Assembly (NCBI GenBank): GCA_963768575.1
Contig: CAVYIJ010000007.1
Span: 45,945-109,944 of the forward strand
Direction: 5' to 3'
Length of the DNA stretch: 64,000 nt
DNA from: an uncultured Halobacteria archaeon
Lineage (GTDB): Bacteria > Pseudomonadota > Gammaproteobacteria > UBA9214
In this document: one piece after another, positions 1 through 64,000 of the stretch
Layout: every line of letters starts with the position of its first letter
Numbering within the stretch: the first letter of the stretch is position 1
Notes under the pieces: generated by a model
Told to the model about the DNA's origin: nothing
Databases searched by the model: none
The model's input: only the letters and a program-made list of their open reading frames with translations
Translations under genes and position numbers: made by a program

Positions 1-29
1 CCCATAACCAGCAGATCGTCTGCCTGCAC
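1..29 (-). CDS. rimM: 16S rRNA processing protein RimM, 5' end only (runs off window)
   Basis: GTG start after AGGGGA; reads VQADDLLVMG, resembling the RimM N-terminus; directly downstream of rpsP as in the conserved rpsP-rimM-trmD-rplS operon. Confidence 0.65.
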
Positions 30-70
30 GCGGCTTCCCCTGCCGGACAACACCTGCTGCCGGGCAGGCG

Positions 71-316
71 TTATTGTGCCCGCTGTTCCTTCAGCAGTTT
101 TGCAACGCGGACTGACAGCTGCGCGCCTTGCTGCGTCCAGTGGTCTGCGCGTGCGGTATCGATACGCAGGCGCTCTTCCCCACCCTTGGCAATCGGGTTG
201 AAGAAACCGATGCGTTCTATGCATCGCCCGTCGCGGCTGTTGCGACTGTCCGTCACCACGATGTGATAGAACGGCCGTTTCTTCGCGCCACCACGCGACA
301 TTCTGATCGTCACCAT
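71..316 (-). CDS. rpsP: 30S ribosomal protein S16
   Basis: [41 protein letters not shown]; start trimmed to ATG at 316. Confidence 0.98.
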
Positions 317-876
317 AAAACTCGTATCCTCAGGTAATGAATGGGCGCAACCGCATGTGCCGCGCATGACATCCGTTGAAAGCCGGGCAATTTTACGCGA
401 ATCGCAAGAAAAGTGAAGCCTTGCAGGCAATTAAGTGCCCTGAGCCGGGACGGGCCTCAGTGGCAGGTGACTGTCGAATAACGTTACAGCTGGGCTGACA
501 CCTCGCCAGCTCCGCAGGGAATTTTATATCTTATTGTTTTATATGTTTTATATTTGCCTGTCATGTACGGAGTGGTCAGGGTGACGGCTGTCGGCATTCC
601 TTACTCAGGGCGCCGCCTCCCCCTCCACCGTAGCACCAGCATCTTCCTAACTCGCTCTGCCATATACGTTTTTCCTGCTTGGCACAGCAATTGCTCTATT
701 ACTCCCTGAGCAGAGAAGAAGCAGAAATTTTCGGGGGAGGGGTCTCCTTAACCAAGAACAAGAGCTCATTGCACACAATGCAAGCAAAATTGCGTGGTGA
801 TATTTGCAGCCAACAAGGATAAGAAGCAGTAGCAATAACAAGAAAAAATCTCAAATATCCAATTTTACGCAGCTAT

Positions 877-904
877 AACGGTGGCTTTTGCCACCGTTTT
901 TTTT
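877..904. terminator. Intrinsic terminator-like hairpin after ffh
   Basis: aacggtggc-tttt-gccaccgtt with adjacent T/A run, 6 nt past the ffh stop. Confidence 0.7.
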
Positions 905-909
905 GCCGG

Positions 910-2262
910 CTAAAACGGCAGGCCCGCGGGACCCTTGTTTTTCATGGCGCGCAGCATCTTCCCCATGCCGCCTTTTGACATTTTCTTCATCATTTTCTGC
1001 ATCTGCAGGTGTTGTTTCAGCAGGCGATTGACATCCTGCACCTGGGTACCTGATCCGGCCGCGATGCGCCGCCGGCGCGAACCTTTAATGATTGCCGGGT
1101 GGGCGCGCTCCTTCATCGTCATGGAATTGATGATGGCTTTCATGCGATGGACCTGCCGGTCATCCGGTACGCCGTTCTTCTGCAATTGCGCGGCTCCCGG
1201 CAGTTTGTCTACCAGGCCGGCAAGACCGCCCATGTTGATCATCTGGTCGAGCTGATCACGAAAATCATCCATGTCGAAGCCTTTGCCTTTCGACAGCTTC
1301 TTCGCCAGCCGCGCAGCCGCTTCACCATCAACCTTTTGCTCGGCCTCCTCGACCAGGCTGAGCACATCCCCCATGCCGAGTATGCGCGATGCAATACGGT
1401 CAGGGTAAAACGGCTCCAGTGCAGCGGTTTTTTCGCCAACGCCGATAAACTTGATCGGCTTGCCGGTAATGGCACGTATCGACAGGGCCGCGCCGCCACG
1501 CGCATCACCGTCCGTTTTTGTCAGGATGACACCGGTCAGCGGCAGCACTTCATTGAAAGTGCGCGCCGTGTTGGCCGCATCCTGACCGGTCATGCTGTCA
1601 ACGACGAACAAGGTCTCCACCGGGTTGACTGCCGCGTGCAATCGCTGAATCTCGTTCATCATGTCATCGTCGATATGCAGGCGGCCGGCAGTATCGACGA
1701 TGACGACATCGATGTGTTGCTTGCGCGCATGCGCAATGGCATTTTTTGCGATGTCTACCGGGTCCTGGTCAGCACTGCTCGGAAAGAAGCCGGCATTGAC
1801 TTCACCTGCCAGCGTCTCCAGCTGGTCAATTGCCGCCGGCCTGTAAATGTCGCAACTCGCCAGCAATACCGATTTTTTCTCCCGCTCCATGAGCATGCGC
1901 GCAAGTTTTGCGCTACTGGTGGTCTTGCCCGAGCCCTGCAGGCCCGCCAACAGGATGACCGCCGGGGGCTGCACATTCAGGTTGAGCGCGTCGTTGGCAT
2001 CGCCCATGACATGAACGAGTTCATCATTGACGACCTTGACCAGGGCCTGCCCGGGAGTGAGGCTCTTGACAACCTCCTTGCCCGTGGCTTTTTCGCGCAC
2101 GCGTTCGATGAAGTCCTTGACCACCGGTAAAGCGGTGTCGGCCTCGAGCAATGCCATCCTCACATCGCGCAGTGCATCCTTGATATTGTCATCCGTCAGG
2201 CGGCCCTGGCCGCGCAGGTTTTTGATAGTCCTGGAAAGACGGTCACTCAAATTGTCGAACAT
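910..2262 (-). CDS. ffh: Signal recognition particle protein Ffh
   Basis: MFDNLSDRL start, GLQGSGKTT P-loop, DTAGR, TKTDGDARGG, Met-rich M domain. Confidence 0.98.
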   Translation of the reverse strand: MFDNLSDRLSRTIKNLRGQGRLTDDNIKDALRDVRMALLEADTALPVVKDFIERVREKATGKEVVKSLTPGQALVKVVNDELVHVMGDANDALNLNVQPPAVILLAGLQGSGKTTSSAKLARMLMEREKKSVLLASCDIYRPAAIDQLETLAGEVNAGFFPSSADQDPVDIAKNAIAHARKQHIDVVIVDTAGRLHIDDDMMNEIQRLHAAVNPVETLFVVDSMTGQDAANTARTFNEVLPLTGVILTKTDGDARGGAALSIRAITGKPIKFIGVGEKTAALEPFYPDRIASRILGMGDVLSLVEEAEQKVDGEAAARLAKKLSKGKGFDMDDFRDQLDQMINMGGLAGLVDKLPGAAQLQKNGVPDDRQVHRMKAIINSMTMKERAHPAIIKGSRRRRIAAGSGTQVQDVNRLLKQHLQMQKMMKKMSKGGMGKMLRAMKNKGPAGLPF

Positions 2263-2386
2263 TTTCTTTATGTATCCCCGATTATGAGCAAATTCACCAA
2301 ATGGCAAGTATAACGGTATTCAGACGGATACCGGCATACTCGCCGGGACACTTCTCTGTACGCCACAGTTATGCGATGATTCCGCC

Positions 2387-3196
2387 ATGAATTCAGTGAC
2401 GCTGGGCCTGCTTTCGATTGCTCTCTATTTGCTGGCCAGCGGCCTGCTGCTCATGCGGCTGGCGCAGGGCGCCACGGCAGCCGGTGGTCGACAACTTGAC
2501 CACCCGGTACTGATCGCACAGGCCGCGGTCCTGGCGCACGCGATACTCCTGTACCCGGCAATCATCACACCGGTCGGCCTGAACCTTGGAATAGTTCATG
2601 CCGCATCGCTCGTCGCATTGACCAGTGCAATACTGCTGACGATCTCTGCTTTTTTTCAGCCGGTGGGCAATCTCGGCATAGCGGTTTTCCCGGCGGCCGC
2701 CGTGACTATCGGGTTGTTGTTAAGTCATCCGAGCAGGCATCTTCTCGCCGGTTCATCCTGGCAGCTGGACACGCACATTCTTGCCTCGCTGCTGGCCTAC
2801 AGCATTCTCGGACTGGCCGTGTTGCAGGCAATTTTACTGTCTATTCAGGACCACCAGTTGCGCAACCGCAAACCCGGCGGTTTTATCCGTGCACTGCCTC
2901 CGCTGGCAGTCATGGAATCGCTGTTATACCAGATGATCGCTACCGGTTTTGCGTTGCTGACACTCGCACTGGTCACCGGGTTCCTGTTTCTTGAGGATAT
3001 TTTTGCGCAACATCTCGTTCATAAAACCACCCTTTCGATTATCGCCTGGATCGTATTCGGCATACTGCTGTGGGGACGCTGGCGATTTGGCTGGCGCGGC
3101 CGTACCGCGCTGCGCTGGACTATTGGCGGTTTCGTCTTCCTGATGCTCGCCTATTTCGGCAGCAAATTCGTGCTGGAACTGCTGCTGCAAAAGTAA
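2387..3196 (+). CDS. ypjD: Cytochrome c assembly family inner membrane protein (YpjD/CcsA-like)
   Basis: Multiple TM helices, HLVHKTTLSIIAW and RWRFGWRG motifs; conserved position divergent from ffh. Confidence 0.85.
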   Translation: MNSVTLGLLSIALYLLASGLLLMRLAQGATAAGGRQLDHPVLIAQAAVLAHAILLYPAIITPVGLNLGIVHAASLVALTSAILLTISAFFQPVGNLGIAVFPAAAVTIGLLLSHPSRHLLAGSSWQLDTHILASLLAYSILGLAVLQAILLSIQDHQLRNRKPGGFIRALPPLAVMESLLYQMIATGFALLTLALVTGFLFLEDIFAQHLVHKTTLSIIAWIVFGILLWGRWRFGWRGRTALRWTIGGFVFLMLAYFGSKFVLELLLQK

Positions 3197-3269
3197 AGGG
3201 TCCGCCCTGACATCGGCGCCTGATTTGCGTACACTAGCAGCTGGTTAACACACAAGAGGCTGTCCCCGT

Positions 3270-4568
3270 TTGGACGACATCCCGATAAGCGTGCTGCTGT
3301 CAGCACTGTTTCTCCTGATCCTGCTTTCCGCATTCTTTTCCGGCTCAGAGACCGGTCTGATGACAATCAATCGTTATCGATTGAGAAACATGGCCGACAA
3401 CAAGCACCCCGGCGCAATGCGCACCCAGCGATTGCTGCAGCGTCAGGACCGCCTGATCGGCCTGATACTGCTCGGCAACAACGTGGTCAATGTATTTGCC
3501 TCGATCCTGATGACCCTGATTGCTCTGCGAATCAACAGCGATGCCGGTTTTATATTTGCTGCCGGCATCGTGCTGACAATCGTTATCCTCCTGTTTGCCG
3601 AAGTCACGCCAAAAACCCTGGCCGCGATGCACCCGGAACGTTTTGCGTTTCCGGCTGCCTACGTCTACGTACCATTGCTGCGCCTGCTCTACCCGGTCGT
3701 ATGGGTCGTCAACGCATTTGCCAATGGCCTGTTGAAGTTGCTGAGGGTCTCTCCGGAAGGCAGGAGTACGCATGCACTGACACAGGAGGAACTGCGTACG
3801 GTTGTAATCGAAGCCGGTGCGCTGATTCCGGAACGTCACCAATCCATGCTGCTCAACCTCATCGATCTGGAAAAGGTGACGGTGGAGGACATTATGGTGC
3901 CGCGTAACGAGGTGGCCGGTATCGATATCGACGATGACTGGGACACCGTCACCCGCGCACTTACGGACAGCCAGTACACGCGCATGCCACTGTATCGCGA
4001 AAGCATCGACAATGTTATCGGGGTACTGCACATGCGCGATGTACTGCCGCACCTGTACCACGGGGAACTGGACCATAAATCCCTGCAGGGCATTGCGCGA
4101 GAGGCCTACTTCATACCGGAGAATACTTCACTGAACCGGCAGTTGCTTAATTTCCAGCGGGAGCGCCGGCGCATTGGTTTTGTCGTCGACGAGTACGGGG
4201 AGATCCAGGGGCTGGTAACGCTGGAGGACCTTCTCGAGGAGATCGTAGGGGAATTCACCTCGGCGCCATGGGCACTGTTCGAGGATATCCAGCAGCAGGA
4301 GGACGGCACCTGGCTGGTCGACGGTTCCGTGAATATCCGCAACCTGAATAACGCGCTGGGCATGTCACTGTCGATCGATGGCCCCAAGACACTGAACGGT
4401 TATATAACCGAGGTGCTGGAAATGATTCCTGTCGTCGATACCAGCCTGTTGCTCGACAATCACCCGGTGGATATTCTGCTGATCAAGGAAAACATGGTGA
4501 AGACCGTGCGCATACACCCCGCCCTGCAGGACCGGGCAGCAGCAGACGAACCGGGCGCCCGGCAATGA
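3270..4568 (+). CDS. HlyC/CorC (CNNM/DUF21-CBS-CorC) family transporter
   Basis: SAFFSGSETG, LLGNN, FAEVTPK, CBS pair (VVDEYGEIQGLVTLEDLLEEIVG), CorC C-terminal domain. Confidence 0.92.
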   Translation: MDDIPISVLLSALFLLILLSAFFSGSETGLMTINRYRLRNMADNKHPGAMRTQRLLQRQDRLIGLILLGNNVVNVFASILMTLIALRINSDAGFIFAAGIVLTIVILLFAEVTPKTLAAMHPERFAFPAAYVYVPLLRLLYPVVWVVNAFANGLLKLLRVSPEGRSTHALTQEELRTVVIEAGALIPERHQSMLLNLIDLEKVTVEDIMVPRNEVAGIDIDDDWDTVTRALTDSQYTRMPLYRESIDNVIGVLHMRDVLPHLYHGELDHKSLQGIAREAYFIPENTSLNRQLLNFQRERRRIGFVVDEYGEIQGLVTLEDLLEEIVGEFTSAPWALFEDIQQQEDGTWLVDGSVNIRNLNNALGMSLSIDGPKTLNGYITEVLEMIPVVDTSLLLDNHPVDILLIKENMVKTVRIHPALQDRAAADEPGARQ

Positions 4569-4828
4569 AACTGCTTTTCAATCTTGAAGTCGTAGAAGAC
4601 AATCGAATCAGGGCCCGGCCCAGCGAATACCTGCAATCGTTGCCCGCCGACCAGCAACTTGCAGCGGTCAGAGAATTTCTCGAGTGGGCAGAGACAGAGG
4701 CACGCGACAACCCGGACCCGCGGGCACGTGCGGAGGCCGGGATCGGTGCTGCAACCGCGCAGGAATTCCTTGAAAAACTGCAGCCACGCATTTATACGGG
4801 TTCGGACAAGGGGCAACAACGTGAGTGA
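4565..4828 (+). CDS. Hypothetical protein (87 aa)
   Basis: ATGA overlap with upstream stop and overlap with msrB start suggest translational coupling; no family recognised. Confidence 0.6.
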
Positions 4829-5219
4829 CGGCAAAGACAAAACCGATGAAGAGTGGCGTGCAAAACTGACGCCGGAACAATTCGAGGTCACCCGCCACAA
4901 GGGTACCGAGCGACCGTTCACCGGCGAGTACCTGGACTGCAAGGATGACGGCACCTACACCTGCATCTGCTGTGGCGCAGAATTGTTCAGTTCACGCGAC
5001 AAGTTCGATTCCGGCAGCGGCTGGCCGAGTTTCGTGCGTGCGGGCAACAGTGAAAACATCAAAACGGAAACGGATACCAGTCATGGCATGACCCGCGTCG
5101 AGGTCACGTGCGCGCAGTGTGGTGCACACCTCGGACATGTATTCGAGGACGGGCCCGCACCGACCGGCCAGCGCTATTGCATCAATTCGCTGTCACTGGA
5201 TTTCGATAAGAAGCGGTAA
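4821..5219 (+). CDS. msrB: Peptide-methionine (R)-S-oxide reductase MsrB
   Basis: [13 protein letters not shown] Zn motif, [25 protein letters not shown]; GTG start at 4821. Confidence 0.96.
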
Positions 5220-5617
5220 GGACAGCCATACCCGTCCAACGTGTTCCGCGCCCGGCCCGCGTGCAGGATTTTGCAGCGCCGTTGACCGGTTCTTTCACTC
5301 GAACTCCTTCAAATGACCATGTAACGACGGTCTGTCAATTTATTTAACACACATTTTAAAGCGGCTATAAGCTCATATCCCTCTGTTTTAAATAGATAAT
5401 ATCTGGCAAACGGCTAATTCGCACACTGATTGTCGGCACTCCCCGGGATTGTAATGACTGTATTTTTTACAGCCGCCCCGCTCCTTCTTTGACGCGTACG
5501 CCAGAAAAACAGCTAACTCACTCAATTGTAAACTTTATTTCCGTTGAGCATGGATATTGCATAAATTCACGATCAGGAGTCATACCCAGGGAAAAACAAC
5601 AGCTGGTGGCAATAACA

Positions 5618-6601
5618 ATGGATGATATGACAGCCGAAGCGGCTCGGGAAATACCAACCAGAGTAAACGGACACACCCTCATCGCCGCCAGCACATGCAT
5701 GCAGGGTGTGCTGCGCACCATCAACAAAATATCGAACAACGATGCCCCGGCAATCATTACCGGCGAAAGCGGCACCGGCAAGGAACTGGCCGCGCGCGCC
5801 ATACATGAACAATCCGCGCGCAGGGATGGCGCCTTCATTGCAGTCAATTGCGGGTCCCTGCCCGCCGGCCTGATCCAGTCTGAATTGTTCGGCCACATGA
5901 AGGGCGCGTTTACCGGCGCACACAGTGACCGGATCGGCAGGATCGAAGCGGCGGACAAGGGAACGATCTTTCTTGATGAAATCGGTGATCTGCCCGTCGA
6001 TCTGCAAGTCAACCTGCTGCGTTTCCTGCAGGAAGGCGTCATCGAGCGTGTCGGCAGCGCGGATTCGATACCGGTTGATGTGCGCGTACTGGCAGCCACA
6101 AACATCGACCTGGAGGATGCCATAAAGCAGGGACGGTTTCGGGAAGATCTTTACTACCGCCTGAATGTATTGCCGGTCGAGTTGCCGCCCTTGCGTGAGC
6201 GAGACAAGGATATCGAACAACTCGCCATGCATTTCTTTGCGGAATTCACCCGCAACAAAAAGACCAGGGCGCGTGGGTTCAGCACTTCAGCGCTTTCGGC
6301 AATGAATGCCTATCACTGGCCCGGCAACGTCCGTGAACTGATCAACCGCGTTCGCCGGGGCATTGTGATGTGCGACGGTCCGCAGATTACACAGGAAGAC
6401 CTTGAACTGAACGGCAACATCCACGAGCATCCCGCGAAGACCCTGGCCGAGGCGCGCCGCGAATCGGAGCGCAGCGCGATTAAGGAAGCGCTGATGTGCT
6501 GCCGCAACAACGTCTCCGAGGCAGCACGCCGGTTGAGAGTCTCGAGGGTTACCCTGTACCGCCTGATTGACAAACACGGCCTGAAAAGAAGCCTGGTATA
6601 A
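5618..6601 (+). CDS. Sigma54-dependent enhancer-binding protein (AAA+ and Fis HTH) with no N-terminal sensor domain
   Basis: GESGTGKE, ELFGHMKGAFTGA, FLDEIGDL, FREDLYYRL, WPGNVREL, C-terminal HTH; start could be 5489 (TTG) or 5618 (ATG). Confidence 0.93.
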   Translation: MDDMTAEAAREIPTRVNGHTLIAASTCMQGVLRTINKISNNDAPAIITGESGTGKELAARAIHEQSARRDGAFIAVNCGSLPAGLIQSELFGHMKGAFTGAHSDRIGRIEAADKGTIFLDEIGDLPVDLQVNLLRFLQEGVIERVGSADSIPVDVRVLAATNIDLEDAIKQGRFREDLYYRLNVLPVELPPLRERDKDIEQLAMHFFAEFTRNKKTRARGFSTSALSAMNAYHWPGNVRELINRVRRGIVMCDGPQITQEDLELNGNIHEHPAKTLAEARRESERSAIKEALMCCRNNVSEAARRLRVSRVTLYRLIDKHGLKRSLV

Positions 6602-6732
6602 ACCTCCTTACAGACCGAAGAATCGTTGGCCGATCAGTCATTTTATGCTAGTTTCCCGGGTCTGGCGTTAGCTGCACGACCACTGAATATATACCGCTGC
6701 TTGTATGGCGGCTTGGTGTTAATTGACAAAAG

Positions 6733-7985
6733 GTGAAAACGATGTCGAATCGAGTGATCAATAATTCTGTCCTGTTTGGCCTGTTACTGTGTTCCGGCCA
6801 GGTGCTCAGCGCCGACGGGGGCGTGGATACAAGACTGGATGCGCTTGAGAAAGTCATTACAGAACAGGCAGATACATTAGAGCAGCAGCGCCGGGAGATC
6901 CGCCGGCTGCGCCAGTCCATCGACGGGACGTCTGCTACCAACAGGCAGGCGAGCGGCGAGGAGCTGCCCGTGTCGGGACTTGAAGGGATGCGCGCGGGAG
7001 CGGCCCCCACACCGGTCGGCCAGGCGCCTGAAGAGAAACGCAAGGCCCCTTCCAGCCTGCTGTCATTGCCCGAGGATGTGGGCGGCGTGTTGACCGCGCA
7101 GGGCAAGCTGGTGGTGGAACCGAGCACCTCGTTCTCCACTTCCCAGCTCAACCGCTTCACCTTTCGCGGTATCGAGATCATCGATACCGTCCTGATCGGC
7201 ATCGTGGATGCAGAGGATGTCGACCGTGATATGTACACCGCGACGTTGACCGGCCGCTACGGCCTGACCAACCGCATCGAGCTGGAAGCGAAGCTGCCGT
7301 ACATCTGGCGTGACGACCGGCTGACCGCAACCATCCCGAATGTCGCAGGCACGGACGTCGATGTATACACGAGACCAGGAAGGCAACGGCATCGGCGACA
7401 TCGAACTGGCCGCCCATTACCAGATCAACCAGGGCGCCAATGGCTGGCCCTTCCTGATCGGCAACCTGCGTTACAAGTCGACCACGGGTGAAGGTCCGTT
7501 CGATGTCACGCGCGATGCAGGCGGCATTGAGACGGAACTGGCAACCGGCTCCGGCTTTCACTCCGTCGAAGGCCAGCCTCACCGTGCTGTATCCGACCGC
7601 ACCGGCGGTACTGTTTGGCAACGTCGGTTATCTCTTCACCAAACAGGACAGTATCAACAAGATGATCGGCACCAATTACGTGGGGAATGTCGACCCAGGC
7701 GATGCCGTGCGTACGAGCTTCGGTATGGCGTATTCCGTGAACGAGCGCCTGTCCTTTACCCTCGGTTACAAGCATGATTTTATCTTTCAAACCGATACAG
7801 TTATTGGTAGCAGTCCGGCCAGTGCCGTGACAGTGCATCAGGCCGACCTCGACGTGGGCTCCTTTCTGTTCGGCTATGGTTTCCAGTTGACCCCGAAGCT
7901 GGGCATCAATCTAAACGTGGAAATAGGCGCTACGGACGATGCGCCCGATGCAGCGGTGACGGTGCGTCTCCCCTACAGCATCTAG
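6733..7985 (+). CDS. fapF: FapF-like outer-membrane beta-barrel exporter, interrupted by two apparent +1 frameshifts (~7365, ~7571)
   Basis: Signal peptide, coiled coil LDALEKVITEQADTLEQQRREIRRL, TLTGRYGLTNR, GIGD, ELATGSG, PAVLFGN, C-terminal IGATDDAPD..TVRLPYSI, matching FapF motifs; spread over ORFs 6733-7491, 7340-7777 and 7488-7985. Confidence 0.8.
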
Positions 7986-8014
7986 GCGGTTATCCCGCAC
8001 AGTTAAAACATGGC

Positions 8015-8046
8015 TACGGGAGCGGGCTTTATAGCCCGCTCCTGTA
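8015..8046. terminator. REP-like hairpin, probable terminator downstream of fapF in the gap facing the fapE-like gene
   Basis: tacgggagcgggct-ttat-agcccgctcctgta, 14-bp stem with one G-U pair. Confidence 0.65.
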
Positions 8047-8427
8047 ACACGCCCTGGTGCTGGAATATGTTGTTCAGCTCTGCCTGGAATTCGAATTAAA
8101 CGGCTGGTAGTCGCCGTCAATTTACCCGCAGTGGGGCTTTCGCGGCGCCCCCTGAACGAACCAGGCAGATACTTCGCTGCAGAAACGCCTGCCGCTGCAT
8201 CAACGATCACTCACTATATTGACAGTAAATCAATAGCACCGCTGCGGTTGGCGTGAACGAGCCCCTATATCGCCCGATGCATCTTCCTGGTGGGCCAGCA
8301 GTCACTCGGGCCGTTCTTCCCGGTTCAGTTGCGCATGCAACCACTAGACGTTACGAAAGGTAAACTGTGCATTCTTGCTGCACATCATTACGCGGGATCG
8401 AGGAATGCCTGCGAGAGCAGACCGGTA

Positions 8428-9111
8428 TTAGCGTGGTGTTGACGCAGCGCGGACTGAGCGACCCAGCGTCCCGGCGAACACCGAGTTGCGAGCAGCTTCG
8501 ACATACTCGGTGAAATTCCTTATGGTGATATCCACTTCGAGTTGATTGCTGAGATTCTGGTCGTTGCTGTTTGTGACCAGGGCGCTGACAATACTGTTCT
8601 GCGTCAGCTTTTCAAGCACCGCCGTAAAACCGTCCGAATTACCGATGATAATGCCACCTGTGGCATCCGCCAATCCGGCAAGGTCAACGCCAGGCAGCAG
8701 GTTACCGAGGGTTGTACCCGCCGTACCGCCAACCAGGTGAACCGGGGCGGCAATACCGGGATCGGTGGTAAGTACATTGCTGGTCTGGTCAAATCCACCG
8801 GACGTGTTCAGGGAGTAGACCGCTTCACGGATATAACCGTTTCCGGTAGTGCGCAGGTTCACGCCAAAGCTGACGTCCAGCCCTGCGACCCTGAGGCCAC
8901 CACGCATGTTTTCCATTTCGCCCTCTTCGAGTGCGCCGAACTGCTCCATCGCCGCGCCCGGATCGGCAAACCGGTCACCGTCCAGCCGGGTGGCGGACGC
9001 CGGCAGTGCGCTGCTGCTCGTCACAACCGGGAACAGCGCCGCAAGTAGCAGTAATCCCGTTAAACAAGCCCGGCTTTTGCACACGGTTGATGTGTATCGG
9101 TCGCGCGGCAT
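8428..9111 (-). CDS. FapE-like secreted accessory protein
   Basis: Signal-like N-terminus, LEEGEMENMRGG motif, Asn/Gln-rich C-terminal strand motif (ALVTNSNDQNLSNQLEVDITIRN); last gene after C39 peptidase. Confidence 0.6.
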   Translation of the reverse strand: MPRDRYTSTVCKSRACLTGLLLLAALFPVVTSSSALPASATRLDGDRFADPGAAMEQFGALEEGEMENMRGGLRVAGLDVSFGVNLRTTGNGYIREAVYSLNTSGGFDQTSNVLTTDPGIAAPVHLVGGTAGTTLGNLLPGVDLAGLADATGGIIIGNSDGFTAVLEKLTQNSIVSALVTNSNDQNLSNQLEVDITIRNFTEYVEAARNSVFAGTLGRSVRAASTPR

Positions 9112-9112
9112 A

Positions 9113-9898
9113 TTAACGACCCTGCTCGTTTCTGCCCGGCAGTGACAGGGTGAAGGAGCTAATACTTGATCGATCGACGCCCTCGGCGAGGGGGGAATCA
9201 GGCCAGCTGCGCCAGTCTTCTATCGCATTGAAATTCGCGCGCGCGACCTCGATATTGTTTTTTGCCGCCAGGATAGCGCCGTTCCACATGCCTTCGAAGA
9301 CTTCCCGGCTGACAACCGCCGTTCCGGCCGCCGGGTCGCCGACAAGTACGCGCTCACCCTCGATACCCTTGATGACGACGAAATGCTTGTAGCCCTTGGT
9401 ATTGATAACGGTGATGCCGGGAACCCCGATTTTCATGAACTGGTCCAGGGTCATTCGAAAACCGCCGGCATTCAGGCCGCGGCTGTCGAGGTAATGCTTC
9501 ATGTCGAGCATGGAAAAACCCTGGCTCTTTATCTTTTTCTTGTTACCCACCTTGAACATCGCCTCGAACACCTTTGCTTCGGGTGTCGGCATGTCGTAGT
9601 GGTAAGTCAGCAGGGTGGCCAGTGCCGCGGAACCACAGCTGTAGTCGTACTGTTGTTGTATGACCGTGTCCCAGCGTGCTTCCTTCTTGCTTTCCACCTT
9701 GAGCTTGAAATCACCCCCGCCAAAGCCGGGAATGGCCAGCGCGCCGGCATGCGCAGGAAAACAGCCCAGCTGGATGACTGCGAATATTGCCGGCAACAGA
9801 AATAACGAAGGCCTGGCAAGTGCCAGGCCGAATAGTCCAGTAATGGCAGACTTATTGCTGCCCTGTTTTTGTGTGAAAATGTTTTGCACAGCAAACAT
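9113..9898 (-). CDS. fapD: Stand-alone C39 family peptidase (FapD-like)
   Basis: QQYDYSCGSAALATLL (Cys), YKHFVV (His), VGDPAAG (Asp); hydrophobic signal; no fused ABC transporter. Confidence 0.88.
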   Translation of the reverse strand: MFAVQNIFTQKQGSNKSAITGLFGLALARPSLFLLPAIFAVIQLGCFPAHAGALAIPGFGGGDFKLKVESKKEARWDTVIQQQYDYSCGSAALATLLTYHYDMPTPEAKVFEAMFKVGNKKKIKSQGFSMLDMKHYLDSRGLNAGGFRMTLDQFMKIGVPGITVINTKGYKHFVVIKGIEGERVLVGDPAAGTAVVSREVFEGMWNGAILAAKNNIEVARANFNAIEDWRSWPDSPLAEGVDRSSISSFTLSLPGRNEQGR

Positions 9899-9920
9899 AC
9901 ACTAATTGTGATAACCAGTC

Positions 9921-10298
9921 TTATTGCAAGTTAATAGTGACGCCAATTGCATTGTTGACGGCGTTGTTGTTGCCTGTGACCACGTTGAACAGGCCGACAC
10001 CGCTGAACTCACCCAACGCACCTTCCGCGAAGCTGGCATTGCCGCTCGTCATCGTGCCGACATTGAAACTGCTGCCTGTGATGCTGGCACCCAGGTCCTG
10101 GTTGCTCTGCACGGTGATTGTGGTGCTGCCTTCACGTCCCCGCACGCCACCGAGATCATCACCCTCGATACTGGTGAAGTTGCCGAATGCCTCTGCAGTG
10201 GCCGGTTCCCCGGCGTATAACGGCCCGGCCGTGATCAGTACCATACTGCTGATGGCGGCCAGTACTACCTTCGAGATCGAACTGATTTTGTCCATCAT
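9921..10298 (-). CDS. Small secreted Fap-repeat protein (FapB-like candidate nucleator/minor subunit)
   Basis: Sec signal (PLYA), DDLGGVRG motif, C-terminal GNASFAEGALGEFSGVGLFNVVTGNNNAVNNAIGVTINL resembling the Fap repeat. Confidence 0.7.
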   Translation of the reverse strand: MMDKISSISKVVLAAISSMVLITAGPLYAGEPATAEAFGNFTSIEGDDLGGVRGREGSTTITVQSNQDLGASITGSSFNVGTMTSGNASFAEGALGEFSGVGLFNVVTGNNNAVNNAIGVTINLQ

Positions 10299-10367
10299 AT
10301 CAACCTTCCTGAATTCGAGTTGTTTTCTTCGCTACTTTTATGAATTCGGTTTCAACCCCTGCAAACC

Positions 10368-10395
10368 GGGGCCGGCAGACACTGCCGCCGGCCCC
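10368..10395 (-). promoter_or_regulatory. GC-rich intercistronic stem-loop after the two Gly-rich genes
   Basis: GGGGCCGGCGG-CAGTGT-CTGCCGGCCCC on the minus strand, 20 nt after the stop at 10416, no strong U-tract. Confidence 0.55.
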
Positions 10396-10415
10396 TTCTT
10401 GCTGCAGTGTTGCTG

Positions 10416-11900
10416 TTACAGACCGCCGTTGGTGGACACACCGCCGAATGAACCGATGTTCACTCCGCTGGCTGCACCGATCGACACGCCACCCAGGGTC
10501 CCGTTGTAGAGACCGGCTGATGCGTTGATGTTGGCGATACCACCGAGTACACCACCTGCGGTGCTAACGGTAGCCGTATCGGTGGCCAACTGGCCGCCGG
10601 AAGCAAGACCGCCATTACCACCGGATGCACCGCCACCGGCGTTGCCGCCGAAGCCGCCGAATCCGCCGGCGCCGCCGTCTGCACCATCAGCAGTGTTGGT
10701 GCCATTGTTGGTTTCACCACCAACTCCACCGTCACCACCGATCGCACCATTGGCATTGTTGTTGCCGTTGCTGGTGCCGCCACCATTGCCGCCGGCTCCC
10801 GCATTGGCCATGTTGCCGCCGTTGCTGGTGCCGCCACCGTTGGCGCCGTCACCGGCATCACCACCATTGGCATTGTTGCCGCCGTTGCTGGGTCCGCCGC
10901 CGTCACCGCCGTCACCGCCGTCGGCCGTTACAACGATATCACCACCGTCGCCGCCGCCGTCGCCGCCGCCGTCACCGCCACCCAGGTTGCTGCCGCCGTT
11001 ACCGCCGTTGGCATCACCTGAACCAGCTGCAACAGAGCCGCCGTAACCGCCTGCACCACCTTCACCACCGTCAGCATCGCCGTCGGTCGTGGTGATCATG
11101 CCGCCGTCACCGCCCTCGCTGCCGTAGGCATTACCGTAGCCTTTGGCTTTTCCACCTTCACCGCCATCGCCACCGTGACCGCCGTTGGCATCGCCGTAGG
11201 TGTCGATGTCACCACCATCGCCACCTTCATAGCCGTCACCGCCGTCAGCAAGACCGCCGTCACCGCCGTCACCGCCCGAATAACCGTCACCGCCATAGGC
11301 AGCACCGATATCGATGATGGACTCACCGGTTACAGTCGCATCCAGCGTCTGGTAGGAAATGACTTCCTTGATGGTGTTGAATGCCTCACTGTTGGCCTCG
11401 GCAGTTCCACCTAGACCACCCTCCGAGTGACCACCGAAACCACCATCGCCGCTATCGCTGCTCTGGGTGCTATCTGCAGTGCTGCCCTGGTCAGTGGTGT
11501 TGTCGTTGGTCTGAGTCGACCCGGTGTCTGCCAGATCACCACCATCACCACCTTCATCGCCACCACCGTTGCCCGATACAGCGTCATCGTTGGTCTGGAC
11601 TGAGGTGTTGTTATTGTTGCTGCTGGAGGTGCTATCGCCCGTGGCGTCGCCGCCATCGGCGCTTCCGCCGCTACCGCCCTCACCACCATCGGCGTTGGCT
11701 GTTGCAGTGGAATTGACGGTGTTGGACTGCCCACCGGACATCCCCACGTAACCGTTTAAAGTTTCAGCCGCTTGAGGTGCTTCATAGACCTGGCCACCGT
11801 TAGACAAATTGAACGAATTAACGGGGTTAGCCTGTGCACCTGTCGCTGTGAACATGCACATCGACACGGCTGAACTCACAAGTAGAGTTTTGAATTTCAT
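10416..11900 (-). CDS. Secreted Gly-rich (GGxGGx) putative fibre subunit B with Fap-like C-terminal repeat
   Basis: Sec signal AQA|NPVN; long GGD/GGN/GGA tracts; C-terminus GGIANINASAGLYNGTLGGVSI; RBS AGGAG. Confidence 0.85.
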   Translation of the reverse strand: MKFKTLLVSSAVSMCMFTATGAQANPVNSFNLSNGGQVYEAPQAAETLNGYVGMSGGQSNTVNSTATANADGGEGGSGGSADGGDATGDSTSSSNNNNTSVQTNDDAVSGNGGGDEGGDGGDLADTGSTQTNDNTTDQGSTADSTQSSDSGDGGFGGHSEGGLGGTAEANSEAFNTIKEVISYQTLDATVTGESIIDIGAAYGGDGYSGGDGGDGGLADGGDGYEGGDGGDIDTYGDANGGHGGDGGEGGKAKGYGNAYGSEGGDGGMITTTDGDADGGEGGAGGYGGSVAAGSGDANGGNGGSNLGGGDGGGDGGGDGGDIVVTADGGDGGDGGGPSNGGNNANGGDAGDGANGGGTSNGGNMANAGAGGNGGGTSNGNNNANGAIGGDGGVGGETNNGTNTADGADGGAGGFGGFGGNAGGGASGGNGGLASGGQLATDTATVSTAGGVLGGIANINASAGLYNGTLGGVSIGAASGVNIGSFGGVSTNGGL

Positions 11901-11920
11901 GACCTCTTCTCCTGTTCAGC

Positions 11921-13198
11921 TTAATTGCCGATGTTGACGTTGGAATGAGCGGAAATGGATACGCCACCCAGCGTCGCGTTGTACAGCCCGGAAGAAACGT
12001 TGATGTTGGCAATACCGCCGAACGTACCGGCAGCCGTAGTCACGTCAACCGCACCGGTTGTCAGCACACCACCGGTTGCGTCACCGCCGTTACCACCAGC
12101 ACCGCCGCCACCGCCTGCACCTGCTGTACCACCGTCACCACCGGCACCACCGGCACCCGCATTGGCGATGTTGCCGCCATTGTTGGTCGTACCGCCGCCA
12201 GCACCGTTACCGCCTGCAGCACCATCGGCAGTGTTACCGCCGTTGTCGGTCGTACCACCGGCACCGCCGTCTGCGCCATCAGCAACATTCGTGCCGTTAC
12301 CGCTTGTACCACCGGCACCGCCAGCGCCACCGTTACCGCCATCCGCAGCGTTGGTGCCGTTGTTCGGCGTACCGCCGTTACCGCCATTGCCGCCGTTACC
12401 GGCCACTGAATCACCGCCGTAGCCGCCATTGGCACTACCGTCGCCGGTGGCCGAACCGCCGGAGCCGCCCGAGCTGCCTTCACCGCCATCGGCATCGCCG
12501 CCGCTGACACTGATGGTGCCGCCGCTGCCGCCGTAACCGGCGTCTGCGTCACCCTTGCCCTTGGCATAACCGCCAGCACCGCCTTCACCGCCGTCGCCAC
12601 CGTTGGCATCGCCGTTGGTCGTGATGGTGCCGCCGTCACCGCCGTGGTCTCCGTCACCGCCATCGGCATCACCGCCGTGACCGCCATGGCCACCGGATGC
12701 ACCGTTACCGCCGGTTGCACCACCAATCGTGATGCTGGCACCGGTAATCTGGGCTTCCAGGGTCTGGTAGGAAATGACTTCCACGATATCGTTGAACGAC
12801 TCACTGTTGGCTGTTGCCGTGCCGCCAGCGCCGCCCGTGGAGTTGCCGCCTGTACCACCGGCACCGGCCGTGCTGGTCTGATTACTCGTGGCCGAATCGG
12901 TCTGGGTCGTGCCATTGGTGTTTGCCTGATCGGACTCAGCAGCACTGCTGTTGGCCTGATCACTGCTGTTGCTATTGCCGCTTGTGGCATTGCTAGAACC
13001 GCTTGCCTCACCACCGTCAGCATCTCCACCATCACTCGCGCTGCCGCCATAGGCATTCGCTGTGGCTGTTGAAGTTACGTCGTTGTGTTGACTACCTCCG
13101 AAATTGAACTTGTTAGTCGGGTTGGCAGATACGCCGCAGGCGTAACTGATGCCAATTGCCAGTGCTGACACCGTCAGCAGTTTCGTTTGCTTTTTCAT
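11921..13198 (-). CDS. Secreted Gly-rich (GGxGGx) putative fibre subunit A, paralog of 10416-11900
   Basis: Sec signal VSA|NPTN; shares STATANA, ANSE.FN.I.EVISYQTL.A..TG.SI and GGIANIN.S.GLYN.TLGGVSI blocks with the neighbour; RBS GAGGAG. Confidence 0.85.
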   Translation of the reverse strand: MKKQTKLLTVSALAIGISYACGVSANPTNKFNFGGSQHNDVTSTATANAYGGSASDGGDADGGEASGSSNATSGNSNSSDQANSSAAESDQANTNGTTQTDSATSNQTSTAGAGGTGGNSTGGAGGTATANSESFNDIVEVISYQTLEAQITGASITIGGATGGNGASGGHGGHGGDADGGDGDHGGDGGTITTNGDANGGDGGEGGAGGYAKGKGDADAGYGGSGGTISVSGGDADGGEGSSGGSGGSATGDGSANGGYGGDSVAGNGGNGGNGGTPNNGTNAADGGNGGAGGAGGTSGNGTNVADGADGGAGGTTDNGGNTADGAAGGNGAGGGTTNNGGNIANAGAGGAGGDGGTAGAGGGGGAGGNGGDATGGVLTTGAVDVTTAAGTFGGIANINVSSGLYNATLGGVSISAHSNVNIGN

Positions 13199-13404
13199 TT
13201 TTTCTCCTCAGTCCACTCAAACAAAAACGTTTTTACTCAATGGAATTAAAAACCTCAGTAATGCAGTGACGACGTAGAACCCGACTGTTATGCCAGGTCT
13301 GCACGGAGATATGCGTTATTGAAGCGAAGCCACTAAATAGGGTTTGCAGGGCGTGCTTCGATAACACCATCCATTGTCATGCCTTAATCAGGTACCGTAA
13401 TACC

Positions 13405-13421
13405 AGCAAGGAATGTACCAA
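13405..13421 (-). promoter_or_regulatory. Sigma54 (-24/-12) promoter for the Gly-rich/Fap operon
   Basis: Minus strand TTGGTACATTCCTTGCT: GG-N10-GC spacing with TTGC at -12; about 200 nt upstream of the first gene; sigma54 EBP in the locus. Confidence 0.75.
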
Positions 13422-13622
13422 CAGAAATATTCAATAAACAAAACAATAAGATATCTACCAGAGTGTCGTGTTTTCTGGCGCTATCCATGAATAACCTGCA
13501 AAAAGTGATTAGCGCGCTTTACACTCTTTCGCCGGGCAAAGCTCCAGACACGCGCAATTTGATGAATCAAAGACACCCGCAGCCAGGGGCCAGAATGGTT
13601 ATTTTGTATCTATATTCATATA

Positions 13623-13635
13623 TTTCAATAGCTTG
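13623..13635 (+). promoter_or_regulatory. IHF-like site
   Basis: TTTCAATAGCTTG, one mismatch to WATCAANNNNTTR; a weaker site AAACAATAAGATA at 13441-13453. Confidence 0.4.
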
Positions 13636-14207
13636 CAGTACATATTTGTGATGTCGATTGCGTACACGAACGACCTGGAACGGGTCAAATGACATTGTTT
13701 CAACATTGTTACACCTGACAATATTGAAACTACGGCGACCACGTTTTCGGGACGAATCCGGCCACCATTACCCTGCACGCCTGACGAACTGGACGGGAAT
13801 GTGCACCAGTGTTGTTACACATTCCCTTTTATTTACTCCGAAAATGAGCGGATCGGGCTTAAATTCCTGCCTGTTAAGAATCCTGACGCAGGCCGCCTGT
13901 GGGCACCCCGATACCTGGTAACGGTTGCGGCAATGAAACGCAGCCCACTACGCGGGCATCCGGTTCGACGCCTGTCAAAGGCAATAATTGCTCGATGGCT
14001 GGAAGTTATAAAAGATGTCGCATAGTATGGTTGAATGATGTACGGCAAGTACAACAACAGCCTGCTAGTGGCGAAAACACCGCCGCACGGCTGAAATCTT
14101 GCCACAGTACTCAAGGCAATGTTGTCAGGCTGCCTGAGGAACCGATTGGGATTATTTTGATGCGAAGTCACTACTGTTGTTTTGTAATGGATCGTGGTGC
14201 GAGTTGG

Positions 14208-17200
14208 ATGCACACGGAAAAACGGGCTGTTTCCTGTACCTCACTGTGGCAAGCCTTTTTCTCATTACTGCAAAATAATAATTTTTTCCGGTCAGTAATC
14301 ATGCCTGCACTGTTGCTGGCAGGCCTGCATGGGTGCGCTACCCAGATGCAGATGGGCGATCAAAATACGCTCGTCACGGCAGCCACCGTTGGCGACAACA
14401 CCAAGGTAGCAAAACTGCTCGGCCAGGGAGTCGATGCAAATATCCAGCTGAATGATGGCACCACGGCATTGTTCATGGCAGCACAGCAAGGACACACAGA
14501 TACCGTCACGTTGCTGCTCAATGCCCAAGCCAACGTCAACGTGCTGGGTTATCGTGGCGCGACACCGTTACTCATTGCCGCTACGACCGGTCACACGGAC
14601 ATCGTCGACCTGCTCGTCAAGCGTGGCGCCACCGTGGATATTCCACGTGAAGATCAAGCCACGCCCCTGTTCATGGCGGCACAGGGCGGTTATGTGAACG
14701 TCGTGAACCTCCTTATAGATGCAGGCGCATATCCGGACAAGCTCGCATACAAGGGAGCAACTGCGTTGTTCATTGCAGCCCAGAACGGACATCACCCGGT
14801 TGTCCAGGCACTTGCAGTCAAAGGCGCAGATGTAAACCTGGGCCTGGAGGACGGCACGACACCGCTCCTCGCAGCAGCGCTGAAAGGACACATGAGTGTC
14901 AGCAGGGTTCTGCTGGAGCATGGCGCCAGGCCGGATACTGCAAATAACCGCGGCATGACACCAATGCTGGCTGCTCGTCAGGAAGGTCACCCGGAATTGT
15001 CGGCATTACTCGGCAGGGCACTGGCATCGCCCGCGCTGGCAGGCACCAAAACCGGCCCGGCACCGGAAATCCAGTCCGCCCCGGTTGTTGAGGAAACGAC
15101 CGGTGCAGTTGCTGCAATGTCATCCGGTCAGCCCGTGCCTGCTGAAAGCGCCGAAACGCGAGTCGTGGCCGAGGTAAGACAAATACCGGGTACAAACACT
15201 GATGCCGCGTCAACGGCAACAACTGCTTCTGCCGCGTCAACGGCAACAACCGCTTCTGCCGTGTCAACGGCAACAACCGCTTCTGCCTCGACAAGCGGCA
15301 CGACACCGCATGAAGCGGCCGTAAAAACGGAAGAATCACCTGCCGGCACAGACCAACCGTCATCCGGCCCAATGCAGGCAGCAACAGTGACGACCGTAAG
15401 CGGCGTGCCTGCTTCAAAGGATAACGACAATACCGCGCCGGTACCGGCACCTGTCACAGAACGGGTAACCGACAGCACTGCGGGCACCGACAAACAAGTT
15501 GCACCGTCCACCGCCGCCTCATGGCGACCTGAAACACCGGCGTCGCAGGTAGCCGGTGACACTGCACCAAAAGACAGCCAGCCCACCGTCAAGCCGTCCG
15601 CTCCGGAACCAACAACTGTCGCGCAGCAGGCGGCCGCCCGGAAAGCCGGTGACGGACCGCAAGCTGCACCGGCAACCGCCGCAACCTGGCAGCCTGAAAC
15701 ACCGGCGTCGCAGGTAGCCGGTGACACTGCACCAAAAGACAGCCAGCCCACCGTCAAGCCGTCCGCTCCGGAACCAACAACTGTCGCGCAGCAGGCGGCC
15801 GCCCGGAAAGCCGGTGACGGACCGCAAGCTGCACCGGCAACCGCCGCAACCTGGCAGCCTGAAACGCCGGCGTCACAGGTAGCGGCCGACGCCGTTCCAG
15901 AAGTCAAACAGGCCGCCGGCAAGCCGGCCGCTCCGGAACCGACCGCGGTCGCGCAGCAGGCGGCCGTCGTGAAAAGCGGTGATGGACCAACAACTGCACC
16001 GGCAACCGTCGCCACGCAACCGGCTGAAAAGCCGGTGCAGCAGGCATCCGGCAAAACCATGCCTGCAACTCCGCAACCGGCACCGAGTAAAATCACCGTA
16101 GCCGGCAAACCGGCTACTGACGAAAAGATTGTGTATATGAAGCCAACGCCGCCCGAGCCCGTGAAAACCGGCGAACGTACCGAACGAGAGGCAGCGACCG
16201 TTGGCGCTGCGCCTGCTGCCGCGAATAAACCAGTGCAAAAAAAGAGAGACGATGGACCCGCTACCATAACAAAACCGGCAATAAAAACTCCGCCGGTAGA
16301 ACTGGCACAGGAAAATTCCGCGAGTATGGAAAATACCATCGCGACAGCTGAACGTGCCGACGAGGACAACACCAGCCCGGTCAGCAGTGCCGTCAGCAAA
16401 AGGTCGACCGACTCACCGGTCGCTTCCAAAACAGAAACAATCGTTGCGAACGTAGACAAGAATAAGGATGAACCGCGCACCGAACCTGCGCAGGCACCGG
16501 ACCTTGCAACTACCGGAACCGCCAAAACCCGCCTGGCTGCAATCGAACTCGAGAGCGACGATCTACAGGTGCGCGCCACAACCAGCAGAAAAATTCTTCG
16601 CGAGGAAACAACTCCCGCAGAGACAGTTAAAAAAGTAATAAAGGGACTGGACGAGGACGAGGAATCCGGACTGGCGGATACCGGTGCCGCGACAATCCAG
16701 AAGCAGTTCACCCGTAAAAATTTCGATGCGAACAAGCATGTGAAGCCGATGCAGGGTAACTTCATCGTCATAAAACCAACGGATATCTATACATCACCTC
16801 AATGGCATGCCTCCAGGTTCAGGAGCCTTGCATCCGGACGTAAAGTAGAGGTCAACGGTTACGTGCAGGGCGGAAAATGGTTTCGTATCAAGTATGCCGG
16901 CGGGGATGGTTACGTCCCGGTACGGCGGCTGAGGGAGATCAGGGACGAAACAACCGGGGAACCGGCCTCCGCGGAGATAAGTGCTGAAACCCTGAAGCGG
17001 AAAATAAACGTTCTTCCGGAAGGTACTTCGGAGCAGCACTACAAATTTGCCATGAATATGTTCCAACTCGGTGAATACACAACGGCTACCCAGGCATTTT
17101 CGGAATTTGTTGAATTACATCCGCATGACTCGAAGGCGCCCAGCGCCATTTACTGGCAGGGCATGTCGTACTACGTCAAGCAAAACTATTCGCAGGCTGC

Positions 17201-17408
17201 TTCCAGTTTCATGCTTCTCTACAAGAGTTTCCCAAGGGACAATAAAGCCGCGGAGGGCCTGCTCAAGTTGAGTAATTCCCTGCACGCACTGGGCAAGCAG
17301 GAAGCCGCCTGTACAGCCCTGGAACAGTTGCGTAATGAATACCCGGGATCCTATCTACGCCTTAAACGTGAAATATATAACAGCGGGGCGGATGCGGGAT
17401 GCTCCTGA
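14208..17408 (+). CDS. Putative lipoprotein: 7 ankyrin repeats, long Ala/Pro/Thr linker, SH3-like domain, CpoB/YbgF-like TPR domain
   Basis: LLLAGLHGC lipobox-like (Cys codon 14334); TPL/TALF.AA..GH..VV.LL repeats; GKWFRIKYAGGDGYV; YWQGMSYY..QNYSQAA...KAAEGLLKL. Start uncertain (13899-14301). Confidence 0.8.
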   Translation: MHTEKRAVSCTSLWQAFFSLLQNNNFFRSVIMPALLLAGLHGCATQMQMGDQNTLVTAATVGDNTKVAKLLGQGVDANIQLNDGTTALFMAAQQGHTDTVTLLLNAQANVNVLGYRGATPLLIAATTGHTDIVDLLVKRGATVDIPREDQATPLFMAAQGGYVNVVNLLIDAGAYPDKLAYKGATALFIAAQNGHHPVVQALAVKGADVNLGLEDGTTPLLAAALKGHMSVSRVLLEHGARPDTANNRGMTPMLAARQEGHPELSALLGRALASPALAGTKTGPAPEIQSAPVVEETTGAVAAMSSGQPVPAESAETRVVAEVRQIPGTNTDAASTATTASAASTATTASAVSTATTASASTSGTTPHEAAVKTEESPAGTDQPSSGPMQAATVTTVSGVPASKDNDNTAPVPAPVTERVTDSTAGTDKQVAPSTAASWRPETPASQVAGDTAPKDSQPTVKPSAPEPTTVAQQAAARKAGDGPQAAPATAATWQPETPASQVAGDTAPKDSQPTVKPSAPEPTTVAQQAAARKAGDGPQAAPATAATWQPETPASQVAADAVPEVKQAAGKPAAPEPTAVAQQAAVVKSGDGPTTAPATVATQPAEKPVQQASGKTMPATPQPAPSKITVAGKPATDEKIVYMKPTPPEPVKTGERTEREAATVGAAPAAANKPVQKKRDDGPATITKPAIKTPPVELAQENSASMENTIATAERADEDNTSPVSSAVSKRSTDSPVASKTETIVANVDKNKDEPRTEPAQAPDLATTGTAKTRLAAIELESDDLQVRATTSRKILREETTPAETVKKVIKGLDEDEESGLADTGAATIQKQFTRKNFDANKHVKPMQGNFIVIKPTDIYTSPQWHASRFRSLASGRKVEVNGYVQGGKWFRIKYAGGDGYVPVRRLREIRDETTGEPASAEISAETLKRKINVLPEGTSEQHYKFAMNMFQLGEYTTATQAFSEFVELHPHDSKAPSAIYWQGMSYYVKQNYSQAASSFMLLYKSFPRDNKAAEGLLKLSNSLHALGKQEAACTALEQLRNEYPGSYLRLKREIYNSGADAGCS
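15207..15287 (+). repeat. 3 x 27-nt coding tandem repeat (ASTATTASA)
   Basis: gcgtcaacggcaacaacYgcttctgcc three times, the third starting gtg. Confidence 0.85.
15528..16022 (+). repeat. 165-nt (55-aa) coding tandem repeat, two identical copies plus one diverged
   Basis: cctgaaac.ccggcgtc starts at 15528, 15693 and 15858. Confidence 0.9.
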
Positions 17409-17542
17409 ATGCCGCAATAGCTGCCTGTCTTCCGCCCTCGTTACTTATTTCTGCAGCAGTTTAATTTCCGGCAACACACCGGCCTGGCCTTCGACAGGTC
17501 GAGGCGTCCGGCAGCGAGCCCGGCGCTGTAACCCGAAGGCCC

Positions 17543-18913
17543 CTAGAAATCTGCTGCAAGGGCCTCGATCACCTGTTGCAAATTGCTGACCGCTACCACA
17601 TGCATGCCCTGCACGGGCTTTTTCGGCTGGTTGGCAAGCGGGATAATTGCATGCCTGAAGCCGTGCTTGGCAGCTTCGTTGAGACGCTCCAGTCCGTTCG
17701 GTACCGGCCGCAGCTCGCCTGACAGGCCGATTTCACCGAATACAACCAGGTTTTCCGGCAGCGGAGTATCGCGAAAACTCGACACCACGGCCAGCAACAC
17801 CGCGAGATCGGCCGCTGTTTCACTGACCTTCACACCACCCACCACGTTGACGAAGACGTCATGGTCGGCAAGCAACAGCCCGCCGTGGCGATGCAGCACG
17901 GCGAGCAGCATGGAAAGACGGTTCTGCTCCAACCCCAGTGTTACCCTGCGCGGATTACCTGACTGGCCCTGGTCGACCAGCGCCTGCACCTCGACCAGCA
18001 TCGGCCGGGTACCCTCCCAGGCAACCATCACCACGCTGCCCGGCACCGCTGTTTCGTGCCTGGAGAGAAAGATAGCCGACGGATTACGCACTTCTTTCAA
18101 CCCGTTTCCGGTCATGGCGAACACACCCAGTTCATTGACGGCACCGAAACGGTTTTTGATCGCACGCAGAATCCGGTAACGATTTCCCGGGTCACCTTCA
18201 AAGTACAGGACGGTATCGACCATGTGCTCCAGTACACGCGGGCCTGCCAGCGTACCCTCCTTGGTGACATGTCCGACCAGGAACATTGCCACGCCCGAGC
18301 GCTTCGCAAAACGCACCAGTTGCGCCGCGCTTTCCCTGACCTGCGCAACCGAACCGGGCGCTGATTGCAGCAGCTCGGTAAAGAGTGTCTGTATCGAGTC
18401 CAGCACCATGACCTGCGGCTGCTCCCTGGCAGCCACGGCAAGAATGCGTTCAACCGAGGTTTCGGAGAGCAGACGGATGTGGCTGCCATCGATGTCCAGC
18501 CGATCTGCACGCAGTGAGATCTGCTCCAGGGATTCTTCACCGGTTACATACAGCGAGGCAAGCTTGTCAGACAGGGCGGCAAGTACCTGCAAGAGCAGTG
18601 TCGATTTTCCGATCCCCGGGTCGCCACCAATCAGGACGACAGAGCCTGAAACCAGCCCGCCGCCCAGCACCCGGTCGAGTTCCTGCAACCCGACCGAGTT
18701 ACGAATATGCGCATCGGAGTGGACGGCACTCAGGGGCGTGACCTGTGACCCGCTGCCACCGCTATAGGCCGTGAAGCGGCCGGGTGAAACCTTGGCCGCG
18801 GCCACAGCCTCGGACAGCGTGTTCCAGCCCCCGCATTCGCCGCATTGACCGGCCCATTGCGGGGCTTCAGCGCCACAGGCACTGCAGGTGAAAATAATTT
18901 TTGGCCTGGCCAA
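17543..18913 (-). CDS. radA: DNA repair protein RadA (Sms)
   Basis: CSACG..WAGQCGEC zinc finger, GGDPGIGKST, KNRFG motif. Confidence 0.97.
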   Translation of the reverse strand: MARPKIIFTCSACGAEAPQWAGQCGECGGWNTLSEAVAAAKVSPGRFTAYSGGSGSQVTPLSAVHSDAHIRNSVGLQELDRVLGGGLVSGSVVLIGGDPGIGKSTLLLQVLAALSDKLASLYVTGEESLEQISLRADRLDIDGSHIRLLSETSVERILAVAAREQPQVMVLDSIQTLFTELLQSAPGSVAQVRESAAQLVRFAKRSGVAMFLVGHVTKEGTLAGPRVLEHMVDTVLYFEGDPGNRYRILRAIKNRFGAVNELGVFAMTGNGLKEVRNPSAIFLSRHETAVPGSVVMVAWEGTRPMLVEVQALVDQGQSGNPRRVTLGLEQNRLSMLLAVLHRHGGLLLADHDVFVNVVGGVKVSETAADLAVLLAVVSSFRDTPLPENLVVFGEIGLSGELRPVPNGLERLNEAAKHGFRHAIIPLANQPKKPVQGMHVVAVSNLQQVIEALAADF

Positions 18914-19098
18914 GAGTTCCCGTCCGCGTCAGAAAAACGGCACGCGAAGCATTTGCTGTTGCGCCGCTATCTTGTTGTTTTCCTGATTCATTCCATTATC
19001 TCCCGAACGCTCATCGGCAAACGACTAAAGCTTTTCCGGCAATCGCCGCCTAACTGATAGATTGATAACGGAAAAGTCCTAAATCACAGGAATCGCAC

Positions 19099-21556
19099 TT
19101 GCGCCTTCAGAACAAGATTCTCTCATTACTGGTGCCGCTTATCGTTCTGCCTATCCTGGTGCTCGGCTGGACGGCCTATGCATTGTTAATGGACGACGCA
19201 CGTGACCGCACGCAGGACCAGGTCACGACCCTGCTGGAACAAATCCGTTTCCACAACGAGGCCCAGTTACAAACCGCGCGCGCGAATGCCAGTTTATTCG
19301 CCAGTACCGAGCTGGTAAAGAAGTATGTAACGACATATTCAGCGAAGAAACGCGCCCTGATCGAGCAGGATGTTCTCGACCTGCTGTTCAATTATCAGCT
19401 GGCTTACCCCGAATATTACGAAATCCGGATTATTTCACCGAATGGCCGGGAAATGCTGCGCTCGGTAATCGGTGATGTCGTCAACACCACAAACGATGAG
19501 TCAGCCAGCAGCTACTTTATCGAGGCAAGCAAATCAGACAGTGCAATTTACACCACCTTCATGAACAACCAGGACAACAACAAGCCGGCCCTGTTCACCA
19601 GCAAGCCGCTGATGTTCATCAGGGACAGTACTAGCGGCGAAGGTGATGAAAGGAAGCTGCATGGCTACCTGATGCTGACGATCGATCTCGACTTTCTGGA
19701 CAGGCAATCAAAGAACCTGAAAGTCGGCCAAAGCGGCAACGTCTTCATTACGGACTCCCGCGGCACCATCCTGTTTCATCCGAACAGATCGAGCCTGGGA
19801 GGCAATGTTGATCCTGAACTGTTCAGGAAACTGGACAAGTTCTGCAAATCACAATATCCAGGTAGATGCACTCTACAGGAACGAGGATGCACATTACCAG
19901 GCCATCAAGCTGGATGACTGGTTGTATGCCATTGCGGTGTACCCGGAAAATGAGCTGGCCGCGAAGAGTTTCACCCTTGGCAGATCGGTCACGGTGATCG
20001 CCTGCGTCGCGATATTGCTGACCATCGCGTTCCTGTTCGGCGTATTGAAGACACTATTGATCAAGCCCATCCAGAAGCTCAGCAAGGCGGCGAAAGAGAT
20101 GGGCCGCGGCCAGTTGCTGGTGCCGATCAACGTCAACACCCGGGATGAAATCGGCGACCTGGCCAATACGTTCAAGGAGATGGGCGAGAACCTGAATCAC
20201 TACCACGAACAGGTTCGCTATGTCGCTTACCACGACAGCCTCACCGGCTTGCCGAACCGCCTGATGTTCAAGGATTATCTGAAGCGAGCAACGGCCGAAG
20301 CACGGCGCAATTCGCAGGAACTTTCAATCCTGTTCCTTGACCTGGACAATTTCAAGCGTATCAACGATACCCTCGGTCATATTGTCGGCGACAAGCTGCT
20401 GGAAGGCTTCGCTGATCGCCTGTCAGCCTGTTTGCGGGAAACCGATGTCATTTCCCACTCCCTGGCGGACATGAATGACAGCGTTATGGCGCGCCTGGCG
20501 GGCGACGAGTTCACGATCCTGCTGCCACGCACCACGGGATCAGCGGATGCACAGAAAGTTGCCCGCCGCGTACTCGAACTGATGGCGGAACCATTCATCA
20601 TCAACAAGCAGGAACTGTATATCAGCACCAGTATCGGCATCGCACTCTTCCCGAACGACGGCATCAACGCAGACGACCTGATGAAAAATGCAGACATCGC
20701 GATGTACCATGCCAAGAAATCGGGGCGCAACAACTACAAGTACTTCTCCAGCAAACTGAACGAGGAATCGCTGTTCAAGCTGAAAATCGAAAGCAAACTG
20801 CGGCATGCGGTCGATAACAATGATCTCGAAGTGCATTACCAGCCGCAGGTATCGCTGGAGAGTGGACAGATCACCGGGGCCGAATGCCTGCTGCGCTGGA
20901 ACGATGAAGAACTCGGCATGGTGCCGCCCGATATATTTATTCCAATTGCCGAGGAATACGGTCTGATCATACCCATTACCGAGTGGCTGATACGCGATAT
21001 CTGTGTCAGGGCACATCAATGGATGAGAAAATATAACCAGCCTACGGTCATGGCCATCAACATCTCGGCGGTCCACTTTTGCGGTCACGACCTGGAAGGA
21101 CTCATCAACCGGACCATACATGCAACCGGCTATGACCCCAAGTACCTGGAAGTCGAACTGACTGAAACCAGTATCCTGCAAGACCCCGAGCTCGCCATCA
21201 ATACTTTGCAGAAAATCCAGTCGATGGGCCTGCAAACTTCACTGGATGATTTTGGCACCGGCTATTCATCACTGAACTACCTGATGCAACTACCGCTCAA
21301 TAAACTGAAAATCGACCGCAGTTTCGTTATAAATATGGACAAGGGCGAAAAAGGCACCGCTATTGTCTCCGCCATCATCGCCATGGCGCACAGCCTCGGC
21401 CTCGAGGTCATCGCCGAAGGCGTCGAGGATGGCACGCATATCAATCTGCTGCGCAAGATGAAATGCGACATCGTACAAGGCTATTACATCGCGCGCCCCA
21501 TGCCGGCTGCCGAATTCGAACAAATGATTGCCAGCAGCACCCGGCACATCGCGTAG
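19099..21556 (+). CDS. Membrane sensor (Cache-like)-HAMP-GGDEF-EAL c-di-GMP enzyme with apparent +1 frameshift near 19840
   Basis: TM, periplasmic domain, TM, HAMP, HDSLTGLPNR, RLAGDEF, ECLLRW, DDFGTGYSS; split over ORFs 19099-19917 and 19805-21556. Confidence 0.88.
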
Positions 21557-21613
21557 CCGCCACCCGTCAGGCAGGGCACTGACAAAATAATATAACCGCT
21601 GGAAACAAACCTG

Positions 21614-22690
21614 TCAGGCCGTGTAATCGAACGTCACCCGGCTGCTGATACCGCACAGGAGTTCGTAGGAAATAGAGCCGGCACCCGCGGCAATCTCCTC
21701 GACCGGAAGGCCTTCACCCCACAGCACCACCTCATCGCCGACAGCCGCATTCGGCTGACCGCGCAGATCAATACATATCATGTCCATCGATACGCGGCCA
21801 ATCAGCGCTGCCCGCCGGCCGTTGACCAGCAACGGCATGCCGTTTCCCGCATGGCGCGGATAGCCATCACCATAGCCGATGGCAGCAACGCCCACCGGCA
21901 TATCCTCGGGACATATCCAGTCCCGGCCGTAGCCGACGGCATCACCCCGGCGACAGGCCGTGGTCGCAATCAGGCGGGTAGTCAGGGTCATTACCGGCCG
22001 CAGGTCGAGTTCGGCCGCGCTCTTGCCGGCAAGCGGCGAGCCTCCATAAAGCATAATACCGGGACGCACCCAGTCACCGTGCGTGTCGGGCCAGGCGAGT
22101 ATGGCGGCCGAATTGGCCAGCGTTGTTTCGCCATCCAGTGTACCGAGTGCCGCGGTGAAACGTTGATACTGCAAACGCGTGGTTTCGTTTTCCGGATCGT
22201 CGGCACAGGCAAAATGGGTCATGTAACGAACGGTCGCCACATTGCCGATGGCTTGCAGACGGGCGACTATCTCTGCGGTATCGGCGGGATCAAAGCCAAG
22301 ACGGTGCATTCCGGTATCCAGCTTGACCCAGACATCGAGAGATCGCGTCAGGGTGCCCTGCTCCAGCATTTCGAGCTGGCTGGCATGGTGCACGACAATA
22401 TCAAGCCGGTAGCCGCTTATCAGGGCTATGTCATCCGCACCGAACAAGCCTTCCAGCAGGACAATGCGCTGGTCAAAACCTGCCTCGCGCAACGCAATTC
22501 CTTCATCCAGGTCGACAATTCCAAACGCCGCCGCCCCGGGTAGTGATTGAGCCACACGCAACAGCCCGTGCCCGTAGGCATTGGCCTTGAGGATAGCCAT
22601 AACCTGGCTGCCGGGTACTGCTTGCTGAACTCGCTGGAAATTATGCTTTAGCGACTGCAGGTCAATGCGCGCGCGTGCCGGTCGCGTCAT
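21614..22690 (-). CDS. alr: Alanine racemase
   Basis: AILKANAYGHG PLP motif, KLDTGMHRLG, GYGDGYPR, GRVSMD. Confidence 0.96.
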   Translation of the reverse strand: MTRPARARIDLQSLKHNFQRVQQAVPGSQVMAILKANAYGHGLLRVAQSLPGAAAFGIVDLDEGIALREAGFDQRIVLLEGLFGADDIALISGYRLDIVVHHASQLEMLEQGTLTRSLDVWVKLDTGMHRLGFDPADTAEIVARLQAIGNVATVRYMTHFACADDPENETTRLQYQRFTAALGTLDGETTLANSAAILAWPDTHGDWVRPGIMLYGGSPLAGKSAAELDLRPVMTLTTRLIATTACRRGDAVGYGRDWICPEDMPVGVAAIGYGDGYPRHAGNGMPLLVNGRRAALIGRVSMDMICIDLRGQPNAAVGDEVVLWGEGLPVEEIAAGAGSISYELLCGISSRVTFDYTA

Positions 22691-24087
22691 TCAAAATCAC
22701 TGCCTGCGTAGTAATTTTCAGTGGCGTAATTCTCGAAGCGGGTAAACTGTCCCCGGAAGGTCAGCAGGCACTTGCCGATCGGCCCGTTACGCTGTTTGCC
22801 GATGATTATTTCGGCGAGTCCCTTTTGCGGACTTTCCTCGTTATAGACCTCATCTCGATAGATAAACATGATGACATCGGCATCCTGCTCAATTGCGCCG
22901 GACTCGCGCAGGTCAGACATGACCGGCCGGCGGTCAGTACGTGACTCCAGGCTGCGGTTCAATTGCGACAGGGCAATAACCGGCACCTCGAGTTCTTTTG
23001 CCAGCGCCTTCAGGTTACGGGATATTTCGGATATCTCGGTGGCCCGGTTTTCCCGCGTATTGCTCACCTGCATGAGCTGCAGGTAATCGATTACGATTAG
23101 CCCGAGATTATGTTCGCGTTTCAGTCGTCGTGCCCGTGCACGCAGCTCCATCGGGTTCAGGGCCGGCGTATCGTCAATAAAAATCGGTGCGCTGTCGAGC
23201 AGGCTTACGGCAGAGGTCAGCCGTGGCCAGTCATCGTCTTCGAGCTTGCCGGTGCGGATCTTGTGCTGGTCGATGTGGCCCAGCGAGGACATCATGCGCA
23301 ACGCCAGATGCTCGCCGGGCATTTCCATACTGAAAATTCCAACCGGCACCTGGTGCTTGATGGCCGCATTTTCGGCAAAGTTTACCGCCAGCGTGGTTTT
23401 CCCCATGGAAGGCCTGCCTGCCACGATAATCAGGTCTGACGGCTGCAAACCGGCTGTCATGTTGTCCAGGTCGGTAAACCCGGTCGACACACCGGTGATC
23501 GCGTCATCCTGCTGGAACAGCATGTCGATGCGGTCAACAGCAGCGGCCAGCAAACCGCGGATATTCCTGAAACCACGCTTGCCGCGCTTGCCATGTTCTG
23601 CAATATCGAATACCAGTTTCTCGGCATTATCGAGCAGGGCACTGGAATCGCGGCCTTCCGTCTGGAAACCGCTGTTGGCGATCTGGTTACCAACGTCAAT
23701 GAGCTGACGCATAACCGATTTTTCACGGACGATATCGGCATAGGCCTTGATGTTCGCGGCACTGGGCGTATTTTGCGCAAGCGCACCCAGCGCGGACAAG
23801 CCGCCGACATCATCCAGCAAGCTGTTCTGGTCCAGCCACTCGGACAGGGTGACGGCATCCAGCGGATTATTCTGCTCTGCGAGCTGGGCAATGGCTCGAA
23901 AAATCAGGCGATGGTCACGCCGGTAGAAATCTTCCTCGTTGACAACATCGGCAATTGTATCCCATGCATTGTTATCCAGCATGAGGCCGCCCAGAACGGC
24001 CTGTTCAGCCTGCAGCGAATTCGGCGGCACCTTGAGTGCTTCCGTTTCTGCATGAATGACGTCTGCGGAACGAAGTGTTTCGGCCAT
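22687..24087 (-). CDS. dnaB: Replicative DNA helicase
   Basis: PPNSLQAEQAVLGG, AGRPSMGKT, DYLQLM, SQLNR, DLRESGAIEQDAD. Confidence 0.98.
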   Translation of the reverse strand: MAETLRSADVIHAETEALKVPPNSLQAEQAVLGGLMLDNNAWDTIADVVNEEDFYRRDHRLIFRAIAQLAEQNNPLDAVTLSEWLDQNSLLDDVGGLSALGALAQNTPSAANIKAYADIVREKSVMRQLIDVGNQIANSGFQTEGRDSSALLDNAEKLVFDIAEHGKRGKRGFRNIRGLLAAAVDRIDMLFQQDDAITGVSTGFTDLDNMTAGLQPSDLIIVAGRPSMGKTTLAVNFAENAAIKHQVPVGIFSMEMPGEHLALRMMSSLGHIDQHKIRTGKLEDDDWPRLTSAVSLLDSAPIFIDDTPALNPMELRARARRLKREHNLGLIVIDYLQLMQVSNTRENRATEISEISRNLKALAKELEVPVIALSQLNRSLESRTDRRPVMSDLRESGAIEQDADVIMFIYRDEVYNEESPQKGLAEIIIGKQRNGPIGKCLLTFRGQFTRFENYATENYYAGSDFE

Positions 24088-24205
24088 GTACTTTCAAGAT
24101 ACCGGAAGGAGAAAATTAACCATGCCTGCGATGCCCTATAAATATCACAAACACCAAACGATGACACTCTTGTTTTGCGGTGTCATTTATGCGTTCCGTG
24201 CAGAA

Positions 24206-24237
24206 ATGCAGCAGGCACTTTCAAGTGCCTGCTGCAT
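24206..24237. terminator. Hairpin downstream of rplI
   Basis: atgcagcaggcactt-tc-aagtgcctgctgcat inverted repeat. Confidence 0.6.
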
Positions 24238-24285
24238 ACTGATTCAGTTACAAGAGCTTGCGATGACTACCGATGTCAACCGTTA

Positions 24286-24732
24286 TCATTCAGCCGTAAT
24301 TGTTAACTTTATTGTTGCATTAACATCGGTGTGCAGGTGTACCAGTACTTCAAATTCACCCGCCTGGCGGAATGCGCCATCTGGCAGCCGAATTTCGTTT
24401 CGCTCGATTTCAACGCCGGACTCCTTGACCGCATCGGCAATGTCAGCGGTGCCGATCGAACCGAACAATTTGCCCTCTTCACCGGCCTTTGCGGTGATAT
24501 TGAATGCTTTACCTTCAAGCTGGTCACGACGCGACTCGGCAGCGGCCAGCCCCTCTGCGGCGGCCTTTTCAAGTTCGGCGCGACGCGCCTCGAACTCGGC
24601 AATATTTTCCGCGGTCGCAGGCTTCGCCTTGCCCTTCGGCACCAGGTAATTCCTGGCAAAACCGGGGTTGACTTTAACCTTGTCACCCATGGCGCCCAGG
24701 TTCTCGATTTTTTCAAGCAGGATGATTTCCAT
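24286..24732 (-). CDS. rplI: 50S ribosomal protein L9
   Basis: [33 protein letters not shown]. Confidence 0.98.
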
Positions 24733-24764
24733 TGTTACAACCTCTGTCTAATACTCGTTTATCG

Positions 24765-25691
24765 TCAGGTACTGTCCCCTTTCGCCGCCACAAGCCGGCG
24801 AAAATCGACCCATGTGTCCAGCAAGCCCCCGCCCGCCAGCAACAGCGTTGCTTGCGGCAACAGTGCCAGCAGGACATAGACCGTCGCCAACCAGGCAGTA
24901 CTGCGCCCGGTCTGCCGGACAATGCTGTGTATCACAGCGAGCCCGACCAACAGGTAGGGCACCAGCATAATCAGCGCAAGCTGCGCAACCAGCTCGCCGG
25001 CACTCCCGCTGACAAAGCGCGAAGCCAGCATGGCGCACAATGTGAGCAGTCCGGCGGCATGCCCCAGTCGCAGTCCACAAAATTCATCCCTGAAACCGCC
25101 CGGATGCACCAGTACCGACTGCCACCAGCGCGCCAGCAACAGGCTGCTGAGTACACCGATCAGCAACGATGCCAGCACCAGCCCGGTCAGCAGTGCCGCC
25201 ACATCCCGCAACAGCTTCTCATCCGACAGGTCCGTCATCGACAGCCCGGCGCGTTCCAGCAATACCTTTATGGTCTGCAGCCGCTCGACCCACCAGGGCA
25301 CCGGATCGCCGAATACCCCGTACACCGCCAGTAACAGAATGGCGCCGAACAGGACCGCCGCCTTGAGTACGTTCCCGAGCTGCCGGGTCTGCTGCAGAAC
25401 GGCGGCCAGCGCCCAGCACGGCAGCCATAGCAGCACGATCATGATGGCAACGACCGCAGACTGCATGCCAAACAGCTGATAAAACAGCACGCTGATTGCA
25501 GCGGCTATAAACAGCACCTGCAACCCCTGCAGCTTGCCAATATGCAACGTGACCAGCGCCACGGTCGCGGCCGCCAGGTAATTCAGCACGGTGCTGAATG
25601 GCGGCAGCATGAATGACATCGAGCCGCTCAGGGCGGCAACCAGTACCGCCTGCCAGCGACCCCTGACGATGTATTCAGCCAGCGCCTTCAT
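24765..25691 (-). CDS. DUF2232/YybS-like membrane protein
   Basis: MKALAEYIVRGRWQA start, many TM helices, GLLDTWVDFR end; conserved site between rpsR and rplI. Confidence 0.8.
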   Translation of the reverse strand: MKALAEYIVRGRWQAVLVAALSGSMSFMLPPFSTVLNYLAAATVALVTLHIGKLQGLQVLFIAAAISVLFYQLFGMQSAVVAIMIVLLWLPCWALAAVLQQTRQLGNVLKAAVLFGAILLLAVYGVFGDPVPWWVERLQTIKVLLERAGLSMTDLSDEKLLRDVAALLTGLVLASLLIGVLSSLLLARWWQSVLVHPGGFRDEFCGLRLGHAAGLLTLCAMLASRFVSGSAGELVAQLALIMLVPYLLVGLAVIHSIVRQTGRSTAWLATVYVLLALLPQATLLLAGGGLLDTWVDFRRLVAAKGDST

Positions 25692-25743
25692 GGCACCGGT
25701 TCACAGGCGGTTTCCAACAGGTTCCAGCTACAAATGCAGCGGC

Positions 25744-25968
25744 CTAGTGTGAATCACAGTACGGCAGCAGCGACAGGTAACGCGCACGCTTGATCGCGGT
25801 GGACAGCTGCCGCTGATATTTTGCCTTGGTGCCGGTAATGCGGCTTGGCACGATCTTGCCGGTCTCGGAAACATACTGTTTCAGGACGGCCAGGTCCTTG
25901 TAATCGATTTCCTTGGTACCTTCCGCAGTAAAGCGGCAAAACTTGCGTCGACGGTAATAGCGGGCCAT
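25744..25968 (-). CDS. rpsR: 30S ribosomal protein S18
   Basis: [33 protein letters not shown]. Confidence 0.98.
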
Positions 25969-25999
25969 GGTAATTCCTCTGTGTATCGATATCCGTTGA

Positions 26000-26503
26000 T
26001 TATTCTGCGGCTGGTGCAGGCTCTGCGGCTGGTGCCGGCTCTGCGGCTGGTGCAGGCTCTGCGGCTGGAGCCGGCTCTGCGGCCGGGGCAGCGTCAGTCG
26101 CTGCAGCTTTCGCGGCCTCTTGCGGCACGCTGTCAGCGGTATCGTCAGCCGGTGTTGCCGACGGCTCGCGTTCGCGTCTCTCTTCCGGCTTCTTCACCAG
26201 CAGCGACGGTTCCGTAACGGCTTCCTTGCGGCTGACCACCATGTTGCGAATAACCGCGTCATTAAAGCGGAATGAACTGTTGAGTTCTTCCAGCACGGCC
26301 GTGCCGCACTCGATATTCATCAGCACATAATGCGCCTTGTGCAGTTTTTGAATCGGGTAGGCCAGTTGACGTCGGCCCCAGTCTTCCAGTCGGTGAATGG
26401 CGCCACCGTCTGCTTCGATCGCAGTACGATAGCGTTCAATCATGGCGGGTACCTGTTCGCTCTGGTCAGGGTGGACCAGAAACACTATTTCATAATGTCT
26501 CAT
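26000..26503 (-). CDS. rpsF: 30S ribosomal protein S6 with long Ala/Pro/Glu tail
   Basis: [30 protein letters not shown]; tail with AAEPAP x4. Confidence 0.97.
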
Positions 26504-26617
26504 CAAAGACCCCTCGTGGATTGGCAGCCTGCTGTCTATGCAACAGGCAAGGAGTTAATAATCAAATTGTTAGAGCTGGCGCATTCTACGTGAGGGCCGC
26601 TGCGGATGCAATATTCG

Positions 26618-26648
26618 CTGCAGGAGCGCCTGCCAGGCGCTCCTGCAG
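26618..26648. repeat. REP-like hairpin (GCAGGAGCG family) after rlmB
   Basis: ctgcaggagcgcct-gcc-aggcgctcctgcag perfect 14-bp stem. Confidence 0.65.
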
Positions 26649-26669
26649 GTTATTGTTTAGATGGATTAT

Positions 26670-27425
26670 TTAGTCCTGATCAGCCTGTAGCCGCTGGCGG
26701 CAGGCCTCGAACAACAGCACCCCTGCGGCGACCGAGACATTGAGGCTTTCGACTACCCCGGCCATCGGGATAGCCACCCGGTAGTCGCATAATTCCGCAG
26801 TCAGCCGGCGTAACCCGCTCCCCTCGCCGCCCAGCACCATCGCCAGCGGCCCGCTCAGGTCAGTCGTGTAAACGTCCTGCGGCGCCTGGTCGCTGGCGCC
26901 GTACAGCCAGATACCCGCCTCCTTCAGCATGCGCAGCGTCCGCGCCAGGTTGGTGACCGTAAACACCGGCACTGTCTGGACCGCGCCGCAGGCCACCTTG
27001 TGCACCACCGGGGTAATACCGGCCGAGCGGTCGCGCGGGATGATTACGGCCTGCACGCCGGCGGCGTCCGCGGTACGCAGGCAGGCCCCCAGGTTATGCG
27101 GGTCCTGCACACCATCCAGCACCAGCAGGAATGCCGGCGCTTGCAAACCTTCCAGGAACCCGGGCAGTTGCTTGTCCGTCAGCGTTTGCGCAGCCGTGCG
27201 CAATACCGCAATCACACCCTGGTGCGTGACATCCGGGTACAAGCGGTCCAGTTCCCTGCGCGGCATTCTGTCCACCCGGATACCGGCCGCTTCGGCAACC
27301 GCCAGCAGGCCTGTCGCACGCCGGTCATTGCCCGCCGCAAGCAACAGGGCCGTGACATTACCGGGATTGCGCTCCAGCAACTTGCTGACCGGGTGCCAGC
27401 CATAGATTACCTGCTTGTCAGTCAT
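26670..27425 (-). CDS. rlmB: 23S rRNA (G2251-2'-O)-methyltransferase RlmB
   Basis: LDGVQDPHNLGACLRTADAAG, GGEGSG, ESLNVSVA; follows rnr. Confidence 0.95.
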   Translation of the reverse strand: MTDKQVIYGWHPVSKLLERNPGNVTALLLAAGNDRRATGLLAVAEAAGIRVDRMPRRELDRLYPDVTHQGVIAVLRTAAQTLTDKQLPGFLEGLQAPAFLLVLDGVQDPHNLGACLRTADAAGVQAVIIPRDRSAGITPVVHKVACGAVQTVPVFTVTNLARTLRMLKEAGIWLYGASDQAPQDVYTTDLSGPLAMVLGGEGSGLRRLTAELCDYRVAIPMAGVVESLNVSVAAGVLLFEACRQRLQADQD

Positions 27426-29770
27426 CAGGCGGCCGTGTCTACACCGCTATCCGCGTGACTTGCGCCTGATTGCGGACTTGCGGCCGCGCTTTTGTTGTTT
27501 CTTGCCCTTGCCCGTTTCTTCCCCCGGCTCGCTGCGGACTTGCCCGCACGCTTGTGTTGTTTCTTGCCCTTGCCCGTCTTCTTTTCATTCAGCTCGAAGT
27601 CGATCTTGCGCTCGTCAAGGTTGACCTGCACCACCTTGATGCTAACCGGATCGCCCAGTCGGAAGATCCGGTTGGTGCGTTCACCCATCAACCAGTGACG
27701 GGTCGGGTCGAAATGATAATAGTCATTGCCGAGCGCCGTGACATGCACCAGGCCTTCCACGTAAATGTCCTGCAACTCGACAAAGATACCGAATGATGTG
27801 GTGCCGGTGATAATCCCGGCATAGGTCTCGCCTACCTTGTCCAGCATGTACTCGCATTTCAGCCAGTCGATGGCATCGCGCGTGGCATCATCCGCACGTC
27901 GCTCCGTGGTGGAAGAGTGCTCGCCGAATCCCAGCATATCGGCATGGCCGTAAGTGAAGCTGTCGGCGTGCTGACCGGCCAGCAGGTGGCGGATTGCCCG
28001 GTGCACCAGCAAGTCCGGGTAACGCCTGATGGGCGAGGTAAAGTGTGCATAGTCCTCGTGCGCCAGGCCGAAGTGACCGATATTGTCCGGGCTGTATTCC
28101 GCGCGCGGCATGGAGCGCAGCAACACGGTATTGATCAGGTGCTCATCCGGCCGCCCCGCCGCCTGTTCCAGCACGGCCGCATAATGGCGCGCAGCAGGCT
28201 TGCTGCCGCCGCGCAGGCCGAGGCCCAGTTCGTTTAAAAATTCCTGCAGGTCCGTCACCTTGTCGCCCGCCGGCGTAGCATGCACGCGGTACAATGTCGG
28301 CATCTTGTGTCGCTGCAGGTATCGCGCAGCGGCCACATTCGCAGCAATCATGCATTCTTCTATCAGTTTGTGCGCATCGTTACGCACCACTGGCAGGATA
28401 CGTTCGATTTTGCGGTCCGCGCCGAACACGATGCGGGTTTCCCGGCTATCGAAGTCGATTGCCCCGCGCTTGCTACGGCAGCGACGCAGCGCCTGGTACA
28501 GGCTGTACAACTCCTCCAGGTGCGGCACCAGGGCAGCGCGCCGTTTACGGGCCTTGTCATCACGCTCGACCAGGATGGCAGCCACTTCGTTATAGGTCAG
28601 GCGTGCATGTGAACGCATCAGCCCGTTAAAGAAGCGTGACCGGACCATGCTGCCGTCACGCTTGAAAATGATTTCACACACCATGCACAAACGGTCTACG
28701 TCGGGGTTCAGCGAACACAATCCGTTGGACAGCACCTCCGGCAACATGGGGATTACACGCTCGGGGAAATACACCGAGTTGCCGCGCTCGAACGCCTCGC
28801 CATCCAGCGCGGTGCCCGGTTTAACGTAATGCGACACATCGGCAATCGCCACCAGCAGGCGCCAGCCGCCCTCTGTCCTTTCACAGTAAACGGCATCGTC
28901 GAAATCCCGCGCATCCGCGCCATCGATGGTAACCAGCGGTATATCCCGCAGGTCCTCGCGATCGCGCTTTGCCTGTTCCGGGACTGCTTCATCGAGGCCG
29001 CTGATCTCCTGTTCCACGGCGGACGGCCAGGCCTGCGGCACATCATGGCTGCGTATCGCGATATCGATTTCCATACCCGGCGCCATGTGGTCGCCAAGCA
29101 CCTCGACCACGCGGCCCACCGGCGGCGAGCGCCGCGAGGGTTGCTCGATGATTTCGACCGATACGATCTGGCCATGCGCGGCGTTGTTCTCCTCGCCGGT
29201 CGGGATCGCAATATCGAGCGGCAGGCGCTTGTTGTCGGGACTGACGAACTGTACGCCACGCTCGTTGAAGAAGCGCCCGACCACGCTGTGCGTATTGCGT
29301 TTAAGCACTTCGACAACGTCGCCTTCACGCCGCCCGCGCCGGTCGAGGCCGGTAATGCGCACCATGACCCGATCATCGTGAAACAGGCCGCGCATCTGCC
29401 GCGCGGACAGGTAGACGTCATCACTGGCGTCATCCGGCACCAGGAAACCGAAGCCGTCCTGGTGTCCGATCACCCTGCCCTGCACCAGGTCAAACCGGTC
29501 CGCCAGTGCATAGCAGTTGCGCCGGTTGCGGACCAGCTGGCCATCGCGCGTCATGGCTTTGAGCCTGCGGCGCAGGGCCTCGACGTCGTCGTCACCCGCG
29601 ATACCCAGCATCGCGCCCAGCTCGTCCTGCTTCAGCGGGCGGTCCGCCTCGGTGATCACCTCGAGTATCAATTCGCGGCTGGCGATGGGCTTGTCATACC
29701 GATGGGCCTCGCGTTGCGCATGCGGATCAGGCTTGCGGCGGCTGGCGGATACTTTTTTCTTTTTAGACAT
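27425..29770 (-). CDS. rnr: Ribonuclease R
   Basis: HTH and CSD N-terminus, TIDGADARDFDDA, AHFTSPIRRYPDL, S1 domain, basic tail. Confidence 0.97.
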   Translation of the reverse strand: MSKKKKVSASRRKPDPHAQREAHRYDKPIASRELILEVITEADRPLKQDELGAMLGIAGDDDVEALRRRLKAMTRDGQLVRNRRNCYALADRFDLVQGRVIGHQDGFGFLVPDDASDDVYLSARQMRGLFHDDRVMVRITGLDRRGRREGDVVEVLKRNTHSVVGRFFNERGVQFVSPDNKRLPLDIAIPTGEENNAAHGQIVSVEIIEQPSRRSPPVGRVVEVLGDHMAPGMEIDIAIRSHDVPQAWPSAVEQEISGLDEAVPEQAKRDREDLRDIPLVTIDGADARDFDDAVYCERTEGGWRLLVAIADVSHYVKPGTALDGEAFERGNSVYFPERVIPMLPEVLSNGLCSLNPDVDRLCMVCEIIFKRDGSMVRSRFFNGLMRSHARLTYNEVAAILVERDDKARKRRAALVPHLEELYSLYQALRRCRSKRGAIDFDSRETRIVFGADRKIERILPVVRNDAHKLIEECMIAANVAAARYLQRHKMPTLYRVHATPAGDKVTDLQEFLNELGLGLRGGSKPAARHYAAVLEQAAGRPDEHLINTVLLRSMPRAEYSPDNIGHFGLAHEDYAHFTSPIRRYPDLLVHRAIRHLLAGQHADSFTYGHADMLGFGEHSSTTERRADDATRDAIDWLKCEYMLDKVGETYAGIITGTTSFGIFVELQDIYVEGLVHVTALGNDYYHFDPTRHWLMGERTNRIFRLGDPVSIKVVQVNLDERKIDFELNEKKTGKGKKQHKRAGKSAASRGKKRARARNNKSAAASPQSGASHADSGVDTAA

Positions 29771-29893
29771 AGTGTTTGATTGATGTGGCTACAGGTACGT
29801 TATAGTGCAATTCGAACGGGCAAATTGACAAGTTAAATATCAGGCGGTAGAGTTCGCGGCTCTCCAGGCAGCTTCACGCTGTACCACGTCACG

Positions 29894-29980
29894 GCCGAGG
29901 TGGTGAAATTGGTAGACACGCTAGCTTCAGGTGCTAGTGGGGGTAACCCCGTGGAGGTTCAAGTCCTCTCCTCGGCACCA
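29894..29980 (+). tRNA. tRNA-Leu (anticodon CAG)
   Basis: GCCGAGG acceptor stem, GGTAGAC D-loop, CTAGC-TTCAGGT-GCTAG anticodon arm, long variable arm, GGTTCAAGTCC, CCA end. Confidence 0.96.
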
Positions 29981-30025
29981 TTTTCCCTGCCGGTTATTCC
30001 CGGCAACCCGCAACACGACCGCCAA

Positions 30026-32694
<2,669 letters not shown>

Positions 32695-32799
32695 AATTCC
32701 GAATAAATAAACCCAATGGTTAATCGCAGACGCCACCCCGGCGGCCAAATGTCTGCGGGCAAAGCCCGTTCCTGCAAATCAGGGAAATTCCGCTGTCTC

Positions 32800-32883
32800 G
32801 TCATTGCGAGGAACAAGGTAACGAAGCATTTTCCAGGCAACAGCTTACAAACCGTCAGATCGCCTTGCCAGACTCGCAATGAC
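32800..32883. repeat. GTCATTGCGAG...CTCGCAATGAC palindromic element, degenerate copy
   Basis: 11-bp terminal inverted repeats, same ends as the element at 40009-40094. Confidence 0.8.
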
Positions 32884-32953
32884 AGGCGTTATCCGGTCGC
32901 AGCTTTCACCGATTTCTGAAAATCCTGCCGGTGTACACGTCACTATTCAGTAC

Positions 32954-33148
32954 CTAGCGCACGATATACAGCATGACCAGGCCCAGTATCATGCTCACCA
33001 GCCCGGCGATCCGCAACGAGCGGTCATCGAGTTGCGAAACGGTAGCCAGCATGCGGCGCAACGAACCCGGGTTGACAAAAGGAATAATGCCCTCGATTAC
33101 CAGCACCAGTGCCAGCGCCGCCAGGAAATCCCCCCAGATCACAACCAT
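32954..33148 (-). CDS. DUF2065 (YjeT-like) small membrane protein
   Basis: ALALVLVIEGIIPF.NP, LRIAGL; between hflC and hisZ. Confidence 0.88.
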   Translation of the reverse strand: MVVIWGDFLAALALVLVIEGIIPFVNPGSLRRMLATVSQLDDRSLRIAGLVSMILGLVMLYIVR

Positions 33149-33155
33149 TAACCGC

Positions 33156-33183
33156 AAAAAACCCCGGGTACAGTACCCGGGGT
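33156..33183 (-). terminator. Intrinsic terminator after hflC
   Basis: accccgggta-loop-tacccggggt stem followed by a T-run on the minus strand. Confidence 0.7.
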
Positions 33184-33217
33184 ATAACCAGTCAACCGAT
33201 CGCGAAAACCGGCGTAA

Positions 33218-34084
33218 TTATTTACCGACATCACTGCCGAAGTATTTAAAGAAATCCGAGTCCGGCTCCAGCACCATCACATCATTCTGGCCGGAAAACG
33301 CAGTCCGGTAGGCATTCATACTCCGGTAAAATTCGTAGAATTCCTCGTTCTGGCCGTAGGCTTCGCCGTAAATCTGCGTCGAGCGCGCATCCCCCTCGCC
33401 ACGCGTGGTCTCTGCATCACGATCGGCCTCGGCAAGAATGACAGTACGGTCGCGATCGGCGATGGCGCGCAGCTGTTTTGCAACCTGCTGGCCCTCGGCA
33501 CGGTGCTCCTTGGCAATACGCTCGCGTTCGGCACGCATGCGCTGGTACACCGAATTCCGTACATCCGCGGGCAACTCGATCTGCTTGATCCGGACGTCCA
33601 TTATCTCGACGCCGAACTGCGACATTTCATTATTACCCTGCACGGTCAGGTCTTCCATCATCTGGGCGCGCTCGCCCGACACCACCTGCCTGATGGTACG
33701 TTTATCGAACTCGAGCTGCAGGCCGTTCTTGATGATCTGCAACAGGCGCAGACCGGCCTGGCGTTCGTCACCCATGAACGATGTGTAAAATATTTCCGGT
33801 TGCTTGATGCGCCATTTGACGAAAAAGTCCACCGAAACGTTTTTCTTTTCACCGGTGAGAAACCGCTCGGGCCGTGTGTCCAGCGTCAGGATGCGCTTGT
33901 CGAACTTGGCCACGTTGTTGATCGGCCAGGGCGCCTTGAAGTGGAGGCCAGGCGTATATTCCGAGCGTACGATCTCACCGAGCTGGAACTTGATAGCCAG
34001 CTCGCGCTCGTCCACGATGAAAATACAACTGAGGCCGATGAGCAGGCCCACTACGATCAGGGATATGAATAATTTCGAGGCCAT
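33218..34084 (-). CDS. hflC: Protease modulator HflC
   Basis: SPFH domain, RMRAERERIA, EFYEFYRSM.AY, LEPDSDFFKYF. Confidence 0.95.
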   Translation of the reverse strand: MASKLFISLIVVGLLIGLSCIFIVDERELAIKFQLGEIVRSEYTPGLHFKAPWPINNVAKFDKRILTLDTRPERFLTGEKKNVSVDFFVKWRIKQPEIFYTSFMGDERQAGLRLLQIIKNGLQLEFDKRTIRQVVSGERAQMMEDLTVQGNNEMSQFGVEIMDVRIKQIELPADVRNSVYQRMRAERERIAKEHRAEGQQVAKQLRAIADRDRTVILAEADRDAETTRGEGDARSTQIYGEAYGQNEEFYEFYRSMNAYRTAFSGQNDVMVLEPDSDFFKYFGSDVGK

Positions 34085-35232
34085 CAGCGTGCCCCTCCTT
34101 CGCGCGAACTGCTGCGCAGCCGTGGCGAATCCCTGCCTGTCGTTTCCGGGGCCATATCGATCTGGCTGCTGTCATCCGGCGCCTGGCGGACAGCGGCCTT
34201 GCCTTCCATCAGCCTGTCGAGCGGTATATACATCAGGTTGTTGCCGTCCTTTACTGTCATGAGCACCTTGTTGTTATTGGCCAGCACATGCTCCATGGTC
34301 TCCAGGTAAAGGCGCTTGCGGGTGATCCCCGGCGCCTTCTCGTACTCCTTCAGTGTTTGCAGGAAACGACTGCTATCGCCTTGCGCCTTCGCAATTACCT
34401 GCTCGCGATAACCATTGGCGGCTTCACGCATACTCTCGGCATCACCACGCGCCTTGGGCAGGATGTCCAGCGCATAGGCCTCCGCCTGGTTCTTGTAACG
34501 CACTTCGTCTTCCTGCGCCTTGATGGCGTCCTCAAATGCACCCTGCACCTCTTCCGGCGGCTGCGGGTCCTGCAGGTTGACACTGGTGAGGATCAGGCCG
34601 GTCACGTAGCGGTCGAGAATTTGCTGGGTCAGCTCTTCGGTCTGCCGCACGATCTCGCCACGGCCACCACTGAGAAAATTATCCATCGTAATGCTGCCGA
34701 CCACCTCGCGCAGCGCACTTTCCGTCGCTTCCTGCAGGGTATAATCGGGTTCCCGCACCTTGAACAGGTAGTTCTGTGCGTCCCTCACCTGGTATTGCAC
34801 CGCAAGTTCGACCTGGATGATGTTTTCATCCTTGGTCAGCATCTTTGCCTTGTGCGTTATGGTACGCACGTTGTCGACATCGACCTTGTCCACGCGCTCG
34901 ATACCACGCAGGTACCAATGCGGCCCGGGGCCGGTGATTTTGGAAAACTTGCCCAGCCGCAGCACGACGCCGCGCTCGGCCGGCTCGATGATATAGATAC
35001 CGGACAGCACCCAGGCAACGATCGCGAGTACCGCAATCAGGCCGATATTCAGGGGATTCTTGCCAACCCAGTTGCCGCCCTTGCCGCCCTTGCCGCCCTT
35101 GCCGCCGCCGAAGAGACTGTTCATGCGGTCGCGCATTTTGCGCGCCACCTCGTCCAGATCAGGTGGGCCGTCATTACCGCCCTTGCCGCCCCATGGGTCG
35201 CGGTTGTCTCCACCCGGTTCATTCCAAGCCAT
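34084..35232 (-). CDS. hflK: Protease modulator HflK
   Basis: MAWNEPG..RDPWG, GPPDLDE, MLTKDENI, PPEEVQGAFEDAIKA. Confidence 0.96.
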   Translation of the reverse strand: MAWNEPGGDNRDPWGGKGGNDGPPDLDEVARKMRDRMNSLFGGGKGGKGGKGGNWVGKNPLNIGLIAVLAIVAWVLSGIYIIEPAERGVVLRLGKFSKITGPGPHWYLRGIERVDKVDVDNVRTITHKAKMLTKDENIIQVELAVQYQVRDAQNYLFKVREPDYTLQEATESALREVVGSITMDNFLSGGRGEIVRQTEELTQQILDRYVTGLILTSVNLQDPQPPEEVQGAFEDAIKAQEDEVRYKNQAEAYALDILPKARGDAESMREAANGYREQVIAKAQGDSSRFLQTLKEYEKAPGITRKRLYLETMEHVLANNNKVLMTVKDGNNLMYIPLDRLMEGKAAVRQAPDDSSQIDMAPETTGRDSPRLRSSSREGGAR

Positions 35233-35304
35233 ACATTAACTCCAGTCAGACCTGCCTGTTGGCGTGTAACTCCATCACACGCACACAATTACGAAAGGGC
35301 AAGT

Positions 35305-36624
35305 TTAGAAAGCTTGCGCAGCTTCCGCAACAAAATCATCCCCATCTGACAAGTGAAAGCGACAATCACCCGTTGATTCACGGACCAGTCGATCGATATT
35401 TCGCTGTGCCATGCAGATTTCCAGCCACCAGCTGCCATCCTCGTCAACGCGCTCGGACAGGACATGGCCGATATTGTACAAGGCGGAGCGCGTAGCGCCG
35501 CCCGATGGTGACAAATGCAACCAGCCATGGACCTGGCTGCCCCCGAAGTGTTCGGTCAACGCTTCGGCCAGTTTATCGAGTCCGGCACCGGTCATGGCGG
35601 ACACCCACACCCGGGTGACCTGGCCATCCGCATCGAATTCAATGCGTGGCGCGTCGCCGGTGAGATCGATCTTGTTGAAAACCCGAATCTGCGGGACGCG
35701 GTCCGCACCGATCTCTAGCAATACCTCGTTTACCTGGTCCATGTGCGCATGCCGCTCCTCGTCATTTGCATCCACCACGTGTAACAGCAAATCCGCCTTG
35801 CGCGTTTCCTCCAGGGTCGCCCGAAAAGCCGCCACCAGGTCATGCGGCAAGTGCCGGATAAAACCGACCGTGTCCGCCAGCACCAGCGGGCCAACGCCCT
35901 GCACCTTGACGCGACGCAGGGTCGGATCGAGTGTCGCGAACAACTGGTCAGCCGTGTATGCGTGCGCGCCGCTGAGGGCGTTGAACAACGTAGACTTGCC
36001 GGCATTCGTATAGCCGACCAGCGATACCGTCGGCACCTCGGCGCGTTGCCGTGAACGACGGCCCTGGTCACGCTGTCGCTCCACTTTTTCCAGCCGGCGA
36101 TTGATGACCTTGATCCGCGCATTCAGCATGCGGCGATCAGACTCCAGCTGCGTTTCACCCGGACCGCGCAGGCCAATACCGCCCTTTTGCCGTTCAAGGT
36201 GGGTCCAGCCGCGTATCAGGCGGGTCGACAGATGACGTAATTGCGCCAGCTCGACTTGCAGCTTGCCTTCAAACGAACGCGCGCGCTGGGCAAAAATGTC
36301 CAGGATCAACCCGGTGCGGGCAAGCACGCGACAGGAAAACAGTCGTTCGAGGTTACGTTCCTGGCTGGGACTCAATGCATGATTGAAAATCACCAGGTCT
36401 GCATCATGCCGGCGTACAGCGGCATGAATTTCTTCGGCCTTGCCTTGCCCGACGAACAACCGCGGCTCCGGCTTGTATCGCGTGCCGGTGATGGTTGCCA
36501 CGGGCACGGCGCCGGCGGAATTTACCAGTTCGGTAAACTCCTGCAGGTCTTCCTCATCGGCAGCGTCGGGAAAATTGATATGGACCAGGACGGCCCGCTC
36601 ACCGCTCTCAGGTCGTTCGAACAA
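35305..36624 (-). CDS. hflX: GTPase HflX
   Basis: MFERPESGERAVLV, GPGETQLE, GYTNAGKS, FATLDPT, DTVGFI. Confidence 0.97.
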   Translation of the reverse strand: MFERPESGERAVLVHINFPDAADEEDLQEFTELVNSAGAVPVATITGTRYKPEPRLFVGQGKAEEIHAAVRRHDADLVIFNHALSPSQERNLERLFSCRVLARTGLILDIFAQRARSFEGKLQVELAQLRHLSTRLIRGWTHLERQKGGIGLRGPGETQLESDRRMLNARIKVINRRLEKVERQRDQGRRSRQRAEVPTVSLVGYTNAGKSTLFNALSGAHAYTADQLFATLDPTLRRVKVQGVGPLVLADTVGFIRHLPHDLVAAFRATLEETRKADLLLHVVDANDEERHAHMDQVNEVLLEIGADRVPQIRVFNKIDLTGDAPRIEFDADGQVTRVWVSAMTGAGLDKLAEALTEHFGGSQVHGWLHLSPSGGATRSALYNIGHVLSERVDEDGSWWLEICMAQRNIDRLVRESTGDCRFHLSDGDDFVAEAAQAF

Positions 36625-36652
36625 ACAACCACCTATTCACACGTATCCACCA

Positions 36653-36907
36653 TCAAGCATTGCCGGGATCTGCCTCAACCTGGTCGTCAGCACCCGGCAT
36701 ACGTACATTGCGTGCCGGCACCACCGTGGAAATCGCGTGTTTATAAACCATTTGACTGACAGCATTTTTCAGCAAAACGACGAACTGGTCAAACGACTCA
36801 ATCTGCCCCTGCAGCTTGATTCCATTGACCAGGTAAATTGATACCGGGACTCGTTCTTTGCGCAGCGCATTCAGAAATGGATCCTGCAAAGATTGTCCTC
36901 TATTCAT
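36653..36907 (-). CDS. hfq: RNA chaperone Hfq
   Basis: [39 protein letters not shown]. Confidence 0.98.
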
Positions 36908-37027
36908 CTGTCTTTTCTCCTTTTTCTTGTCCTGCGGGAATTTCAGAATCCCCGTGACGGCATGGTTATCCATGATACAACAATACGTCAGCGCTGATAA
37001 TACTAAAATTCTAGCACAATCACAGGC

Positions 37028-37987
37028 TTATTTTTTGATCGGGTTCAATTCAAGCCATTCGGCCAGACGCCGGATCAAGCGCTCGATGACCGCGTTGTCG
37101 TCGCACTCAAAATACTCAACGCCGGCCTCGCCACGTAACCAGGTCAACTGGCGGCGCGCATACTGGCGGGTTGCCACCAGGATGCGTTCCGGCACCGCGG
37201 CAGGGTTGTCGGTCCCGGCCAGTGCCGCCCACATCTGCCGGTAACCGACCGCACGCAGCGCGGGAAGTTCGGCGTGCAGATCGCCACGTGCCTGCAAGGC
37301 CCTGACTTCTTCCTCGAATCCAGCGTCCAGCATCGCCGCCAGCCGCTGCTCGATACGCGCGTGCAGAACAGACCGGTCAGCCGGCACCAGCGCCAGTTTC
37401 AACAGCCGCCAGGGCAACGGTTCGCCACGCCCCGCCGCCTGCAGCACACTGATGGGCTGCCCGGTCAGGGCATGGACTTCGAGGGCGCGCAACACACGCT
37501 GCGGATCATTTGCATGGATGCGCGCGGCGGCCTGCGGGTCGACCGCCTGCAAACGCCGGTACAGCGCCGGCAGTCCATTCGCCCGCAATTCTTCATCGAG
37601 CTGCGCACGCACCGCCGGGTCGGCCGCCGGCATACTGGACAAGCCTTGCTCCAGCGCCCGGAAATACAGGAAAGTGCCGCCAACCAGCAACGGCACGCGC
37701 CCGCGCGTGCGGATAGCGTCCATCGCCGCCAGTGCGTCATGCCGGAATTCCGCCGCCGAGTAGGGTTCGGAAGGGTCGCGGATATCGAGCAAATGATGGG
37801 GCGCCACGCGCAATATGTCCGCGCCGGGCTTTGCGCTCCCGATGTCCATACCGCGATACACCAGCGCGGAATCGACGCTGATAATTTCCAGCGGAAAGCG
37901 CTTCACCAGCTCGACGGCCAGCGCTGTCTTGCCGGACGCGGTCGGGCCCATCAGGAAGATGGCTGGTGGCAGTGAAGTATCCTGCAC
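37028..37987 (-). CDS. miaA: tRNA dimethylallyltransferase
   Basis: MGPTASGKT, VDSALVYRGMDIGSAKP, VGGTFLY, TRQYARRQLTW; GTG start inferred. Confidence 0.96.
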   Translation of the reverse strand: MQDTSLPPAIFLMGPTASGKTALAVELVKRFPLEIISVDSALVYRGMDIGSAKPGADILRVAPHHLLDIRDPSEPYSAAEFRHDALAAMDAIRTRGRVPLLVGGTFLYFRALEQGLSSMPAADPAVRAQLDEELRANGLPALYRRLQAVDPQAAARIHANDPQRVLRALEVHALTGQPISVLQAAGRGEPLPWRLLKLALVPADRSVLHARIEQRLAAMLDAGFEEEVRALQARGDLHAELPALRAVGYRQMWAALAGTDNPAAVPERILVATRQYARRQLTWLRGEAGVEYFECDDNAVIERLIRRLAEWLELNPIKK

Positions 37988-38001
37988 AGTCAAAAACCAG
38001 C

Positions 38002-38177
38002 CTCGCGCAAAGACGCCAAGGCGCAAAGAAAACAAAAAATAATTACTACTACTGCGTGAAAAGTTCTCGACGCGTGCACCATAAACCATTGGCGTGATTT
38101 TTCATTACTATTTTGCACAGCAAGAATTGATTTTTTGTAAATAATGTTTTCTTCGCGCCTTGGCGTCTTTGCGCGAG
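38002..38177. repeat. CGCAAAG-type 33-bp inverted repeat around an AT-rich spacer
   Basis: ctcgcgcaaagacgccaaggcgcaaagaaaaca vs reverse complement at 38145-38177, one mismatch. Confidence 0.88.
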
Positions 38178-38184
38178 ATATTCT

Positions 38185-39961
38185 TTAGCGACCGCGCAGG
38201 AACAGCTTGTCCAGTTCCGGCAGGCTGATCTGTATCCAGGTCGGTCGGCCATGGTTGCACTGCCCGCTGCGTTCGGTGATTTCCATCTCGCGCAGCAGTG
38301 CATTCATTTCGTTTATCGTCAGGTGCCGGTTGGCGCGTATCGAGCCGTGACAGGCCATGGTTGACAGCAGGTCATTGACAGCTTCGTTGATGCGGTCGCT
38401 GCTGCCGTGCTCCAGCAGGTCCGATAGCACATCACGCACCAGCGCGGCGATATCGGCGCCCTGCAGGAGCGCGGGAATCGCCCGTACCACCAGTTGCTCC
38501 CGCCCCTGGCGGTCGATTTCCAGGCCGAGTTCCCCGAACCACTGACGGTGCGTCTCGCACAGGTCGGCCTCCCTGGAACTGACATCCAGGCTTAATGGCA
38601 CCAGCAAGGGCTGGGCGCGAATACCGTCACCCTCGCGTGCAGACTTGAGATATTCATAAGTCACCCGCTCATGCGCGGCATGCATGTCGACCAGCACCAG
38701 CCCTGCACTGTTTTGCGCGAGGATGAATACGCCATGCAATTGCGCCAGCGCAAAGCCCAGCGGGAAATCCGCGCCTGCCTCCGGTTCAGTTGCCGCCGTC
38801 TGCACCGGTGCCGGCGGATGCAGGGCGGCATAGCGCATGAGCTGTTCCTGCACGCCCGTCTGCATGCCCGGCGCCCGCCGTTCCGGCGCAAATGCGCCCG
38901 CCGTCACTTGCAGCGTATCGAGCGCCTGCGCCGGACTGCGGCGGCGCCTGTGCCGTATCCGGCCGAACACCGGCCAGCGCCTCGTGCAGGGTGCGAAACA
39001 GGTAATCATGCACCAGGCGGCTGTCACGGAAGCGCACCTCGTGCTTGGCCGGATGTGCATTGACGTCCACGGTTTGCGGATCGATGCTCAGGAACAGGAC
39101 AAAGGCCGGGTGGCGCCCGTGGAACAGCACATCCTGGTAGGCCTGTCGTATAGCATGGGTGACCAGTTTGTCGCGCACCATGCGGTTGTTGACGTAAAAA
39201 TACTGCAGGTCCGGCTGGCTGCGCGAAAACGTCGGCTGTGCAATCCAGCCATGCAGCGCCAGGCCGGCTGCGGCATGTTCGATATGAATAGCCTGTTCCA
39301 TAAACGCATTGCCGCACAGATCGGCGACGCGCCGTTCCTGCTGGTGAATATCGGTGGCCGGCTTGAGATGAAACACCGGGCGCTGGTTGTGCATCAGCCT
39401 GACGGCGACGGGAAAGCTGCTGAGGGCGATACGCCGCACCACGTTTTCGATATGCCTGAATTCCGTCTTGTCCGCGCGCATGAACTTGCGCCGGGCCGGC
39501 GTATTGAAAAACAGGTCGCGGACATCGACCGTGGTGCCTGCCGGGTGTGCGACCGGTGCGGTGCTGATTTCCCGGTCCGAGCCGTCGCCCTGCACTGTCC
39601 AGCCGGCGGATGACGACCGGGCGCACGAACTCAGTTGCAGCCGCGATACCGAGGCAATGCTCGGCAGGGCCTCGCCACGAAAGCCGAGACTGCCGACCTG
39701 TTCCAGGTCTTCGAGTGAAGTGATCTTGCTGGTGGCGTGACGCGACAGCGCCAGCGGCAACTCGCCCCGTGGAATGCCGATCCCGTCATCCCGCACGCGT
39801 ATGCGTTGCTTGCCGCCCTGCTCGATATCGACCTCGATTACCCGGGCGCCGGCATCCAGGCTGTTCTCCAGCAATTCCTTGACCACCGAGGCCGGTCGCT
39901 CGATGACTTCACCGGCGGCAATCTGGTTGATTAGTTGATCAGGGAGCACCTGGATTGGCAT
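38185..39961 (-). CDS. mutL: DNA mismatch repair protein MutL with apparent +1 frameshift in the linker (~38890-38940)
   Basis: [30 protein letters not shown]; C-terminal [20 protein letters not shown] in a second frame. Confidence 0.93.
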
Positions 39962-40008
39962 TCGGGCATGATACCGCCCCGTCCCGCTTCAGAATAGTGT
40001 GCAATCGT

Positions 40009-40094
40009 GTCATTGCGAGGAACGTCAGTGACGAAGCAATCTCCTGAAACTGGCACCACTCGTTACGAGATTGCTTCGCTCCGCTCGCAATGAC
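40009..40094. repeat. GTCATTGCGAG...CTCGCAATGAC palindromic element, intact copy
   Basis: Outer 11-bp IR plus inner cgaagcaatctc/gagattgcttcg IR. Confidence 0.88.
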
Positions 40095-40110
40095 AGGAAC
40101 TTCGTTCCTG

Positions 40111-41403
40111 TCAACCGCCCCGGGTTGGCGGGATGCGCAGTTTGTCGCCGACCCGCAGGGTATCTGACTTCAGGCTGTTGTAACCGCGCAGAGTGCTCAG
40201 ACTGACCTGGTGGCGCTGGGCAATGTGACTGAGGGTATCGCCGCGCTTGACCACGTACTGGCGTGCAGGTTTGCGTGTCCCGGGCGGCGGGTGCTTGTCG
40301 AAATAATCCTTGATGCCGCTCAGCATGGCCCGTGCCAGTTTCTGCTGGTGTCCGCTCTCACGCAGCCTTCTCTCTTCATCCGGGTTGGTGATGAAAGCGG
40401 TCTCTACCAGGATTGACGGGATATCGGGCGACTTGAGTACCAGGAACCCGGCCCGCTGGACGCTTTTCTTGTGGGTCTTGCCGATGCGTTTCAGTTCGCC
40501 GAGCATGTTCCCCGCCATCTCGTGGCTGGCCTCGAGCGTGGCGGTCTGCGAGAGGTCGAGCAGCACCTCGCGCAACAACTCGTCCTTGTCATCCAGGCTC
40601 ACCCCGCCCGCCAGGTCGGCCGCGTTCTCCTTTGCGGCCAGTACCCGCGCCATTTCCGACGAGGCACCGCGGCGCGACAGCACATACACCGAGGAACCGC
40701 TGGCACGGCCATTTTTGAAGCCATCGGCATGGATGGAAATGAACAGGTCGGCATTGTGTTTGCGCGCCTTGTCGATGCGCTGGCGCAGGCCGATGTAATA
40801 GTCACCTTCACGGATCAGCACCGGTCGCATGCCGGGTTCCTGCCTGACCAGGTCAGCGAGACGTCTGGCAATTGCCAGCACAACGTCCTTTTCCCGTGTC
40901 TTGCGCCGGCCAATGGCCCCCGGGTCATCGCCACCATGACCGGCATCGATCGCAATAACGAGATCGCGCACCGCGGTCGGCTTGCTCGCCACCACCTTCT
41001 TGACCGGCGTTGCACTGTCCTGTTCGTACAGGTCAATCACCAGGCGATGACCGTAGCGGTCGTTGGGTTTGAGGATGAAGCTGCGTGGTTTTACCGCCTG
41101 CTTCAGATCCAGCACGATGCGCAGATTGTCCGGCGTATTGTTTGCCGTGCGAATGGCCTTGACCAGGCCGCCGGTTTTATTGGTCTTTAGCGAGGCTGCG
41201 ACCTGTGCCGACGGCACGTCGATCACGAGGCGCTCCGGATTCGACAGGGAAAACAGTTGATGTTCCAGCGGGCCACTGGTATCGAAAACGACGCGGGTAT
41301 GATCCGGGGCGGCCCACAGCCGCACGCCCTTAAATTCAGTCGCAGCCAGCGCCGCCGGACCGGCGACCAGCCAAACACACAAGCCTGTGATGAGTTTTTT
41401 CAC
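40111..41403 (-). CDS. amiB: N-acetylmuramoyl-L-alanine amidase (AMIN-Amidase_3-LysM)
   Basis: AMIN domain, IDAGHGGDDPGA, FISIHAD, ILVETAFITN, LysM; position between tsaE and mutL. Confidence 0.92.
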   Translation of the reverse strand: MKKLITGLCVWLVAGPAALAATEFKGVRLWAAPDHTRVVFDTSGPLEHQLFSLSNPERLVIDVPSAQVAASLKTNKTGGLVKAIRTANNTPDNLRIVLDLKQAVKPRSFILKPNDRYGHRLVIDLYEQDSATPVKKVVASKPTAVRDLVIAIDAGHGGDDPGAIGRRKTREKDVVLAIARRLADLVRQEPGMRPVLIREGDYYIGLRQRIDKARKHNADLFISIHADGFKNGRASGSSVYVLSRRGASSEMARVLAAKENAADLAGGVSLDDKDELLREVLLDLSQTATLEASHEMAGNMLGELKRIGKTHKKSVQRAGFLVLKSPDIPSILVETAFITNPDEERRLRESGHQQKLARAMLSGIKDYFDKHPPPGTRKPARQYVVKRGDTLSHIAQRHQVSLSTLRGYNSLKSDTLRVGDKLRIPPTRGG

Positions 41404-41540
41404 GCCGTTGGCTGCCCTGATACCCTTCTCGTTATGGGGATTCTATTCGCATCACCGGGGAGATTGCAACAAATAGTGTTTAATCTCTTTGGGATAGCGA
41501 TTCTATCTGTCGACACTCGAAGGTAACAAGGCTAACAGGT

Positions 41541-41996
41541 TCAATCAATTAGATTCAGCGGTTCCACCATGGCCTCGCCCAGCGGCGTTTCCGAGTACAG
41601 ATTCACCACTCGACCGGCATTCCGGACCTCGAAAACGATGCGCAGGTCCGCCGCCGGCAGGTAGCCGGCGCCCCGTTCCGGCCATTCCACCAACAGCAGC
41701 GCCGGCGCATCCAGCATGTCGCGCAGGCCCAGCCACTCCAGTTCTTCCGGGTCTGAAAGCCGGTATAAATCAAGGTGGTAGACCCTGTCATCGCCGATCC
41801 TGTAGGGTTCCACCAGGGTGTAGGTGGGGCTCTTTACCTTGCCCGAATAACCACGCCCTCTCAGGATTGCACGCGCGAGCGCCGTTTTGCCGGCACCCAG
41901 CTCGCCCTCCAGGTAAACAATGCCGCGCCGCATGCCTGCCGCCAGGCGCCGGCCGAGGTCTTCAGTGGCGGCCGCGTCCACTAATTGCAGCTGCAT
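41541..41996 (-). CDS. tsaE: tRNA threonylcarbamoyladenosine biosynthesis ATPase TsaE
   Basis: LEGELGAGKT, VKSPTYTLVEPY, HLDLYRL, VEWPE. Confidence 0.96.
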   Translation of the reverse strand: MQLQLVDAAATEDLGRRLAAGMRRGIVYLEGELGAGKTALARAILRGRGYSGKVKSPTYTLVEPYRIGDDRVYHLDLYRLSDPEELEWLGLRDMLDAPALLLVEWPERGAGYLPAADLRIVFEVRNAGRVVNLYSETPLGEAMVEPLNLID

Positions 41997-41999
41997 GAC

Positions 42000-43494
42000 T
42001 CAGTCCTCGAGCAGACCGGGCAGTTCGGCGATCAGGTCGCGCGCCAGGCGGCCACGTTCACCCCGGCGGGCCGCGTGATCGCCGGCCACCGCGTGCAGGC
42101 AGACCGCGGCACGCGCCGCCACCGGCAATGCCAGGCCCTGGGCCAGCAATGCACCGGTCACGCCGCTGAGTACATCACCCATGCCCGCGGCCGCCATGCA
42201 CGGATTGCCCGCCGCGCAGATCACCGGCAATTCCCCGCCATCGTCAATGAGGGTGCCTGCGCCCTTGAGGACCACCACGCCGCCCCAGCGTGTTTGCAGC
42301 GCCCGTGCCGCGCCCGGACGGTCCGACTGCACGGTCGCGATCGTGGTATCCAGCAGGCGCGCCGCCTCGCCCGGGTGCGGCGTCAATACCCAGTTGCCGC
42401 GCGCGACCGGTTCGCGTGCCAGCAGGTTCAACGCATCGGCATCCACCACCAGCGGTTTTGCGGACTCCAGCACCGTGGACAACAGGGACTGTGCCCAGGC
42501 GGACTGCCCCAGGCCCGGGCCGACCACCACCACGTCCACCCGCGCCAGCAAGTCCTTCAAACCGGCCGTGGACTCGATGCCGTGACACATCAGCTCCGGA
42601 CAGGCCGCGGCGATCAGGGCGGCGTGCGCGCTGCGGGTCGCCAGGCTGACGCGGCCGGCACCGCTGCGCAGCGCCGCTTCGCCGGCCAGGCGCGCGGCGC
42701 CCGGCATGCCGTGATCGCCGCCCACCACCAGTACATGACCGAAATCTCCCTTGTGTGCCGTGCGACTGCGCGCGGCATGAAACGGGTTGGGCCGTGACCC
42801 GGTATCGACACGCGCACAGGGCATCACCTGTTGATAGACATCCGCAGGCACCGCCAGGTCATCAAACACAATCTCGCCACAACAGGCCGCGCCCTCCCCG
42901 GTATACAGGCCCGGTTTGCGACCGATAAAGGTAACCGTCAGCGCCGCCCGAATGGCAACCCCGTCGACGTGACCGGTATCCGCAGACAGGCCACTGGGAA
43001 TGTCCAGTGCAACGACGGGCGCCGTGGCCGTGTTTGCAGCTTCGATCAACGCCCGCCACTCGGGCCGTAACGGCCCGGAAAAACCGGTGCCCAACAGCGC
43101 ATCGACGATCAGGTCCGCGCTTAACCCGCCGCCATCATCCGGCTGCTCTATCCGCCCGCCTGCCGCCAGCCAGTCTGCGCATGCTGTGGCGGCATCGCCC
43201 CCGGTCCTGGCGGGATCGCCCATGTGCAGGACACGCACTCGGCAGCCGGCCTGCAGTGCCAGGCGTGCCAGGACATAGCCGTCACCGCCGTTGTTGCCGC
43301 CGCCGCACAGCACCAGGATTTCACGCGCATTGGGCCAGCGCGACTGCTATGGCCTGCCATGCCGCACCCGCCGCACGCGTCATCAGGGTATAACCGGGAA
43401 TGCCGGCCACTCCGATGGCGATGCGGTCCAGTTCGCGCAGCTGCGCGGCGAGGTAGAGCGGAAAATCCGGTGGTATCTGTTCGCCGGGGTTCAT
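42000..43494 (-). CDS. nnr: Bifunctional NAD(P)HX epimerase/dehydratase with apparent +1 frameshift near 43345
   Basis: N-terminal QLRELDR..LMTRA, then CGGGNNGGDG, DIPSG, HKGDFG, VDADAL, TPHPGEAARL, GMGDVLSG. Confidence 0.9.
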
Positions 43495-43568
43495 GCCGGC
43501 GTACCGGCTATGCTGTAATGAGCAATCATCCCGGCAACATACCGTGAAGCACGCACGCAAATCCAGTC

Positions 43569-44633
<1,065 letters not shown>

Positions 44634-45069
44634 ACGCCCGGGATCGGCCAATAGTTGCCCCAAATAAATTGCAGGGTGCGCCGTGCGCACCGCAGCATTG
44701 GTGCGCACCCTGCAAACGATCGGGACGGGTCTGATGCGGTCATACGACTAAATGACTCAGGTATTCACCCTGGAACTTCCGAGTACGGCAAAATCGGACA
44801 TTCATCTGTCACAGAAACTTCTTTCTCGAAAAGCATTCGTAACCATACACAAATAGACGTTCGACCTGAGGAGGCGATCAGGTTGCTGACAAACCTTTCG
44901 TACGCTACGCGTCGACGTGCGGCGATTGTTCATCGAGATTGCCTGCGCATGAAACGCGTGGATGTATGGAGACCTGCATACGCGGGCAGCGACATCGCCG
45001 GCAAGCCCGCGGCTGGACTATACTTGGCTGAGTTGGCGACTGCCATTTCACAACGGATCAATAACAGTG

Positions 45070-45999
45070 ATGACCTTTCCTGAACGACTCTCCCGGCGCG
45101 AATTGATGAAAGCGCTTGCTGCGCTTTGTGCCAGTGCCCTCGTGCCCGCCACAAAGGCGGCCAGCCGGGTGAAGCTCATCAGCAAGCCGGTACCGTCCAG
45201 CGGCGAAGCCATGCCGGTAATCGGCCTCGGCAGCTCGCGCACCTTCAATGTCGGCGATGACATTGACGCGCGCGACACCTGCGCCGAGGTGATCCGGCAC
45301 TACCTCGATGCCGGTGGCCGCATGATCGACTCCTCGCCCATGTACGGCAGCTCGCAGCCGGTGATCGGTTACGCGCTGGATAAGCTCGGCAAGTCGGGCG
45401 AGGTTTTCTCCGCCGACAAGGTATGGATCTCGGCGCCGGGCAAGGGCCGCCAGCAGATGGAGGCCTCGCGCCGGTACTGGGGCGTGCCGGGCTTCGATCT
45501 CATGCAGGTGCACAACCTGGTATCGTGGCAGGAGCACCTCGAGACCCTGTACGAGATGAAGGAAGCCGGCAACATACGCTATGTCGGCATCACCACCTCG
45601 CACGGCCGCCGTCACGAAGAGTTCGAGGAAGTGATGAAAAGCCGCAAACTCGATTTCGTCCAGTTCAGCTACAACCTTGTCGACCGCGAGGCCGAGCGGC
45701 GCCTGCTGCCACTGGCGGCCGAACGCGGCATCGCGGTCATCGTCAACCGCCCGTTTCAGCGAGGCGACCTCATCCACCGCCTCGAGGGGCGCCCCTTGCC
45801 GGAATGGGCCGGCGAGACCGGCTGCGCCAACTGGCCGCAGTTCCTGCTCAAGTTCATCGTCTCGCACCCGGCGGTGACCTGCGCGATACCGGCGACCTCG
45901 CAGGTCGAGCACGTAAAGGAGAACATGGGCGCCTGCTACGGTGCGCTGCCCGATGCCGACATGCGAGCCCGCATGATCGCTTACGTCGAAAACCTGTGA
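45070..45999 (+). CDS. Aldo/keto reductase with twin-arginine-like signal
   Basis: SRRELMK, IGLGS, IDSSPMYG, DLMQVHN, YVGIT, AVTCAIPATS. Confidence 0.9.
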   Translation: MTFPERLSRRELMKALAALCASALVPATKAASRVKLISKPVPSSGEAMPVIGLGSSRTFNVGDDIDARDTCAEVIRHYLDAGGRMIDSSPMYGSSQPVIGYALDKLGKSGEVFSADKVWISAPGKGRQQMEASRRYWGVPGFDLMQVHNLVSWQEHLETLYEMKEAGNIRYVGITTSHGRRHEEFEEVMKSRKLDFVQFSYNLVDREAERRLLPLAAERGIAVIVNRPFQRGDLIHRLEGRPLPEWAGETGCANWPQFLLKFIVSHPAVTCAIPATSQVEHVKENMGACYGALPDADMRARMIAYVENL

Positions 46000-46670
46000 T
46001 AGATGAATGGTGGACGTACGGCATCGCCGACCTGGTGCTGTTCACGCCAGAAACCTACTTTCGCCTGTTCGAGTTCTACCACCGCGACTGGTGGCCCATG
46101 CAGCTGGCGTGCACGACCATGGCCGTGGTCATTTTGCTGTGCCTGTGGCTGAAACCCGCCTGGGGCGGCCGGGTGATCGCCATCCTGCTGGCCGGAAGCT
46201 GGGCCTGGGTGGGCTGGGCGTTCCTTCATCTTCGCTTCGCCCCCATCCACTGGGTCGCGGACTGGTACGCGGTCGCCTTCTTTCTCCAGGCGCTGTGGCT
46301 GTTCGTCTACGGGGTATCGCGTCGAGGGGTGGAATTTGAAACCGGAAATTCGGCGCGCGCGGGCATCGGCGTTTTCGTCCTGCTGGGCGCGCTGCTGGTA
46401 ATGCCGGCGACCGCTTACCTCACCGGGCGCGAGTGGATGCAGGCGGAGCTGTTTGCGATGACTCCCGACGCTACCGTGCTGGCCACACTCGGCCTGTTGC
46501 TGCTGACGAAAGGGCGCGTTGCCTTCCGGCTGGTGGTGATTCCTGTGGCCTGGTGCTTCGTAACCGGTGCTACGTTGTGGGTGCTGGAAGCACCCGAGGC
46601 AATGATACTGCCTGCTGGCGCCATGCTGACCATCGCGTTGATGTCAATGCCTGTACGCCGACGAGGATAA
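45996..46670 (+). CDS. DUF6064-like membrane protein
   Basis: DEWWTY..DLVLFTPETYFRLFEFYH, MTPDATVLATLG; GTG overlaps the AKR stop. Confidence 0.7.
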   Translation: MIDEWWTYGIADLVLFTPETYFRLFEFYHRDWWPMQLACTTMAVVILLCLWLKPAWGGRVIAILLAGSWAWVGWAFLHLRFAPIHWVADWYAVAFFLQALWLFVYGVSRRGVEFETGNSARAGIGVFVLLGALLVMPATAYLTGREWMQAELFAMTPDATVLATLGLLLLTKGRVAFRLVVIPVAWCFVTGATLWVLEAPEAMILPAGAMLTIALMSMPVRRRG

Positions 46671-47035
46671 TCCGCCTGATACTTGATCCTTTCGTGATAC
46701 CCACGGATCGTCTTCCGTCCGTTAGGGAAGACTTGTATTCCAATCAGGTCCCGAGTCGCATTCCGGCCAGATCAGGACGTCCAACAGACTGTAGTTTTCC
46801 TCTTGTGTATAGCCGAAAAATACATACAGGATCGACTTGATGAAGATCAGAAGATTTAACCGGGATGATAGAAATACTTTAAAGAAAGTGAAACACGGTG
46901 TCTCGATGGAGGAGGAACGGGTTTTCTTCAGCGCTCCTTTATTTGTTGCCGGAGGATGTCAAACACATCAGCCGGGAACGACGCTCCTGCAGCATGCGGA
47001 GAGCGCAATAACGTTAGTGTATTGCGTCATATGAT

Positions 47036-47242
47036 TTACTCCTCCTTCGCAGTCTCTTTCATGACAACTGACCGGTCTTCCGCACGCGCTTCGGCGCTGG
47101 GCTGATCAGAAGGTTGACAGGCCATTTTCTCTGCCTGCATCCGCTTGTGCAGGGCTTCGATCAATTCGCGGTTAACCTTCGCGAAATAGATATTCTCCGC
47201 CGCTCTTTCCGCAAGACTGAGCTGCTCGACAAAATCACTCAT
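47036..47242 (-). CDS. Small hypothetical protein with IF1-like helix motif
   Basis: GAGTGGAGGG RBS; ERAAENIYFAKVNRELIEAL helix. Confidence 0.65.
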   Translation of the reverse strand: MSDFVEQLSLAERAAENIYFAKVNRELIEALHKRMQAEKMACQPSDQPSAEARAEDRSVVMKETAKEE

Positions 47243-47483
47243 GGCTGCCCTCCACTCATGTATATAAGATAATTAGCATACACTAATAGTATATTAGGGC
47301 AACGGTATAAATATTTCATTAAAAAGTTGTGCGGCATAATGTCGCGTCTTTAGAAAAGTGGCGATCAAGCAAGACGCCATGAAGGTACATTTTGGGTGAT
47401 ATTTGTCGCTAAGCCGTTGTTTATACTAGAGACTGCTAAACGTTCGAGAAGGGTCGTTTCCGTCATTCAATGACTATTGTGAA

Positions 47484-48323
47484 TCAATCCTTGTTCTTCA
47501 ACTCCAGTCCGCAGTCATACAAAGTGTTTTTTGAAATTCCGGTGATTCTTGCCGCCAGGGCGGCTGCCTGTTTCAACGGTAATTCCTCCAGCAGGACTTG
47601 CAGCGTATGCCGCGCCTGTTCATCGAGCACGGCCGTCTCTACCTGCCTCCCGTGCACCAGCACCACGAACTCTCCTTTCTGCCGGTTTGCATTCGACGAC
47701 ACCCACTCGCACAGCTCTGCAAGCGTACCGTGCCTGGCGGTTTCGTGAATCTTGGTCAACTCGCGGGCAACCGTCGCCGTACGCTCATCACCCAGGCAAT
47801 CAGCCATGTCGGCAAGTGACTCTGAAATCCGGTGACTGGACTCGTAAAACACCAGTGTCACGGGCATTGACTGCAACGCTTGCAGACGCACCCGGCGCGC
47901 CGCCTGTTTCGCGGGCAGGAACCCCTCGAAATAAAAGCGGTCGGTCGGCAAGCCGGCAACCGACAATGCCGCAGTCAGTGCAGCCGGCCCGGGGACTGCC
48001 ACCACGTCGATGCCGGCCGCATGCGCGGACCTCACCAGCAGGTAACCGGGGTCGCTGATCAGGGGGGTACCCGCATCGGAGATCAGCGCCACGTCGTCGC
48101 CCTGCTCGAGCTGTTGAATGATCTTTCCCGCCATGTGCTTTTCATTATGCTCATGCAATGCCACCAGCCGCGTTCCTACACCATAATGCGCCAGCAGCTT
48201 CTTGCTATGGCGGGTATCCTCGGCTGCAATGACGGACACCGAGGACAGCACCTGCACGGCCCGCGACGAAATATCCTGCAGGTTGCCGATCGGCGTGGCG
48301 ACCACGTAGAGTTTTCCGGGCAT
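47484..48323 (-). CDS. rsmI: 16S rRNA (C1402-2'-O)-methyltransferase RsmI
   Basis: LYVVATPIGNLQDI, AAEDTRH, SDAGTPLISDPG, FYESSHR, ARELTK. Confidence 0.96.
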   Translation of the reverse strand: MPGKLYVVATPIGNLQDISSRAVQVLSSVSVIAAEDTRHSKKLLAHYGVGTRLVALHEHNEKHMAGKIIQQLEQGDDVALISDAGTPLISDPGYLLVRSAHAAGIDVVAVPGPAALTAALSVAGLPTDRFYFEGFLPAKQAARRVRLQALQSMPVTLVFYESSHRISESLADMADCLGDERTATVARELTKIHETARHGTLAELCEWVSSNANRQKGEFVVLVHGRQVETAVLDEQARHTLQVLLEELPLKQAAALAARITGISKNTLYDCGLELKNKD

Positions 48324-48443
48324 TTTTACATGGATATTCATGGCAACCGCATCCTAACAGGGATACCGTCAAATACATAAAAGGTGGACGAAGATGCCGC
48401 TTTTCAGTAGAGTCACCGCCACTACCATTCAAGCTTTATCCTG

Positions 48444-50342
48444 ATGCCAATTGCAAAATTTTTCACGGGCAGCGCATTGCTCGTCATCCTGCTGACCAGC
48501 CTGCTGTCCGGTTGCACGGTCAGCACAAAAATCCCTGCAAGCGCCACTGACAGGCTCCAGCAACGCGCCAATGCGCTTGAAGCGGGCGGTGATTACCAGG
48601 CAGCCGCACAACTTTACCTGTCGGCCGCCGGGCAGGCTACCGGACCCGAACAACACAGCTTGCAACTGATGGCGGCTGGCAGCCTGGTGCGCGGCGGTGA
48701 CTATCCGCAAGCCACAACGCTGCTGGAGTCGATACCACTCGAACAGTTGACGGAACCGAACCGTCAGCACTACACCCTGCTGAAGGCGGCCATTATCCTC
48801 GCCGAACAGCGCCCCGACCAGGTGCTTGCCCTGCTGCGGGATGTACCGGCCAGCGGGCCCTTCATCGCGGATTACCGTCGCTTGCGCGCGGAAGCCTGGC
48901 TGCAAAAGTCGCAATATTTTCGCAGCGCCGAAGAACGCGTGCTGCTGGACCCCTTGCTGACAGACCCGCAGGCACAACAGGATAACCGGCGCGCTATCTG
49001 GGAAGCCGTGAACAGCCTGACCGACGAGCAATTGCAGGGGAAGCGCAGCGCTCCGCCACCCGATACCTTGAGCGGCTGGATGGAACTGGTCGAGCTGACA
49101 CGCCTGTACCTGCAACAACCCGATGCGCTGGCCGACGTGACGCCGCACTGGCAACGTCGTTACCCGGGACACCCCGCAAGCGGAGTGTTCCTGGACGGTT
49201 TACTCGACACGATGCGTTCGGCCGGACAACCGCCCGCGCAGATCGGTATATTACTGCCGTTGAACGGCAATCTGTCCGGTGCGGCGGGCGCCATTCGCGA
49301 CGGCATCGCGGCCGCCTATTACGACACGCCTGAAAGCGGACTGCGGCCGGAACTCAGATTTTACGATTCCGGCGATACGCCCGATAGCGCGGTTATCGCC
49401 TACCACGATGCAGTGGCAAACGGTGCGCAGTTCGTTATCGGCCCCCTGCGCAAGGAGTCCGTCCAGGCGCTGACCACCCTGCAGCCGCTGCCGGTGCCGG
49501 TACTTGGCCTCAACCAGGTCAAGGACGAGTTACAGTACAATGCCGACCTGTATCAATTCGGCCTGGCACCGGAAGACGAGGCACGCGAAGTCGCACGACT
49601 GGCCTGGCGCAACGGCCATACGCGGGCCATTGCCCTGCTGCCGGAAACCGACTGGGGTGAGCGCGTATACAATGCATTTGCAACAGAGTGGCAATTGCTG
49701 GGCGGCCATATTGTCGATTCCCGGCGCTACGATCCAGGCAAGGCCGACCACGGGTCCGCTATCAAAGGCGTGCTCAATCTCGATGCCAGCAGGGCACGAA
49801 AGCTCGCGCTCAGCAGGAAGCTCGGCAGAAATCTGGAATTCGAGCCACGCAGACGCCGGGACATCGATTTCGTCTTTCTTGCAGCATCACCGCGCCAGGC
49901 ACGGCTGATCAAGCCTCAACTCAATTTCTACCGTGCATCCGACCTGCCGGTTTACGCCACCTCGCGCGTTTATACGGGCTACCCTGACAAGAGCAAGGAT
50001 GCCGACATGAACGATATTATATTCTGCGACACACCCTGGACGCTTGAACATCGTGCCAACTGGGACCACTTACAGCGAAGCATTACCGAGTTCTGGCCGG
50101 ACAATGCAGCACGCTACGCGAGATTGTATGCCCTTGGTATCGATGCGTACCGGATCATCCCGTACCTCGGTAAACTGGATGCGGGAATGTTCGGCGCCTA
50201 TCACGGGGTAACCGGCAACCTGTCACTTGACGGGAATGGCAAGATCAACCGGACATTGCGCTGCGCCACTTTCCGGCAGGGCCTGCCAACACTGCTGGAA
50301 GTCGTGACAGCGGACACACGCGCCGGGGCGACACTGCGCTGA
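48444..50342 (+). CDS. lpoA: Penicillin-binding protein activator LpoA (LppC family)
   Basis: LLSGC lipobox, IGILLPL.G, VIGPLRK, RLYALGIDAY, GVTGNL; divergent from rsmI. Confidence 0.92.
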   Translation: MPIAKFFTGSALLVILLTSLLSGCTVSTKIPASATDRLQQRANALEAGGDYQAAAQLYLSAAGQATGPEQHSLQLMAAGSLVRGGDYPQATTLLESIPLEQLTEPNRQHYTLLKAAIILAEQRPDQVLALLRDVPASGPFIADYRRLRAEAWLQKSQYFRSAEERVLLDPLLTDPQAQQDNRRAIWEAVNSLTDEQLQGKRSAPPPDTLSGWMELVELTRLYLQQPDALADVTPHWQRRYPGHPASGVFLDGLLDTMRSAGQPPAQIGILLPLNGNLSGAAGAIRDGIAAAYYDTPESGLRPELRFYDSGDTPDSAVIAYHDAVANGAQFVIGPLRKESVQALTTLQPLPVPVLGLNQVKDELQYNADLYQFGLAPEDEAREVARLAWRNGHTRAIALLPETDWGERVYNAFATEWQLLGGHIVDSRRYDPGKADHGSAIKGVLNLDASRARKLALSRKLGRNLEFEPRRRRDIDFVFLAASPRQARLIKPQLNFYRASDLPVYATSRVYTGYPDKSKDADMNDIIFCDTPWTLEHRANWDHLQRSITEFWPDNAARYARLYALGIDAYRIIPYLGKLDAGMFGAYHGVTGNLSLDGNGKINRTLRCATFRQGLPTLLEVVTADTRAGATLR

Positions 50343-50343
50343 T

Positions 50344-50703
50344 ATGGTCGCAGGCAACCGCGGAAGGGATGCCGAGGACCGCGCCTGTGATTACCTGCTG
50401 GGGAAAGGTCTCACCCTGCTGCGGCGAAATTACCGCAGCAGGCGTGGTGAAATCGATCTCGTTTTACGCGATACAGGCAGCCTGGTCTTCGTTGAGGTAC
50501 GATACCGCAGGCAAGCCGGCTTCGGCAGTGCGGCGGAAAGCGTCGACCGGCATAAACGAACTCGTTTGTCAGCCTGTGCAAAGCAGTACCTGCAAGATTT
50601 TCCGAATGTGGCCGGCCTGTCCTGCCGGTTCGACGTGGTTGCTATCGATGGACCCGATTACAGTATCGAATGGATCAGGGATGCCTTTGGCGTCGATGAA
50701 TAA
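50344..50703 (+). CDS. yraN: YraN family protein (UPF0102)
   Basis: RNYRSRRGEIDLV, VFVEVRYR, CRFDVV. Confidence 0.93.
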   Translation: MVAGNRGRDAEDRACDYLLGKGLTLLRRNYRSRRGEIDLVLRDTGSLVFVEVRYRRQAGFGSAAESVDRHKRTRLSACAKQYLQDFPNVAGLSCRFDVVAIDGPDYSIEWIRDAFGVDE

Positions 50704-50787
50704 ATCCCGTGCGACGGGAACAACATGCAGTCACCGTGGTCGCAATCCCGGTAGCCAATCAATACAAACCCGACAGGAGACACCGCA

Positions 50788-51372
50788 ATGAAGTTGCTCA
50801 TCCACCTGCTCTTAATCACACTTGCCGCGACCACATTCTACGGCTGCGCACCGGTTGTTATCGGCGGTGCCGCAACCAGTGGCGCAGCTTTGCACGATCG
50901 CCGGACCGTCGGCACCTTCGTCGACGACCAGGGAATCGAGCTCAAGTCCTCAATGGCTATCCTGGAAAACAGGGAATTGAGCCGGCAGACACACATCAAC
51001 ATCATCAGCCTCAATGGCGTCGTGCTGATGGTCGGCCAGGCGCCAGATGAAGCACTGCGGCAACAAGCCCAGGATATCGTCGCCGGGGTGGAGAAGGTTC
51101 GTCATATCCACAACGAGATTGCGATTGCCGCGCCCAATTCAATGATGACCCGCAGCAGCGACTCATTGATTACGGCCAAGGTCAAGACCAGCTTCTTCAG
51201 CATCAAGGGATTGCCGGACTTCGATCCGACCAGGACAAAGGTCGTGACAGAGGACGGCGTCGTTTACCTGATGGGCCTGCTCCACCGCAACGAAGCCGAT
51301 GCCGTCAGCGAACGCGCACGCCAGGTTTCCGGTGTAGAAAAAGTTGTCAGACTATTCGAATACCTCGACTGA
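50788..51372 (+). CDS. yraP: Dual BON-domain lipoprotein (YraP/DolP)
   Basis: FYGC lipobox-like, DRRTVGT, DSLITAKVK, TEDGVVYLMG. Confidence 0.9.
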   Translation: MKLLIHLLLITLAATTFYGCAPVVIGGAATSGAALHDRRTVGTFVDDQGIELKSSMAILENRELSRQTHINIISLNGVVLMVGQAPDEALRQQAQDIVAGVEKVRHIHNEIAIAAPNSMMTRSSDSLITAKVKTSFFSIKGLPDFDPTRTKVVTEDGVVYLMGLLHRNEADAVSERARQVSGVEKVVRLFEYLD

Positions 51373-51405
51373 TCTCGCGGCATTCCGTCATCAGGCCGAC
51401 CTGTT

Positions 51406-52413
51406 ATGTCCGGGATCGTAGTTTGCGCACTGTACCGGTTTGTTCGCCTGGACGATTACCGGGCATTGCGCACACCGCTGCTGGATATCCTCGAGAAAAA
51501 CGGGATTTACGGAACCCTGCTGCTGGCGGGCGAAGGCATCAACGGGACCGTCGCCGGCTCGCGCGCGGCTATCAACACCCTGCTCGACTGGTTCCGCCGC
51601 GACGCCCGGCTGGCAGACATTGACTGCAAGGAGTCGCTGACCGACACGCCGCCATTCAAGCACAGCAAGGTCAAGCTAAAACGTGAAATCGTGACCCTGG
51701 GCGTACCCGGCATAGACCCAAACCGGGTAGTCGGCACGTACGTGGAACCCGCCGACTGGAACGATCTGATCAGCGATCCTGAAGTCCTGCTGATCGATAC
51801 CAGGAATGATTACGAGGTCAGGGTCGGCACCTTCAGGAATGCCGCCAACCCGGCAACCGGTTCGTTTCGCGAGTTCCCGGAATATGTAAATGCAAAGCTC
51901 GATCCGGCCAAACACCGGAAGGTCGCGATGTTTTGCACCGGCGGCATTCGCTGTGAAAAAGCCACGGCATTCCTGAAACAGCAGGGCTTCGACGAGGTGT
52001 TTCACCTCAAGGGCGGCATTCTGAAATACCTGGAAGACACCTGCGAAAATGACAGTCTTTGGGAAGGCGAGTGTTTCGTTTTCGACGAACGCGTTACGGT
52101 CAATCACCGGCTGGAACGCGGGCAATATAACCAGTGCAATGCATGCCGCATGCCGGTCAGTGAGGCCGATATGGCCAGCGAATTCTATGAACAGGGGGTC
52201 AGCTGTCCGCATTGCCATGACAGGCTCACGGCAAAACAGAAAGCACGCTTTGCGGAACGTGAACGACAGATGCAACTTGCGCAGGATCGCAGCGAGTTGC
52301 ACATGGGTTCCGGCGTCAATGAAATCATGCACCAGCGACGCGCACGCAAACGTCAGGAGAAACAGCAGCAACGGACAACATCAAAACAACAGAACGACAC
52401 ACCGTCAACCTGA
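51406..52413 (+). CDS. trhO: Rhodanese-related tRNA uridine hydroxylase TrhO (YceA)
   Basis: [47 protein letters not shown]. Confidence 0.92.
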
Positions 52414-52449
52414 CCCGCTTGAATTAGCTCCCCCATCACCGGATAACCT

Positions 52450-52515
52450 GCAGGAGCGGGCTTGCCCGCGAATTTACAGCCGGGTGAAAATATTCGCGGG
52501 CAAGCCCGCTCCTAC
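52450..52515. repeat. REP doublet (GTAG/GCAG-GAGCGGGCTTGCCCGCGAA inverted pair)
   Basis: gcaggagcgggcttgcccgcgaat ... attcgcgggcaagcccgctcctac; each arm has its own hairpin. Confidence 0.85.
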
Positions 52516-53906
52516 TTCTTTTTTACATGCCGCATCATGCGGGTCTTGCGCTTCACCTGTCTCGGCGTCAGCCGGTTCTTCTTGTCCTTGTAGGGGTTGC
52601 TGCCGCTCCGGAATTCGATCCGCACCGGGGTGCCTGACAACTTCAGGGCTGCCCTGAAGAAGTTGACCAGGTAACGCCGGTAAGTGGCCGGTACCCGGTC
52701 GGTCTGGTTACCGTGTATGACAATGACCGGCGGATTGCGTCCACCCTGATGGGCATAGCGCAGCTTGATCCTGCGGCCGTTCACCAGGGGTGGTTGATGC
52801 TTCAGGATGGCTCGCCCCAGGAGCTCCGTAAGCGCCGGCGTCGACAGTTCCCGCGTGGCTGATGTGTATGCAGACACGATTTGCGGAAACAGGTCGCCCA
52901 CCCCGGTGCCGTGCAATGCTGAAATGTAAGCCGTCGCGGCAAAATCCAGGAAAGGCAGCCGCCTGTCCAGCTGCTCCCTGATCTGGCTACGTTCATGCGA
53001 GTCAAGTCCGTCCCATTTATTAACCGCAACAACCAGCGCCCGGCCCTTGTCGGCGATATAACCGGCCAGGCTTGCATCCTGATCACTGATTTCCTGCTGT
53101 GCGTCGAGCACCAGGATCACGACATGTGCCGCATCGATAGCCTGCAATGTCTTGATGACGCTGAACTTCTCGATAACTTCCCGCACACGCGCGCGGCGCC
53201 TGACACCGGCCGTATCAATCAGTGTATAGGCCGTATCATCCCGCTCGAATGGAATGAAAATACTGTCGCGCGTGGTGCCGGGCAAATCAAAGGAAAGTAC
53301 CCGCTTCTCACCCAGCATGCGATTAACAAGCGTTGACTTGCCAACGTTGGGACGCCCGACCACGGCCACTCGAATCCGGTCGCCATGCTGCTCAGCGGCG
53401 CCCTCATCCTGCGCGTCCGGCAGGAGCTGCATGGCCTGCTCTATCAATGCAGTGAATCCCCGCCCCTGTGTCGCCGAAAGCGGGCATGGATCACCCAGGC
53501 CAAGCGCATGAAAGTCGATCAGCGCAGTGTCGCTGTTGACGCCGTCGATCTTGTTGGCCACCAGCAGCACCGGCTTGCCGGTACGCCGCAAGGCAACGGC
53601 AACCGCTTCATCACTCGCGTTCAGGCCATCGTGCACATCAACCAGGAACATCACCAGGTCCGCCTCTTCGACCGCCTGCCAGGCCTGTTGCGCCATCAAA
53701 CCGTCGATGTCCTGCGCATTACCGCTCAACCCGCCGGTATCGACGACTATGTAGGGACGATCACCTGCTTTACCGTCACCGTAGTTGCGGTCTCTCGTCA
53801 GTCCCGGATAGTCAGCGACCAGCGCATTCCGCGTACCCGTCATGCGATTGAACAGTGTCGACTTGCCTACATTAGGGCGGCCGACGAGTGCGATAACCGG
53901 TAACAT
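52512..53906 (-). CDS. der: Ribosome biogenesis GTPase Der
   Basis: Two GRPNVGKS G domains, DTGG/DTAG, NKID/NKWD, KH-like end. Confidence 0.98.
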
Positions 53907-53954
53907 GATTCAGGGGTGCGTGCAGAGCCGGAAGTGAAACATCCCGGTAACGGC

Positions 53955-55121
53955 TTATTCCAGCGTAAACGCGGCCAGTTTGCCGGAATTTCCGTAGACG
54001 TAAAGCACATCATCGACGACCAGCGGCCTGGCCTTGATACCCTTCCCGTCTACTTTCACGCGTCCCGCAATATGCCCGTCTGTTCGCGACAGCAAGTGAA
54101 CATAGCCTTCGAAGTCAGCCACGGCAACATAGTCGATAAACGGCTCGGGCGCAGTCAACTGCCGGTTGGCAAGCTGATCGAGTTTCCACTCGGCCGCACC
54201 GGTACCGCGCGCCAGCGCCCATACATGGCTGTTCTCATCCGTCGCGTATACCTGTGAATAATCGACACCCAGCCCACCATAAGACGAGACATCGCGCTTC
54301 CAGCCAAGCCCCCCCGAACGCAAATCAACCTCTGCAATGCTGCCCTGGTAACTGCCCACATAAACGATACTCCCGACAATAACCGGGTCACCGTCTATAT
54401 CCACGATTCGCTCGATTTCCGACCGGCCCCGGGGTACGGCAATACTCGCCTCCCAGATGACCAGTCCCTTGTCGACACTGAGCGCCGACAGTTTACCGCT
54501 GGAAAATCCCGCAACCACCAGCCCCTGCTTTACCGCCGGCGTACCGGTACCGCGCAAGGTCAGCACCGGAACCGTGCGATCATAGATCCATAACTGTTGA
54601 CCATTGGATGCATCCAGCGCCGTCACGTTGCCGTCCGCAGTCTGGACAATGACCTTCTCGAAGTCTGTCTGCGGGACAGACAGGACTTCACTGCTCACAG
54701 CGGCCCGCCAGACTTCAGTGCCGTCTGCAATATCGAGGGCGATAACCTCCGCATTGCTGGTACCCAGCAACACCAGTCCTTCACCCGCACCGGGGCCGGC
54801 CGACACAGCCGCCCCTGTCTTGACGGTCCAGATTGCCTTGCCCGTTATCGCATCGATCGCCACGGTGCGGCCTTTGCGGTCAGCGACGAACAATTTACCG
54901 TCCATAACAACCGGGCGAAGATTAAGGGTGTAGTCGTCGAAGCCCACGCCGATATCCCTGCTCCAGCGCTTCGACAGTCTGACCGGAGATTCAATATCCT
55001 GCAGGGGGACAGGCGGCAGCGAATTGTCTTCACCTGCGAAGATACCGGGCATCCAGGAGGTCAGGGTGGAACAACCGCTCAATACGACCACCAGCATTGC
55101 TATAGCAGAGAGTCTGATCAC
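53955..55121 (-). CDS. bamB: Outer membrane protein assembly factor BamB
   Basis: LSGC lipobox, PQQ-type propeller repeats; between yfgM and der. Confidence 0.95.
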   Translation of the reverse strand: MIRLSAIAMLVVVLSGCSTLTSWMPGIFAGEDNSLPPVPLQDIESPVRLSKRWSRDIGVGFDDYTLNLRPVVMDGKLFVADRKGRTVAIDAITGKAIWTVKTGAAVSAGPGAGEGLVLLGTSNAEVIALDIADGTEVWRAAVSSEVLSVPQTDFEKVIVQTADGNVTALDASNGQQLWIYDRTVPVLTLRGTGTPAVKQGLVVAGFSSGKLSALSVDKGLVIWEASIAVPRGRSEIERIVDIDGDPVIVGSIVYVGSYQGSIAEVDLRSGGLGWKRDVSSYGGLGVDYSQVYATDENSHVWALARGTGAAEWKLDQLANRQLTAPEPFIDYVAVADFEGYVHLLSRTDGHIAGRVKVDGKGIKARPLVVDDVLYVYGNSGKLAAFTLE

Positions 55122-55774
55122 TGTGCTGTGTCCGCAGCCGGCGCCGCCAGCGCGGCAGCATGATCGTATTTGAGTTGCACCAGGTTGCGGCCGGGATTTC
55201 CCTGCGCCATCAGAGTCAAGGCAACCTGGTAAGCATCGACTGCTTGCTGTATCTCGCCGCGGACACTATGGATATCGCCACGCAGTTCCTCGATAACCGC
55301 ATCCTGACCTCTACCCGCCTCCAGTTGGTCAAGCTGGGCCATCGCCCCTTCATAATCCTTCTGACTTATCAGCACTCGCGCCAGCCGCAGTCGTCCGACA
55401 TTTACAAGTTCATCGCTGGCGCCGTTGTCCAGCACCCACTGTAATTGCGTTCGGGCGGCTTCCAGATCGCCGTCCCCGATACGGAAACTGGCAAGCGCCA
55501 TTGCCGCCAGCGACGCATAGGGCGTGCCACTGAAGTCGGCGATCAGCATGCCGGCATTATCACTCGCCGCCTTGTTGTTACCCTGTTCCATCTCGTTCAT
55601 CATGACAGCGTAGATGTCGGATGCCTGCGCCGCCTTGCGATCCTGCCACGCAAACCACGATTTGACGGCAAACACTACTGCAAGGCCGATTATGACGCCC
55701 GTAATAATCGAGCTGCCGCTCTGTTTCCACCATTTCTTGAGCTCTTCAACCTGTTGTTCTTCGGTTTCCATCAA
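55118..55774 (-). CDS. yfgM: YfgM family TPR membrane protein
   Basis: ETEEQQVEELKKWW, TPYA, RLRLARV, ELRGDI. Confidence 0.92.
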   Translation of the reverse strand: MMETEEQQVEELKKWWKQSGSSIITGVIIGLAVVFAVKSWFAWQDRKAAQASDIYAVMMNEMEQGNNKAASDNAGMLIADFSGTPYASLAAMALASFRIGDGDLEAARTQLQWVLDNGASDELVNVGRLRLARVLISQKDYEGAMAQLDQLEAGRGQDAVIEELRGDIHSVRGEIQQAVDAYQVALTLMAQGNPGRNLVQLKYDHAAALAAPAADTAQ

Positions 55775-55804
55775 CCACTCCTGTACCTGTTTTTTACACC
55801 ATGA

Positions 55805-57103
55805 TTACCGGTAAACGGGTCCGGCAAGCCCAGCCGCCAGCAAATTACCGATTCGGGCAGCTGCATCGGCCTGTGCCAGATTTTCCTGTTCAGCATCGCC
55901 ACGCAGCGACTTGATCGCCACGGTCTCCCGTTCAACCTCGCTATCCCCGATTATGAGGGCATAGTCGGCGCCGCTCCTGTCAGCGCGTTTGAACTGGCTC
56001 TTGAAACTGCCGCCACCGCAGTTGAACTGCAGGCGCAGGCCCGGGATTGCGTTACGCAACTCATCGGCGAATACCAGACCCCGTTGCACTGCCTTCTCGC
56101 CGGCCGCCACCATATATACATGCGGTCGATTATCGGGCAATTGTGCATCCCCGGACACCAGCAGCGCCAACAATCTTTCCAGCCCGAGCGCAAACCCGAA
56201 CGCCGGCGTAGCCCGGCCGCCCAGGTACTCGACCAGGCCATCATAACGTCCGCCGGCACAAATCGTGCCCTGCGCCCCGAGTCGGTCGGTCACCCATTCA
56301 AATACGGTCCGGGAATAATAATCCAGTCCGCGCACCAGCCTCGGGTTTATTGCATATTCAATTCCTGCCGCATCGAGCAACCCGCATAATTCGGAAAAAT
56401 GCTCGCTGGATTCCTCGTCCAGGTAATCCGGCAGCCGCGGTGCGGCAGCGATCAATGCCTGCATATCCGGATTTTTACTGTCCAGTATACGTAACGGATT
56501 ACTTTCAAGCCGCCGGGTGCTGTCTTCATCCAGTTCGTCCAGACGCGACTGCAGGTAAGTCACCAGTTGGTCACGGTAAGCCGCCCGCGCCGCAGGCGTG
56601 CCCAGCGAATTGATTTGCAGACTGGCGCCCTCGAGACCGAGTCGTTTCCACATGCGCGCCGTCATGAAAATCATTTCAGCATCGATATCAGGGCCGGGCA
56701 TGCCAAAGGCCTCGACACCGAGCTGGTGAAACTGGCGATAGCGACCCTTCTGCGGACGCTCGTGCCGGAACATCGGCCCGGCGTACCAGAGTCGTTGCAC
56801 CTGGTTATACAGCAGGCCGTGCTGCATGCAGGCCCTGACACAGCTTGCCGTTCCCTCCGGCCGCAGGGTGAGGCTGTCACCGTTGCGGTCTTCGAACGTA
56901 TACATCTCCTTCTCGACGATATCGGTGACCTCGCCGATCGAACGCTTGAAGAGCTCGGTTTTCTCGACCAGCGGCAACCTTATTTCGCTGTAACCGTAGG
57001 TTTGCACAACCTCGCGCAGCGTGTCTTCCAGGTACTGCCAGGCTGAAGACTCCGCCGGCAGTATGTCATTCATACCCCGAACGGCCTGTATTGTTTTGGC
57101 CAT
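55805..57103 (-). CDS. hisS: Histidine--tRNA ligase
   Basis: [43 protein letters not shown]. Confidence 0.98.
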
Positions 57104-57151
57104 ATATTCCGTCTTTTCCGTGAAAACCGGTTACGATGTTACATGCGAGCG

Positions 57152-57649
57152 TTATTCTTCTGCCGGTGGAATCGCCAGGTGGCCGGGTGACTGTTCATCT
57201 CCAGGCTGGCTGTCGCCTCCCAACATCTTGCTTAGAAAAGGGTATGCGAGCCAGAGCAGGATCACGACCAGCACCACCATCATTAATCTGCGCATCAAGC
57301 GCATCGATGGCAGCCTTAGAACCGGCTTGCCGGGTGACACGCGATTAACCGTCAGCGGCGGCGGTTCATCACGGTGACTGTTGTAATCGTTTACCAGCTC
57401 ATCTACCGGCAGGTTCAGCAAACGTGCATAACTGCGCAGGTAGCCCTGCACAAAAATAGGCGCCGGGAGATTACCGGCATCATCCTGTTCCAGCGCATTG
57501 ATGACCGACACGTCCAGTCTGAGCTGACGGGCCACGCTTTCCGGCGTCAGTTGCAGTTTCTCCCTGGCGGCGACCAGCCGGGCACCAATCGGGCCACTGT
57601 CCTCCGGCCGGGCCTGCGCGCCACAATCAGTTTCCTGATCGCCGCTCAT
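57152..57649 (-). CDS. rodZ: Short RodZ-like HTH membrane protein lacking the periplasmic domain
   Basis: GARL..ARE, ALE, FVQGYLRSYARLL, one TM, about 25-aa tail; after pilW. Confidence 0.8.
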   Translation of the reverse strand: MSGDQETDCGAQARPEDSGPIGARLVAAREKLQLTPESVARQLRLDVSVINALEQDDAGNLPAPIFVQGYLRSYARLLNLPVDELVNDYNSHRDEPPPLTVNRVSPGKPVLRLPSMRLMRRLMMVVLVVILLWLAYPFLSKMLGGDSQPGDEQSPGHLAIPPAEE

Positions 57650-58400
57650 TCTCCCACTCCTGCAGCAGCAAGGTTTGCTCGCTTTCCGGGAACCCGTTTC
57701 TCAGCTGCAATGCGTAGTTGCCCCAGGCCTGATGGTCCTTGAGTTCAAATTCCGCACGTATCGCGAGCCAAAGGCTTTCCGCACTATGATCGGCCACTTG
57801 CTGGTAGCGTTGAATGTAGGCGCGGGTAGCGAGGTAATTGCCCGCTGCAAAGCTGACCATACCCATCTTCAGCAAGGCAGGTGCGTATTCCGGTTGCTGC
57901 TTGAGCGCCAGGCGTAAATATTTCTCGGCCTTCTCGATATCGGGCACGCTGAAATAACAGGTGCCTGCATTGGTCAATGGTACCCAGGGTGACCGGTAGA
58001 ATGGATTATTCGCTGCCAGCTCGAACTCATGCTCGGCTTCATCGAAGCGTTTTGACTGGCACAGAAACTGACCGTAATTATTGTGCGAACTGGCATTATC
58101 CGGATCAAGACGCAGGCCCTTCAGATAATGCTTCTCGGCAAGCTCACGCTCACCAACACGCTCATAGAGGACCGCGATTGCGTCATGCGCGCCTGCATAA
58201 CCGGGCGCCTGGCGAATCGCCTTTTCCAGCCGTTTGCGTGACATGTCGTATTCGCCGGTACGCAGGTATTGAATTCCCAGCCGGGTATTGACCTCGGCCG
58301 CCCTCAGTGCGTGCGCATCATCAGGCGTCGATGGCGATCCGGCACAGGCTATCAACAGGGTGGCTGACATGATGCAGAGACTTACCTGCTTATAGAACAT
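57627..58400 (-). CDS. pilW: Type IV pilus biogenesis/stability lipoprotein PilW (PilF)
   Basis: LIAC lipobox, [27 protein letters not shown]. Confidence 0.93.
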
Positions 58401-59499
58401 GTTCCTGCACCTGTATGGTTGTCAGATTCCGTTCACGGCGGCGCGTCCTGTCATGGAAACGCCCGGCCAACTGGCCGCAGGCCGCATCGATGTCATCGCC
58501 ACGCGTGCGGCGCGTGATCGTGACGATTCCGGCGTTGTTCAGGATGGTAAAAAACCGGTCAATGCGTTCCGGTGTGCTGCGCCGGTAACGCGTTTCCGGA
58601 AACGGATTAAACGGTATCAGGTTTACCTTTGCCGGGACCCCCTGCAGACATTTAACCAGTTCGCGCGCATGCTTGTCCGAGTCGTTCACCCCGTCCAGCA
58701 TGACATACTCGAAGGTTACACGACGGCGGCCTTCACCGACGTAGGCCTTGCAGCTATCCAGCAATTCCCGAATGGGATATTTCCTGTTGAGCGGTACGAG
58801 CTCGTTGCGCAGCGCATCATTTGTCGCATGCAATGACACGGCAAGACTGACATCGCAATCCTCGCGCAATTGCCTGATGGCGGGAATCACCCCGGCGGTA
58901 CTGAGTGTCACGCGCCGTTTGGACAATCCGAATCCGAAGTCATCCAGCATGATTCGCATCGAGCGAACGACATTATCATAGTTCAGCAATGGCTCACCCA
59001 TGCCCATCATGACGACGTTGGAAACCAGCCTTGGCCCGCCCGGCTGCTGGCCCAGCAAATTCGTCGCCATCCAGAGCTGTGAAATTATTTCACCCGTTGA
59101 CAGGTTACGGTTAAATCCCTGCGTTGCCGTGGAACAGAAACTGCAGTTAAGCATGCAGCCTACTTGCGACGAGATACACAGGGTACCCCTTTCCGCCTCC
59201 GGTATATACACGGTCTCGATACAGTTTCCGTCTGCCAGGCGGAACAGCCATTTTCGCGAACCATCATCGGAAACATTATCCGCCGCGACCTCCGGTAACC
59301 GGATAATGGCAGACGCACTCAACCCGGCGCGCAGGGTCTTGCTGATATTCGTCATGGCGGAGAAGTCGGTGACGCCCATGCCGTAAATCCATTTCATCAT
59401 CTGGGTCGCACGAAACGGCTTTTCACCGCGCGCGGTGAAATAAGCCTCGAGACCGGCACGGTCGAGGTCCAGCAGACTGGTTGTCGTGTTCGTCGTCAT
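58390..59499 (-). CDS. rlmN: Dual-specificity RNA methyltransferase RlmN
   Basis: [17 protein letters not shown] radical-SAM motif, [16 protein letters not shown]. Confidence 0.97.
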
Positions 59500-59521
59500 G
59501 CCATGGCAGCCACAGGCCGTG

Positions 59522-59950
59522 TCAGCGCGTCCTCGGGCAAAGCCCCTCGCTGAAGAAATATTCGATTTCCTGTGCGGCGGTTTCGGGCGCATCCGAACCA
59601 TGCACGGCATTCTCGTCGACCGTTTTCGCGAAGTCCGCACGAATAGTCCCGGGCGCCGCTTCAGCCGGGTTGGTTGCACCCATCAGCTCACGATTCCCGA
59701 GGATGGCGTTCTCACCTTCCAGGACCTGCACCACGACCGGGCCCGAGGTCATGAATTCGACGAGGTCCTTGTAGAACGGGCGCTCCCTGTGCACGGCATA
59801 GAAGCCCTCGGCCTGCTCCCGGGTGAGGTGCACCATTTTCATTGCGATGACACGCAAGCCGTTCTTCTCGAATCGACTGACGATCTCGCCAATCACGTTT
59901 TTGGCGACGGCATCCGGCTTGATGATGGAAAAGGTGCGTTCAATGGCCAT
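59522..59950 (-). CDS. ndk: Nucleoside diphosphate kinase
   Basis: [25 protein letters not shown]. Confidence 0.98.
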
Positions 59951-60121
59951 GCAAAAAACTCCATGCTATTAATGAGTAACTGGAAACCCGCCGTAAAACG
60001 GGAGCTTAGTGAATAATTTCAACGGGGTAGTTTAAGCTGAAGCCGCCTGACAGGCAATGACATCAGAAGACTTTTCAGAAAAACACGACCAGCCAGGGAA
60101 CTGATTCAGGACGAATTTCCG

Positions 60122-60196
60122 CCGCAGAGCTCACAGAGTACACAGAGATTTCAAGCATATTGGCAGCATTTTTATATTCTCTGTGTTCTCTGTGGC
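60122..60196. repeat. CACAGAG inverted-repeat element, copy 2 (short)
   Basis: ccgcagagctcacagagtacacagaga ... tctctgtgttctctgtggc. Confidence 0.8.
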
Positions 60197-60214
60197 GCTT
60201 TTTAATCAATATGG

Positions 60215-61084
60215 TCAGGAAAACACCCGGTGGGCGGTTGCGCCGATCAGTGCCGGGTTGCGAACGACGTGCACGCCGAGTTCCTCCATGCTGTCCATCT
60301 TGGCATTGGCGGTATCCGACTCACCGGAGATAATCGCGCCGGCATGCCCCATGCGCCGTCCCGGGGGTGCGGAAACGCCGGCCACGAAACCGACCAGCGG
60401 CTTGCTCATATTGTCTTTTGCCCAGCGCGCGGCATCGACTTCCTGCGGCCCACCGATTTCACCGATCATGATAACGGCATCGGTATTCGGGTCTTCCTCG
60501 AAAGCACGCAATACGGTCACGAAGTCGGTCCCGTTGACCGGGTCGCCACCGATACCCACCGAGGTCGACTGGCCCAAACCCAGCTCGGACATCTGCTGGA
60601 CTGCCTCGTAGTTGAGCGTGCCGGAACGCGACACCACGCCGATGCGGCCGGGTGAGTAGATATGCGATGGCATGATACCGACCTTGCAGGCGCCCGGCGT
60701 AATAATGCCCGGTGTGTTCGGTCCGATGATGATGGCATTGCGGTCAGCGGCATAGCGCTTGACCTGGACCATATCCTGCACCGGGACGCCATCGGCGATA
60801 ACAACCACCACGCTGATACCGGCTTCCAGCGCCTCCATGATCGCATCGGCGGCAAATGGCGGCGGCACGAAAATGCCGCTGACGTCAGCGCCTGTCGCTA
60901 CCACCGCCTGTTGCACGGTATCGAATACCGGCAGGCCAAGGTGGGTAAGCCCGCCCTTGCCCGGCGTGACGCCGCCGACAACGGTGGTGCCGTTCTTCAT
61001 GGCCTCCTCGGCATGGAACGTGGCATGTTGCCCGGTAAAGCCCTGGATAATGACCCGGGAATGCTTGTGCACAAAGACGCTCAT
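60215..61084 (-). CDS. mtkB: Malate--CoA ligase alpha subunit (SucD family)
   Basis: GGVTPGKGG, GIMPSHIY, SRSGTL, GEIGGPQE, RMGHAGAI; follows mtkA and mcl. Confidence 0.78.
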   Translation of the reverse strand: MSVFVHKHSRVIIQGFTGQHATFHAEEAMKNGTTVVGGVTPGKGGLTHLGLPVFDTVQQAVVATGADVSGIFVPPPFAADAIMEALEAGISVVVVIADGVPVQDMVQVKRYAADRNAIIIGPNTPGIITPGACKVGIMPSHIYSPGRIGVVSRSGTLNYEAVQQMSELGLGQSTSVGIGGDPVNGTDFVTVLRAFEEDPNTDAVIMIGEIGGPQEVDAARWAKDNMSKPLVGFVAGVSAPPGRRMGHAGAIISGESDTANAKMDSMEELGVHVVRNPALIGATAHRVFS

Positions 61085-62250
61085 GATTGTGCCTCCAGTG
61101 TAGCCATTACCCTGGTGGCCGCATCATCCAGGTTGTTGGCCATGATGAACGGGAAGCCGGATTTTTCGAGTATCGGTCTGCCAAGTTCCACGTTGGTCCC
61201 GGCCAAACGCACCACGATCGGCACCTTTATCTCCAGCTCGCGCATGGCCTGCACCAGGCCTTCGGCGATCCAGTCACACCGATTAATGCCCGCGAAGATA
61301 TTTACCAGGATGATCTTTACGTTCGGGTCCTGCAGCACGATCCGGAATGCATTGCCCACCTTCTCCGGCGAGGCGCCGCCACCCACATCGAGGAAATTGG
61401 CCGGCTTGCCGCCGTGGAAACTGATTGCATCCATGGTCGCCATGGCCAGACCGGCGCCGTTGACGATACAACCGACATTGCCATCGAGTGCGATGTAATT
61501 CAGCCCGTGACCGGTTGCCTCGACCTCCTTCGGGTCTTCCTCGTCGAAATCACGCAATTCGGTGATTTGCGGACGGCGGTACAGCGCATTGCCGTCGAAT
61601 GACATTTTGGCATCCACCGCCATCAGTGAACCGCCATTCACCTCTGCCAGCGGGTTGATCTCGGCCAGCAGCGCGTCCTTGTCGCGGAATGCCCGGTACA
61701 GCGCCTGCATCAGCTTGGCGGCCTCGCCGATCTGCTTGCCCTGCAGGCCGATCTTCGCGGCGATCTTGCGGCACTGGAAACTCATCAGGCCCACCGCGGG
61801 ATCGACCACCTCGCGGATGACCTTGCCCGGATCGGTCTTCGCCACTTCTTCGATATCCATGCCGCCCGAGGCTGAAGCTATGACAGTAATACGTTGCGTT
61901 GCGCGGTCAATGACCAGCGCGAGATAGTATTCCTTCTTGATGTCGCAGGCCTGCTCGATGAGTACACGCTGCACCAGGCGCCCTTCCGCCCCGGTCTGCG
62001 GTGTCACCAGGTGACTGCCGAGCATCTCGTCGGTCAGCATGCGGACATCCTCTATGGACTCCGCCAGCTTTACGCCACCGCCCTTGCCGCGGCCACCGGC
62101 ATGTATCTGCGCCTTTACAATCCAGCGCTCGCCGCCAAGGTGTTCCGCGACGGCCGCCGCATTGTCAACATTATGTGCCACGCGTCCGGCAGGCACCGGA
62201 ACACCGTAACCTTTCAACAATTCCTTGGTTTGATACTCGTGAATATTCAA
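61081..62250 (-). CDS. mtkA: Malate--CoA ligase beta subunit (SucC family)
   Basis: KAQIHAGGRGK, NGAGLAMATMD, NIFAGINRCDWIA (MtkA-type rather than SucC GGIVRCD). Confidence 0.8.
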   Translation of the reverse strand: MNIHEYQTKELLKGYGVPVPAGRVAHNVDNAAAVAEHLGGERWIVKAQIHAGGRGKGGGVKLAESIEDVRMLTDEMLGSHLVTPQTGAEGRLVQRVLIEQACDIKKEYYLALVIDRATQRITVIASASGGMDIEEVAKTDPGKVIREVVDPAVGLMSFQCRKIAAKIGLQGKQIGEAAKLMQALYRAFRDKDALLAEINPLAEVNGGSLMAVDAKMSFDGNALYRRPQITELRDFDEEDPKEVEATGHGLNYIALDGNVGCIVNGAGLAMATMDAISFHGGKPANFLDVGGGASPEKVGNAFRIVLQDPNVKIILVNIFAGINRCDWIAEGLVQAMRELEIKVPIVVRLAGTNVELGRPILEKSGFPFIMANNLDDAATRVMATLEAQS

Positions 62251-62271
62251 TGCAGTTCTCCGTTAAAAACG

Positions 62272-63246
62272 TTACTGGCGTGCGGCAAGTGATTTTTCAA
62301 TCTGCGCTGCCTTGTCGACCATGACCTGTGCCTGTCGAATGGATGCAGCGTCGATCAGTCGGCCATCCAGCGACACTGCGCCGCGTCCTTCCTTTGCGGC
62401 CTGTTCCATGGCCACCAGGATCCGGCGGGCGCGGTCGATTTCGGTATCGGCCGGGGTAAACACCTCATTGGCGAGTTCGATCTGGGACGGATGAATGGCC
62501 CATTTACCTTCGACACCCAGCGCCGCGACACTGCGCGAGACCGCACGGAAACCATCGGGATCCGAAATATCACCAAACGGCCCGTCGATCGGGCGCAAAC
62601 CGTAGGCACGGCAGGCGACCACCATGCGGGAGATCGCAAAGTGCCACTGGTCACCCCAGTGTCGTTCGCGCGCACCTTCGTTGTCCGGGTGCGTCAGCGT
62701 GTAGTAATCCGGATTGGCGCCGCCCATGTTGGTGGTACGCGCCTGGGTCGAAGCGGCATAATCGGCAACACCGAACACCATGGCCTCGAGACGTTCGGGA
62801 CATGTCTGTGCGATCTGCTCCACGTTGGCCATGCCCATGGCCGTTTCGATCAGTATGTGCAGGTTGATCTGCTTGATCTTTTTTGCCGCCTCGATTTGCT
62901 CCAGCAGGGTCGATACGAACAGGATGTCTGACGGCGTGTTGACCTTGGGAATCAGGATAGTATCGAGGTGGCTACCGGCCTGCTCGACCACATCGACGAT
63001 GTCGCGATAGCAATAGTGCGTATCCAGGCCGTTGATACGGATCGAGACGGCGCAGTTCGACCAGTCCAGGTCATTGAGTGCCGCGATCACATTCTTGCGG
63101 GCCTGTTCCTTGTCATCCGGCGCCACCGCATCTTCGAGGTCCAGGAAGACCACGTCGGCGCCCGCGCCAGGCGCCTTCTCGAGCATGCGAATATTACTGC
63201 CGGGTACTGCCAGTTCACTGCGGTGCAGGCGATTTTTAACAGCCAT
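62272..63246 (-). CDS. mcl: L-malyl-CoA/beta-methylmalyl-CoA lyase
   Basis: RLHRSELAVPGSN, DLEDAVAPDDKEQARKN, RINGLDTHY, FGVADYAAS, HWGDQWH, PIDGPFGD, as in Methylorubrum MclA. Confidence 0.88.
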   Translation of the reverse strand: MAVKNRLHRSELAVPGSNIRMLEKAPGAGADVVFLDLEDAVAPDDKEQARKNVIAALNDLDWSNCAVSIRINGLDTHYCYRDIVDVVEQAGSHLDTILIPKVNTPSDILFVSTLLEQIEAAKKIKQINLHILIETAMGMANVEQIAQTCPERLEAMVFGVADYAASTQARTTNMGGANPDYYTLTHPDNEGARERHWGDQWHFAISRMVVACRAYGLRPIDGPFGDISDPDGFRAVSRSVAALGVEGKWAIHPSQIELANEVFTPADTEIDRARRILVAMEQAAKEGRGAVSLDGRLIDAASIRQAQVMVDKAAQIEKSLAARQ

Positions 63247-63526
63247 GAATACCTCAACCTTATTAATTGTCCGGAAAAGAAGATACCTGGCGCGGTCCGC
63301 AACCAGGCATGCAAACGCAGCACGTGCTGCCTGAACAAGGCCGCGTAATATACAAGGTTGGCGCGCTTAATGAAACGCGGGCGTGCCTGCCCGGTGTGTC
63401 AACGATCAGCTGGCGGCTGGCATGAAATGCCGCCGTTATCCTGATTTATAATTTATATTCAACAGGTTATTTGATTAATAACACGCGCCTGTTCGCCGCG
63501 GGCAAAAGGGGGCCGCAACCAAACCG

Positions 63527-63727
63527 TTACTCCCGTTCCTCGATCCATGCCATCTGGATCGCCTCGAGGATACGCTCACCGCTATGCTCGGGGTCATCAT
63601 CGAAATCGTCCAGCCCCATCACCAGCGCGTGCAACTCCACAAAATTGAGATGCAAGGGGTCGGTATCCGGGTATTTCTCGTCAAGCTCAATCGCTATATC
63701 CAGCGAGTCTGTCCATTTCAGTGCCAT
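63527..63727 (-). CDS. iscX: Fe-S cluster assembly protein IscX
   Basis: MALKWTDS.DIAIEL, GERILEAIQMAWIEE; follows fdx. Confidence 0.95.
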   Translation of the reverse strand: MALKWTDSLDIAIELDEKYPDTDPLHLNFVELHALVMGLDDFDDDPEHSGERILEAIQMAWIEERE

Positions 63728-63755
63728 GTGTAATTCCTTGTCATAAATTCAATTA

Positions 63756-63897
63756 GCCACAGAGGGCACAGAGTACACAGAGAATTCTATAGGTAATAAA
63801 TCCTTGTTGTTTCTGAAATTACGTATCCCGGCATCGTCGTTCGACGGCAAGATCGTAATTATTAATTTTTCTCTGTGTACTCTGTGCCCTCTGTGGC
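63756..63897. repeat. CACAGAG inverted-repeat element, copy 3 (perfect 29-bp arms)
   Basis: gccacagagggcacagagtacacagagaa and its exact reverse complement at 63869-63897. Confidence 0.9.
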
Positions 63898-63906
63898 AAT
63901 TAAATG

Positions 63907-64000
63907 TCAATGATTCTCCGAGACCATGTTGATGGTGTACTTCGGTATCTCGATCACGAGGTCGGCGTCAGCCACGACCGCCTGGCAACTCAAGCGCGAG
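63907..64000 (-). CDS. fdx: ISC 2Fe-2S ferredoxin, 3' end only
   Basis: SRLSCQAVVADADLVIEIPKYTINMVSENH-stop. Confidence 0.92.
   Translation of the reverse strand, partial: SRLSCQAVVADADLVIEIPKYTINMVSENH

Follow-up and report, generated by a model that had tools for sequence, protein, structure and literature searches.

To our knowledge, Fap is one of only two well-understood pathways by which bacteria export functional amyloid. In curli, unfolded repeat subunits rich in Asn, Gly and Ala (CsgA and CsgB) are exported by Sec, delivered to a dedicated outer-membrane channel, CsgG, and nucleated outside the cell. FapB and FapC, the subunits of Fap, consist of imperfect repeats rich in Asn, Gln, Gly and Ala, and the Fap product is a cross-beta fibril that resists SDS or formic acid. 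In canonical Fap, secretion requires the catalytic Cys of FapD, FapE loses ~70 N-terminal residues, and the classic FapC repeat is quoted as the signature GN-x-G-N-x2-AG-x2-NQQ-x-N (PMC5557850); BrfA, a sigma-54 activator, and RpoN control the canonical genes (PMC9207406). A related pairing occurs in the putative pilus system Fil of Acinetobacter, in which a stand-alone C39 peptidase (FilB) accompanies a FapF-like barrel (FilC).

Here we describe a locus within a stretch of DNA of 64,000 nucleotides (the window) that probably specifies a diverged paralogue of the Fap system, by which, in analogy with Pseudomonas Fap, an extracellular fibre or matrix would be exported and assembled. We document its gene arrangement and distribution, the relationship of each product to Fap components, and the unusual interruption of its repeat modules by long Gly-rich inserts, and we weigh other explanations of the same features.

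Arrangement and distribution of the locus

The features of the locus are listed below, where G denotes the Gly-rich proteins, S the 125-aa protein, and D, E, F and R the peptidase, FapE-like protein, barrel and activator, respectively.

5489..6601, + strand: R, sigma-54 enhancer-binding protein (EBP), 370 aa; BrfA-like, with AAA+ and a Fis-type HTH but no N-terminal regulatory domain
6733..7985, + strand: F, FapF-type outer-membrane barrel, 416 aa once read through; signal peptide, coiled coil, linker, plug and barrel
8428..9111, - strand: E, FapE-like secreted protein, 227 aa; N-terminal motif E-M-x-x-M-R-G-G, similar to a double-glycine leader
9113..9898, - strand: D, predicted periplasmic C39 cysteine peptidase, FapD-like, 261 aa (PF03412, 9e-22)
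9921..10298, - strand: S, small secreted protein, putatively FapB-like, 125 aa; a leader-like motif of the FapE type, then a single putative Fap-type repeat
10416..11900, - strand: Gly-rich protein B, 494 aa, 33% Gly
11921..13198, - strand: Gly-rich protein A, 425 aa, 31% Gly
13405..13420, - strand: sigma-54-type -24/-12 promoter-like element, TGGTACATTCCTTGCT, upstream of Gly-rich A
13697..13730, - strand: inverted repeat with 13-bp arms, lying ~280 bp further upstream than the promoter; it may be where the activator binds

As an earlier note on this DNA had described, the EBP and FapF-like barrel on the plus strand face a minus-strand operon encoding Gly-rich A, Gly-rich B, S, the C39 peptidase and the FapE-like protein; inspection by eye likewise bore out signal-like N-termini (basic residue(s), a hydrophobic run and an A-x-A-like site) in the barrel and all minus-strand products. 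This order, in which G-G-S-D-E run along one strand and R-F converge on them from the other, is kept across the clade. The G-type locus yielded ~98 genomic matches, mostly in Halomonadaceae, with others in Nitrococcus, Motiliproteus and Kiloniellaceae, and is carried by ~100 species of salt-loving and marine bacteria. Among the 61 loci that were located through the G core and are fully flanked, D, S and F occur in every one (61/61 each), E in 60/61 and R in 54/61. The gene-neighbourhood search that the earlier note had suggested recovers the arrangement in every fully flanked G locus; the genes are not juxtaposed by chance. Three Halomonadaceae genomes hold canonical-type fapBCDE beside the variant locus, indicating that the latter is a paralogous system rather than the Fap of the species itself.

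The core formed by FapD, FapE and FapF, always following a small single-repeat protein, is more widespread still: it was present in at least 600 species genomes in our scan, and carriers among the best 80 include Alpha-, Beta-, Gamma- and Deltaproteobacteria. In 80 of 82 loci the gene immediately preceding that of the C39 peptidase is S-like; a FapE-like gene always follows immediately downstream. In other loci of this superfamily the large proteins encoded upstream of S are quite different, for example multi-repeat proteins of 674-1684 aa, suggesting that the machinery may accept varied cargo.

No FapA, the chaperone of Fap, was found in any variant locus, its profile matching nothing outside Pseudomonas loci, and the interval between 13199 and 14300 holds no ORF that could be a candidate; the absence of a clear fapA, as first reported, is in agreement with both observations. 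A literature search retrieved no paper on this type of locus, consistent with the earlier view of a possibly undescribed system, and none of the Pfam or NCBIfam models gives a name to the Gly-rich, S or 227-aa proteins.

Export components and putative regulation

The read-through barrel has a sole match in PDB, to FapF (5o65/5o67/5o68; E 2e-29), in which its barrel residues 109-414 align with chain residues 20-332, spanning plug plus barrel, and profile-profile comparison with FapF (hhalign) gave 99.9% probability. The NCBIfam FapF model matches the window barrel partially, and the intact Halomonas barrel scores 141 bits against an equivalog cut-off of 700. These similarities identify, by homology and at a score below the equivalog cut-off, a barrel of the FapF type, FapF itself being a trimeric, 12-stranded outer-membrane barrel with plug. 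The peptidase aligned with FapD by hhalign at 100% and scores 139 bits (E 1e-40) on the NCBIfam FapD model, for which the cut-off is 330. Its residues Cys88, His172 and Asp188 are invariant in 20 homologs and, with the signal-like N-terminus, predict a stand-alone periplasmic C39 peptidase having catalytic Cys and His.

Relationships of the 227-aa family to FapE were recovered by iteration: an HMM built from it matched one Pseudomonas FapE in round 1 (E 7e-4; 5e-9 in round 2) and all 82 by round 3, whereas direct hhalign comparison gave 85% over 63 N-terminal columns only, and the NCBIfam FapE model failed to match the window protein even at E<=10. Taken with its position after the fapD-like gene, this moderately supports a FapE homolog. 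Profile comparisons of the kind proposed in the earlier note thus give near-maximal probabilities for the barrel and the peptidase, a match confined to the N-terminus for E, and nothing significant between S and FapB. The barrel and peptidase are homologs of FapF and FapD, but by NCBIfam equivalog cut-offs (D 139 vs 330 in the window, F 141 vs 700 for the intact Halomonas barrel) they do not qualify as orthologs. These scores, together with the paralogous status of the locus, touch on a point that the earlier note had regarded as potentially fatal to its reading, namely that the two proteins might not be orthologous to FapF and FapD.

FapE and S share a leader-like motif, E-L-x-x-L-R-G-(G/R). 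It occurs in 96% of the FapE proteins of Pseudomonas and, at variant loci, in 56% of E and 42% of S proteins, with a background rate ~100-fold lower; the same motif statistics revealed none in FapB, FapC or G. We regard this motif as a candidate recognition site of FapD-type C39 peptidases.

The activator contains Sigma54_activat (Pfam, 5e-69), AAA_lid_14 and HTH_8 domains and is 56% identical to the EBP of the Halomonas locus and 54% identical to the EBP adjoining Pseudomonas fapF. It lacks the N-terminal regulatory domain of ~120 aa found in its relatives, covering profile positions 121-450 of 456. A sigma-54 EBP also converges on the fap genes of Pseudomonas from the equivalent position, and the window activator corresponds to BrfA by position and sequence. 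Placement of fapF in a convergent unit with an activator was correctly noted at the outset; the activator itself is no novelty of this locus, as Pseudomonas fap has BrfA in the same place, and only the move of fapF to the activator side differs from the Pseudomonas arrangement. The element TGGTACATTCCTTGCT precedes the start of Gly-rich A by ~207 bp. A strict -24/-12 motif occurs 33-222 nt upstream of the G ORF start in five loci, where ~0.1 would be expected, the scan having returned 13 matches in total in 785 kb on both strands. Control of the RpoN/BrfA type is suggested to the extent of this sequence motif and gene adjacency; the inverted repeat at 13697..13730 is a weak lead to a possible activator-binding site. 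Among RNA runs, none was found to contain the locus.

Compared overall, the locus and Pseudomonas Fap have in common a FapF-type barrel (the window copy includes a coiled coil), a periplasmic C39 FapD, a FapE-like gene directly after the peptidase gene and a repeat protein, putatively related to FapB/FapC, directly before it, a convergent sigma-54 EBP adjoining the cluster, and a -24/-12 promoter before the subunit genes. They differ in that the three-repeat FapC is represented by a one-repeat module split by a Gly-rich insert; that S, unlike FapB, bears the FapE-type N-terminal motif; that fapF lies on the opposite strand with the activator rather than in a single co-directional fapABCDEF cluster; and that D and F fall far under NCBIfam equivalog cut-offs while S, G and E go unrecognised. 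The locus shares with Fil the pairing of peptidase and barrel, but scores on these models (the peptidase 117 bits on FilB, cut-off 475; the C-terminal part of the barrel 47 on FilC, cut-off 630) are far under cut-off and below those for FapD and FapF, and on the comparison with FilB and FilC the locus was not assigned to Fil. Curli is alike in general export logic only; its channel, accessory proteins and regulation are different, and no homology to its components was detected.

Split repeat modules of the glycine-rich proteins

Proteins A and B are colinear and 59% identical. The plan of B comprises a signal peptide, a region rich in Gly, Ser, Asn and Asp, the first half of an S-like module, an insert (237 aa, 46% Gly; DNA tandem period 54 nt), the second half, and a short C-terminal tail; A follows the same plan with an insert of 217 aa (46% Gly; DNA tandem period 63 nt) and ends in the conserved C-terminus ...AHSNVNIGN. 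The module halves, one central (SESFN..VISYQ..TVTG) and one C-terminal (FGGIANINVSSGLYN...), flank the Gly-rich stretch and correspond to adjacent, colinear parts of S: the central half to positions 27-48 (84%, P 7e-6) and the C-terminal half to positions 49-89. Removing the insert of A left a core that aligned with the S family over 62 columns (96.5% probability, E 1e-9). By these alignments, the Gly-rich proteins are S-like modules split by a Gly-rich insert of ~200 residues. The initial description of two Gly-rich paralogs having a single repeat and more than 200 aa of insert stands, whereas the repeat is not C-terminal only, its halves being central and C-terminal.

Throughout the G family, inserts range from 145 to 606 residues with 38-48% Gly, are made up of GGX triplets with sub-repeats of 18-21 residues, and take up roughly half of each protein. 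Besides Gly they contain Asp, Asn, Ala and Thr, and hydrophobic residues are almost absent. AlphaFold models of Gly-rich A (pLDDT 35) and S (pLDDT 34) were uninformative and so lend no structural support to a cross-beta core or to any particular state of the insert.

The small protein S represents a conserved family. Iterating an HMM from this family brought in FapB at round 1 (E 1e-4 to 2e-8) and then FapC over rounds 2-4; the round-1 matches inspected, beyond the S family and FapB, were either small genes adjoining D on its upstream side or multi-repeat proteins of the same loci. Direct profile-profile comparison of S with FapB or FapC gave a non-significant 2-5%, and of the intermediates with FapB, 19%. 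The NCBIfam FapB and FapC models matched neither S nor G even at E<=10, and the FapC repeat signature was not evident by eye in either. S therefore appears related to FapB/FapC through a transitive link only, by way of intermediate sequences. S and G each hold one repeat unit, not three, and G joins S, but not FapB or FapC directly.

Predicted assembly and competing explanations

For a diverged Fap-type system we envisage the following pathway. The BrfA-like activator, acting at the -24/-12 promoter, would drive the operon encoding Gly-rich A, Gly-rich B, S, the FapD-like and the FapE-like proteins, whose products, judging from their N-termini, would cross the inner membrane by Sec, as would the barrel. 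In the periplasm, the C39 peptidase would process a component, the likeliest substrates being the FapE-like protein and S at the shared motif, and unfolded substrates would then pass the outer membrane via the FapF-type barrel. Beyond the outer membrane, a cross-beta spine could form by stacking of the one S repeat with the split repeats of both Gly-rich proteins; the Gly-rich inserts would loop out from this spine and coat the fibre. The Gly-rich proteins would take the role of FapC, as major subunit, and S that of FapB, as nucleator or minor subunit. In this pathway the promoter motif, the gene adjacency, the conserved catalytic triad and the barrel homology are observed, while the action of each component and the formation of a fibre or amyloid are predicted by analogy with Pseudomonas Fap. 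A bolder proposal, which we put forward tentatively and consider doubtful as a whole, is that the Gly-rich proteins constitute a new composite functional amyloid and that the motif of FapE and S is the long-sought FapD recognition site. Each cross-beta rung would then be one Fap-type repeat in two halves, and the insert would either fold into an ordered, polyglycine-II or solenoid-like array or surround the fibre as an elastic and strongly hydrated brush.

The same genes can be read in other ways. It is possible, though we think it unlikely, that the machinery is Fap-like and the Gly-rich proteins, instead of being amyloid subunits, are cargo that it exports or proteins of the cell surface, such as an adhesin, a matrix protein that is hydrated or binds ions, or a structured domain of the polyglycine-II or beta-solenoid type, the split module serving as a mere secretion or anchoring tag that docks on a short stub based on S/FapE or on the barrel. 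The composition of the insert, Gly-rich and nearly devoid of hydrophobic residues over half of the protein, is unlike known amyloid cores, and the variety of large proteins upstream of S elsewhere would suit such a role. The GGX triplets and sub-repeats also recall mycobacterial PE_PGRS proteins, whose pattern of this kind has reportedly been modelled as a polyglycine-II sandwich (PMC9436101), and the gp38-type sandwich of phage; this is a resemblance of composition only, in long GGX runs rich in Ala, Asn and Asp, with no sequence match, a different export route, and no support from AlphaFold. Against a cargo role, both module halves, including the exact C-terminus, are conserved far above the insert across ~100 species, and structure prediction offers nothing in favour of an ordered insert. 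Variable linkers between FapC repeats were reportedly described by Dueholm et al. in 2013, which also counts against it.

Decay of the locus to a non-functional remnant in this organism is improbable. It would account for a barrel that tblastn against the Halomonas barrel places in three reading frames (6733 to ~7366, to ~7572, and to 7985, hence two +1 frameshifts) and for an activator missing ~120 N-terminal residues, with no remnant detectable upstream, where stops occur in all frames. Yet contigs from short reads of close strains (runs X1, X2 and X5, the X1 strain being ~98% identical to the window) have one base fewer at 7367 and at 7572/7573. The window's mutL carries the same sort of single extra base, a frameshift at 38937 that is not present in two near-identical contigs, and a further gene in the window is likewise split. 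The barrel frameshifts are thus most likely indel errors of the window's assembly, and function in this organism depends on their being so. In addition, none of the five minus-strand genes is disrupted, and an independent JGI contig (99.96% identity) carries them in identical or almost identical form; elsewhere in the superfamily, some loci have EBPs of 389-409 aa. Very improbable is an exporter of double-glycine bacteriocins or peptides, brought to mind by the similarity of the C39 domain to bacteriocin-processing peptidase domains (PCAT1; PDB 6mpz, 2e-8) and by the leader-like motif on S and E. The ORF list and Pfam revealed no ABC transporter between 5489 and 13421, and the 261-aa peptidase, stand-alone with a signal-like N-terminus like FapD, was not placed among PCAT or bacteriocin ABC proteins. 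Its best family matches are FapD and FilB rather than transporter-fused forms (transporter-family models gave <=51 bits against cut-offs >=500), and a FapF barrel is present in all 61 flanked loci.

Under the favoured reading of a Fap-type fibre or matrix system, the locus extends the picture of a widespread FapD/FapE/FapF core to which very different large proteins are attached, and offers a candidate, testable recognition motif for FapD-type peptidases. It is also a clean example from nature of a huge Gly-rich insertion being accommodated at a single defined point of an amyloid-type repeat, which may be useful for engineering loops displayed on functional amyloid. A composite amyloid, if true, would be a matrix material of halophilic and marine bacteria with properties unlike those of curli or Fap; should the Gly-rich proteins prove unable to polymerise, what is left is an unusual cargo on a known secretion route. 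Many carriers are culturable, including Halomonas, Nitrococcus mobilis, Marinobacter and Thiohalobacter, so that these predictions are directly testable.

Gene content and occurrence of the locus

An ORF listing of the window recovered every gene that the earlier note had named in a variant of the Pseudomonas fapABCDEF amyloid export system, with an activator gene (R) and a barrel gene (F) on the plus strand facing a minus-strand series of Gly-rich genes A and B (together G), S, D and E:

5489-6601, +, R, sigma-54 enhancer-binding protein (EBP), 370 aa (Sigma54_activat 5e-69, AAA lid, HTH_8)
6733-7985, +, F, FapF-type barrel (ORF listing and comparison with a Halomonas ortholog)
8428-9111, −, E, FapE-like protein, 227 aa (ORF listing)
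9113-9898, −, D, C39 peptidase (PF03412, 9e-22)
9921-10298, −, S, small protein, 125 aa (ORF listing)
10416-11900, −, Gly-rich B, 494 aa, 33% Gly (ORF listing)
11921-13198, −, Gly-rich A, 425 aa, 31% Gly (ORF listing)

The same five minus-strand genes are present in an independent JGI metagenome contig (L001) with 99.96% identity to window positions 8290-15177. Runs containing the window sequence are sediment metagenomes, with no RNA run listed, and the window's Ffh has its best similarity (79%) to uncultured Ectothiorhodospiraceae and Gammaproteobacteria MAGs, which makes the organism an uncultured gammaproteobacterium. Interrogation of Rfam over 4500-14500 returned just one chance match to a miRNA model, below threshold.

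Members of the C39 family are very numerous: a protein index gave 2375 matches, and a scan of species genomes at least 600 matching stretches. Among 82 loci examined, D had an S-like gene immediately upstream in 80 and an E-like gene downstream in 57; F was no more than 8 kb away in 69 loci and R in 53. Proteins of the G type occurred in 24, representing the clade closest to the window. Other loci of this C39/barrel superfamily encode, upstream of S, large proteins (e.g., 674, 876 and 1684 aa) with 9-20 Fap-type repeats, a different type of subunit and likewise apparently undescribed:

L109, 2245-7299 and 10744-12900, large multi-repeat proteins
L107, 5450-7474, large multi-repeat protein
L116, 4781-7411, large multi-repeat protein

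Large-database searches with the low-complexity G sequences were fragmentary: against a 5.8-billion-protein index, full-length Gly-rich A gave no match, candidates being swamped by low-complexity words, and a profile of the insert-free G core gave just 15 short fragments, while an exhaustive HMMER search with an A+B profile gave 17 fragments and nothing more. The estimate of family size is therefore taken from a genome pattern scan alone, which confirmed 98 G-core stretches among 185,579 species genomes, a lower bound. Carriers include many Halomonadaceae, Nitrococcus mobilis, Aquisalimonas, Thiohalobacter, Thioalkalivibrio, Motiliproteus, Marinobacter, uncultured Gammaproteobacteria and the alphaproteobacterial Pelagibius/Denitrobaculum/Kiloniellaceae. 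The association of Gly-rich proteins with C39 peptidase and barrel, for which a neighbourhood search had been suggested, held throughout the 61 G-core loci with full flanks: D, S and F were each found in 61/61, E in 60/61 and R in 54/61.

Canonical-type fap genes adjoin the variant locus in Aidingimonas halophila, Billgrantia aerodenitrificans and a Halomonas MAG, those of Aidingimonas scoring 95 (FapB), 153 (FapC), 284 (FapD) and 102 (FapE) bits on NCBIfam models. With such genes right beside it, the Gly-rich variant therefore counts as a paralogous system in its own right.

L092, 13086-16468, canonical-type fap beside the variant locus
L101, 13354-15900, canonical-type fap beside the variant locus
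L105, 6830-7555, canonical-type fap beside the variant locus

Relationship of the components to Fap proteins

Family alignments were constructed from 25 loci of the window's type and 80 Pseudomonas fap loci. By hhalign, D matched FapD at 100% and F matched FapF at 99.9%; Cys88, His172 and Asp188 of D show no variation across 20 homologs. On NCBIfam models, D scored 139 bits for FapD (equivalog cut-off 330) and the intact Halomonas barrel 141 bits for FapF (cut-off 700). Models of FilB and FilC, the peptidase and barrel of the putative Acinetobacter pilus system Fil, gave this clade's proteins lower scores than did FapD and FapF. The proposed kinship of peptidase and barrel with FapD and FapF thus stands as homology and fails at the NCBIfam equivalog level, the scores being far below the cut-offs.

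Compared directly by hhalign, E and FapE match over 63 N-terminal columns and no further (85%). Iterated HMM searches starting from mature E first gathered genes downstream of D in other loci and then reached one Pseudomonas FapE fragment, with an E-value of 7e-4 in round 1 and of 5e-9 in round 2; by round 3 they included all 82 FapE sequences. Direct comparison of S with FapB and FapC gave 2-5%, not significant, as were comparisons of S with FapA and of G with FapB, FapC or FapA. An HMM iterated from mature S gathered, in most other loci, the small gene adjoining D on its upstream side. FapB was retrieved in round 1 (E-values 2e-8 to 1e-4), the match being through its repeats, and FapC followed in rounds 2-4; the remaining matches inspected came from the same loci and were either multi-repeat proteins or encoded immediately upstream of D. 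Because S joins through intermediates that match S at 97.6% and FapB at 19% in profile-profile comparison, its relationship to FapB and FapC is a transitive one, of moderate strength. Profile searches detected a FapA homolog in no variant locus, in agreement with the earlier remark that no clear fapA is present. At E ≤ 10, S, G and E had no relevant match in NCBIfam, and neither S nor Gly-rich A had a match in a PDB sequence search.

Architecture of the Gly-rich proteins and the proposed pathway

Gly-rich A and B are colinear paralogs of 59% identity, and their domain plan is constant over 27 members of the G family:

Region 1, signal peptide with A-x-A end, then N-P-x-N-K-F
Region 2, first Gly/Ser/Asn/Asp-rich stretch, 36-221 aa
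Region 3, conserved central block A-(W/Y)-S-E-S-F-N...V-I-S-Y-Q-x-L/M-x-x-T-V-T-G-x-x-I
Region 4, second Gly-rich stretch, 145-606 aa; 38-48% Gly, then Ala, Asn, Asp, Thr; hydrophobic residues nearly absent
Region 5, conserved end L-x-T-G-A...G-T-F-G-G-I-A-N-I-N-V-S-S-G-L-Y-N-x-x-L-G-G-V-S-V-A-A-H-S-N-V-N-I-G-N

In profile alignments, the central block matched S positions 27-48 (84%, P 7e-6) and the C-terminal block positions 49-89 (P 0.0016), the two matches being colinear and abutting on S. The G core joined by in silico deletion of the insert matched S at 96.5% (E-value 1e-9, 62 columns) and unrelated control families at <1%. Each Gly-rich protein is therefore a single S-type repeat that a Gly-rich insert interrupts at one defined site. 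The earlier picture of a Gly-rich body with a repeat at the C-terminus alone has to be abandoned, as S-like halves flank the insert.

Within the insert Gly recurs with a period of 3 (GGX), and sub-repeats of 18-21 residues, GGxGGxGG-T-x-x-N-G-x-N-x-A-D, appear in the DNA as 54- and 63-nt tandem repeats. Reading GGDGGDGG as an RTX-type calcium-binding repeat was ruled out on visual inspection, since the nonapeptide's hydrophobic position is lacking and there are almost no hydrophobic residues. AlphaFold2 predictions for Gly-rich A (two-sequence alignment, pLDDT 34.7) and S (single sequence, pLDDT 34.1) were unusable. Strain-level length variation in Gly-rich coding DNA was seen at window position 10905, where about half of the depth of X1 (an independent run with close strains) has an extra CCG, one more Gly codon; at 11524-11586, 61 bases are exchanged for 70 different ones in another run's contig.

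We lean towards a Fap-type export and assembly pathway in which split-repeat Gly-rich proteins would serve as the major subunits. Its main rival, that these proteins would be non-amyloid cargo with the repeat acting as a tag, appears distinctly less probable, and a bacteriocin-type exporter very improbable. In the favoured Fap-type pathway, the export machinery and regulation both belong to a known kind; what is new is the architecture of the subunits and the order of the genes. G, S and E of this type fall outside every Pfam and NCBIfam family, and database fragments of G, where annotated, are "hypothetical proteins" in their source annotations. Literature searches found no description of this locus type and no paper combining FapF and Halomonas; Dueholm 2013 mentions neither Halomonas nor glycine (PMC3792158), and searches on Fil returned vaccine and biofilm papers only. 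The supposition that the architecture was undescribed agrees with these searches.

Decay of the locus in the window's organism is unlikely. By comparison with the Halomonas ortholog, the barrel occupies three reading frames. Deleting a single base near 7367 and another near 7572 restores a 416-aa protein that consists of signal peptide, coiled coil, linker and barrel; its sole PDB match is FapF (E-value 2e-29, covering plug and barrel). Against decay, the extra bases are absent from short-read contigs of three independent sediment runs: X1 (~98% identical) is without base 7573, its unaligned end reading GATGTAT-CACGAG without the A at 7367; X2 is missing bases 7367 and 7571; and X5 is missing base 7572. 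Elsewhere in the window, mutL (38185-39961, −) consists of two overlapping ORFs (38185-39060 and 38786-39961) that separate ATPase and DNA_mis_repair from MutL_C. At the frameshift (38937) a pair of near-identical short-read contigs is shorter by one base, so the split probably reflects an indel error of the assembly and not a mutator pseudogene. A dCache sensor domain (19099-19917, +) and a HAMP-GGDEF-EAL protein (19805-21556, +), in two overlapping frames, are probably one c-di-GMP signalling gene split by a frameshift. With the bases absent from short-read contigs, the mutL frameshift absent likewise and this third gene also split, the barrel frameshifts are probable assembly indel errors, not decay.

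Leader-like motif and regulatory sequences

E, Pseudomonas FapE and this clade's S share a leader-like motif soon after the signal peptide, [ED]-[LMIV]-x-x-[LMIVAT]-R-[GA]-[GRK], which in the window's E reads E-M-E-N-M-R-G-G:

Window 8428-9111, −, leader-like motif in E
Window 9921-10298, −, leader-like motif in S
L004, 6857-7606, leader-like motif

The motif was found in 96% of FapE sequences from Pseudomonas; in the variant loci, 56% of E and 42% of S carry it. Among S-like proteins encoded at other loci the share is 2%, and FapB, FapC and G lack it altogether (0%). The families with the motif have 2-4 occurrences per 1000 residues against a background of 0.02, a ~100-fold enrichment. Double-glycine leaders cut by C39 peptidases have an acidic residue at -8, hydrophobic residues at -7 and -4 and Gly at -2, the same register as this motif. 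We propose the motif, from its sequence features, as a candidate recognition site of the FapD-type peptidase D; S may also be processed in this clade. In canonical Fap the catalytic Cys of FapD is essential and ~70 N-terminal FapE residues are removed, the target of FapD being unknown (PMC5557850).

In P. fluorescens PF07 the EBP gene next to fapF is brfA, and fapA-E has an RpoN-dependent -24/-12 promoter, fapF being expressed differently (PMC9207406). Pseudomonas fap too has a convergent sigma-54 EBP directly after fapF; the earlier claim of fapF in a convergent unit with its own activator is upheld for the R-F arrangement, but not for the activator as a novelty. The window EBP is 54% identical to the Pseudomonas EBP across AAA+ and HTH, and is without an N-terminal domain. 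Upstream of the activator gene, a 270-bp interval that begins after msrB (5220-5488) contains stops in every frame and is far more variable between strains than the activator body, a contig spanning 5200-5692 having 32 differences in 493 bases, those listed all within 5235-5437. This variable, stop-filled interval fits loss or replacement of the N-terminal domain.

A search of both strands of the clade loci (785 kb) for a strict sigma-54 motif, TGGYAY-N5-TTGCW, gave 13 matches. Five of the 13, the window's 13405-13420 among them, lie 33-222 nt upstream of a G-gene ORF start, and two more precede canonical-type fapB of neighbouring loci, L092 and L105 carrying such elements upstream of a fapB-like gene. 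Scans for sigma-70 promoters and terminators gave no more than background levels. One inverted repeat is a possible activator-binding site:

13697-13730, −, inverted repeat with 13-bp arms, GTTTCAATATTGT..ACAATGTTGAAAC, ~280 bp upstream of the sigma-54 promoter-like element

On the far side of a 1.1-kb spacer of low GC content, and divergent from the fibre operon, window 13899-17408 (+) encodes a large ankyrin-repeat protein with its true start probably near 14300, a lipoprotein-like start (..LLAGLHGC..), three near-identical tandem repeats of ~55 Pro/Thr/Ala-rich residues, and TPR repeats at the C-terminus.

What the first reader, a model, noticed from the sequence alone, without database searches (positions are those of the whole stretch)
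8890..10170. Double-glycine bacteriocin-type leader motifs inside two secreted accessory proteins: candidate C39 substrates
After their Sec signals, the FapE-like protein has L-E-E-G-E-M-E-N-M-R-G-G and the 125-aa protein has I-E-G-D-D-L-G-G-V-R-G-R. Both fit the C39-recognised leader pattern with hydrophobics at -12/-7/-4, acidic at -8 and Gly at -2 (Gly-Gly in the first). These two genes flank the C39 peptidase, whose Cys/His/Asp triad is intact. This suggests two-step processing: signal peptidase, then periplasmic C39 cleavage or recognition before export. The large Gly-rich subunits lack a convincing copy.
Basis: partly seen in the sequence, partly recalled or inferred. Interest (0 to 1): 0.65.

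Follow-up and report, generated by a model that had tools for sequence, protein, structure and literature searches.

The report
Second leader tag behind export signal
Two secreted proteins flanking a periplasmic cysteine protease carry, behind their ordinary export signal, a conserved bacteriocin-style "double-glycine" tag, also present in Pseudomonas FapE, which gives a testable cut site for a biofilm-fibre protease (FapD type) whose target is still unknown.

Summary
The 227-aa protein has L61-E-E-G-E65-M66-E-N-M69-R70-G71-G72. The 125-aa protein has I44-E-G-D-D48-L49-G-G-V52-R53-G54-R55. Each motif lies 25-30 residues behind a Sec-type signal peptide, and the two genes flank a signal-peptide-bearing C39 peptidase with intact Gln82/Cys88/His172/Asp188.

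Both match the double-glycine leader register: hydrophobic at -15/-12/-7/-4, acidic at -8, Gly at -2. The motif is the most conserved part of both families. In a 31-sequence FapE-like alignment the only invariant columns are R70 and G71. Nearly all complete sequences among 148 cluster representatives carry it. A matrix built from FapE-like leaders ranks these two proteins 1st and 3rd of 3 million positions in this genome, and the FapF-like channel's linker 7th.

Pseudomonas FapE has the same tag (…EMNDAELAELRGR|FVMPGR), and a cut there would explain the published mass-spectrometry gap at its N-terminus. The large Gly-rich subunits lack the tag.

Most likely reading: signal peptidase, then recognition and probably cleavage by the FapD-type peptidase. 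Cleavage itself is not shown, and Arg/Gln at -1 is non-canonical. The window's 227-aa protein is FapE-like by position and leader module only. The window's channel gene carries two frameshifts.

The parts
8428..9111 (-). 227-aa secreted protein, FapE-like by position: Sec-type signal, about 28-aa propeptide, beta-rich domain, C-terminal helix
   Evidence: ORF. No Pfam or NCBIfam hit even at E=10. AF2 model: residues 1-72 pLDDT 47-67, helices 51-56 and 63-69, confident beta domain from residue 73. No PDB fold match.
8896..8949 (-). Leader tag of the 227-aa protein, residues 55-72 MEQFGALEEGEMENMRGG (F-15, L-12, E-8, M-7, M-4, R-3, G-2, G-1); predicted cut after G72
   Evidence: R70 and G71 are the only invariant columns of the 31-sequence superfamily alignment.
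9113..9898 (-). Stand-alone C39 cysteine peptidase with its own N-terminal signal sequence (FapD/FilB type); Gln82, Cys88 (nt 9635-9637), His172 (9383-9385), Asp188 (9335-9337)
   Evidence: Pfam PF03412 8.9e-22. NCBIfam FapD 1.1e-40 and FilB 1.1e-33, both below cut-off. Aligned to LahT150, PCAT1 and ComA. Q/C/H/D kept in 172 of 173 relatives.
9921..10298 (-). 125-aa small secreted subunit: Sec-type signal, about 26-aa propeptide, core ITVQSNQDLGASITG... and C-terminal GVGLFNVVTGNNNAVNNAIGVTINLQ
   Evidence: 36 homologues. AF2 monomer model is disordered, pLDDT 51.7.
10134..10187 (-). Leader tag of the 125-aa protein, residues 38-55 FGNFTSIEGDDLGGVRGR (F-18, F-15, I-12, D-8, L-7, V-4, R-3, G-2, R-1); predicted cut after R55
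   Evidence: In the family: L/M at -7 in 47/47, G/A at -2 in 47/47, E/D at -8 in 43/47, F at -18 in 45/47.
10416..11900 (-). 494-aa Gly-rich fibre subunit with a Sec signal but no leader tag
11921..13198 (-). 425-aa Gly-rich fibre subunit with a Sec signal but no leader tag
6733..7985 (+). FapF/FilC-like outer-membrane channel gene (coiled coil, linker, barrel), split over three frames in this assembly
   Evidence: NCBIfam FapF and FilC partial hits. Frames. Orthologues are single-frame. Related metagenome contigs lack one base at 7367 and one at 7573.
6946..6999 (+). Leader-like motif in the channel's periplasmic linker, residues 72-89 QASGEELPVSGLEGMRAG|AAPTPVGQAP; candidate third site
   Evidence: PSSM rank 7 of about 3 million positions. 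h(-12)...[LM](-7)...R(-3)[GA](-2) in 11 of 14 orthologues; absent in the three that lack the coiled coil.

Best explanation
The 227-aa and 125-aa proteins are made as pre-pro-proteins.

1. A Sec signal peptide takes them to the periplasm and is removed by signal peptidase (inferred from sequence).
2. This exposes an 18-30-residue amphipathic propeptide ending in R-G-G or R-G-R. The propeptide is a double-glycine-type leader: its -10..-4 helix and its -12/-7/-4 hydrophobic residues would dock in the groove of the neighbouring free periplasmic C39 peptidase. That would place Gly(-2) and residue -1 at Cys88/His172 (inferred by analogy with the LahT150 and PCAT1 complexes).
3. The peptidase most probably cuts after G72 and after R55. 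This would license the mature proteins for export through the FapF-like channel (inferred).
4. The bulk Gly-rich subunits carry no tag and are not processed.

The same tag is a superfamily-wide feature of FapE-type proteins, including Pseudomonas FapE (...ELAELRGR|FVMPGR). It is therefore the likely long-sought FapD site.
For: - Register match to L(-12)xxxE(-8)L(-7)xxh(-4)xG(-2), as defined for ComA, LahT150 and PCAT1 (PMC6363468, PMC6959990), in both window proteins.
- FapE-like family, 24 sequences: -7 L/M 24/24, -4 M/L/I 22/24, -3 R 24/24, -2 G 24/24, -12 L/I/V 23/24.
- Of the 148 best cluster representatives (2,456 clusters at E<=1e-3), 145 matched the motif pattern, a few at spurious upstream sites. 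Among the 138 tabulated: -7 L/M 131, -12 I/L/V 122, -2 G 132 or A 6, -1 G 87, R 36, K 7.
- R70 and G71 are the only invariant columns of the 31-sequence alignment.
- The otherwise unrelated 125-aa family has the same tag.
- PSSM ranks 1, 3 and 7 of 3 million positions all fall in this locus.
- 18 of 19 sampled FapD-like loci have an adjacent tagged FapE-like gene.
- 172 of 173 peptidases keep Q/C/H/D.
- AF2: leader flexible with a helix at 63-69, confident fold beginning at residue 73.
- The tag persists in loci whose channel lacks the coiled coil (L008, L010, L014).
- Pseudomonas FapE carries the tag, ending at residue 40. In Rouse 2017 Supplementary Data 6 the first FapE peptide seen starts at residue 72. 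The ideal tryptic leader peptide was never seen, and residues 47-96 form one 50-aa tryptic peptide.
- The FapD C38A mutant abolishes secretion (PMC5557850).
Against: - No cleavage or binding has been measured for any member.
- Characterised C39 domains cut only after GG, GA or GS, and their cleft is narrow (PMC6959990). Arg, Gln or Lys at -1 (the 125-aa family and true FapE) would need a wider S1 site.
- In the 125-aa family -12 is Ser in 20 of 47 sequences, with Val at -13, so the register is looser there.
- The Pseudomonas MS gap is compatible with, but not specific for, a cut at residue 40.
- In this assembly the channel gene is frameshifted twice, so the system may be inactive here.
- Signal peptides were judged by eye.
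Confidence: 0.6

Rival explanations
1. The tag is recognised but not cut. The C39 protein acts as a periplasmic chaperone or adaptor that holds the leader and hands the tagged proteins to the FapF-like channel, in the manner of the C39-like domain of HlyB. Its proteolytic activity is aimed at another target, for instance the channel's linker.
For: - Non-canonical P1 residues (R/Q/K) in many members.
- Rouse 2017 and the 2018 review consider both a chaperone role and FapF cleavage.
- The channel linker carries a similar motif.
Against: - Catalytic Q/C/H/D is kept in 172 of 173 relatives.
- FapD C38A blocks secretion.
- Gly at -2 is near-invariant, which fits an active-site requirement better than simple helix docking.
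- The FapE leader peptide is absent from Pseudomonas lysates.
Confidence: 0.17
2. The tag is a secretion or assembly signal read by something other than the peptidase. It could dock on the FapF coiled coil or plug, or prevent premature folding or polymerisation. Another protease might remove it, or it might stay on.
For: - The amphipathic helix spacing also suits coiled-coil docking.
- Rouse 2017 suggests the FapE N-terminus may be a FapF targeting sequence.
Against: - The tag is fully kept in loci whose channel has no coiled coil (L008, L010, L014).
- The tag co-occurs with the C39 gene in 18 of 19 loci.
- The exact double-glycine register, including Gly(-2), is unexplained by coiled-coil docking.
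Confidence: 0.1
3. The motif is only a structural element, such as a helix cap and turn before the first beta strand, or a chance resemblance.
For: - The bare pattern occurs at near-random frequency genome-wide (31 against about 25).
- F82 and G83 downstream are also conserved.
Against: - The same 18-residue module precedes two unrelated folds and a channel linker.
- hhalign finds it to be the only segment shared between the window-type and true FapE families.
- AF2 leaves it unpacked.
- The PSSM ranks cluster in one locus.
Confidence: 0.04

Closest known systems
Double-glycine (GG) leader peptides cut by C39 peptidase domains of PCAT/AMS ABC transporters (ComA/ComC, LahT, PCAT1/CtA, CvaB/colicin V)
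   Same: - Same leader register: hydrophobic -15/-12/-7/-4, Glu -8, Gly -2, and Gly -1 in the 227-aa protein.
- Leader length of 18-30 residues, with a predicted helix at -10..-4.
- The partner enzyme is a C39 peptidase with the Q/C/H/D set.
   Different: - The leader lies behind a Sec signal peptide, not at the N-terminus of a cytoplasmic precursor.
- The peptidase is a free, signal-peptide-bearing periplasmic protein, not a domain of an ABC exporter, and there is no ABC transporter in the locus.
- Arg at -3 is invariant.
- Position -1 is often Arg, Gln or Lys.
- The cargo is 100-300-aa fibre-associated proteins.
Pseudomonas Fap functional-amyloid system (fapABCDEF; Dueholm 2010/2013, Rouse 2017)
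   Same: - Periplasmic C39 peptidase (FapD-like) followed by a secreted accessory protein and a coiled-coil 12-strand-type channel (FapF-like).
- FapE carries the same leader module.
- FapD activity is required for secretion, and the FapE N-terminus is missing in MS.
   Different: - No FapA, FapB or FapC repeats. The fibre proteins are 425- and 494-aa Gly-rich proteins plus a 125-aa mini-subunit.
- The channel gene is convergent and sits next to a sigma-54 activator.
- All matches to the FapD, FapE and FapF equivalog models fall far below cut-off or are absent.
- The tag ends in RGG here and in RGR in Pseudomonas.
Acinetobacter Fil pilus system (FilA-F; FilB C39 peptidase, FilC FapF-like channel, FilA = DUF6160)
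   Same: - A stand-alone C39 peptidase paired with a FapF-like channel.
- FilA-like DUF6160 proteins in two Fil-type loci start, directly after the signal peptide, with ...AMDDAALEAVTGQ|TG, which has L at -7, V at -4, G at -2 and Q at -1.
   Different: - No R at -3 in the Fil type.
- Additional FadL-type FilD and an OmpA domain on FilC.
- The window's peptidase scores 117 bits against a cut-off of 475.

Membership tests
Double-glycine leader / C39 substrate | Gly at -2 and Gly/Ala/Ser at -1 | tested here: inconclusive
   227-aa protein: G71-G72, met. 125-aa protein: G54-R55, so -1 is not met. Families: -2 is G/A in all; -1 is G, R, K or Q.
Double-glycine leader / C39 substrate | Hydrophobic residues at -4, -7 and -12 (and -15), with Glu/Asp at -8 | tested here: met
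   Both window proteins fit, and the position tables of 24, 47 and 138 sequences agree. The consensus is taken from PMC6363468 and PMC6959990.
Double-glycine leader / C39 substrate | Leader at the N-terminus of a cytoplasmic, Sec-independent precursor | tested here: not met
   Both leaders follow a Sec-type signal sequence. Met55 of the 227-aa protein is not conserved: position -18 is F, Y or L in relatives.
Double-glycine leader / C39 substrate | Processing by a C39 domain fused to an ABC exporter (PCAT) | tested here: not met
   The peptidase is a 261-aa stand-alone protein with its own signal sequence. ABC-transporter models match only its peptidase part.
Double-glycine leader / C39 substrate | Cleavage after the motif | not testable with these tools
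   Only indirect evidence exists: the published Pseudomonas FapE peptide map starts at residue 72.
Peptidase family C39 | Pfam PF03412 above gathering score, with the Gln/Cys/His/Asp catalytic set | tested here: met
   77.8 bits against a cut-off of 22. Q82/C88/H172/D188 align to LahT150 and PCAT1.
FapD (NCBIfam NF058616 equivalog) | Score above the 330-bit cut-off | tested here: not met
   139.3 bits; related, but not an equivalog.
FapE (NCBIfam NF058559 equivalog) | Match to the FapE model | tested here: not met
   No hit at E<=10, whereas RG[RK]-class relatives score 1e-26 to 1e-33. hhalign of window-type against true FapE aligns only 33 residues, the leader plus first hairpin, at 79% probability and E 1.6e-5.
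FapF (NCBIfam NF058560 equivalog) | Score above the 700-bit cut-off on an intact gene | tested here: not met
   Two fragments score 47.8 and 66.7 bits. The gene is split over three frames.
Fil pilus system (FilB NF050078, FilC NF050079) | Scores above the 475- and 630-bit cut-offs | tested here: not met
   116.8 and 47.3 bits.

The most novel reading that the evidence does not exclude
A Sec signal peptide followed by a periplasmic double-glycine-type leader (h-x2-h-x2-h-x3-E-[LM]-x2-h-R/T-G-[GRQK]) is a general two-part address code. It would mark the priming or accessory cargo of all FapD/FilB-FapF/FilC outer-membrane secretion systems: Fap amyloid, Fil pili, this Gly-rich fibre and others, totalling more than 2,400 protein clusters. 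The same peptidase would also cut the channel's own linker at a copy of the tag, so that one protease both matures the cargo and switches the pore.
Probability: 0.35. Interest if true: 0.8.

Novelty: new variant of a known kind. Interest (0 to 1): 0.6.

Why it matters
FapD-type peptidases are essential for Pseudomonas functional-amyloid secretion. Their substrate has nonetheless been 'unclear' since 2017, and a 2026 preprint still treats it as undefined. Rouse et al. stated that Fap proteins lack a canonical C39 recognition sequence.

The analysis here shows that FapE-type proteins do carry the canonical leader helix and Gly(-2). The tag ends in RGG in this lineage and RGR in Pseudomonas, and unrelated small subunits and some channels share it. 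That turns an open question into a single-residue prediction: cut after G72 and R55 here, and after R40 in Pseudomonas sp. UK4 FapE.

It would also extend double-glycine processing from cytoplasmic ABC exporters to a periplasmic, post-Sec step. Finally, it gives a sequence signature for finding cargo of this widespread but little-studied secretion route, and a defined site for blocking Fap biofilm fibres.

Tried and rejected
- **Alternative start at Met55.** Starting the 227-aa protein at Met55 would give a classical N-terminal 18-aa leader. Rejected: the Met is not conserved (F/Y/L at -18), and the upstream signal sequence is conserved in all orthologues.
- **Leader in the Gly-rich subunits.** None found in about 20 orthologues.
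- **Bare-pattern statistics.** Not significant on their own, so they were replaced by the PSSM ranking and conservation.
- **AF2 of the 125-aa protein.** pLDDT 51.7, uninformative.
- **Foldseek of the 227-aa model against the PDB.** No match at E<=0.001.
- **Family names for the two proteins.** Pfam and NCBIfam give none.
- **The listing of cluster members for organism names.** No names returned.
- **First attempt to reach Pseudomonas FapE.** The true-FapE alignment returned only Xanthomonadales. The search succeeded using the published UK4 peptides as the query.
- **Close relative's contig (L043).** It ends before the channel gene.
- **Complex prediction of peptidase plus leader.** Not possible with the tools: single chains only, and the adjacent genes are in different frames.
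- **Mapping the PCAT1 groove residues A55 and I59.** They map onto the conserved GFSMLDMKHYLD helix, but the alignment is too uncertain by one residue to use.
Full report
**What is there.** The minus strand carries an operon of five genes:
- a 425-aa Gly-rich protein (13198-11921);
- a 494-aa Gly-rich protein (11900-10416);
- a 125-aa protein (10298-9921);
- a 261-aa C39 peptidase (9898-9113);
- a 227-aa protein (9111-8428).

Convergent on the plus strand lie a FapF/FilC-like outer-membrane channel gene (6733-7985) and a sigma-54 activator (5489-6601).

The peptidase matches Pfam Peptidase_C39 (77.8 bits, cut-off 22). It matches the NCBIfam models FapD (1.1e-40) and FilB (1.1e-33), both far below their equivalog cut-offs. 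The 227-aa, 125-aa and Gly-rich proteins match no Pfam or NCBIfam model, even at E=10.

**The observation.** Both motifs are present as described.
- 227-aa protein: residues 61-72, LEEGEMENMRGG, nt 8896-8931.
- 125-aa protein: residues 44-55, IEGDDLGGVRGR, nt 10134-10169.

Each lies 25-30 residues after a Sec-type signal sequence (…VVTSSSA|LPAS and …GPLYA|GEPA), judged by eye. The peptidase has its own signal sequence. Its Gln82/Cys88/His172/Asp188 align with the oxyanion Gln and catalytic triad of LahT150 (6mpz), PCAT1 and ComA.

**Is it more than chance?**
- *The bare pattern is common.* [LIVMF]xxx[ED][LMIV]xx[LMIVF]xGG occurs 31 times in 12,575 ORFs, against 20-29 after shuffling.
- *A stricter …RG[GRQK] pattern is rarer.* It occurs 6 times against 0-3 after shuffling, and two of the six are these genes.
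- *A position matrix ranks the locus at the top.* It was built from 143 leaders of FapE-like cluster representatives and scanned over about 3.03 million positions of this genome. It ranks the 227-aa protein 1st (26.7 bits). The 125-aa protein, which was not part of the training family, ranks 3rd (18.1). A site in the FapF-like channel ranks 7th (15.2).

**Conservation.**
- *Locus architecture.* Fifteen gammaproteobacterial loci (Aidingimonas, Marinobacter, Motiliproteus and MAGs) share the whole architecture.
- *227-aa orthologues.* Every one has h-x3-[ED]-[LM]-x2-h-R-G-G followed by [FL]x[FVIL][AG]G…FG.
- *Superfamily alignment.* It holds 31 sequences: window type, short types and true FapE. 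The only invariant columns are R70 and G71; F82 and G83 are near-invariant.
- *Profile search.* Against 1.84 billion representatives it finds 2,456 clusters at E<=1e-3. Of the 148 best, 145 matched the motif pattern, a few at spurious upstream sites. Among the 138 tabulated: -12 I/L/V 122, -8 E/D 102, -7 L/M 131, -4 M/L/I 117, -2 G 132 or A 6, -1 G 87, R 36, K 7.
- *125-aa family.* Among 47 distinct sequences: F at -18 in 45, L/V at -15 in 39, E/D at -8 in 43, L/M at -7 in 47, R at -3 in 40, G/A at -2 in 47, and Q or R at -1 in 44. Downstream of the tag the two families are unrelated.
- *Gly-rich subunits.* About 20 orthologues run from AxA|NPxNKF directly into the Gly-rich region, with no tag.

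**Comparison with characterised leaders.** The ComA-derived consensus is L(-12)xxxE(-8)L(-7) before GG, GA or GS. In the LahT150 and PCAT1 complexes residues -10..-4 form a two-turn helix. That helix places -4, -7 and -12 in a hydrophobic groove, and the narrow cleft explains the Gly-Gly requirement (PMC6363468, PMC6959990).

The window proteins match this register. The AlphaFold2 model of the 227-aa protein (mean pLDDT 76.9) leaves residues 1-72 at low confidence, with a helix at 63-69 (that is, -10..-4). The confident beta domain starts at residue 73, immediately after RGG.

**Link to the peptidase.**
- In a sample of 301 genomes of the class, 39 have a FapD-like gene.
- In 18 of the 19 loci fetched, the adjacent FapE-position gene carries the tag: RGG in window-like and short types, RG[RK] in true Fap types.
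- Across all loci fetched, 172 of 173 peptidases keep Q/C/H/D. The exception, L006, looks disrupted.
- The tag is retained in loci whose channel lacks the coiled coil (L008, L010, L014). This argues against a coiled-coil docking role.

**Link to Pseudomonas.** RG[RK]-class proteins match NCBIfam FapE at 1e-26 to 1e-33. The window type does not. hhalign between the two families aligns only the 33-residue leader plus first hairpin (79% probability, E 1.6e-5). 'FapE-like' is therefore true for position and this module only.

I used the published Pseudomonas sp. UK4 FapE peptides as a query and fetched FapE genes from 43 Pseudomonas genomes. In the 13 examined, these genes read signal peptide …AYA|SS-AFKPIEMNDAELAELRGR|FVMPGRIVSFGIVMSTTW…. 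This gives M-12, E-8, L-7, L-4, R-3, G-2 and R-1, ending at residue 40 in UK4 numbering.

Rouse et al. 2017 report that FapD C38A abolishes secretion, and that FapE alone lacks N-terminal peptides over 'the first ~70 residues'. They also state that Fap proteins have no canonical C39 sequence. Their Supplementary Data 6 shows the first FapE peptide at residue 72.

A cut after R40 explains this. The leader would give an ideal tryptic peptide (SSAFKPIEMNDAELAELR) that was never seen. Residues 41-46 are only six residues long, and residues 47-96 form a single 50-residue tryptic peptide. This is compatible with the cut, not proof of it.

**Extension beyond the finding.** The FapF-like channel has, between its coiled coil and the PVGQAP linker, the sequence EELPVSGLEGMRAG|AAP (nt 6946-6999). 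Eleven of 14 orthologues have h(-12)…[LM](-7)…R(-3)[GA](-2) at this place, for example VAGAELRDLRGG|G in L006. The three without it also lack the coiled coil. Rouse et al. speculated that FapD might cut FapF in this linker.

Fil-type loci (FilA = DUF6160, FilB, FilC, FilD) show …AMDDAALEAVTGQ|TG directly behind the signal peptide. Some true Fap operons have extra small tagged ORFs upstream of fapA.

**Caveats.**
- No cleavage has been measured.
- Arg, Gln or Lys at -1 is outside known C39 specificity.
- In this assembly the channel gene is split over three frames. Related sediment-metagenome contigs lack one base at 7367 and one at 7573. This is either an assembly error or a recent pseudogene.

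**Earlier notes of this scan** describe the same tag next to FapD-type peptidases in at least 28 other genomes. They also claim it for Pseudomonas FapE and for the channel. I reached the same points independently and tested both claims here.

**Verdict.** The kind is known (double-glycine leader and C39 peptidase; the Fap system). The variant, a post-Sec periplasmic leader with an R-G-[G/R/Q] end, is to my knowledge not described in the papers searched. It gives a precise, testable site.

Noticed in passing
window 6733-7985 (+): The FapF-like channel gene runs in three frames, switching near 7367 and 7573. All 14 orthologues are single-frame, and related metagenome contigs (runs X1, X2) lack one base at each site. 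This is either a MAG indel error or a recent pseudogene.
   Followed up: partly
window 6946-6999 (+): The channel's periplasmic linker carries a leader-like motif, QASGEELPVSGLEGMRAG|AAPTPVGQAP. It ranks 7th of about 3 million positions genome-wide with the FapE-leader matrix, and is conserved in 11 of 14 orthologues that have a coiled coil.
   Followed up: partly
window 10416-13198 (-): Both Gly-rich subunits start their mature part with a conserved NPxN(K/S)FN… directly after the signal-peptidase site, and end in GGIANINxSxGLYNxTLGGVSI. Their core strands resemble the 125-aa protein split by a Gly-rich insert, as another note of this scan says.
   Followed up: partly
L008 and L010 (Aidingimonas), about 16.5-18.2 kb: The same 18-kb stretch holds a second, true Fap-type module about 6 kb downstream of the window-type operon. 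It has a FapD-like gene and a FapE with …LSDDELAGMRGR|FIDGK.
   Followed up: no
L039 8249-8668 (-), L038 8267-8581 (-), L010 14229-14819 (+): Small extra ORFs upstream of fapA in true Fap-type operons carry leader-like motifs: …LNDDQLGQVRGL|F, …VEDSELHEISGK|G and …DSDTLSQVRGR|Y.
   Followed up: no
L131 5383-6402 (+), L129 9442-12697 (-): FilA-like DUF6160 proteins of Fil-type loci begin, right after the signal peptide, with …AMDDAALEAVTGQ|TG. This has the same register but T-G-Q in place of R-G-G.
   Followed up: partly
L006 5855-6424 (+): This is the one FapD-like gene of 173 without His and Asp in the aligned positions. It looks truncated or frameshifted in this groundwater MAG.
   Followed up: no
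window 9921-10298 (-): AlphaFold2 predicts the 125-aa subunit as essentially disordered when monomeric (pLDDT 51.7 with 37 sequences). This is in keeping with a subunit that folds only on assembly.
   Followed up: no

Follow-up and report, generated by a model that had tools for sequence, protein, structure and literature searches.

A Fap-related locus whose large glycine-rich proteins carry the core of a small protein interrupted by a length-variable loop

Introduction

The Fap system yields amyloid fibrils that resist formic acid. FapF is a trimeric outer-membrane barrel of 12 strands with an N-terminal coiled coil. Double-glycine leaders, which are substrates of C39 peptidases, end in G-G (or G-A/G-S) and have hydrophobic residues at positions −4, −7 and −12. 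FapB and FapC contain three imperfect repeats with the motif GN-x-G-N-x2-AG-x2-NQQ-x-N, the substrates of FapF are the fibre subunits, and N-terminal processing has been reported for the minor subunit FapE (PMC5557850). FapA, an intrinsically disordered protein of 152 aa (bioRxiv 10.1101/2023.07.18.549541), is dispensable and often absent from fap operons (PMC6173800). The variable linkers on the conserved amyloid core of FapC were proposed to face the environment and to tune fibre properties (Dueholm et al. 2013, PMC3792158). For other phyla, all that a 2018 review notes is the co-occurrence of fapD and fapF homologues (PMC6173800). The locus family described here offers a defined cargo for FapD/FapF-type systems beyond the classical fap operon.

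Results

Gene order was compared between the window, i.e. the whole stretch of 64,000 nucleotides analysed here, and 30 gamma- and betaproteobacterial loci related to it. Where it is visible, the order is one to three large Gly-rich genes, one small gene, a FapD-like C39 peptidase, a double-glycine protein of ~200 aa and a convergent FapF-like barrel, often accompanied by a sigma-54 activator of the VpsR type. A large gene lies upstream of the small gene in 24 of 24 loci reaching that far, and the C39 peptidase lies downstream of it in all loci that extend to this position. The genes surrounding the subunits in the window are:

9113–9898, minus strand: periplasmic C39 cysteine peptidase, FapD-like (Pfam Peptidase_C39, 8.9e-22)
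8428–9111, minus strand: 227-aa protein in the FapE position, with a family member in every locus reaching this position
6733–7985, plus strand: gene for a FapF-like outer-membrane barrel, running towards the subunit operon
5489–6601, plus strand: activator of sigma-54-dependent transcription, encoded upstream of the FapF-like gene (Pfam Sigma54_activat, 5e-69; HTH_8)
13406–13420, minus strand: candidate sigma-54 promoter, TGGTACattccTTGC, ~210 nt upstream of subunit A

The peptidase, in which an N-terminal signal sequence was recognized by inspection, matches NCBIfam C39_FapD (1.1e-40) with 139 bits against an equivalog cut-off of 330, and is thus related but not equivalent to FapD; its match to FilB (1.1e-33) reaches 117 bits against a cut-off of 475. 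The 227-aa protein contains a canonical double-glycine motif, EEGEMENMRGG, ~70 residues from its N-terminus and, behind it, a conserved N-terminal and a conserved C-terminal block; its leader reads L-E-E-G-E-M-E-N-M-R-G-G, as in double-glycine substrates of C39 peptidases. The motif E-(L/M)-x-x-(M/L)-R-G-G is found in 16 of 18 aligned members of this family, the other two being cut off upstream of it. The NCBIfam FapE model did not match the 227-aa protein; in a comparison of its family with Aeromonas FapE, which has ELAHLRGR at the equivalent place, just the 17 columns of the motif align (P 0.009). The locus offers a clear candidate cleavage motif for a periplasmic C39 peptidase.

Fragments of the FapF-like gene match NCBIfam FapF (8.6e-13 and 1.6e-18) and FilC (1.9e-12, 47 bits against a cut-off of 630), and in related loci the FapF model gives full-length matches with 118–151 bits against a cut-off of 700. 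In the window, the gene is spread over three reading frames, with +1 frameshifts at two points, near 7366 and near 7570, as located by tblastn with an intact 407-aa orthologue; related sediment contigs have one base fewer at 7367 and at 7573. This double frameshift may indicate that the system is inactive in this genome, or it may be due to assembly errors. Orthologues of the activator carry a VpsR-type N-domain (loci L001–L004 and L025), and such a regulator would, by analogy with the established role of VpsR in Vibrio, fit a biofilm-matrix product. The candidate promoter deviates by one mismatch from TGGCAC-N5-TTGC, a pattern that occurs in the window at chance level, and in 20 related loci the strict pattern is absent from the region preceding the first large gene.

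The three subunit genes lie where the original prediction had placed them and are all on the minus strand:

9921–10298, minus strand: small subunit, 125 aa (open reading frame)
9924–10127, minus strand: contiguous core of the small protein, residues 58–125
10416–11900, minus strand: large Gly-rich subunit B, 494 aa, tandem paralogue of A
11304–11378, minus strand: B core half 1, residues 175–199
10593–11303, minus strand: B insert, residues 200–436, 237 aa
10419–10592, minus strand: B core half 2, residues 437–494
11921–13198, minus strand: large Gly-rich subunit A, 425 aa (open reading frame, paralogue alignment, orthologues in related loci)
12722–12793, minus strand: A core half 1, NDIVEVISYQTLEAQITGASITIG, residues 136–159 (hhalign and HMM coordinates)
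12068–12721, minus strand: A Gly-rich insert, residues 160–377, 218 aa, 46% Gly
11924–12067, minus strand: A core half 2, VLTTGAVDVTTAAGTFGGIANINVSSGLYNATLGGVSISAHSNVNIGN, residues 378–425

Neither A nor B has a match in Pfam or NCBIfam. The NCBIfam models for FapB and FapC recognize Aeromonas FapB and FapC as a positive control and did not match A, B, the small protein, 147 relatives of the small protein or the distant large relatives. Half 2 of the small core showed a marginal similarity to nine Fap repeats, among them those of Aeromonas (hhalign 20.3, P 0.0017, shuffle maximum 19.9), and the three Pseudomonas FapC repeats alone gave nothing against the cores with hhalign. Searching PDB sequences with two small-family profiles gave no meaningful match and no FapC, tblastn of Fap repeats against plasmids gave no match, and a description of this system was not found in the literature on Fap-like and Fil systems. 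The designation “Fap-like” is therefore justified for the machinery by the matches of the FapD-like peptidase and the FapF-like barrel, but not for the subunits, which no FapB or FapC model matches. Judged by sequence, the machinery is Fap-related and the cargo is different from FapB and FapC.

Subunit A consists of a Sec-type signal peptide, a conserved mature N-terminus (ANPxNKF), a region rich in S/N/T/G and the two core halves with the insert between them, core half 2 forming the C-terminus. The core is located at the C-terminus or at most 10 residues from it in 30 of 30 large proteins of the gamma clade, and at or near the C-terminus in distant large proteins. The segments first assigned to A, SYQTLEAQITGASITIG at residues 143–159 and VLTTG... 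from residue 378, and to B, residues 182–199 and from 437, proved correct and leave inserts of 218 and 237 aa. What had been called a polyglycine insertion is actually ~46% glycine with ordered repeats: in A it contains GGX runs, GDA(N/D)GG units and four TxNGxNxAxGGxGGxGG units of 18–21 aa, and the DNA at 12082–12401 has tandem repeats of period 63, 18 and 9. Glycine autocorrelation in the insert peaks at lags 3 and 6, which indicates GGX triplet periodicity in parts. The insertion is indeed at the same point in A and B; this coincidence cannot serve as independent evidence, because the two are tandem paralogues with 59% identity over their full length, insert included.

The resemblance between small and large proteins might be a low-complexity artefact of their G/N/S/T-rich composition, in which case the “insert” would be no more than the central part of a Gly-rich protein without any relation to the small one. 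In BLASTP, the small protein has no significant match to A or B (E 0.12 and 0.92), HMMER alone gave only sub-threshold matches between the two families, and when the small-family profile was run against 1.84 billion representatives, the best 150 matches did not include any large Gly-rich protein. However, nearly all of the sub-threshold HMM matches were to the reciprocal family at the expected positions, and profile-profile scores lie 5 to 16 standard deviations above column shuffles that keep the composition. Comparing 46 unique small sequences with 26 insert-deleted large cores gave an hhalign score of 34.5 (E 2.7e-6) in a single alignment across the junction, against a mean of 11.6, a standard deviation of 2.7 and a maximum of 24.4 in 200 shuffles. 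With the broader small profile of 147 sequences, the score rose to 47.8 (E 3e-8, probability 95%), again colinear over the junction. Each half alone was aligned in register and above all of 100 shuffles (half 1, 27.6, shuffle maximum 15.7; half 2, 25.3, shuffle maximum 19.8), whereas with the halves in swapped order just one of them aligned at a time. Large relatives with a short loop bridge the two families, with a gap exactly at the junction both to the small profile (probability 96.5%, E 9e-10) and to the insert-deleted large profile (probability 91.8%, E 7e-7). Shuffle controls, register and order of the halves, bridging relatives and the strict linkage of small and large genes thus leave the artefact without support, and we regard it as very improbable.

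These comparisons depend on how the insert is treated. The small profile aligned with half 1 alone, at a probability of 8%, when full-length A and B were used, so the long insert must be removed first. E-INS-i placed part of half 2 into the insert when applied to full-length long-insert proteins, and we therefore trust the insert-deleted comparisons. Half HMMs from the clade of the window reached only E 0.2–0.7 against distant short-loop large proteins, for which profile-profile comparison is needed. A homologue search with the 90-aa insert-deleted chimera of A found 3 fragmentary matches only, and a search with 23 large proteins aligned over their full length was flooded with Gly-rich candidates and found none; the large-family homologues were therefore taken from the loci and were unusable for structure prediction. 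In Cupriavidus, the core appears to be split as well, as suggested by inspection and synteny; BLASTP between its small and large proteins gave E 0.075, and its single-sequence core did not match the small profile in a run without the -M 50 setting used for the other comparisons.

The profile comparisons confirm at sequence level that A, B and the small protein contain one copy each of the same C-terminal core of ~65 residues, rich in Gly, Asn, Ser, Thr and Val, with half 1 of A corresponding to residues ~58–81 of the small protein according to hhalign. The central claim of the original prediction, that the large proteins are the core of the small protein broken at one point by a Gly-rich insertion, is borne out by the profile-profile scores relative to the shuffles, and deleting the insert in silico resulted in a significant alignment spanning the junction (E 3e-8, probability 95%). 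Surveyed across homologues, insert length varies from 0 to 606 residues at this one loop: it is 0 in the small protein, 8–23 in distant large relatives and 180–606 in the clade of the window, and the site therefore tolerates repeat expansion. The long inserts consist of tandem repeats with 35–49% Gly, and the repeat unit is lineage-specific, with 18–21 aa in the window, 10 aa in Motiliproteus and GT dipeptides elsewhere. The variable parts make up most of the protein mass and evolve fast.

The small protein is the most conserved component of the system. Its family comprises 249 clusters, nearly all of 105–180 aa and with one contiguous match each. In the window, a signal peptide and a spacer are followed by a degenerate double-glycine-type motif, DDLGGVRGR, and the contiguous core. 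While the broad family has the GG-type leader motif L-x3-(R/S)-G-G, the protein of the window has V-R-G-R and is thus degenerate at −1; its cleavage is uncertain because R-G-R replaces R-G-G. A few family members match bacteriocin GG-leader models. The small protein might be a FapA-like periplasmic chaperone or inhibitor that mimics the core of the large subunits, pairs with their strands and keeps them from assembling prematurely, before they are exported. It resembles FapA in its length of ~125 aa, its signal peptide and its predicted disorder (bioRxiv 10.1101/2023.07.18.549541), its strong conservation would suit such a role, and 6 of 147 family members weakly match NCBIfam chaperone_FapA (best E 0.004), one of the family matching a second FapA model. 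These matches are, however, far below the cut-offs and about as numerous as those to FapE and GG-leader models, and the FapA model did not match the protein of the window. Moreover, the small gene is present in every locus found, whereas FapA is often missing from fap operons (PMC6173800), and both the GG-type leader, which suggests export-linked processing, and one naturally occurring protein in which the small protein and the C39 peptidase are fused (P0114) speak against a FapA-like function, which we consider quite unlikely. The nucleator role first proposed is no more plausible than that of a processed minor subunit or of a periplasmic chaperone.

Discussion

We propose, with a probability of roughly 0.45, that the products of the locus form an extracellular assembly system related to Fap, with a cargo distinct from FapB and FapC, the cores of which stack into a filament. 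All subunits would be exported by Sec, as read from their N-terminal sequences. The periplasmic C39 peptidase would then cleave the 227-aa protein after the R-G-G-type motif and would probably do the same with the small protein, and the FapF-like trimeric barrel would pass the unfolded chains. Outside the cell, the cores could stack into a cross-beta or beta-solenoid-like filament, around which the projecting Gly-rich loops and low-complexity N-terminal regions would make up a hydrated bottle-brush coat. The small paralogue, which has no loop and is the most conserved, might be the minor subunit that starts or ends assembly, comparable to FapB or CsgB. With a single core unit per subunit, each one or two layers of a cross-beta filament would have to accommodate a loop of 200–600 residues, which is sterically demanding. 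AlphaFold2 monomer models of the small protein (37 sequences; pLDDT 51.7) and of A (2 sequences; pLDDT 34.7) are both of low confidence, show no secondary structure and are uninformative on this point.

The disordered monomer models suit a different explanation, in which the core would not polymerise but would be recognized by the FapF-like barrel as a C-terminal domain for secretion or anchoring, and the functional part would be the passenger, i.e. the Gly-rich loop and the N-terminal region rich in S/D/N, forming a surface coat of monomers tethered to the cell. This coat might be hydrated or cation-binding, and the small protein, having no passenger, would serve the pore as plug, primer or regulator. 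The location of the core at or near the C-terminus of the large proteins, the dominance and quick evolution of the variable parts and the position of the subunits outside the FapB/FapC families are consistent with this explanation. Yet a mere targeting signal would hardly bear an insertion of 600 residues in its middle with both halves conserved, the composition of the core and its G-x-G-N and T-G-N-N-N motifs resemble those of curli and Fap repeats, and the known FapF substrates are fibre subunits (PMC5557850). We regard a pure secretion or anchoring domain as unlikely. Returning to the filament, we consider it somewhat doubtful, but worth stating, that the locus represents an undescribed Fap-type branch, in which single-unit cross-beta blocks with a beta-arc loop of 0 to ~600 residues build “bottle-brush” filaments and a C39-processed, loop-free paralogue primes or terminates them. 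If this were true, the Gly-rich side chains would be the functional surface of the filament.

The natural loop series shows which loop of the core tolerates insertions and thereby bears on the engineering of display on bacterial fibres. Cultured carriers, namely Cupriavidus metallidurans CH34, Aidingimonas halophila, Marinobacter, Motiliproteus coralliicola and Photobacterium, make these questions testable.

Gly-rich domains of the (GGX)n type are known, e.g., from mycobacterial PE_PGRS proteins and from the polyglycine-II bundles of snow-flea antifreeze proteins. The GGX triplet periodicity in parts of the insert resembles them as a lead only; there is no sequence-family match, the model of A gives no structural support, and other lineages carry 10-aa or GT-dipeptide repeats instead. 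With curli CsgA/CsgB, the locus shares a major subunit with a minor paralogue and, by inspection only, a turn motif of the G-x-G-N type, but CsgG/E/F-type genes are absent. With the putative Fil pilus of Acinetobacter, the locus shares the matches of the C39 peptidase to FilB and of the barrel to FilC; these scores are weaker than those of the Fap models and far below cut-off, and other Fil-family models did not match any protein of the locus.

The closest relative is Fap of Pseudomonas and Aeromonas. Common to both are subunits exported by Sec (here by N-terminal sequence), a periplasmic C39 peptidase, a FapF-like barrel, a protein encoded after the peptidase gene with L-x-x-(L/M)-R-G-(G/R) as in Aeromonas FapE, N/G/Q-rich turn motifs, and a major subunit with large variable regions next to a smaller, more uniform paralogue (cf. 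FapC and FapB). In contrast to the three imperfect repeats of FapB and FapC, each subunit here has one core unit, and the variable region lies inside this unit and not between repeats. Furthermore, there are one to three tandem large genes, a clear FapA is absent, the FapF-like gene lies on the opposite strand, points towards the subunit genes and has a sigma-54 activator as its partner, and all scores with Fap models are far below equivalog cut-offs. The idea of a natural display scaffold is not new, since exposed variable linkers are already the accepted reading of FapC (PMC3792158). As in FapC, a conserved core tolerates lineage-specific low-complexity segments of variable length; unlike the FapC linkers, these form here a single loop within the unit, which extends from 0 to 606 residues and is built, where long, from tandem repeats with 35–49% Gly.

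A core shared by the small and the large proteins

The core of about 65 residues that runs uninterrupted through the small 125-aa protein is split by a Gly-rich insert in its large neighbors A and B (218 and 237 residues, respectively). This division, put forward in the original prediction, proved real when the small protein's family was aligned with the insert-deleted large proteins and the alignments were compared with column shuffles.

Genes of the locus (positions in the window)
11921-13198, minus strand: gene A, 425 aa, first of five consecutive ORFs
10416-11900, minus strand: gene B, 494 aa
9921-10298, minus strand: small-protein gene, 125 aa
9113-9898, minus strand: C39 peptidase gene, 261 aa; best NCBIfam match FapD, then FilB
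8428-9111, minus strand: gene of a 227-aa protein, in FapE position
6733-7985, plus strand, convergent with the five minus-strand ORFs: FapF-like outer-membrane barrel gene; NCBIfam FapF 8.6e-13 and 1.6e-18 (two fragments)
5220-6601 region, plus strand, upstream of the barrel gene: sigma-54 activator ORF, 370 aa

The segments and residue numbers quoted beforehand for A, B and the small protein were correct when the ORFs were read again. Pairwise BLASTP of the small protein against A and B was not significant (E 0.12 and 0.92), and therefore families were built for the small and the large side. The close small family comprised 36 near relatives of about 124 aa. Its profile was searched against 1.84 billion representatives and yielded 249 clusters, nearly all of 105-180 aa and each with a single contiguous match. 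The large side comprised 26 distinct proteins from contigs or genomes carrying the small gene; all 26 have both conserved halves, separated by 186-606 residues with 35-49% Gly. The insert was deleted from the large proteins before alignment with hhalign, a comparison set beforehand as the test, and the halves were significantly similar to the small family.

hhalign comparisons of the small families with the insert-deleted large proteins
Close small family, both halves joined: score 34.5; E or P 2.7e-6; 56 columns, across the junction
Broad small family (147 sequences), both halves joined: score 47.8; 3e-8, probability 95%; 61 columns
Broad small family, first half only: score 27.6; 3.5e-5; 20 columns, in register
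Broad small family, second half only: score 25.3; 2e-4; 40 columns, in register

Column shuffles of the close-family comparison (n = 200) scored 11.6 on average (sd 2.7, maximum 24.4), and 100 shuffles of each broad-family comparison reached at most 18.1 (joined), 15.7 (first half) and 19.8 (second half). When the order of the halves was reversed, just one half aligned. In plain HMM searches, nearly every sub-threshold match of one family's model belonged to the opposite family and lay where expected. Genes A and B lie in tandem and encode paralogues with 59% identity, colinear from end to end including the insert. The insertion point was noted beforehand as the same in both and does agree, but because A and B are paralogues this agreement is no independent evidence.

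The split point as a variable loop

Distant members of the small family have the gene order of the window, with upstream large proteins in which the C-terminal core is nearly contiguous. Across the split point, the large protein of L021, one of the related loci, reads ...LSEQDLDAEVTNISFG-GAGGNNGDDNRR-LRTGDISASGNAFQGFGGIHTASNSSGFG..., and the loop has 12 residues in L021 and in L023, 18 in L026, 8 in L027 and about 23, with a Cys pair, in Photobacterium. The variable low-complexity region of these short-loop proteins is S/D/N-rich and lies N-terminally rather than at the split point. Their profile aligns with that of the small family (probability 96.5%, E 9e-10), the small protein being gapped by 11-12 residues at the loop, and with the insert-deleted large proteins of the window's clade (probability 91.8%, E 7e-7, 71 columns), where the loop coincides exactly with the junction left by insert removal. 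Because these profile links close the triangle between small, short-loop and insert-deleted proteins, a single site holds 0, 8-23 or 180-606 residues across the relatives. L025 belongs to the longest group. Judged by inspection only, so does a protein of 511 aa from the Cupriavidus metallidurans megaplasmid (strain CH34), whose insert has about 296 residues. A composition artefact as the source of the core similarity was rejected on account of the column shuffles and the bridging short-loop relatives.

Nature of the insert

The proposed survey of insert length and composition in homologs gave a range of 0 to 606 residues, with repeat units that differ by lineage. The term polyglycine does not describe the insert of A and B, which is made up of GGX runs, with Gly autocorrelation peaking at lags 3 and 6, and of ordered tandem units, namely three containing GDA(N/D)GG and four TxNGxNxAxGGxGGxGG units of 18-21 residues each. 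Tandem repeats in the DNA match these protein units. The large subunits of Motiliproteus (L017, L018, L020; 877-934 aa) carry dozens of copies of a 10-residue unit (GGTGGMADGx / NGGTGGNANA), with a Gly autocorrelation of 0.37 at lag 10, and the L025 insert has runs of GT and GS dipeptides. Because lineages use different units, the insert is, as far as sequences tell, a fast-evolving tandem-repeat expansion rather than a conserved folded domain.

ORFs of 150-330 aa that overlap A and B at 10460-13056 on both strands were rejected as genes and are by-products of the GGN-rich repeats; examples are 12061-13056 (minus, out of frame on the coding strand) and 11955-12422 (plus). The long Pro-rich ORFs opposite A and B simply mirror the GGN-rich coding strand.

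Gene order and carriers

Thirty related loci were compared with the window. In every locus whose contig extends that far, the gene after the small gene encodes the C39 peptidase. A large gene lies upstream of the small gene in 24 of the 24 loci reaching that side, 20 with both halves and four cut by the contig end with only the C-terminal part visible; this count leaves out the upstream proteins of L022 and L024, the latter of the same length as that of L023. Where contigs extend, the order is one to three large genes, one small gene, the C39 peptidase, a 180-240-aa protein and the convergent FapF-like barrel, often with a VpsR-type sigma-54 activator beyond. Exceptions are the barrel gene in Cupriavidus and the activator gene in Photobacterium, which lie on the strand of the subunit genes. 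Carriers are uncultured Gammaproteobacteria from sediment and groundwater, one Thiohalobacteraceae MAG, Aidingimonas, Marinobacter, Motiliproteus, Photobacterium and the betaproteobacterium Cupriavidus.

L030 (C. metallidurans CH34 megaplasmid NC_007974.2, 64292-74882) is a comparable locus in a model organism. It encodes a Gly/Ala/Ser-rich 511-aa protein, a small protein of 162 aa (motif LDDVRGG), a C39 peptidase, a protein of 456 aa (motif EESRGG) and a FapF-like barrel. The C-terminal parts of its small and large proteins have NYVxxGxF...AAGxxxxxQNSGxxxLxQ in common and resemble each other more than they resemble other lineages. L031 (Photobacterium sp. DA100, NZ_CP119424.1) has two large proteins of about 190-220 aa, one on each side of the small gene, with a Cys-Cys pair and Tyr/Gly-rich residues in the loop; no other second half looks as much like a Fap repeat as theirs (GAFSGASGINIAGQNAGNNSLVQQ). 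Two matches to the small-family profile, P0114 (375 aa; small-family protein and FapD-like C39 peptidase in one product) and P0061 (207 aa; DnaJ J-domain and small-family core), may be genuine fusions or products of faulty gene calling.

The reading of the window's barrel gene needs two +1 frameshifts, near 7366 and 7570. Since contigs from related sediment populations have one base fewer at 7367 and at 7573, which would restore the frame, the gene carries either two real inactivating insertions (a pseudogene) or two assembly errors. Sediment metagenomes contain sequence near-identical to the window. The 370-aa activator ORF begins inside the protein relative to its 460-480-aa orthologues and is devoid of their VpsR-type N-domain; a search with residues 1-146 of the orthologue from L001 (480 aa), which include this domain, found nothing in the window at E<=1e-3. 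The short ORF may thus reflect another frameshift or truncation.

The sequence TGGTACattccTTGC (13406-13420, minus), some 210 nt upstream of A, resembles a sigma-54 -24/-12 element with one mismatch, which is suggestive given the neighboring activator. The pattern occurs at chance frequency within the window and was not found at the equivalent place in 20 related loci. At 13899-17408 (plus), a 1169-aa ORF combines N-terminal ankyrin repeats, a long P/A/T/Q-rich middle with near-identical tandem copies of about 50 aa, and YfiO-like TPR repeats at the C-terminus. An Ank and then a TPR protein flank the operon in L001, and an Ank protein flanks it in L004, so this ORF may be part of the system.

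Double-glycine motifs and the C39 peptidase

The C39 peptidase matches NCBIfam FapD at 1.1e-40 with 139 bits, below the equivalog cut-off of 330 bits. In the family of the 227-aa protein, E-(L/M)-x-x-(M/L)-R-G-G is present in 16 of 18 aligned members, the other two being cut off upstream of it. The motif is a canonical leader pattern of the double-glycine type: positions -4, -7 and -12 are hydrophobic. In the broad small family this pattern recurs as L-x3-(R/S)-G-G directly before the core, and a few members match bacteriocin GG-leader models; the small protein of the window carries a degenerate version, DDLGGVRGR. For comparison, we used a genuine fap operon of Aeromonas caviae in which FapB, C, D, E and F are recognized by NCBIfam; its FapE has ELAHLRGR at the equivalent place. 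In the Fap system, FapE is reported to lose its N-terminal ~70 residues and is the suspected FapD substrate (PMC5557850). We infer from these motifs that the C39 peptidase most likely cuts the 227-aa protein and perhaps also the small protein.

Proposed mechanism

Our model is based on the observed common core, variable loop and GG motifs and on the FapD-like and FapF-like genes linked to the subunit genes. We propose that the subunits would be exported by Sec and processed by the C39 peptidase, and that the unfolded chains would pass the FapF-like barrel. The cores would assemble outside the cell, with the Gly-rich loops and the N-terminal low-complexity regions facing outward. The loop-free small paralogue might be a minor subunit that primes or terminates the assembly. 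Alternatively, the core could be a C-terminal export or anchor domain of proteins that stay monomeric, or the small protein could act in the periplasm as a chaperone of the FapA kind and mimic the core. One FapA model weakly matches six of the 147 small-family members (best 0.004) and a second matches one; the FapE model weakly matches two. AlphaFold monomer models gave a pLDDT of 51.7 for the small protein and 34.7 for A. Such values do not discriminate between assembling subunits and these alternatives, because assembly-dependent folding, a disordered chaperone and a shallow alignment would all give low pLDDT.

Relation to the Fap system

A, B, the small protein and the 227-aa protein had no match in Pfam or NCBIfam. 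The NCBIfam FapB and FapC models recognize Aeromonas FapB and FapC, our positive controls, and matched neither A, B and the small protein nor its 147 relatives and the distant large proteins. A PDB search with both small-family profiles (A2 and A5) did not find FapC. The second half of the small core aligned with nine Fap repeats at an hhalign score of 20.3 (P 0.0017; maximum of 100 shuffles 19.9), the closest visible likeness being that of ALSNIRGSMGVNMVAGNNN to ALGEFSGVGLFNVVTGNNN from repeat 1 of Aeromonas FapB. These results suggest at most a distant relationship between the core and Fap subunits. The machinery is Fap-related and the subunits are a separate family, with a single unit against the three repeats of FapC.

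Homologues of fapD and fapF were noted earlier to occur together outside the classical fap operons, the cargo not being identified (PMC6173800), and we found no description of this cargo family in the literature searched. That exposed variable linkers sit on a conserved amyloid core is the accepted view of FapC (PMC3792158). What appears to be new is the cargo family itself, the single loop of 0-606 residues within the unit and the clear GG motifs.

Follow-up and report, generated by a model that had tools for sequence, protein, structure and literature searches.

Fap and curli are the two paradigms of Gram-negative amyloid fibres, in which repeats form the core and linkers are deemed variable decoration. 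The repeat of the curli subunit CsgA reads S-X5-Q-X-G-X-G-N-X-A-X3-Q, with 19-23 residues per rung. For Fap, a minimal repeat motif G-X4-N-X3-G-X6-N has been defined, and fapF is detached from the operon in some genera (PMC3792158). Linker L2 of FapC, with a length between 35 and 259 residues, is not part of the amyloid core and alters fibre mechanics (PMC12392863, PMC3792158). Glycine-rich repeat arrays are also known from the PGRS domains of mycobacterial PE_PGRS proteins, for which a polyglycine-II (PGII) sandwich with helices of 3-5 triplets has been reported (PMC10216338).

Here, we describe a locus in a window of 64,000 nucleotides from an uncultured gammaproteobacterium (Table 1). Judged from its sequence, the locus encodes a fibre system with a remote relationship to Fap, the amyloid system of Pseudomonas. 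As in Fap, the C39 peptidase is periplasmic and stands alone, the channel is of the FapF type and has an N-terminal coiled coil, and the genes for several subunits exported by Sec lie directly upstream of the peptidase gene. One of the subunits, a small one, contains a minimal Fap repeat. Furthermore, size variation of the large subunits sits in non-core low-complexity segments, as in FapC linker L2. Different from Fap, all machinery matches stay under the NCBIfam equivalog cut-offs, FapA is missing, no model is matched by the protein in the FapE position, and each large subunit contains a single split core in place of three linker-joined repeats. Their inserted segment is a repeat array with 37-49% Gly and very few hydrophobic residues, under purifying selection, and the locus is predicted to be under sigma-54 control, based on a -24/-12 element and an activator gene.

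Table 1. Features of the Fap-like locus (positions in the window)
Feature	Position	Strand	Description	Basis
Sigma-54 enhancer-binding protein	5489..6601	+	without sensor domain	Pfam Sigma54_activat, E 5e-69
FapF-like outer-membrane channel gene	6733..7985	+	split over three reading frames in assembly	
Secreted protein in FapE position	8428..9111	-	227 aa; no family match	
Stand-alone periplasmic C39 peptidase	9113..9898	-	FapD/FilB-like	Pfam PF03412, E 8.9e-22
Small subunit C	9921..10298	-	125 aa; core not split; single minimal Fap repeat (GVGLFNVVTGNNNAVNN at residue 100)	
Gene B	10416..11900	-	494-aa paralogue of A	ORF and translation
B closing GGx run and C-terminal core half	10419..10685	-	residues 406-434; 435-494 including 10-aa tail	
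B insert, second half	10686..10919	-	residues 328-405; four N-G-x-N-x-A-[ND]-type units	
B insert, first half	10920..11306	-	residues 199-327; holds GGDGGDIDT, GGDGGMITT, GGDGGDIVV	
B core, N-terminal half	11307..11390	-	residues 171-198	
Gene A	11921..13198	-	425-aa secreted Gly-rich large subunit	ORF and translation
A core, C-terminal half	11924..12067	-	residues 378-425, ...GTFGGIANINVSSGLYNATLGGVSISAHSNVNIGN	
A insert, closing (GGx)n run	12068..12160	-	residues 347-377, AGAGGAGGDGGTAGAGGGGGAGGNGGDAT...	
A insert, second half	12161..12394	-	residues 269-346; four units of 18-21 aa	
A insert, first half	12395..12721	-	residues 160-268	motif search, segmentation
A core, N-terminal half	12722..12805	-	residues 132-159, SESFNDIVEVISYQTLEAQITGASITIG	
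Sigma-54 -24/-12 element	13405..13421	-	upstream of A; TGGTAC-N5-TTGCT, GG-N10-GC spacing	read from sequence

The C39 protein (261 amino acids, no ABC domain) matches NCBIfam C39_FapD with E 1.1e-40 and 139 bits, under the equivalog cut-off of 330. The two end pieces of the FapF-like gene match NCBIfam FapF with E 8.6e-13 and 1.6e-18, and the intact homologue in the related locus L002 covers profile positions 9-420 of 420 (E 1.1e-49, under the cut-off of 700). The poorly characterised Fil system of Acinetobacter provides the second-best NCBIfam match of both machinery proteins (FilB, E 1.1e-33, also under the equivalog cut-off; FilC, E 3.7e-17), with weaker scores than Fap and in a comparison that concerns these machinery proteins only. 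The split of the FapF-like gene over three frames means that the system might be inactive, which is a point against the reading of A and B favoured below. Other metagenome contigs are without 4 bases at 7332-7367 and 1 base at 7573, which suggests assembly or strain indels rather than an inactive system. Neither Pfam nor NCBIfam returned a match for the 227-amino acid protein or its homologues, and the operon contains no FapA-like gene. Syntenic counterparts of the gene for the 227-amino acid protein occur in L002, L003, L004, L008, L012 and L024. Homologues of the sigma-54 activator carry an N-terminal VpsR domain in L002 and L012, which is not found in L003.

In subunit C, the pattern G-X4-N-X3-G-X6-N occurs once (0.0115 matches expected at random). 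The A and B cores do not contain it and lack its final Asn; the one match in A falls inside the Gly tract, at a level expected by chance (0.39 matches). Among the locus proteins searched, neither FapB nor FapC of NCBIfam was matched. Because the A and B cores lack the final Asn and neither FapA nor FapE is matched, the Fap assignment rests on the machinery and the small subunit. The AlphaFold2 (AF2) model of C (pLDDT 70.7) contains a β-hairpin (100-106/115-121) as its only structure and yielded no Foldseek matches. Homologues of C form 101 representative clusters; none was found in 36 genomes of the same genus.

A and B start with predicted Sec signal peptides (residues 1-25 and 1-24, respectively), followed in A by a polar S/N/T/Q-rich stretch up to residue 131, and more than half of each mature protein consists of the glycine repeat array. 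In A this array begins with residue 160, whose codon is at position 12721; the stop codon of B is at 10416. The two neighbouring genes encode paralogues that are collinear across the entire insert (local alignment score 663 vs 382±13.5 in shuffles), and thus the repeat pattern was inherited once rather than built twice. Their orthologues in L002 are P0102 for A (66% identity) and P0103 for B. That the glycine tracts are true inserts in a conserved core, as originally proposed, is supported by hhalign against the small-subunit family: A residues 139-157 match C residues 61-79 (probability 85%, E 5.9e-6) and A residues 376-415 match C residues 80-120 (probability 80%, E 1.5e-5). Since the flanks match adjoining parts of the C profile, the insertion occurred at one exact point, the counterpart of the small-subunit junction between residues 79 and 80. 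In L013, L014 and L015, remote large subunits contain this core without a split. The module of 220-240 residues is a lineage-specific repeat module inside the core of two major subunits.

The original prediction divided the inserts into two tiers, RTX-like nonamers followed by a second type of repeat in about 4-5 copies. Every motif it quoted is present in the translated minus-strand open reading frames. The nonamers are found in A at residues 186 (GGDGGTITT) and 223 (GGSGGTISV), and in B at residues 226, 263 and 316 (in the order given in Table 1), each of them followed by (G)DA[ND]GG. Four copies of the second-half unit GG[ST/G]-x-x-N-G-x-N-x-A-[DN] are found in each protein, with N-x-A anchors at 283, 304, 322 and 343 in A and at 342, 363, 381 and 402 in B, and its consensus in A is xGG[ST]TxNGxNxA[ND][GA][GA]xGGxGGx. 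The first half of A is likewise composed of units of about 20 amino acids, such as GGDGDHGGDGGTITTNGDAN, GGDGGEGGAGGYAKGKGDAD and AGYGGSGGTISVSGGDAD. Segmentation of A and B did not uphold two separate grammars; both tiers represent versions of a single unit with about 20 residues, which consists of a (GGx)3-4 run, a short polar element and G-x-A-[D/N], with about 10-11 units per module. Each protein has 14 copies of the punctuation A-[D/N]-GG, compared to 3.6-4.1±1.7 in shuffles, with a modal spacing of 20-21 residues. On the nucleotide level, Tandem Repeats Finder reported a 63-nt period in 2.6 copies at 12126-12288 in A and a 54-nt period in 3.3 copies at 10726-10911 in B, besides many 9-nt arrays.

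Residue autocorrelation shows peaks at lags 3, 6, 18, 21 and 39/42 (z up to 5-6), which are all multiples of 3 and establish that the claimed GGx triplet lattice is real; the unit lengths of 18 and 21 differ by exactly one triplet. GG.GG occurs 20 times in A and 23 times in B, compared to 9.8±3.1 and 10.2±3.2 in insert shuffles. Runs of at least four Gly-x-x triplets cover 54% of the A insert (z=3.0) and 31% of the B insert (z=0.8), and the longest in A is the closing run with nine triplets. Between the runs, elements of 8-9 residues without Gly periodicity are found, such as TITTNGDAN, YAKGKGDAD and TSGNGTNVAD. In the aligned second-half units of the close relatives, N-G, N and A are the most conserved positions; their invariance in a logo of 44 units across the family is by construction, because the units were picked by these very residues. 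Both Asn and the Ala of the unit are invariant in the four closest sequences. The predicted lack of Cys, Trp and Arg and the acidic character also hold true for both inserts, with net charges of -20 and -31. An acidic, almost Lys/Arg-free composition is common to 17/17 relatives examined, with a net charge between -1 and -31 overall and between -14 and -31 among the twelve full-length relatives.

One to three Gly-rich subunits of the A/B type are encoded by syntenic loci of other uncultured Gammaproteobacteria. The family is found in only about 2% of the genomes sampled from its class, and these belong mainly to uncultured bacteria of sediments. For the orthologue pair from L004 and L005 (dS about 0.40), the insert has a dN/dS of 0.058 (0.075 for non-Gly codons) and zero indels over 238 residues; for a second pair, the insert dN/dS is 0.115. 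At dS of about 0.4, the inserts of orthologue pairs differ by no indel or by one of a single residue. These values indicate that the insert is under purifying selection, and a dN/dS of 0.06-0.12 argues against a freely drifting spacer. Repeat positions are orthologous across species, as A and P0102 have in common a Pro-containing first unit and a GTNVAD second unit, and their comparison gave no sign of concerted homogenisation. In the distant relatives L003, L006, L010, L011 and G052, the Gly-rich inserts are patterned differently. Remote relatives have S/T/N repeats elsewhere in the protein, in which the N-x-G-N-x-A element recurs as NQGNTA and resembles TGNNNA of the small-subunit Fap repeat.

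The A/B family is absent from Pfam, NCBIfam, the PDB and the literature searched. Pfam and NCBIfam contain no family for A, B, C, the 227-amino acid protein or the remote large subunits, and a profile of 17 family members had 0 matches among PDB sequences at E<=10. The literature searches, which combined FapC with glycine-rich or polyglycine II and covered Fap-, FapF- and FapD-like systems and Fil, retrieved no description of the family. In a collection of 5.8 billion proteins, the 8000 candidates scored with whole A as query were all compositional look-alikes and none reached E<=0.001, while the C-terminal 50 residues of A retrieved one match of 256 amino acids. An exact-sequence cluster look-up in the protein collection did not find A or B and contained only C, as "hypothetical protein". 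No related locus was found by a search with the C39 peptidase among genome contigs.

The structure prediction for A, based on a 17-sequence alignment, is of low confidence (pLDDT 44.6, pTM 0.29), with pLDDT below 60 throughout and poorly predicted core halves. Within these bounds, the model places short β-bridges on either side of each N-G. Foldseek with this model returned nothing below E=5, and the weak top matches above this value are β-solenoids. We tentatively favour, with somewhat less than even confidence, that the glycine module is an ordered, fibre-displayed repeat module that is functionally equivalent to the variable FapC linkers.

We infer the secretion route, polymerisation, fold and surface role of A and B as follows. 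Both proteins would be exported by Sec and cross the outer membrane unfolded via the FapF-like channel; the FapD-like C39 peptidase would also participate. They would then polymerise through their two conserved core halves, probably templated by the one-repeat subunit C. Subsequently, the glycine module would fold along the fibre into an ordered stack that is acidic and rich in Asn and Gly, for which we favour β-hairpins or β-arcs at the conserved Asn-Gly turns with extended GGx segments between them. As counterpart of the variable FapC linkers, the module may tune surface chemistry and mechanics. Points against an ordered stack are the low confidence of the model of A, the negative Foldseek result, the different patterning of the inserts in distant relatives, and that hydrophobic residues are too few for a normal β-solenoid core. 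The module resembles curli CsgA in its unit of about 20 residues, in a conserved G-x-N-x-A at the turn and in belonging to a secreted fibre subunit that is presumably exported unfolded. It differs by the lack of Gln/Ser ladder positions and of alternating hydrophobic residues; isolated inserts gave no match to Pfam Curlin_rpt at E<=10 and the neighbouring genes include no csg genes (CsgG/E/F).

Alternatively, the insert could be intrinsically disordered and serve as an acidic "fuzzy coat" or as an elastic spacer similar to silk GGX segments, kept for composition, secretion competence and hydration. This is in line with the low pLDDT of A, the high Gly content and scarcity of hydrophobic residues, the largely disordered FapC linkers (PMC12392863) and indel polymorphism in the population, as an in-frame CCG insertion behind 10905 in the B insert was found in one sediment metagenome. 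The loss of the fine pattern in distant relatives, with S/T/N repeats used elsewhere by remote ones, also fits a region selected for composition and not for its fold. However, disorder does not easily explain the low dN/dS and the near-absence of indels, the constraint on non-Gly positions, or that Asn, Gly and Ala are conserved position-specifically in repeats that are positionally orthologous across genera. We consider a disordered insert rather unlikely.

An unlikely explanation is a PGII helix sandwich as in PGRS, springtail antifreeze proteins or the glycine-rich domain of ALK, which would display a flat, hydrogen-bonded sheet on the fibre. The enrichment of GGx triplets, the periods in multiples of 3 and the one-triplet difference between units all agree with such a fold. 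Units typically contain four GGx triplets, which matches the PGRS helix length of 3-5 triplets (PMC10216338), and GGHGGHGG and GGNGGNGG resemble snow-flea helix III with residues H32/N35/N38 (PMC11364801). On the other hand, the longer triplet runs span only about half of the A insert and less than a third of the B insert, where they are not above shuffles, and the non-periodic elements between them are too long for tight turns. Moreover, AF2 reproduces the large snow-flea isoform and PGRS bundles (PMC11364801, PMC10216338) but gives no confident model for A, and the PDB profile search found no PGII protein or any other match. PE_PGRS proteins share with A and B the GGx, GGA and GGN triplet arrays in runs of 3-5 triplets, an acidic, surface-exposed and indel-prone region, and the same historical ambiguity between an RTX-like β-roll (PMC5054227) and a PGII sandwich (PMC10216338). 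In contrast to PE_PGRS proteins, A and B have no PE domain, no type VII secretion, no detectable homology and no regular hydrophobic "sail foot" residues, and their GGx runs alternate with conserved N-G-x-N-x-A elements.

It is very improbable that the Asp-rich nonamers form an RTX-type Ca2+-binding β-roll with calcium-dependent folding or function, an idea once also proposed for PGRS domains (PMC5054227) and here suggested by Gly-/Asp-rich strings starting with GG, by single GGxGxDxUx matches (GGDGGDIVV in B, GGYGGDSVA in A) and by the negative insert charge. The likeness is superficial. Most of the quoted nonamers have their hydrophobic residue in a shifted place (I at position 7) or lack it, L004/L005 have GGxGG[WYM]A[HK]G instead of the nonamers, and many Asp of A and B are Asn in the closest orthologues. 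GGxGx[DN]xUx occurs 0-2 times per protein in 12 relatives and never in tandem; shuffles gave a mean of 0.2-0.5 and a maximum of 2-4, and the real matches fall in that range, with none 9 residues apart. Pfam HemolysinCabind (PF00353) was not matched by the whole proteins (E<=0.1) or the isolated inserts (E<=10). Type I secretion features are also missing; A and B have N-terminal Sec signal peptides in a FapD/FapF context with no type I system nearby, which points to another secretion route. By these motif and profile comparisons, the insert is not a calcium-binding RTX domain. A collagen-like triple helix was rejected, as the Gly-x-x runs have at most 9 triplets and lack Pro, and EF-hand-like DxDxDG loops were not found on reading the sequence.

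In the locus described here, a distant Fap-type machinery presumably exports subunits in which a selected, position-conserved glycine array lies inside the core element itself. This could represent a new kind of bacterial extracellular fibre, a Fap-like cross-β core that is split by an ordered Gly/Asn/Asp/Ala module, although we regard this as doubtful. Such a fibre would carry one of two modules: a polyglycine-II sandwich, which would be the first on a functional amyloid of Gram-negative bacteria, or a β-arc stack of a new, hydrophobic-poor type that is held by Asn ladders and backbone hydrogen bonds. In both cases, it would be a silk-like composite of amyloid crystallites and GGX segments with a highly acidic, cation-binding surface. 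If the array is disordered, it would constitute an unusually strongly constrained fuzzy coat. If it is ordered, it would show that a protein surface can be built in a hitherto unrecognised manner, with no hydrophobic core, and would provide a natural template for engineerable fibre coats.

The adjacent genes A and B encode paralogous Gly-rich large subunits with the same order of parts. In both, a Sec signal peptide is followed by a polar S/N/T/Q-rich stretch, a short conserved segment (SESFN..EVISYQTL.A..TG.SI), a Gly tract of ~220-240 residues with 44-46% Gly, and a conserved C-terminal segment (GGIANINVSSGLYN.TLGGVSI...NIG). When corrected for composition, BLASTP aligns the C-termini alone; in a global alignment the proteins are collinear from end to end, and the inserts by themselves align with a score of 663, compared with 382±13.5 in shuffles. 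Both inserts are strongly acidic and contain no Cys, Trp or Arg, which bears out the original prediction.

Features of the fibre locus and of related loci
Feature	Locus	Position	Strand	Remark
Gene A	window	11921-13198	-	ORF, 425 aa, adjacent to B
Gene B	window	10416-11900	-	ORF, 494 aa, adjacent to A
CCG insertion, repeat region of B	window	10905
Replacement, N-terminal polar region of B	window	11524-11586
C, small subunit	window	9921-10298	-	125-aa secreted protein, downstream of A/B
FapF-like channel gene	window	6733-7985	+	split: frames 6733-7491, 7340-7777, 7488-7985
Sigma-54 activator	window	5489-6601	+
Ankyrin-repeat protein	window	13899-17408	+
Whole locus	window	5489-13421
Ankyrin protein	L002	964-3594		876 aa
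Sigma-54 activator	L002	11300-12685
Sigma-54 activator	L012	4084-5433
Sigma-54 activator	L003	10234-11199		321 aa
FapF-like protein	L003	8703-10217		Pseudomonadales MAG
Remote large subunit	L013	2-295
Remote large subunit	L014	3616-4944
Remote large subunit	L015	2-1141

The tracts had been described as two tiers, RTX-like nonamers in the first half and units of about 19 residues in the second, and a motif search in A and B located all of these elements where they had been placed. GG.GG occurs 20 and 23 times in the two inserts, compared with about 10±3 in shuffles. Tandem Repeats Finder reported a 63-nt period in the second half of A and a 54-nt period in that of B, besides numerous 9-nt arrays, and the autocorrelation of A, B and their relatives peaks at lags 3, 6, 18, 21 and 39/42. 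A punctuation motif, A-[D/N and similar]-GG, recurs 14 times per protein, as against 3.6-4.1±1.7 in shuffles, and cutting at these sites produced units of mostly 18-21 residues in first and second halves alike, such as GGDGDHGGDGGTITTNGDAN, GGDGGEGGAGGYAKGKGDAD and GGNGGAGGAGGTSGNGTNVAD. Both patterns stand but their separation into tiers does not: "nonamer + GDAN" and "GGT.NG.N.A[DN]" are variants of a single unit, in which a (GGx)3-4 run leads into a brief polar element and then G-x-A-[D/N]. The family-wide logo of 44 second-half units reads xGG[ST]TxNGxNxA[ND][GA][GA]xGGxGGx; these units were chosen by their N, N and A positions, whose invariance in the logo is by construction, and the same positions are invariant in the four closest sequences independently of this selection.

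The 21-aa second-half unit is kept in the related loci L002, L004 and L005 and in the genome G224, which belongs to a different family of the class; L006 has GGAATATGG in its place, and the unit is degenerate in L003, L010, L011 and G052. The I/V nonamers are restricted to the window and L002, and L004 and L005 carry GGxGG[WYM]A[HK]G.GDA.GG in their place. L002 has Asn at many positions that are Asp in the window. All twelve full-length inserts have a net charge between -14 and -31, with Lys+Arg at most 1.3%.

Selection on the insert was estimated with scripted Nei-Gojobori calculations and Jukes-Cantor correction. For a 407-aa pair from L004 and L005 (dS about 0.40), dN/dS is 0.058 over all codons of an insert of 238 residues without indel, 0.034 for Gly codons and 0.075 for non-Gly codons. 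The insert of a second L004/L005 pair, with one single-residue indel, yielded 0.115, and that of A against its L002 orthologue, where dS is saturated, about 0.18. The repeats are positionally orthologous across species, as A and the L002 orthologue P0102 share a Pro-containing first unit and a GTNVAD second unit, and concerted homogenisation has left no sign. Together, these sequence comparisons argue against the insert being a freely drifting spacer. The repeat genes are polymorphic in the population: within B, an in-frame CCG insertion accounts for about half of the depth in run X1, and in run X2 a segment of 70 nt replaces 61 nt, adding three codons.

In profile-profile comparisons, A residues 139-157 match C residues 61-79 (probability 85%, E 5.9e-6), a match of the N-terminal half that was obtained in a second comparison too, and A residues 376-415 match C residues 80-120 (probability 80%, E 1.5e-5). 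On C these matches adjoin each other directly, and the Gly tract is a true insertion into the core. The core of the large subunit is not split in the remote relatives L013, L014 and L015, which carry long N-terminal Ser/Thr/Asn repeats containing NQGNTAVANSGN, with STDNSNQGNTAVANSGNTNATKTT in L014 and TKTSSVADSGNTS in L015. Thus, low-complexity expansion differs in site and composition between lineages.

The locus as a whole is a distant member of the Fap type. C contains one minimal Fap repeat core, G-X4-N-X3-G-X6-N (motif from PMC3792158), where 0.0115 are expected by chance. Downstream on the A/B strand lie a 227-aa secreted protein without a family match and a stand-alone C39 peptidase. 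The peptidase matches Pfam at E 8.9e-22 and, in NCBIfam, FapD at E 1.1e-40 and FilB at E 1.1e-33, the two NCBIfam matches staying short of the equivalog cut-offs. One relative has the small subunit and the C39 peptidase fused into one 375-aa protein (P0077), which links them functionally. A sigma-54 element, GG-N10-GC, is located upstream of A, and a sensor-less sigma-54 activator is encoded on the opposite strand. This activator is devoid of the N-terminal VpsR-type domain that is present in the homologues of L002, L012 and one JGI contig and likewise missing in that of L003.

The window originates from a sediment-metagenome assembly, and its FapF-like gene is split. Contigs of other sediment metagenomes have four bases fewer at 7332-7367 and one fewer at 7573, so the frameshifts probably reflect errors of assembly or strain-specific indels and not a dead gene. 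The FapF-like protein of L003 is extended at its N-terminus by a SPOR/FtsN-like segment (NCBIfam ftsN E 1.8e-5, RlpA E about 1e-3), a hint that the channel is anchored to peptidoglycan. A gene divergent from the fibre operon encodes a large protein with ankyrin repeats, a long Ala/Pro/Thr linker, an SH3-like domain and a CpoB/YbgF-like TPR end. L002 encodes an ankyrin protein on the corresponding side of its syntenic locus, so this pairing may be conserved.

The small subunit forms 101 representative clusters among 1.84 billion proteins and occurs in 8 of 401 genomes of the class. It was not found in 36 genomes of the same genus, and the whole locus is missing in 36 other species of the genus. 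Close versions are present in another family of the class (G224/L024, G383, G052/L025); G224 encodes the small subunit (E 1.6e-37) with three tandem Gly-rich paralogues. This distribution suggests horizontal acquisition. Closer relatives with readable upstream DNA (L002-L006, L008, L010-L012, G224, G052) have one to three Gly-rich large-subunit genes directly upstream of the small-subunit gene, and contig ends frequently fall within these genes.

Two other readings of the insert are live rivals to the one we prefer. The first is a PGII sandwich: Gly triplet periodicity and runs of four triplets fit the description of PGRS (PMC10216338), but the runs cover 54% of the A insert (z=3.0) and 31% of the B insert (z=0.8) and are interrupted by 8-9-residue elements without Gly periodicity. 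AlphaFold2, run on A with a shallow alignment of 17 sequences, gave no confident model (pLDDT 44.6, pTM 0.29); in the best region, residues 215-320 (pLDDT 50-57), short beta bridges flank each N-G. Foldseek with this model returned no match below E=5, the weak top matches being beta-solenoids. As AlphaFold2 reportedly reproduces PGII bundles of the large snow-flea isoform and PGRS (PMC11364801, PMC10216338), its failure speaks mildly against a PGII sandwich of the canonical kind, although the alignment was shallow. For C, the model (pLDDT 70.7) contains a single hairpin only, as would be expected for a subunit folding on assembly. The second rival is a constrained disordered coat. A Ca2+-binding RTX nature is very unlikely, because each protein has 0-2 matches to GGxGx[DN]xUx, a number inside the shuffle range, and never any in tandem, the isolated inserts have no Pfam match at E<=10, and the secretion signals and neighbouring genes of A and B do not fit type I secretion.

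We favor an insert in which beta-hairpins or beta-arcs would form round the conserved Asn-Gly turns, connected by extended GGx segments. This preference arises because the conserved N-G-x-N-x-A is similar both to turn motifs in the family's own Fap repeat (TGNNNA) and to the repeats that remote relatives carry (NQGNTA), and because the conserved core consists of short strands with GG punctuation. FapC linkers vary in length between 35 and 259 residues, are not part of the core and modulate mechanics (PMC12392863, PMC3792158). The best-supported reading is that the insert would be an ordered, acidic repeat module presented on a Fap-like fibre, with a role like that of the variable FapC linkers.
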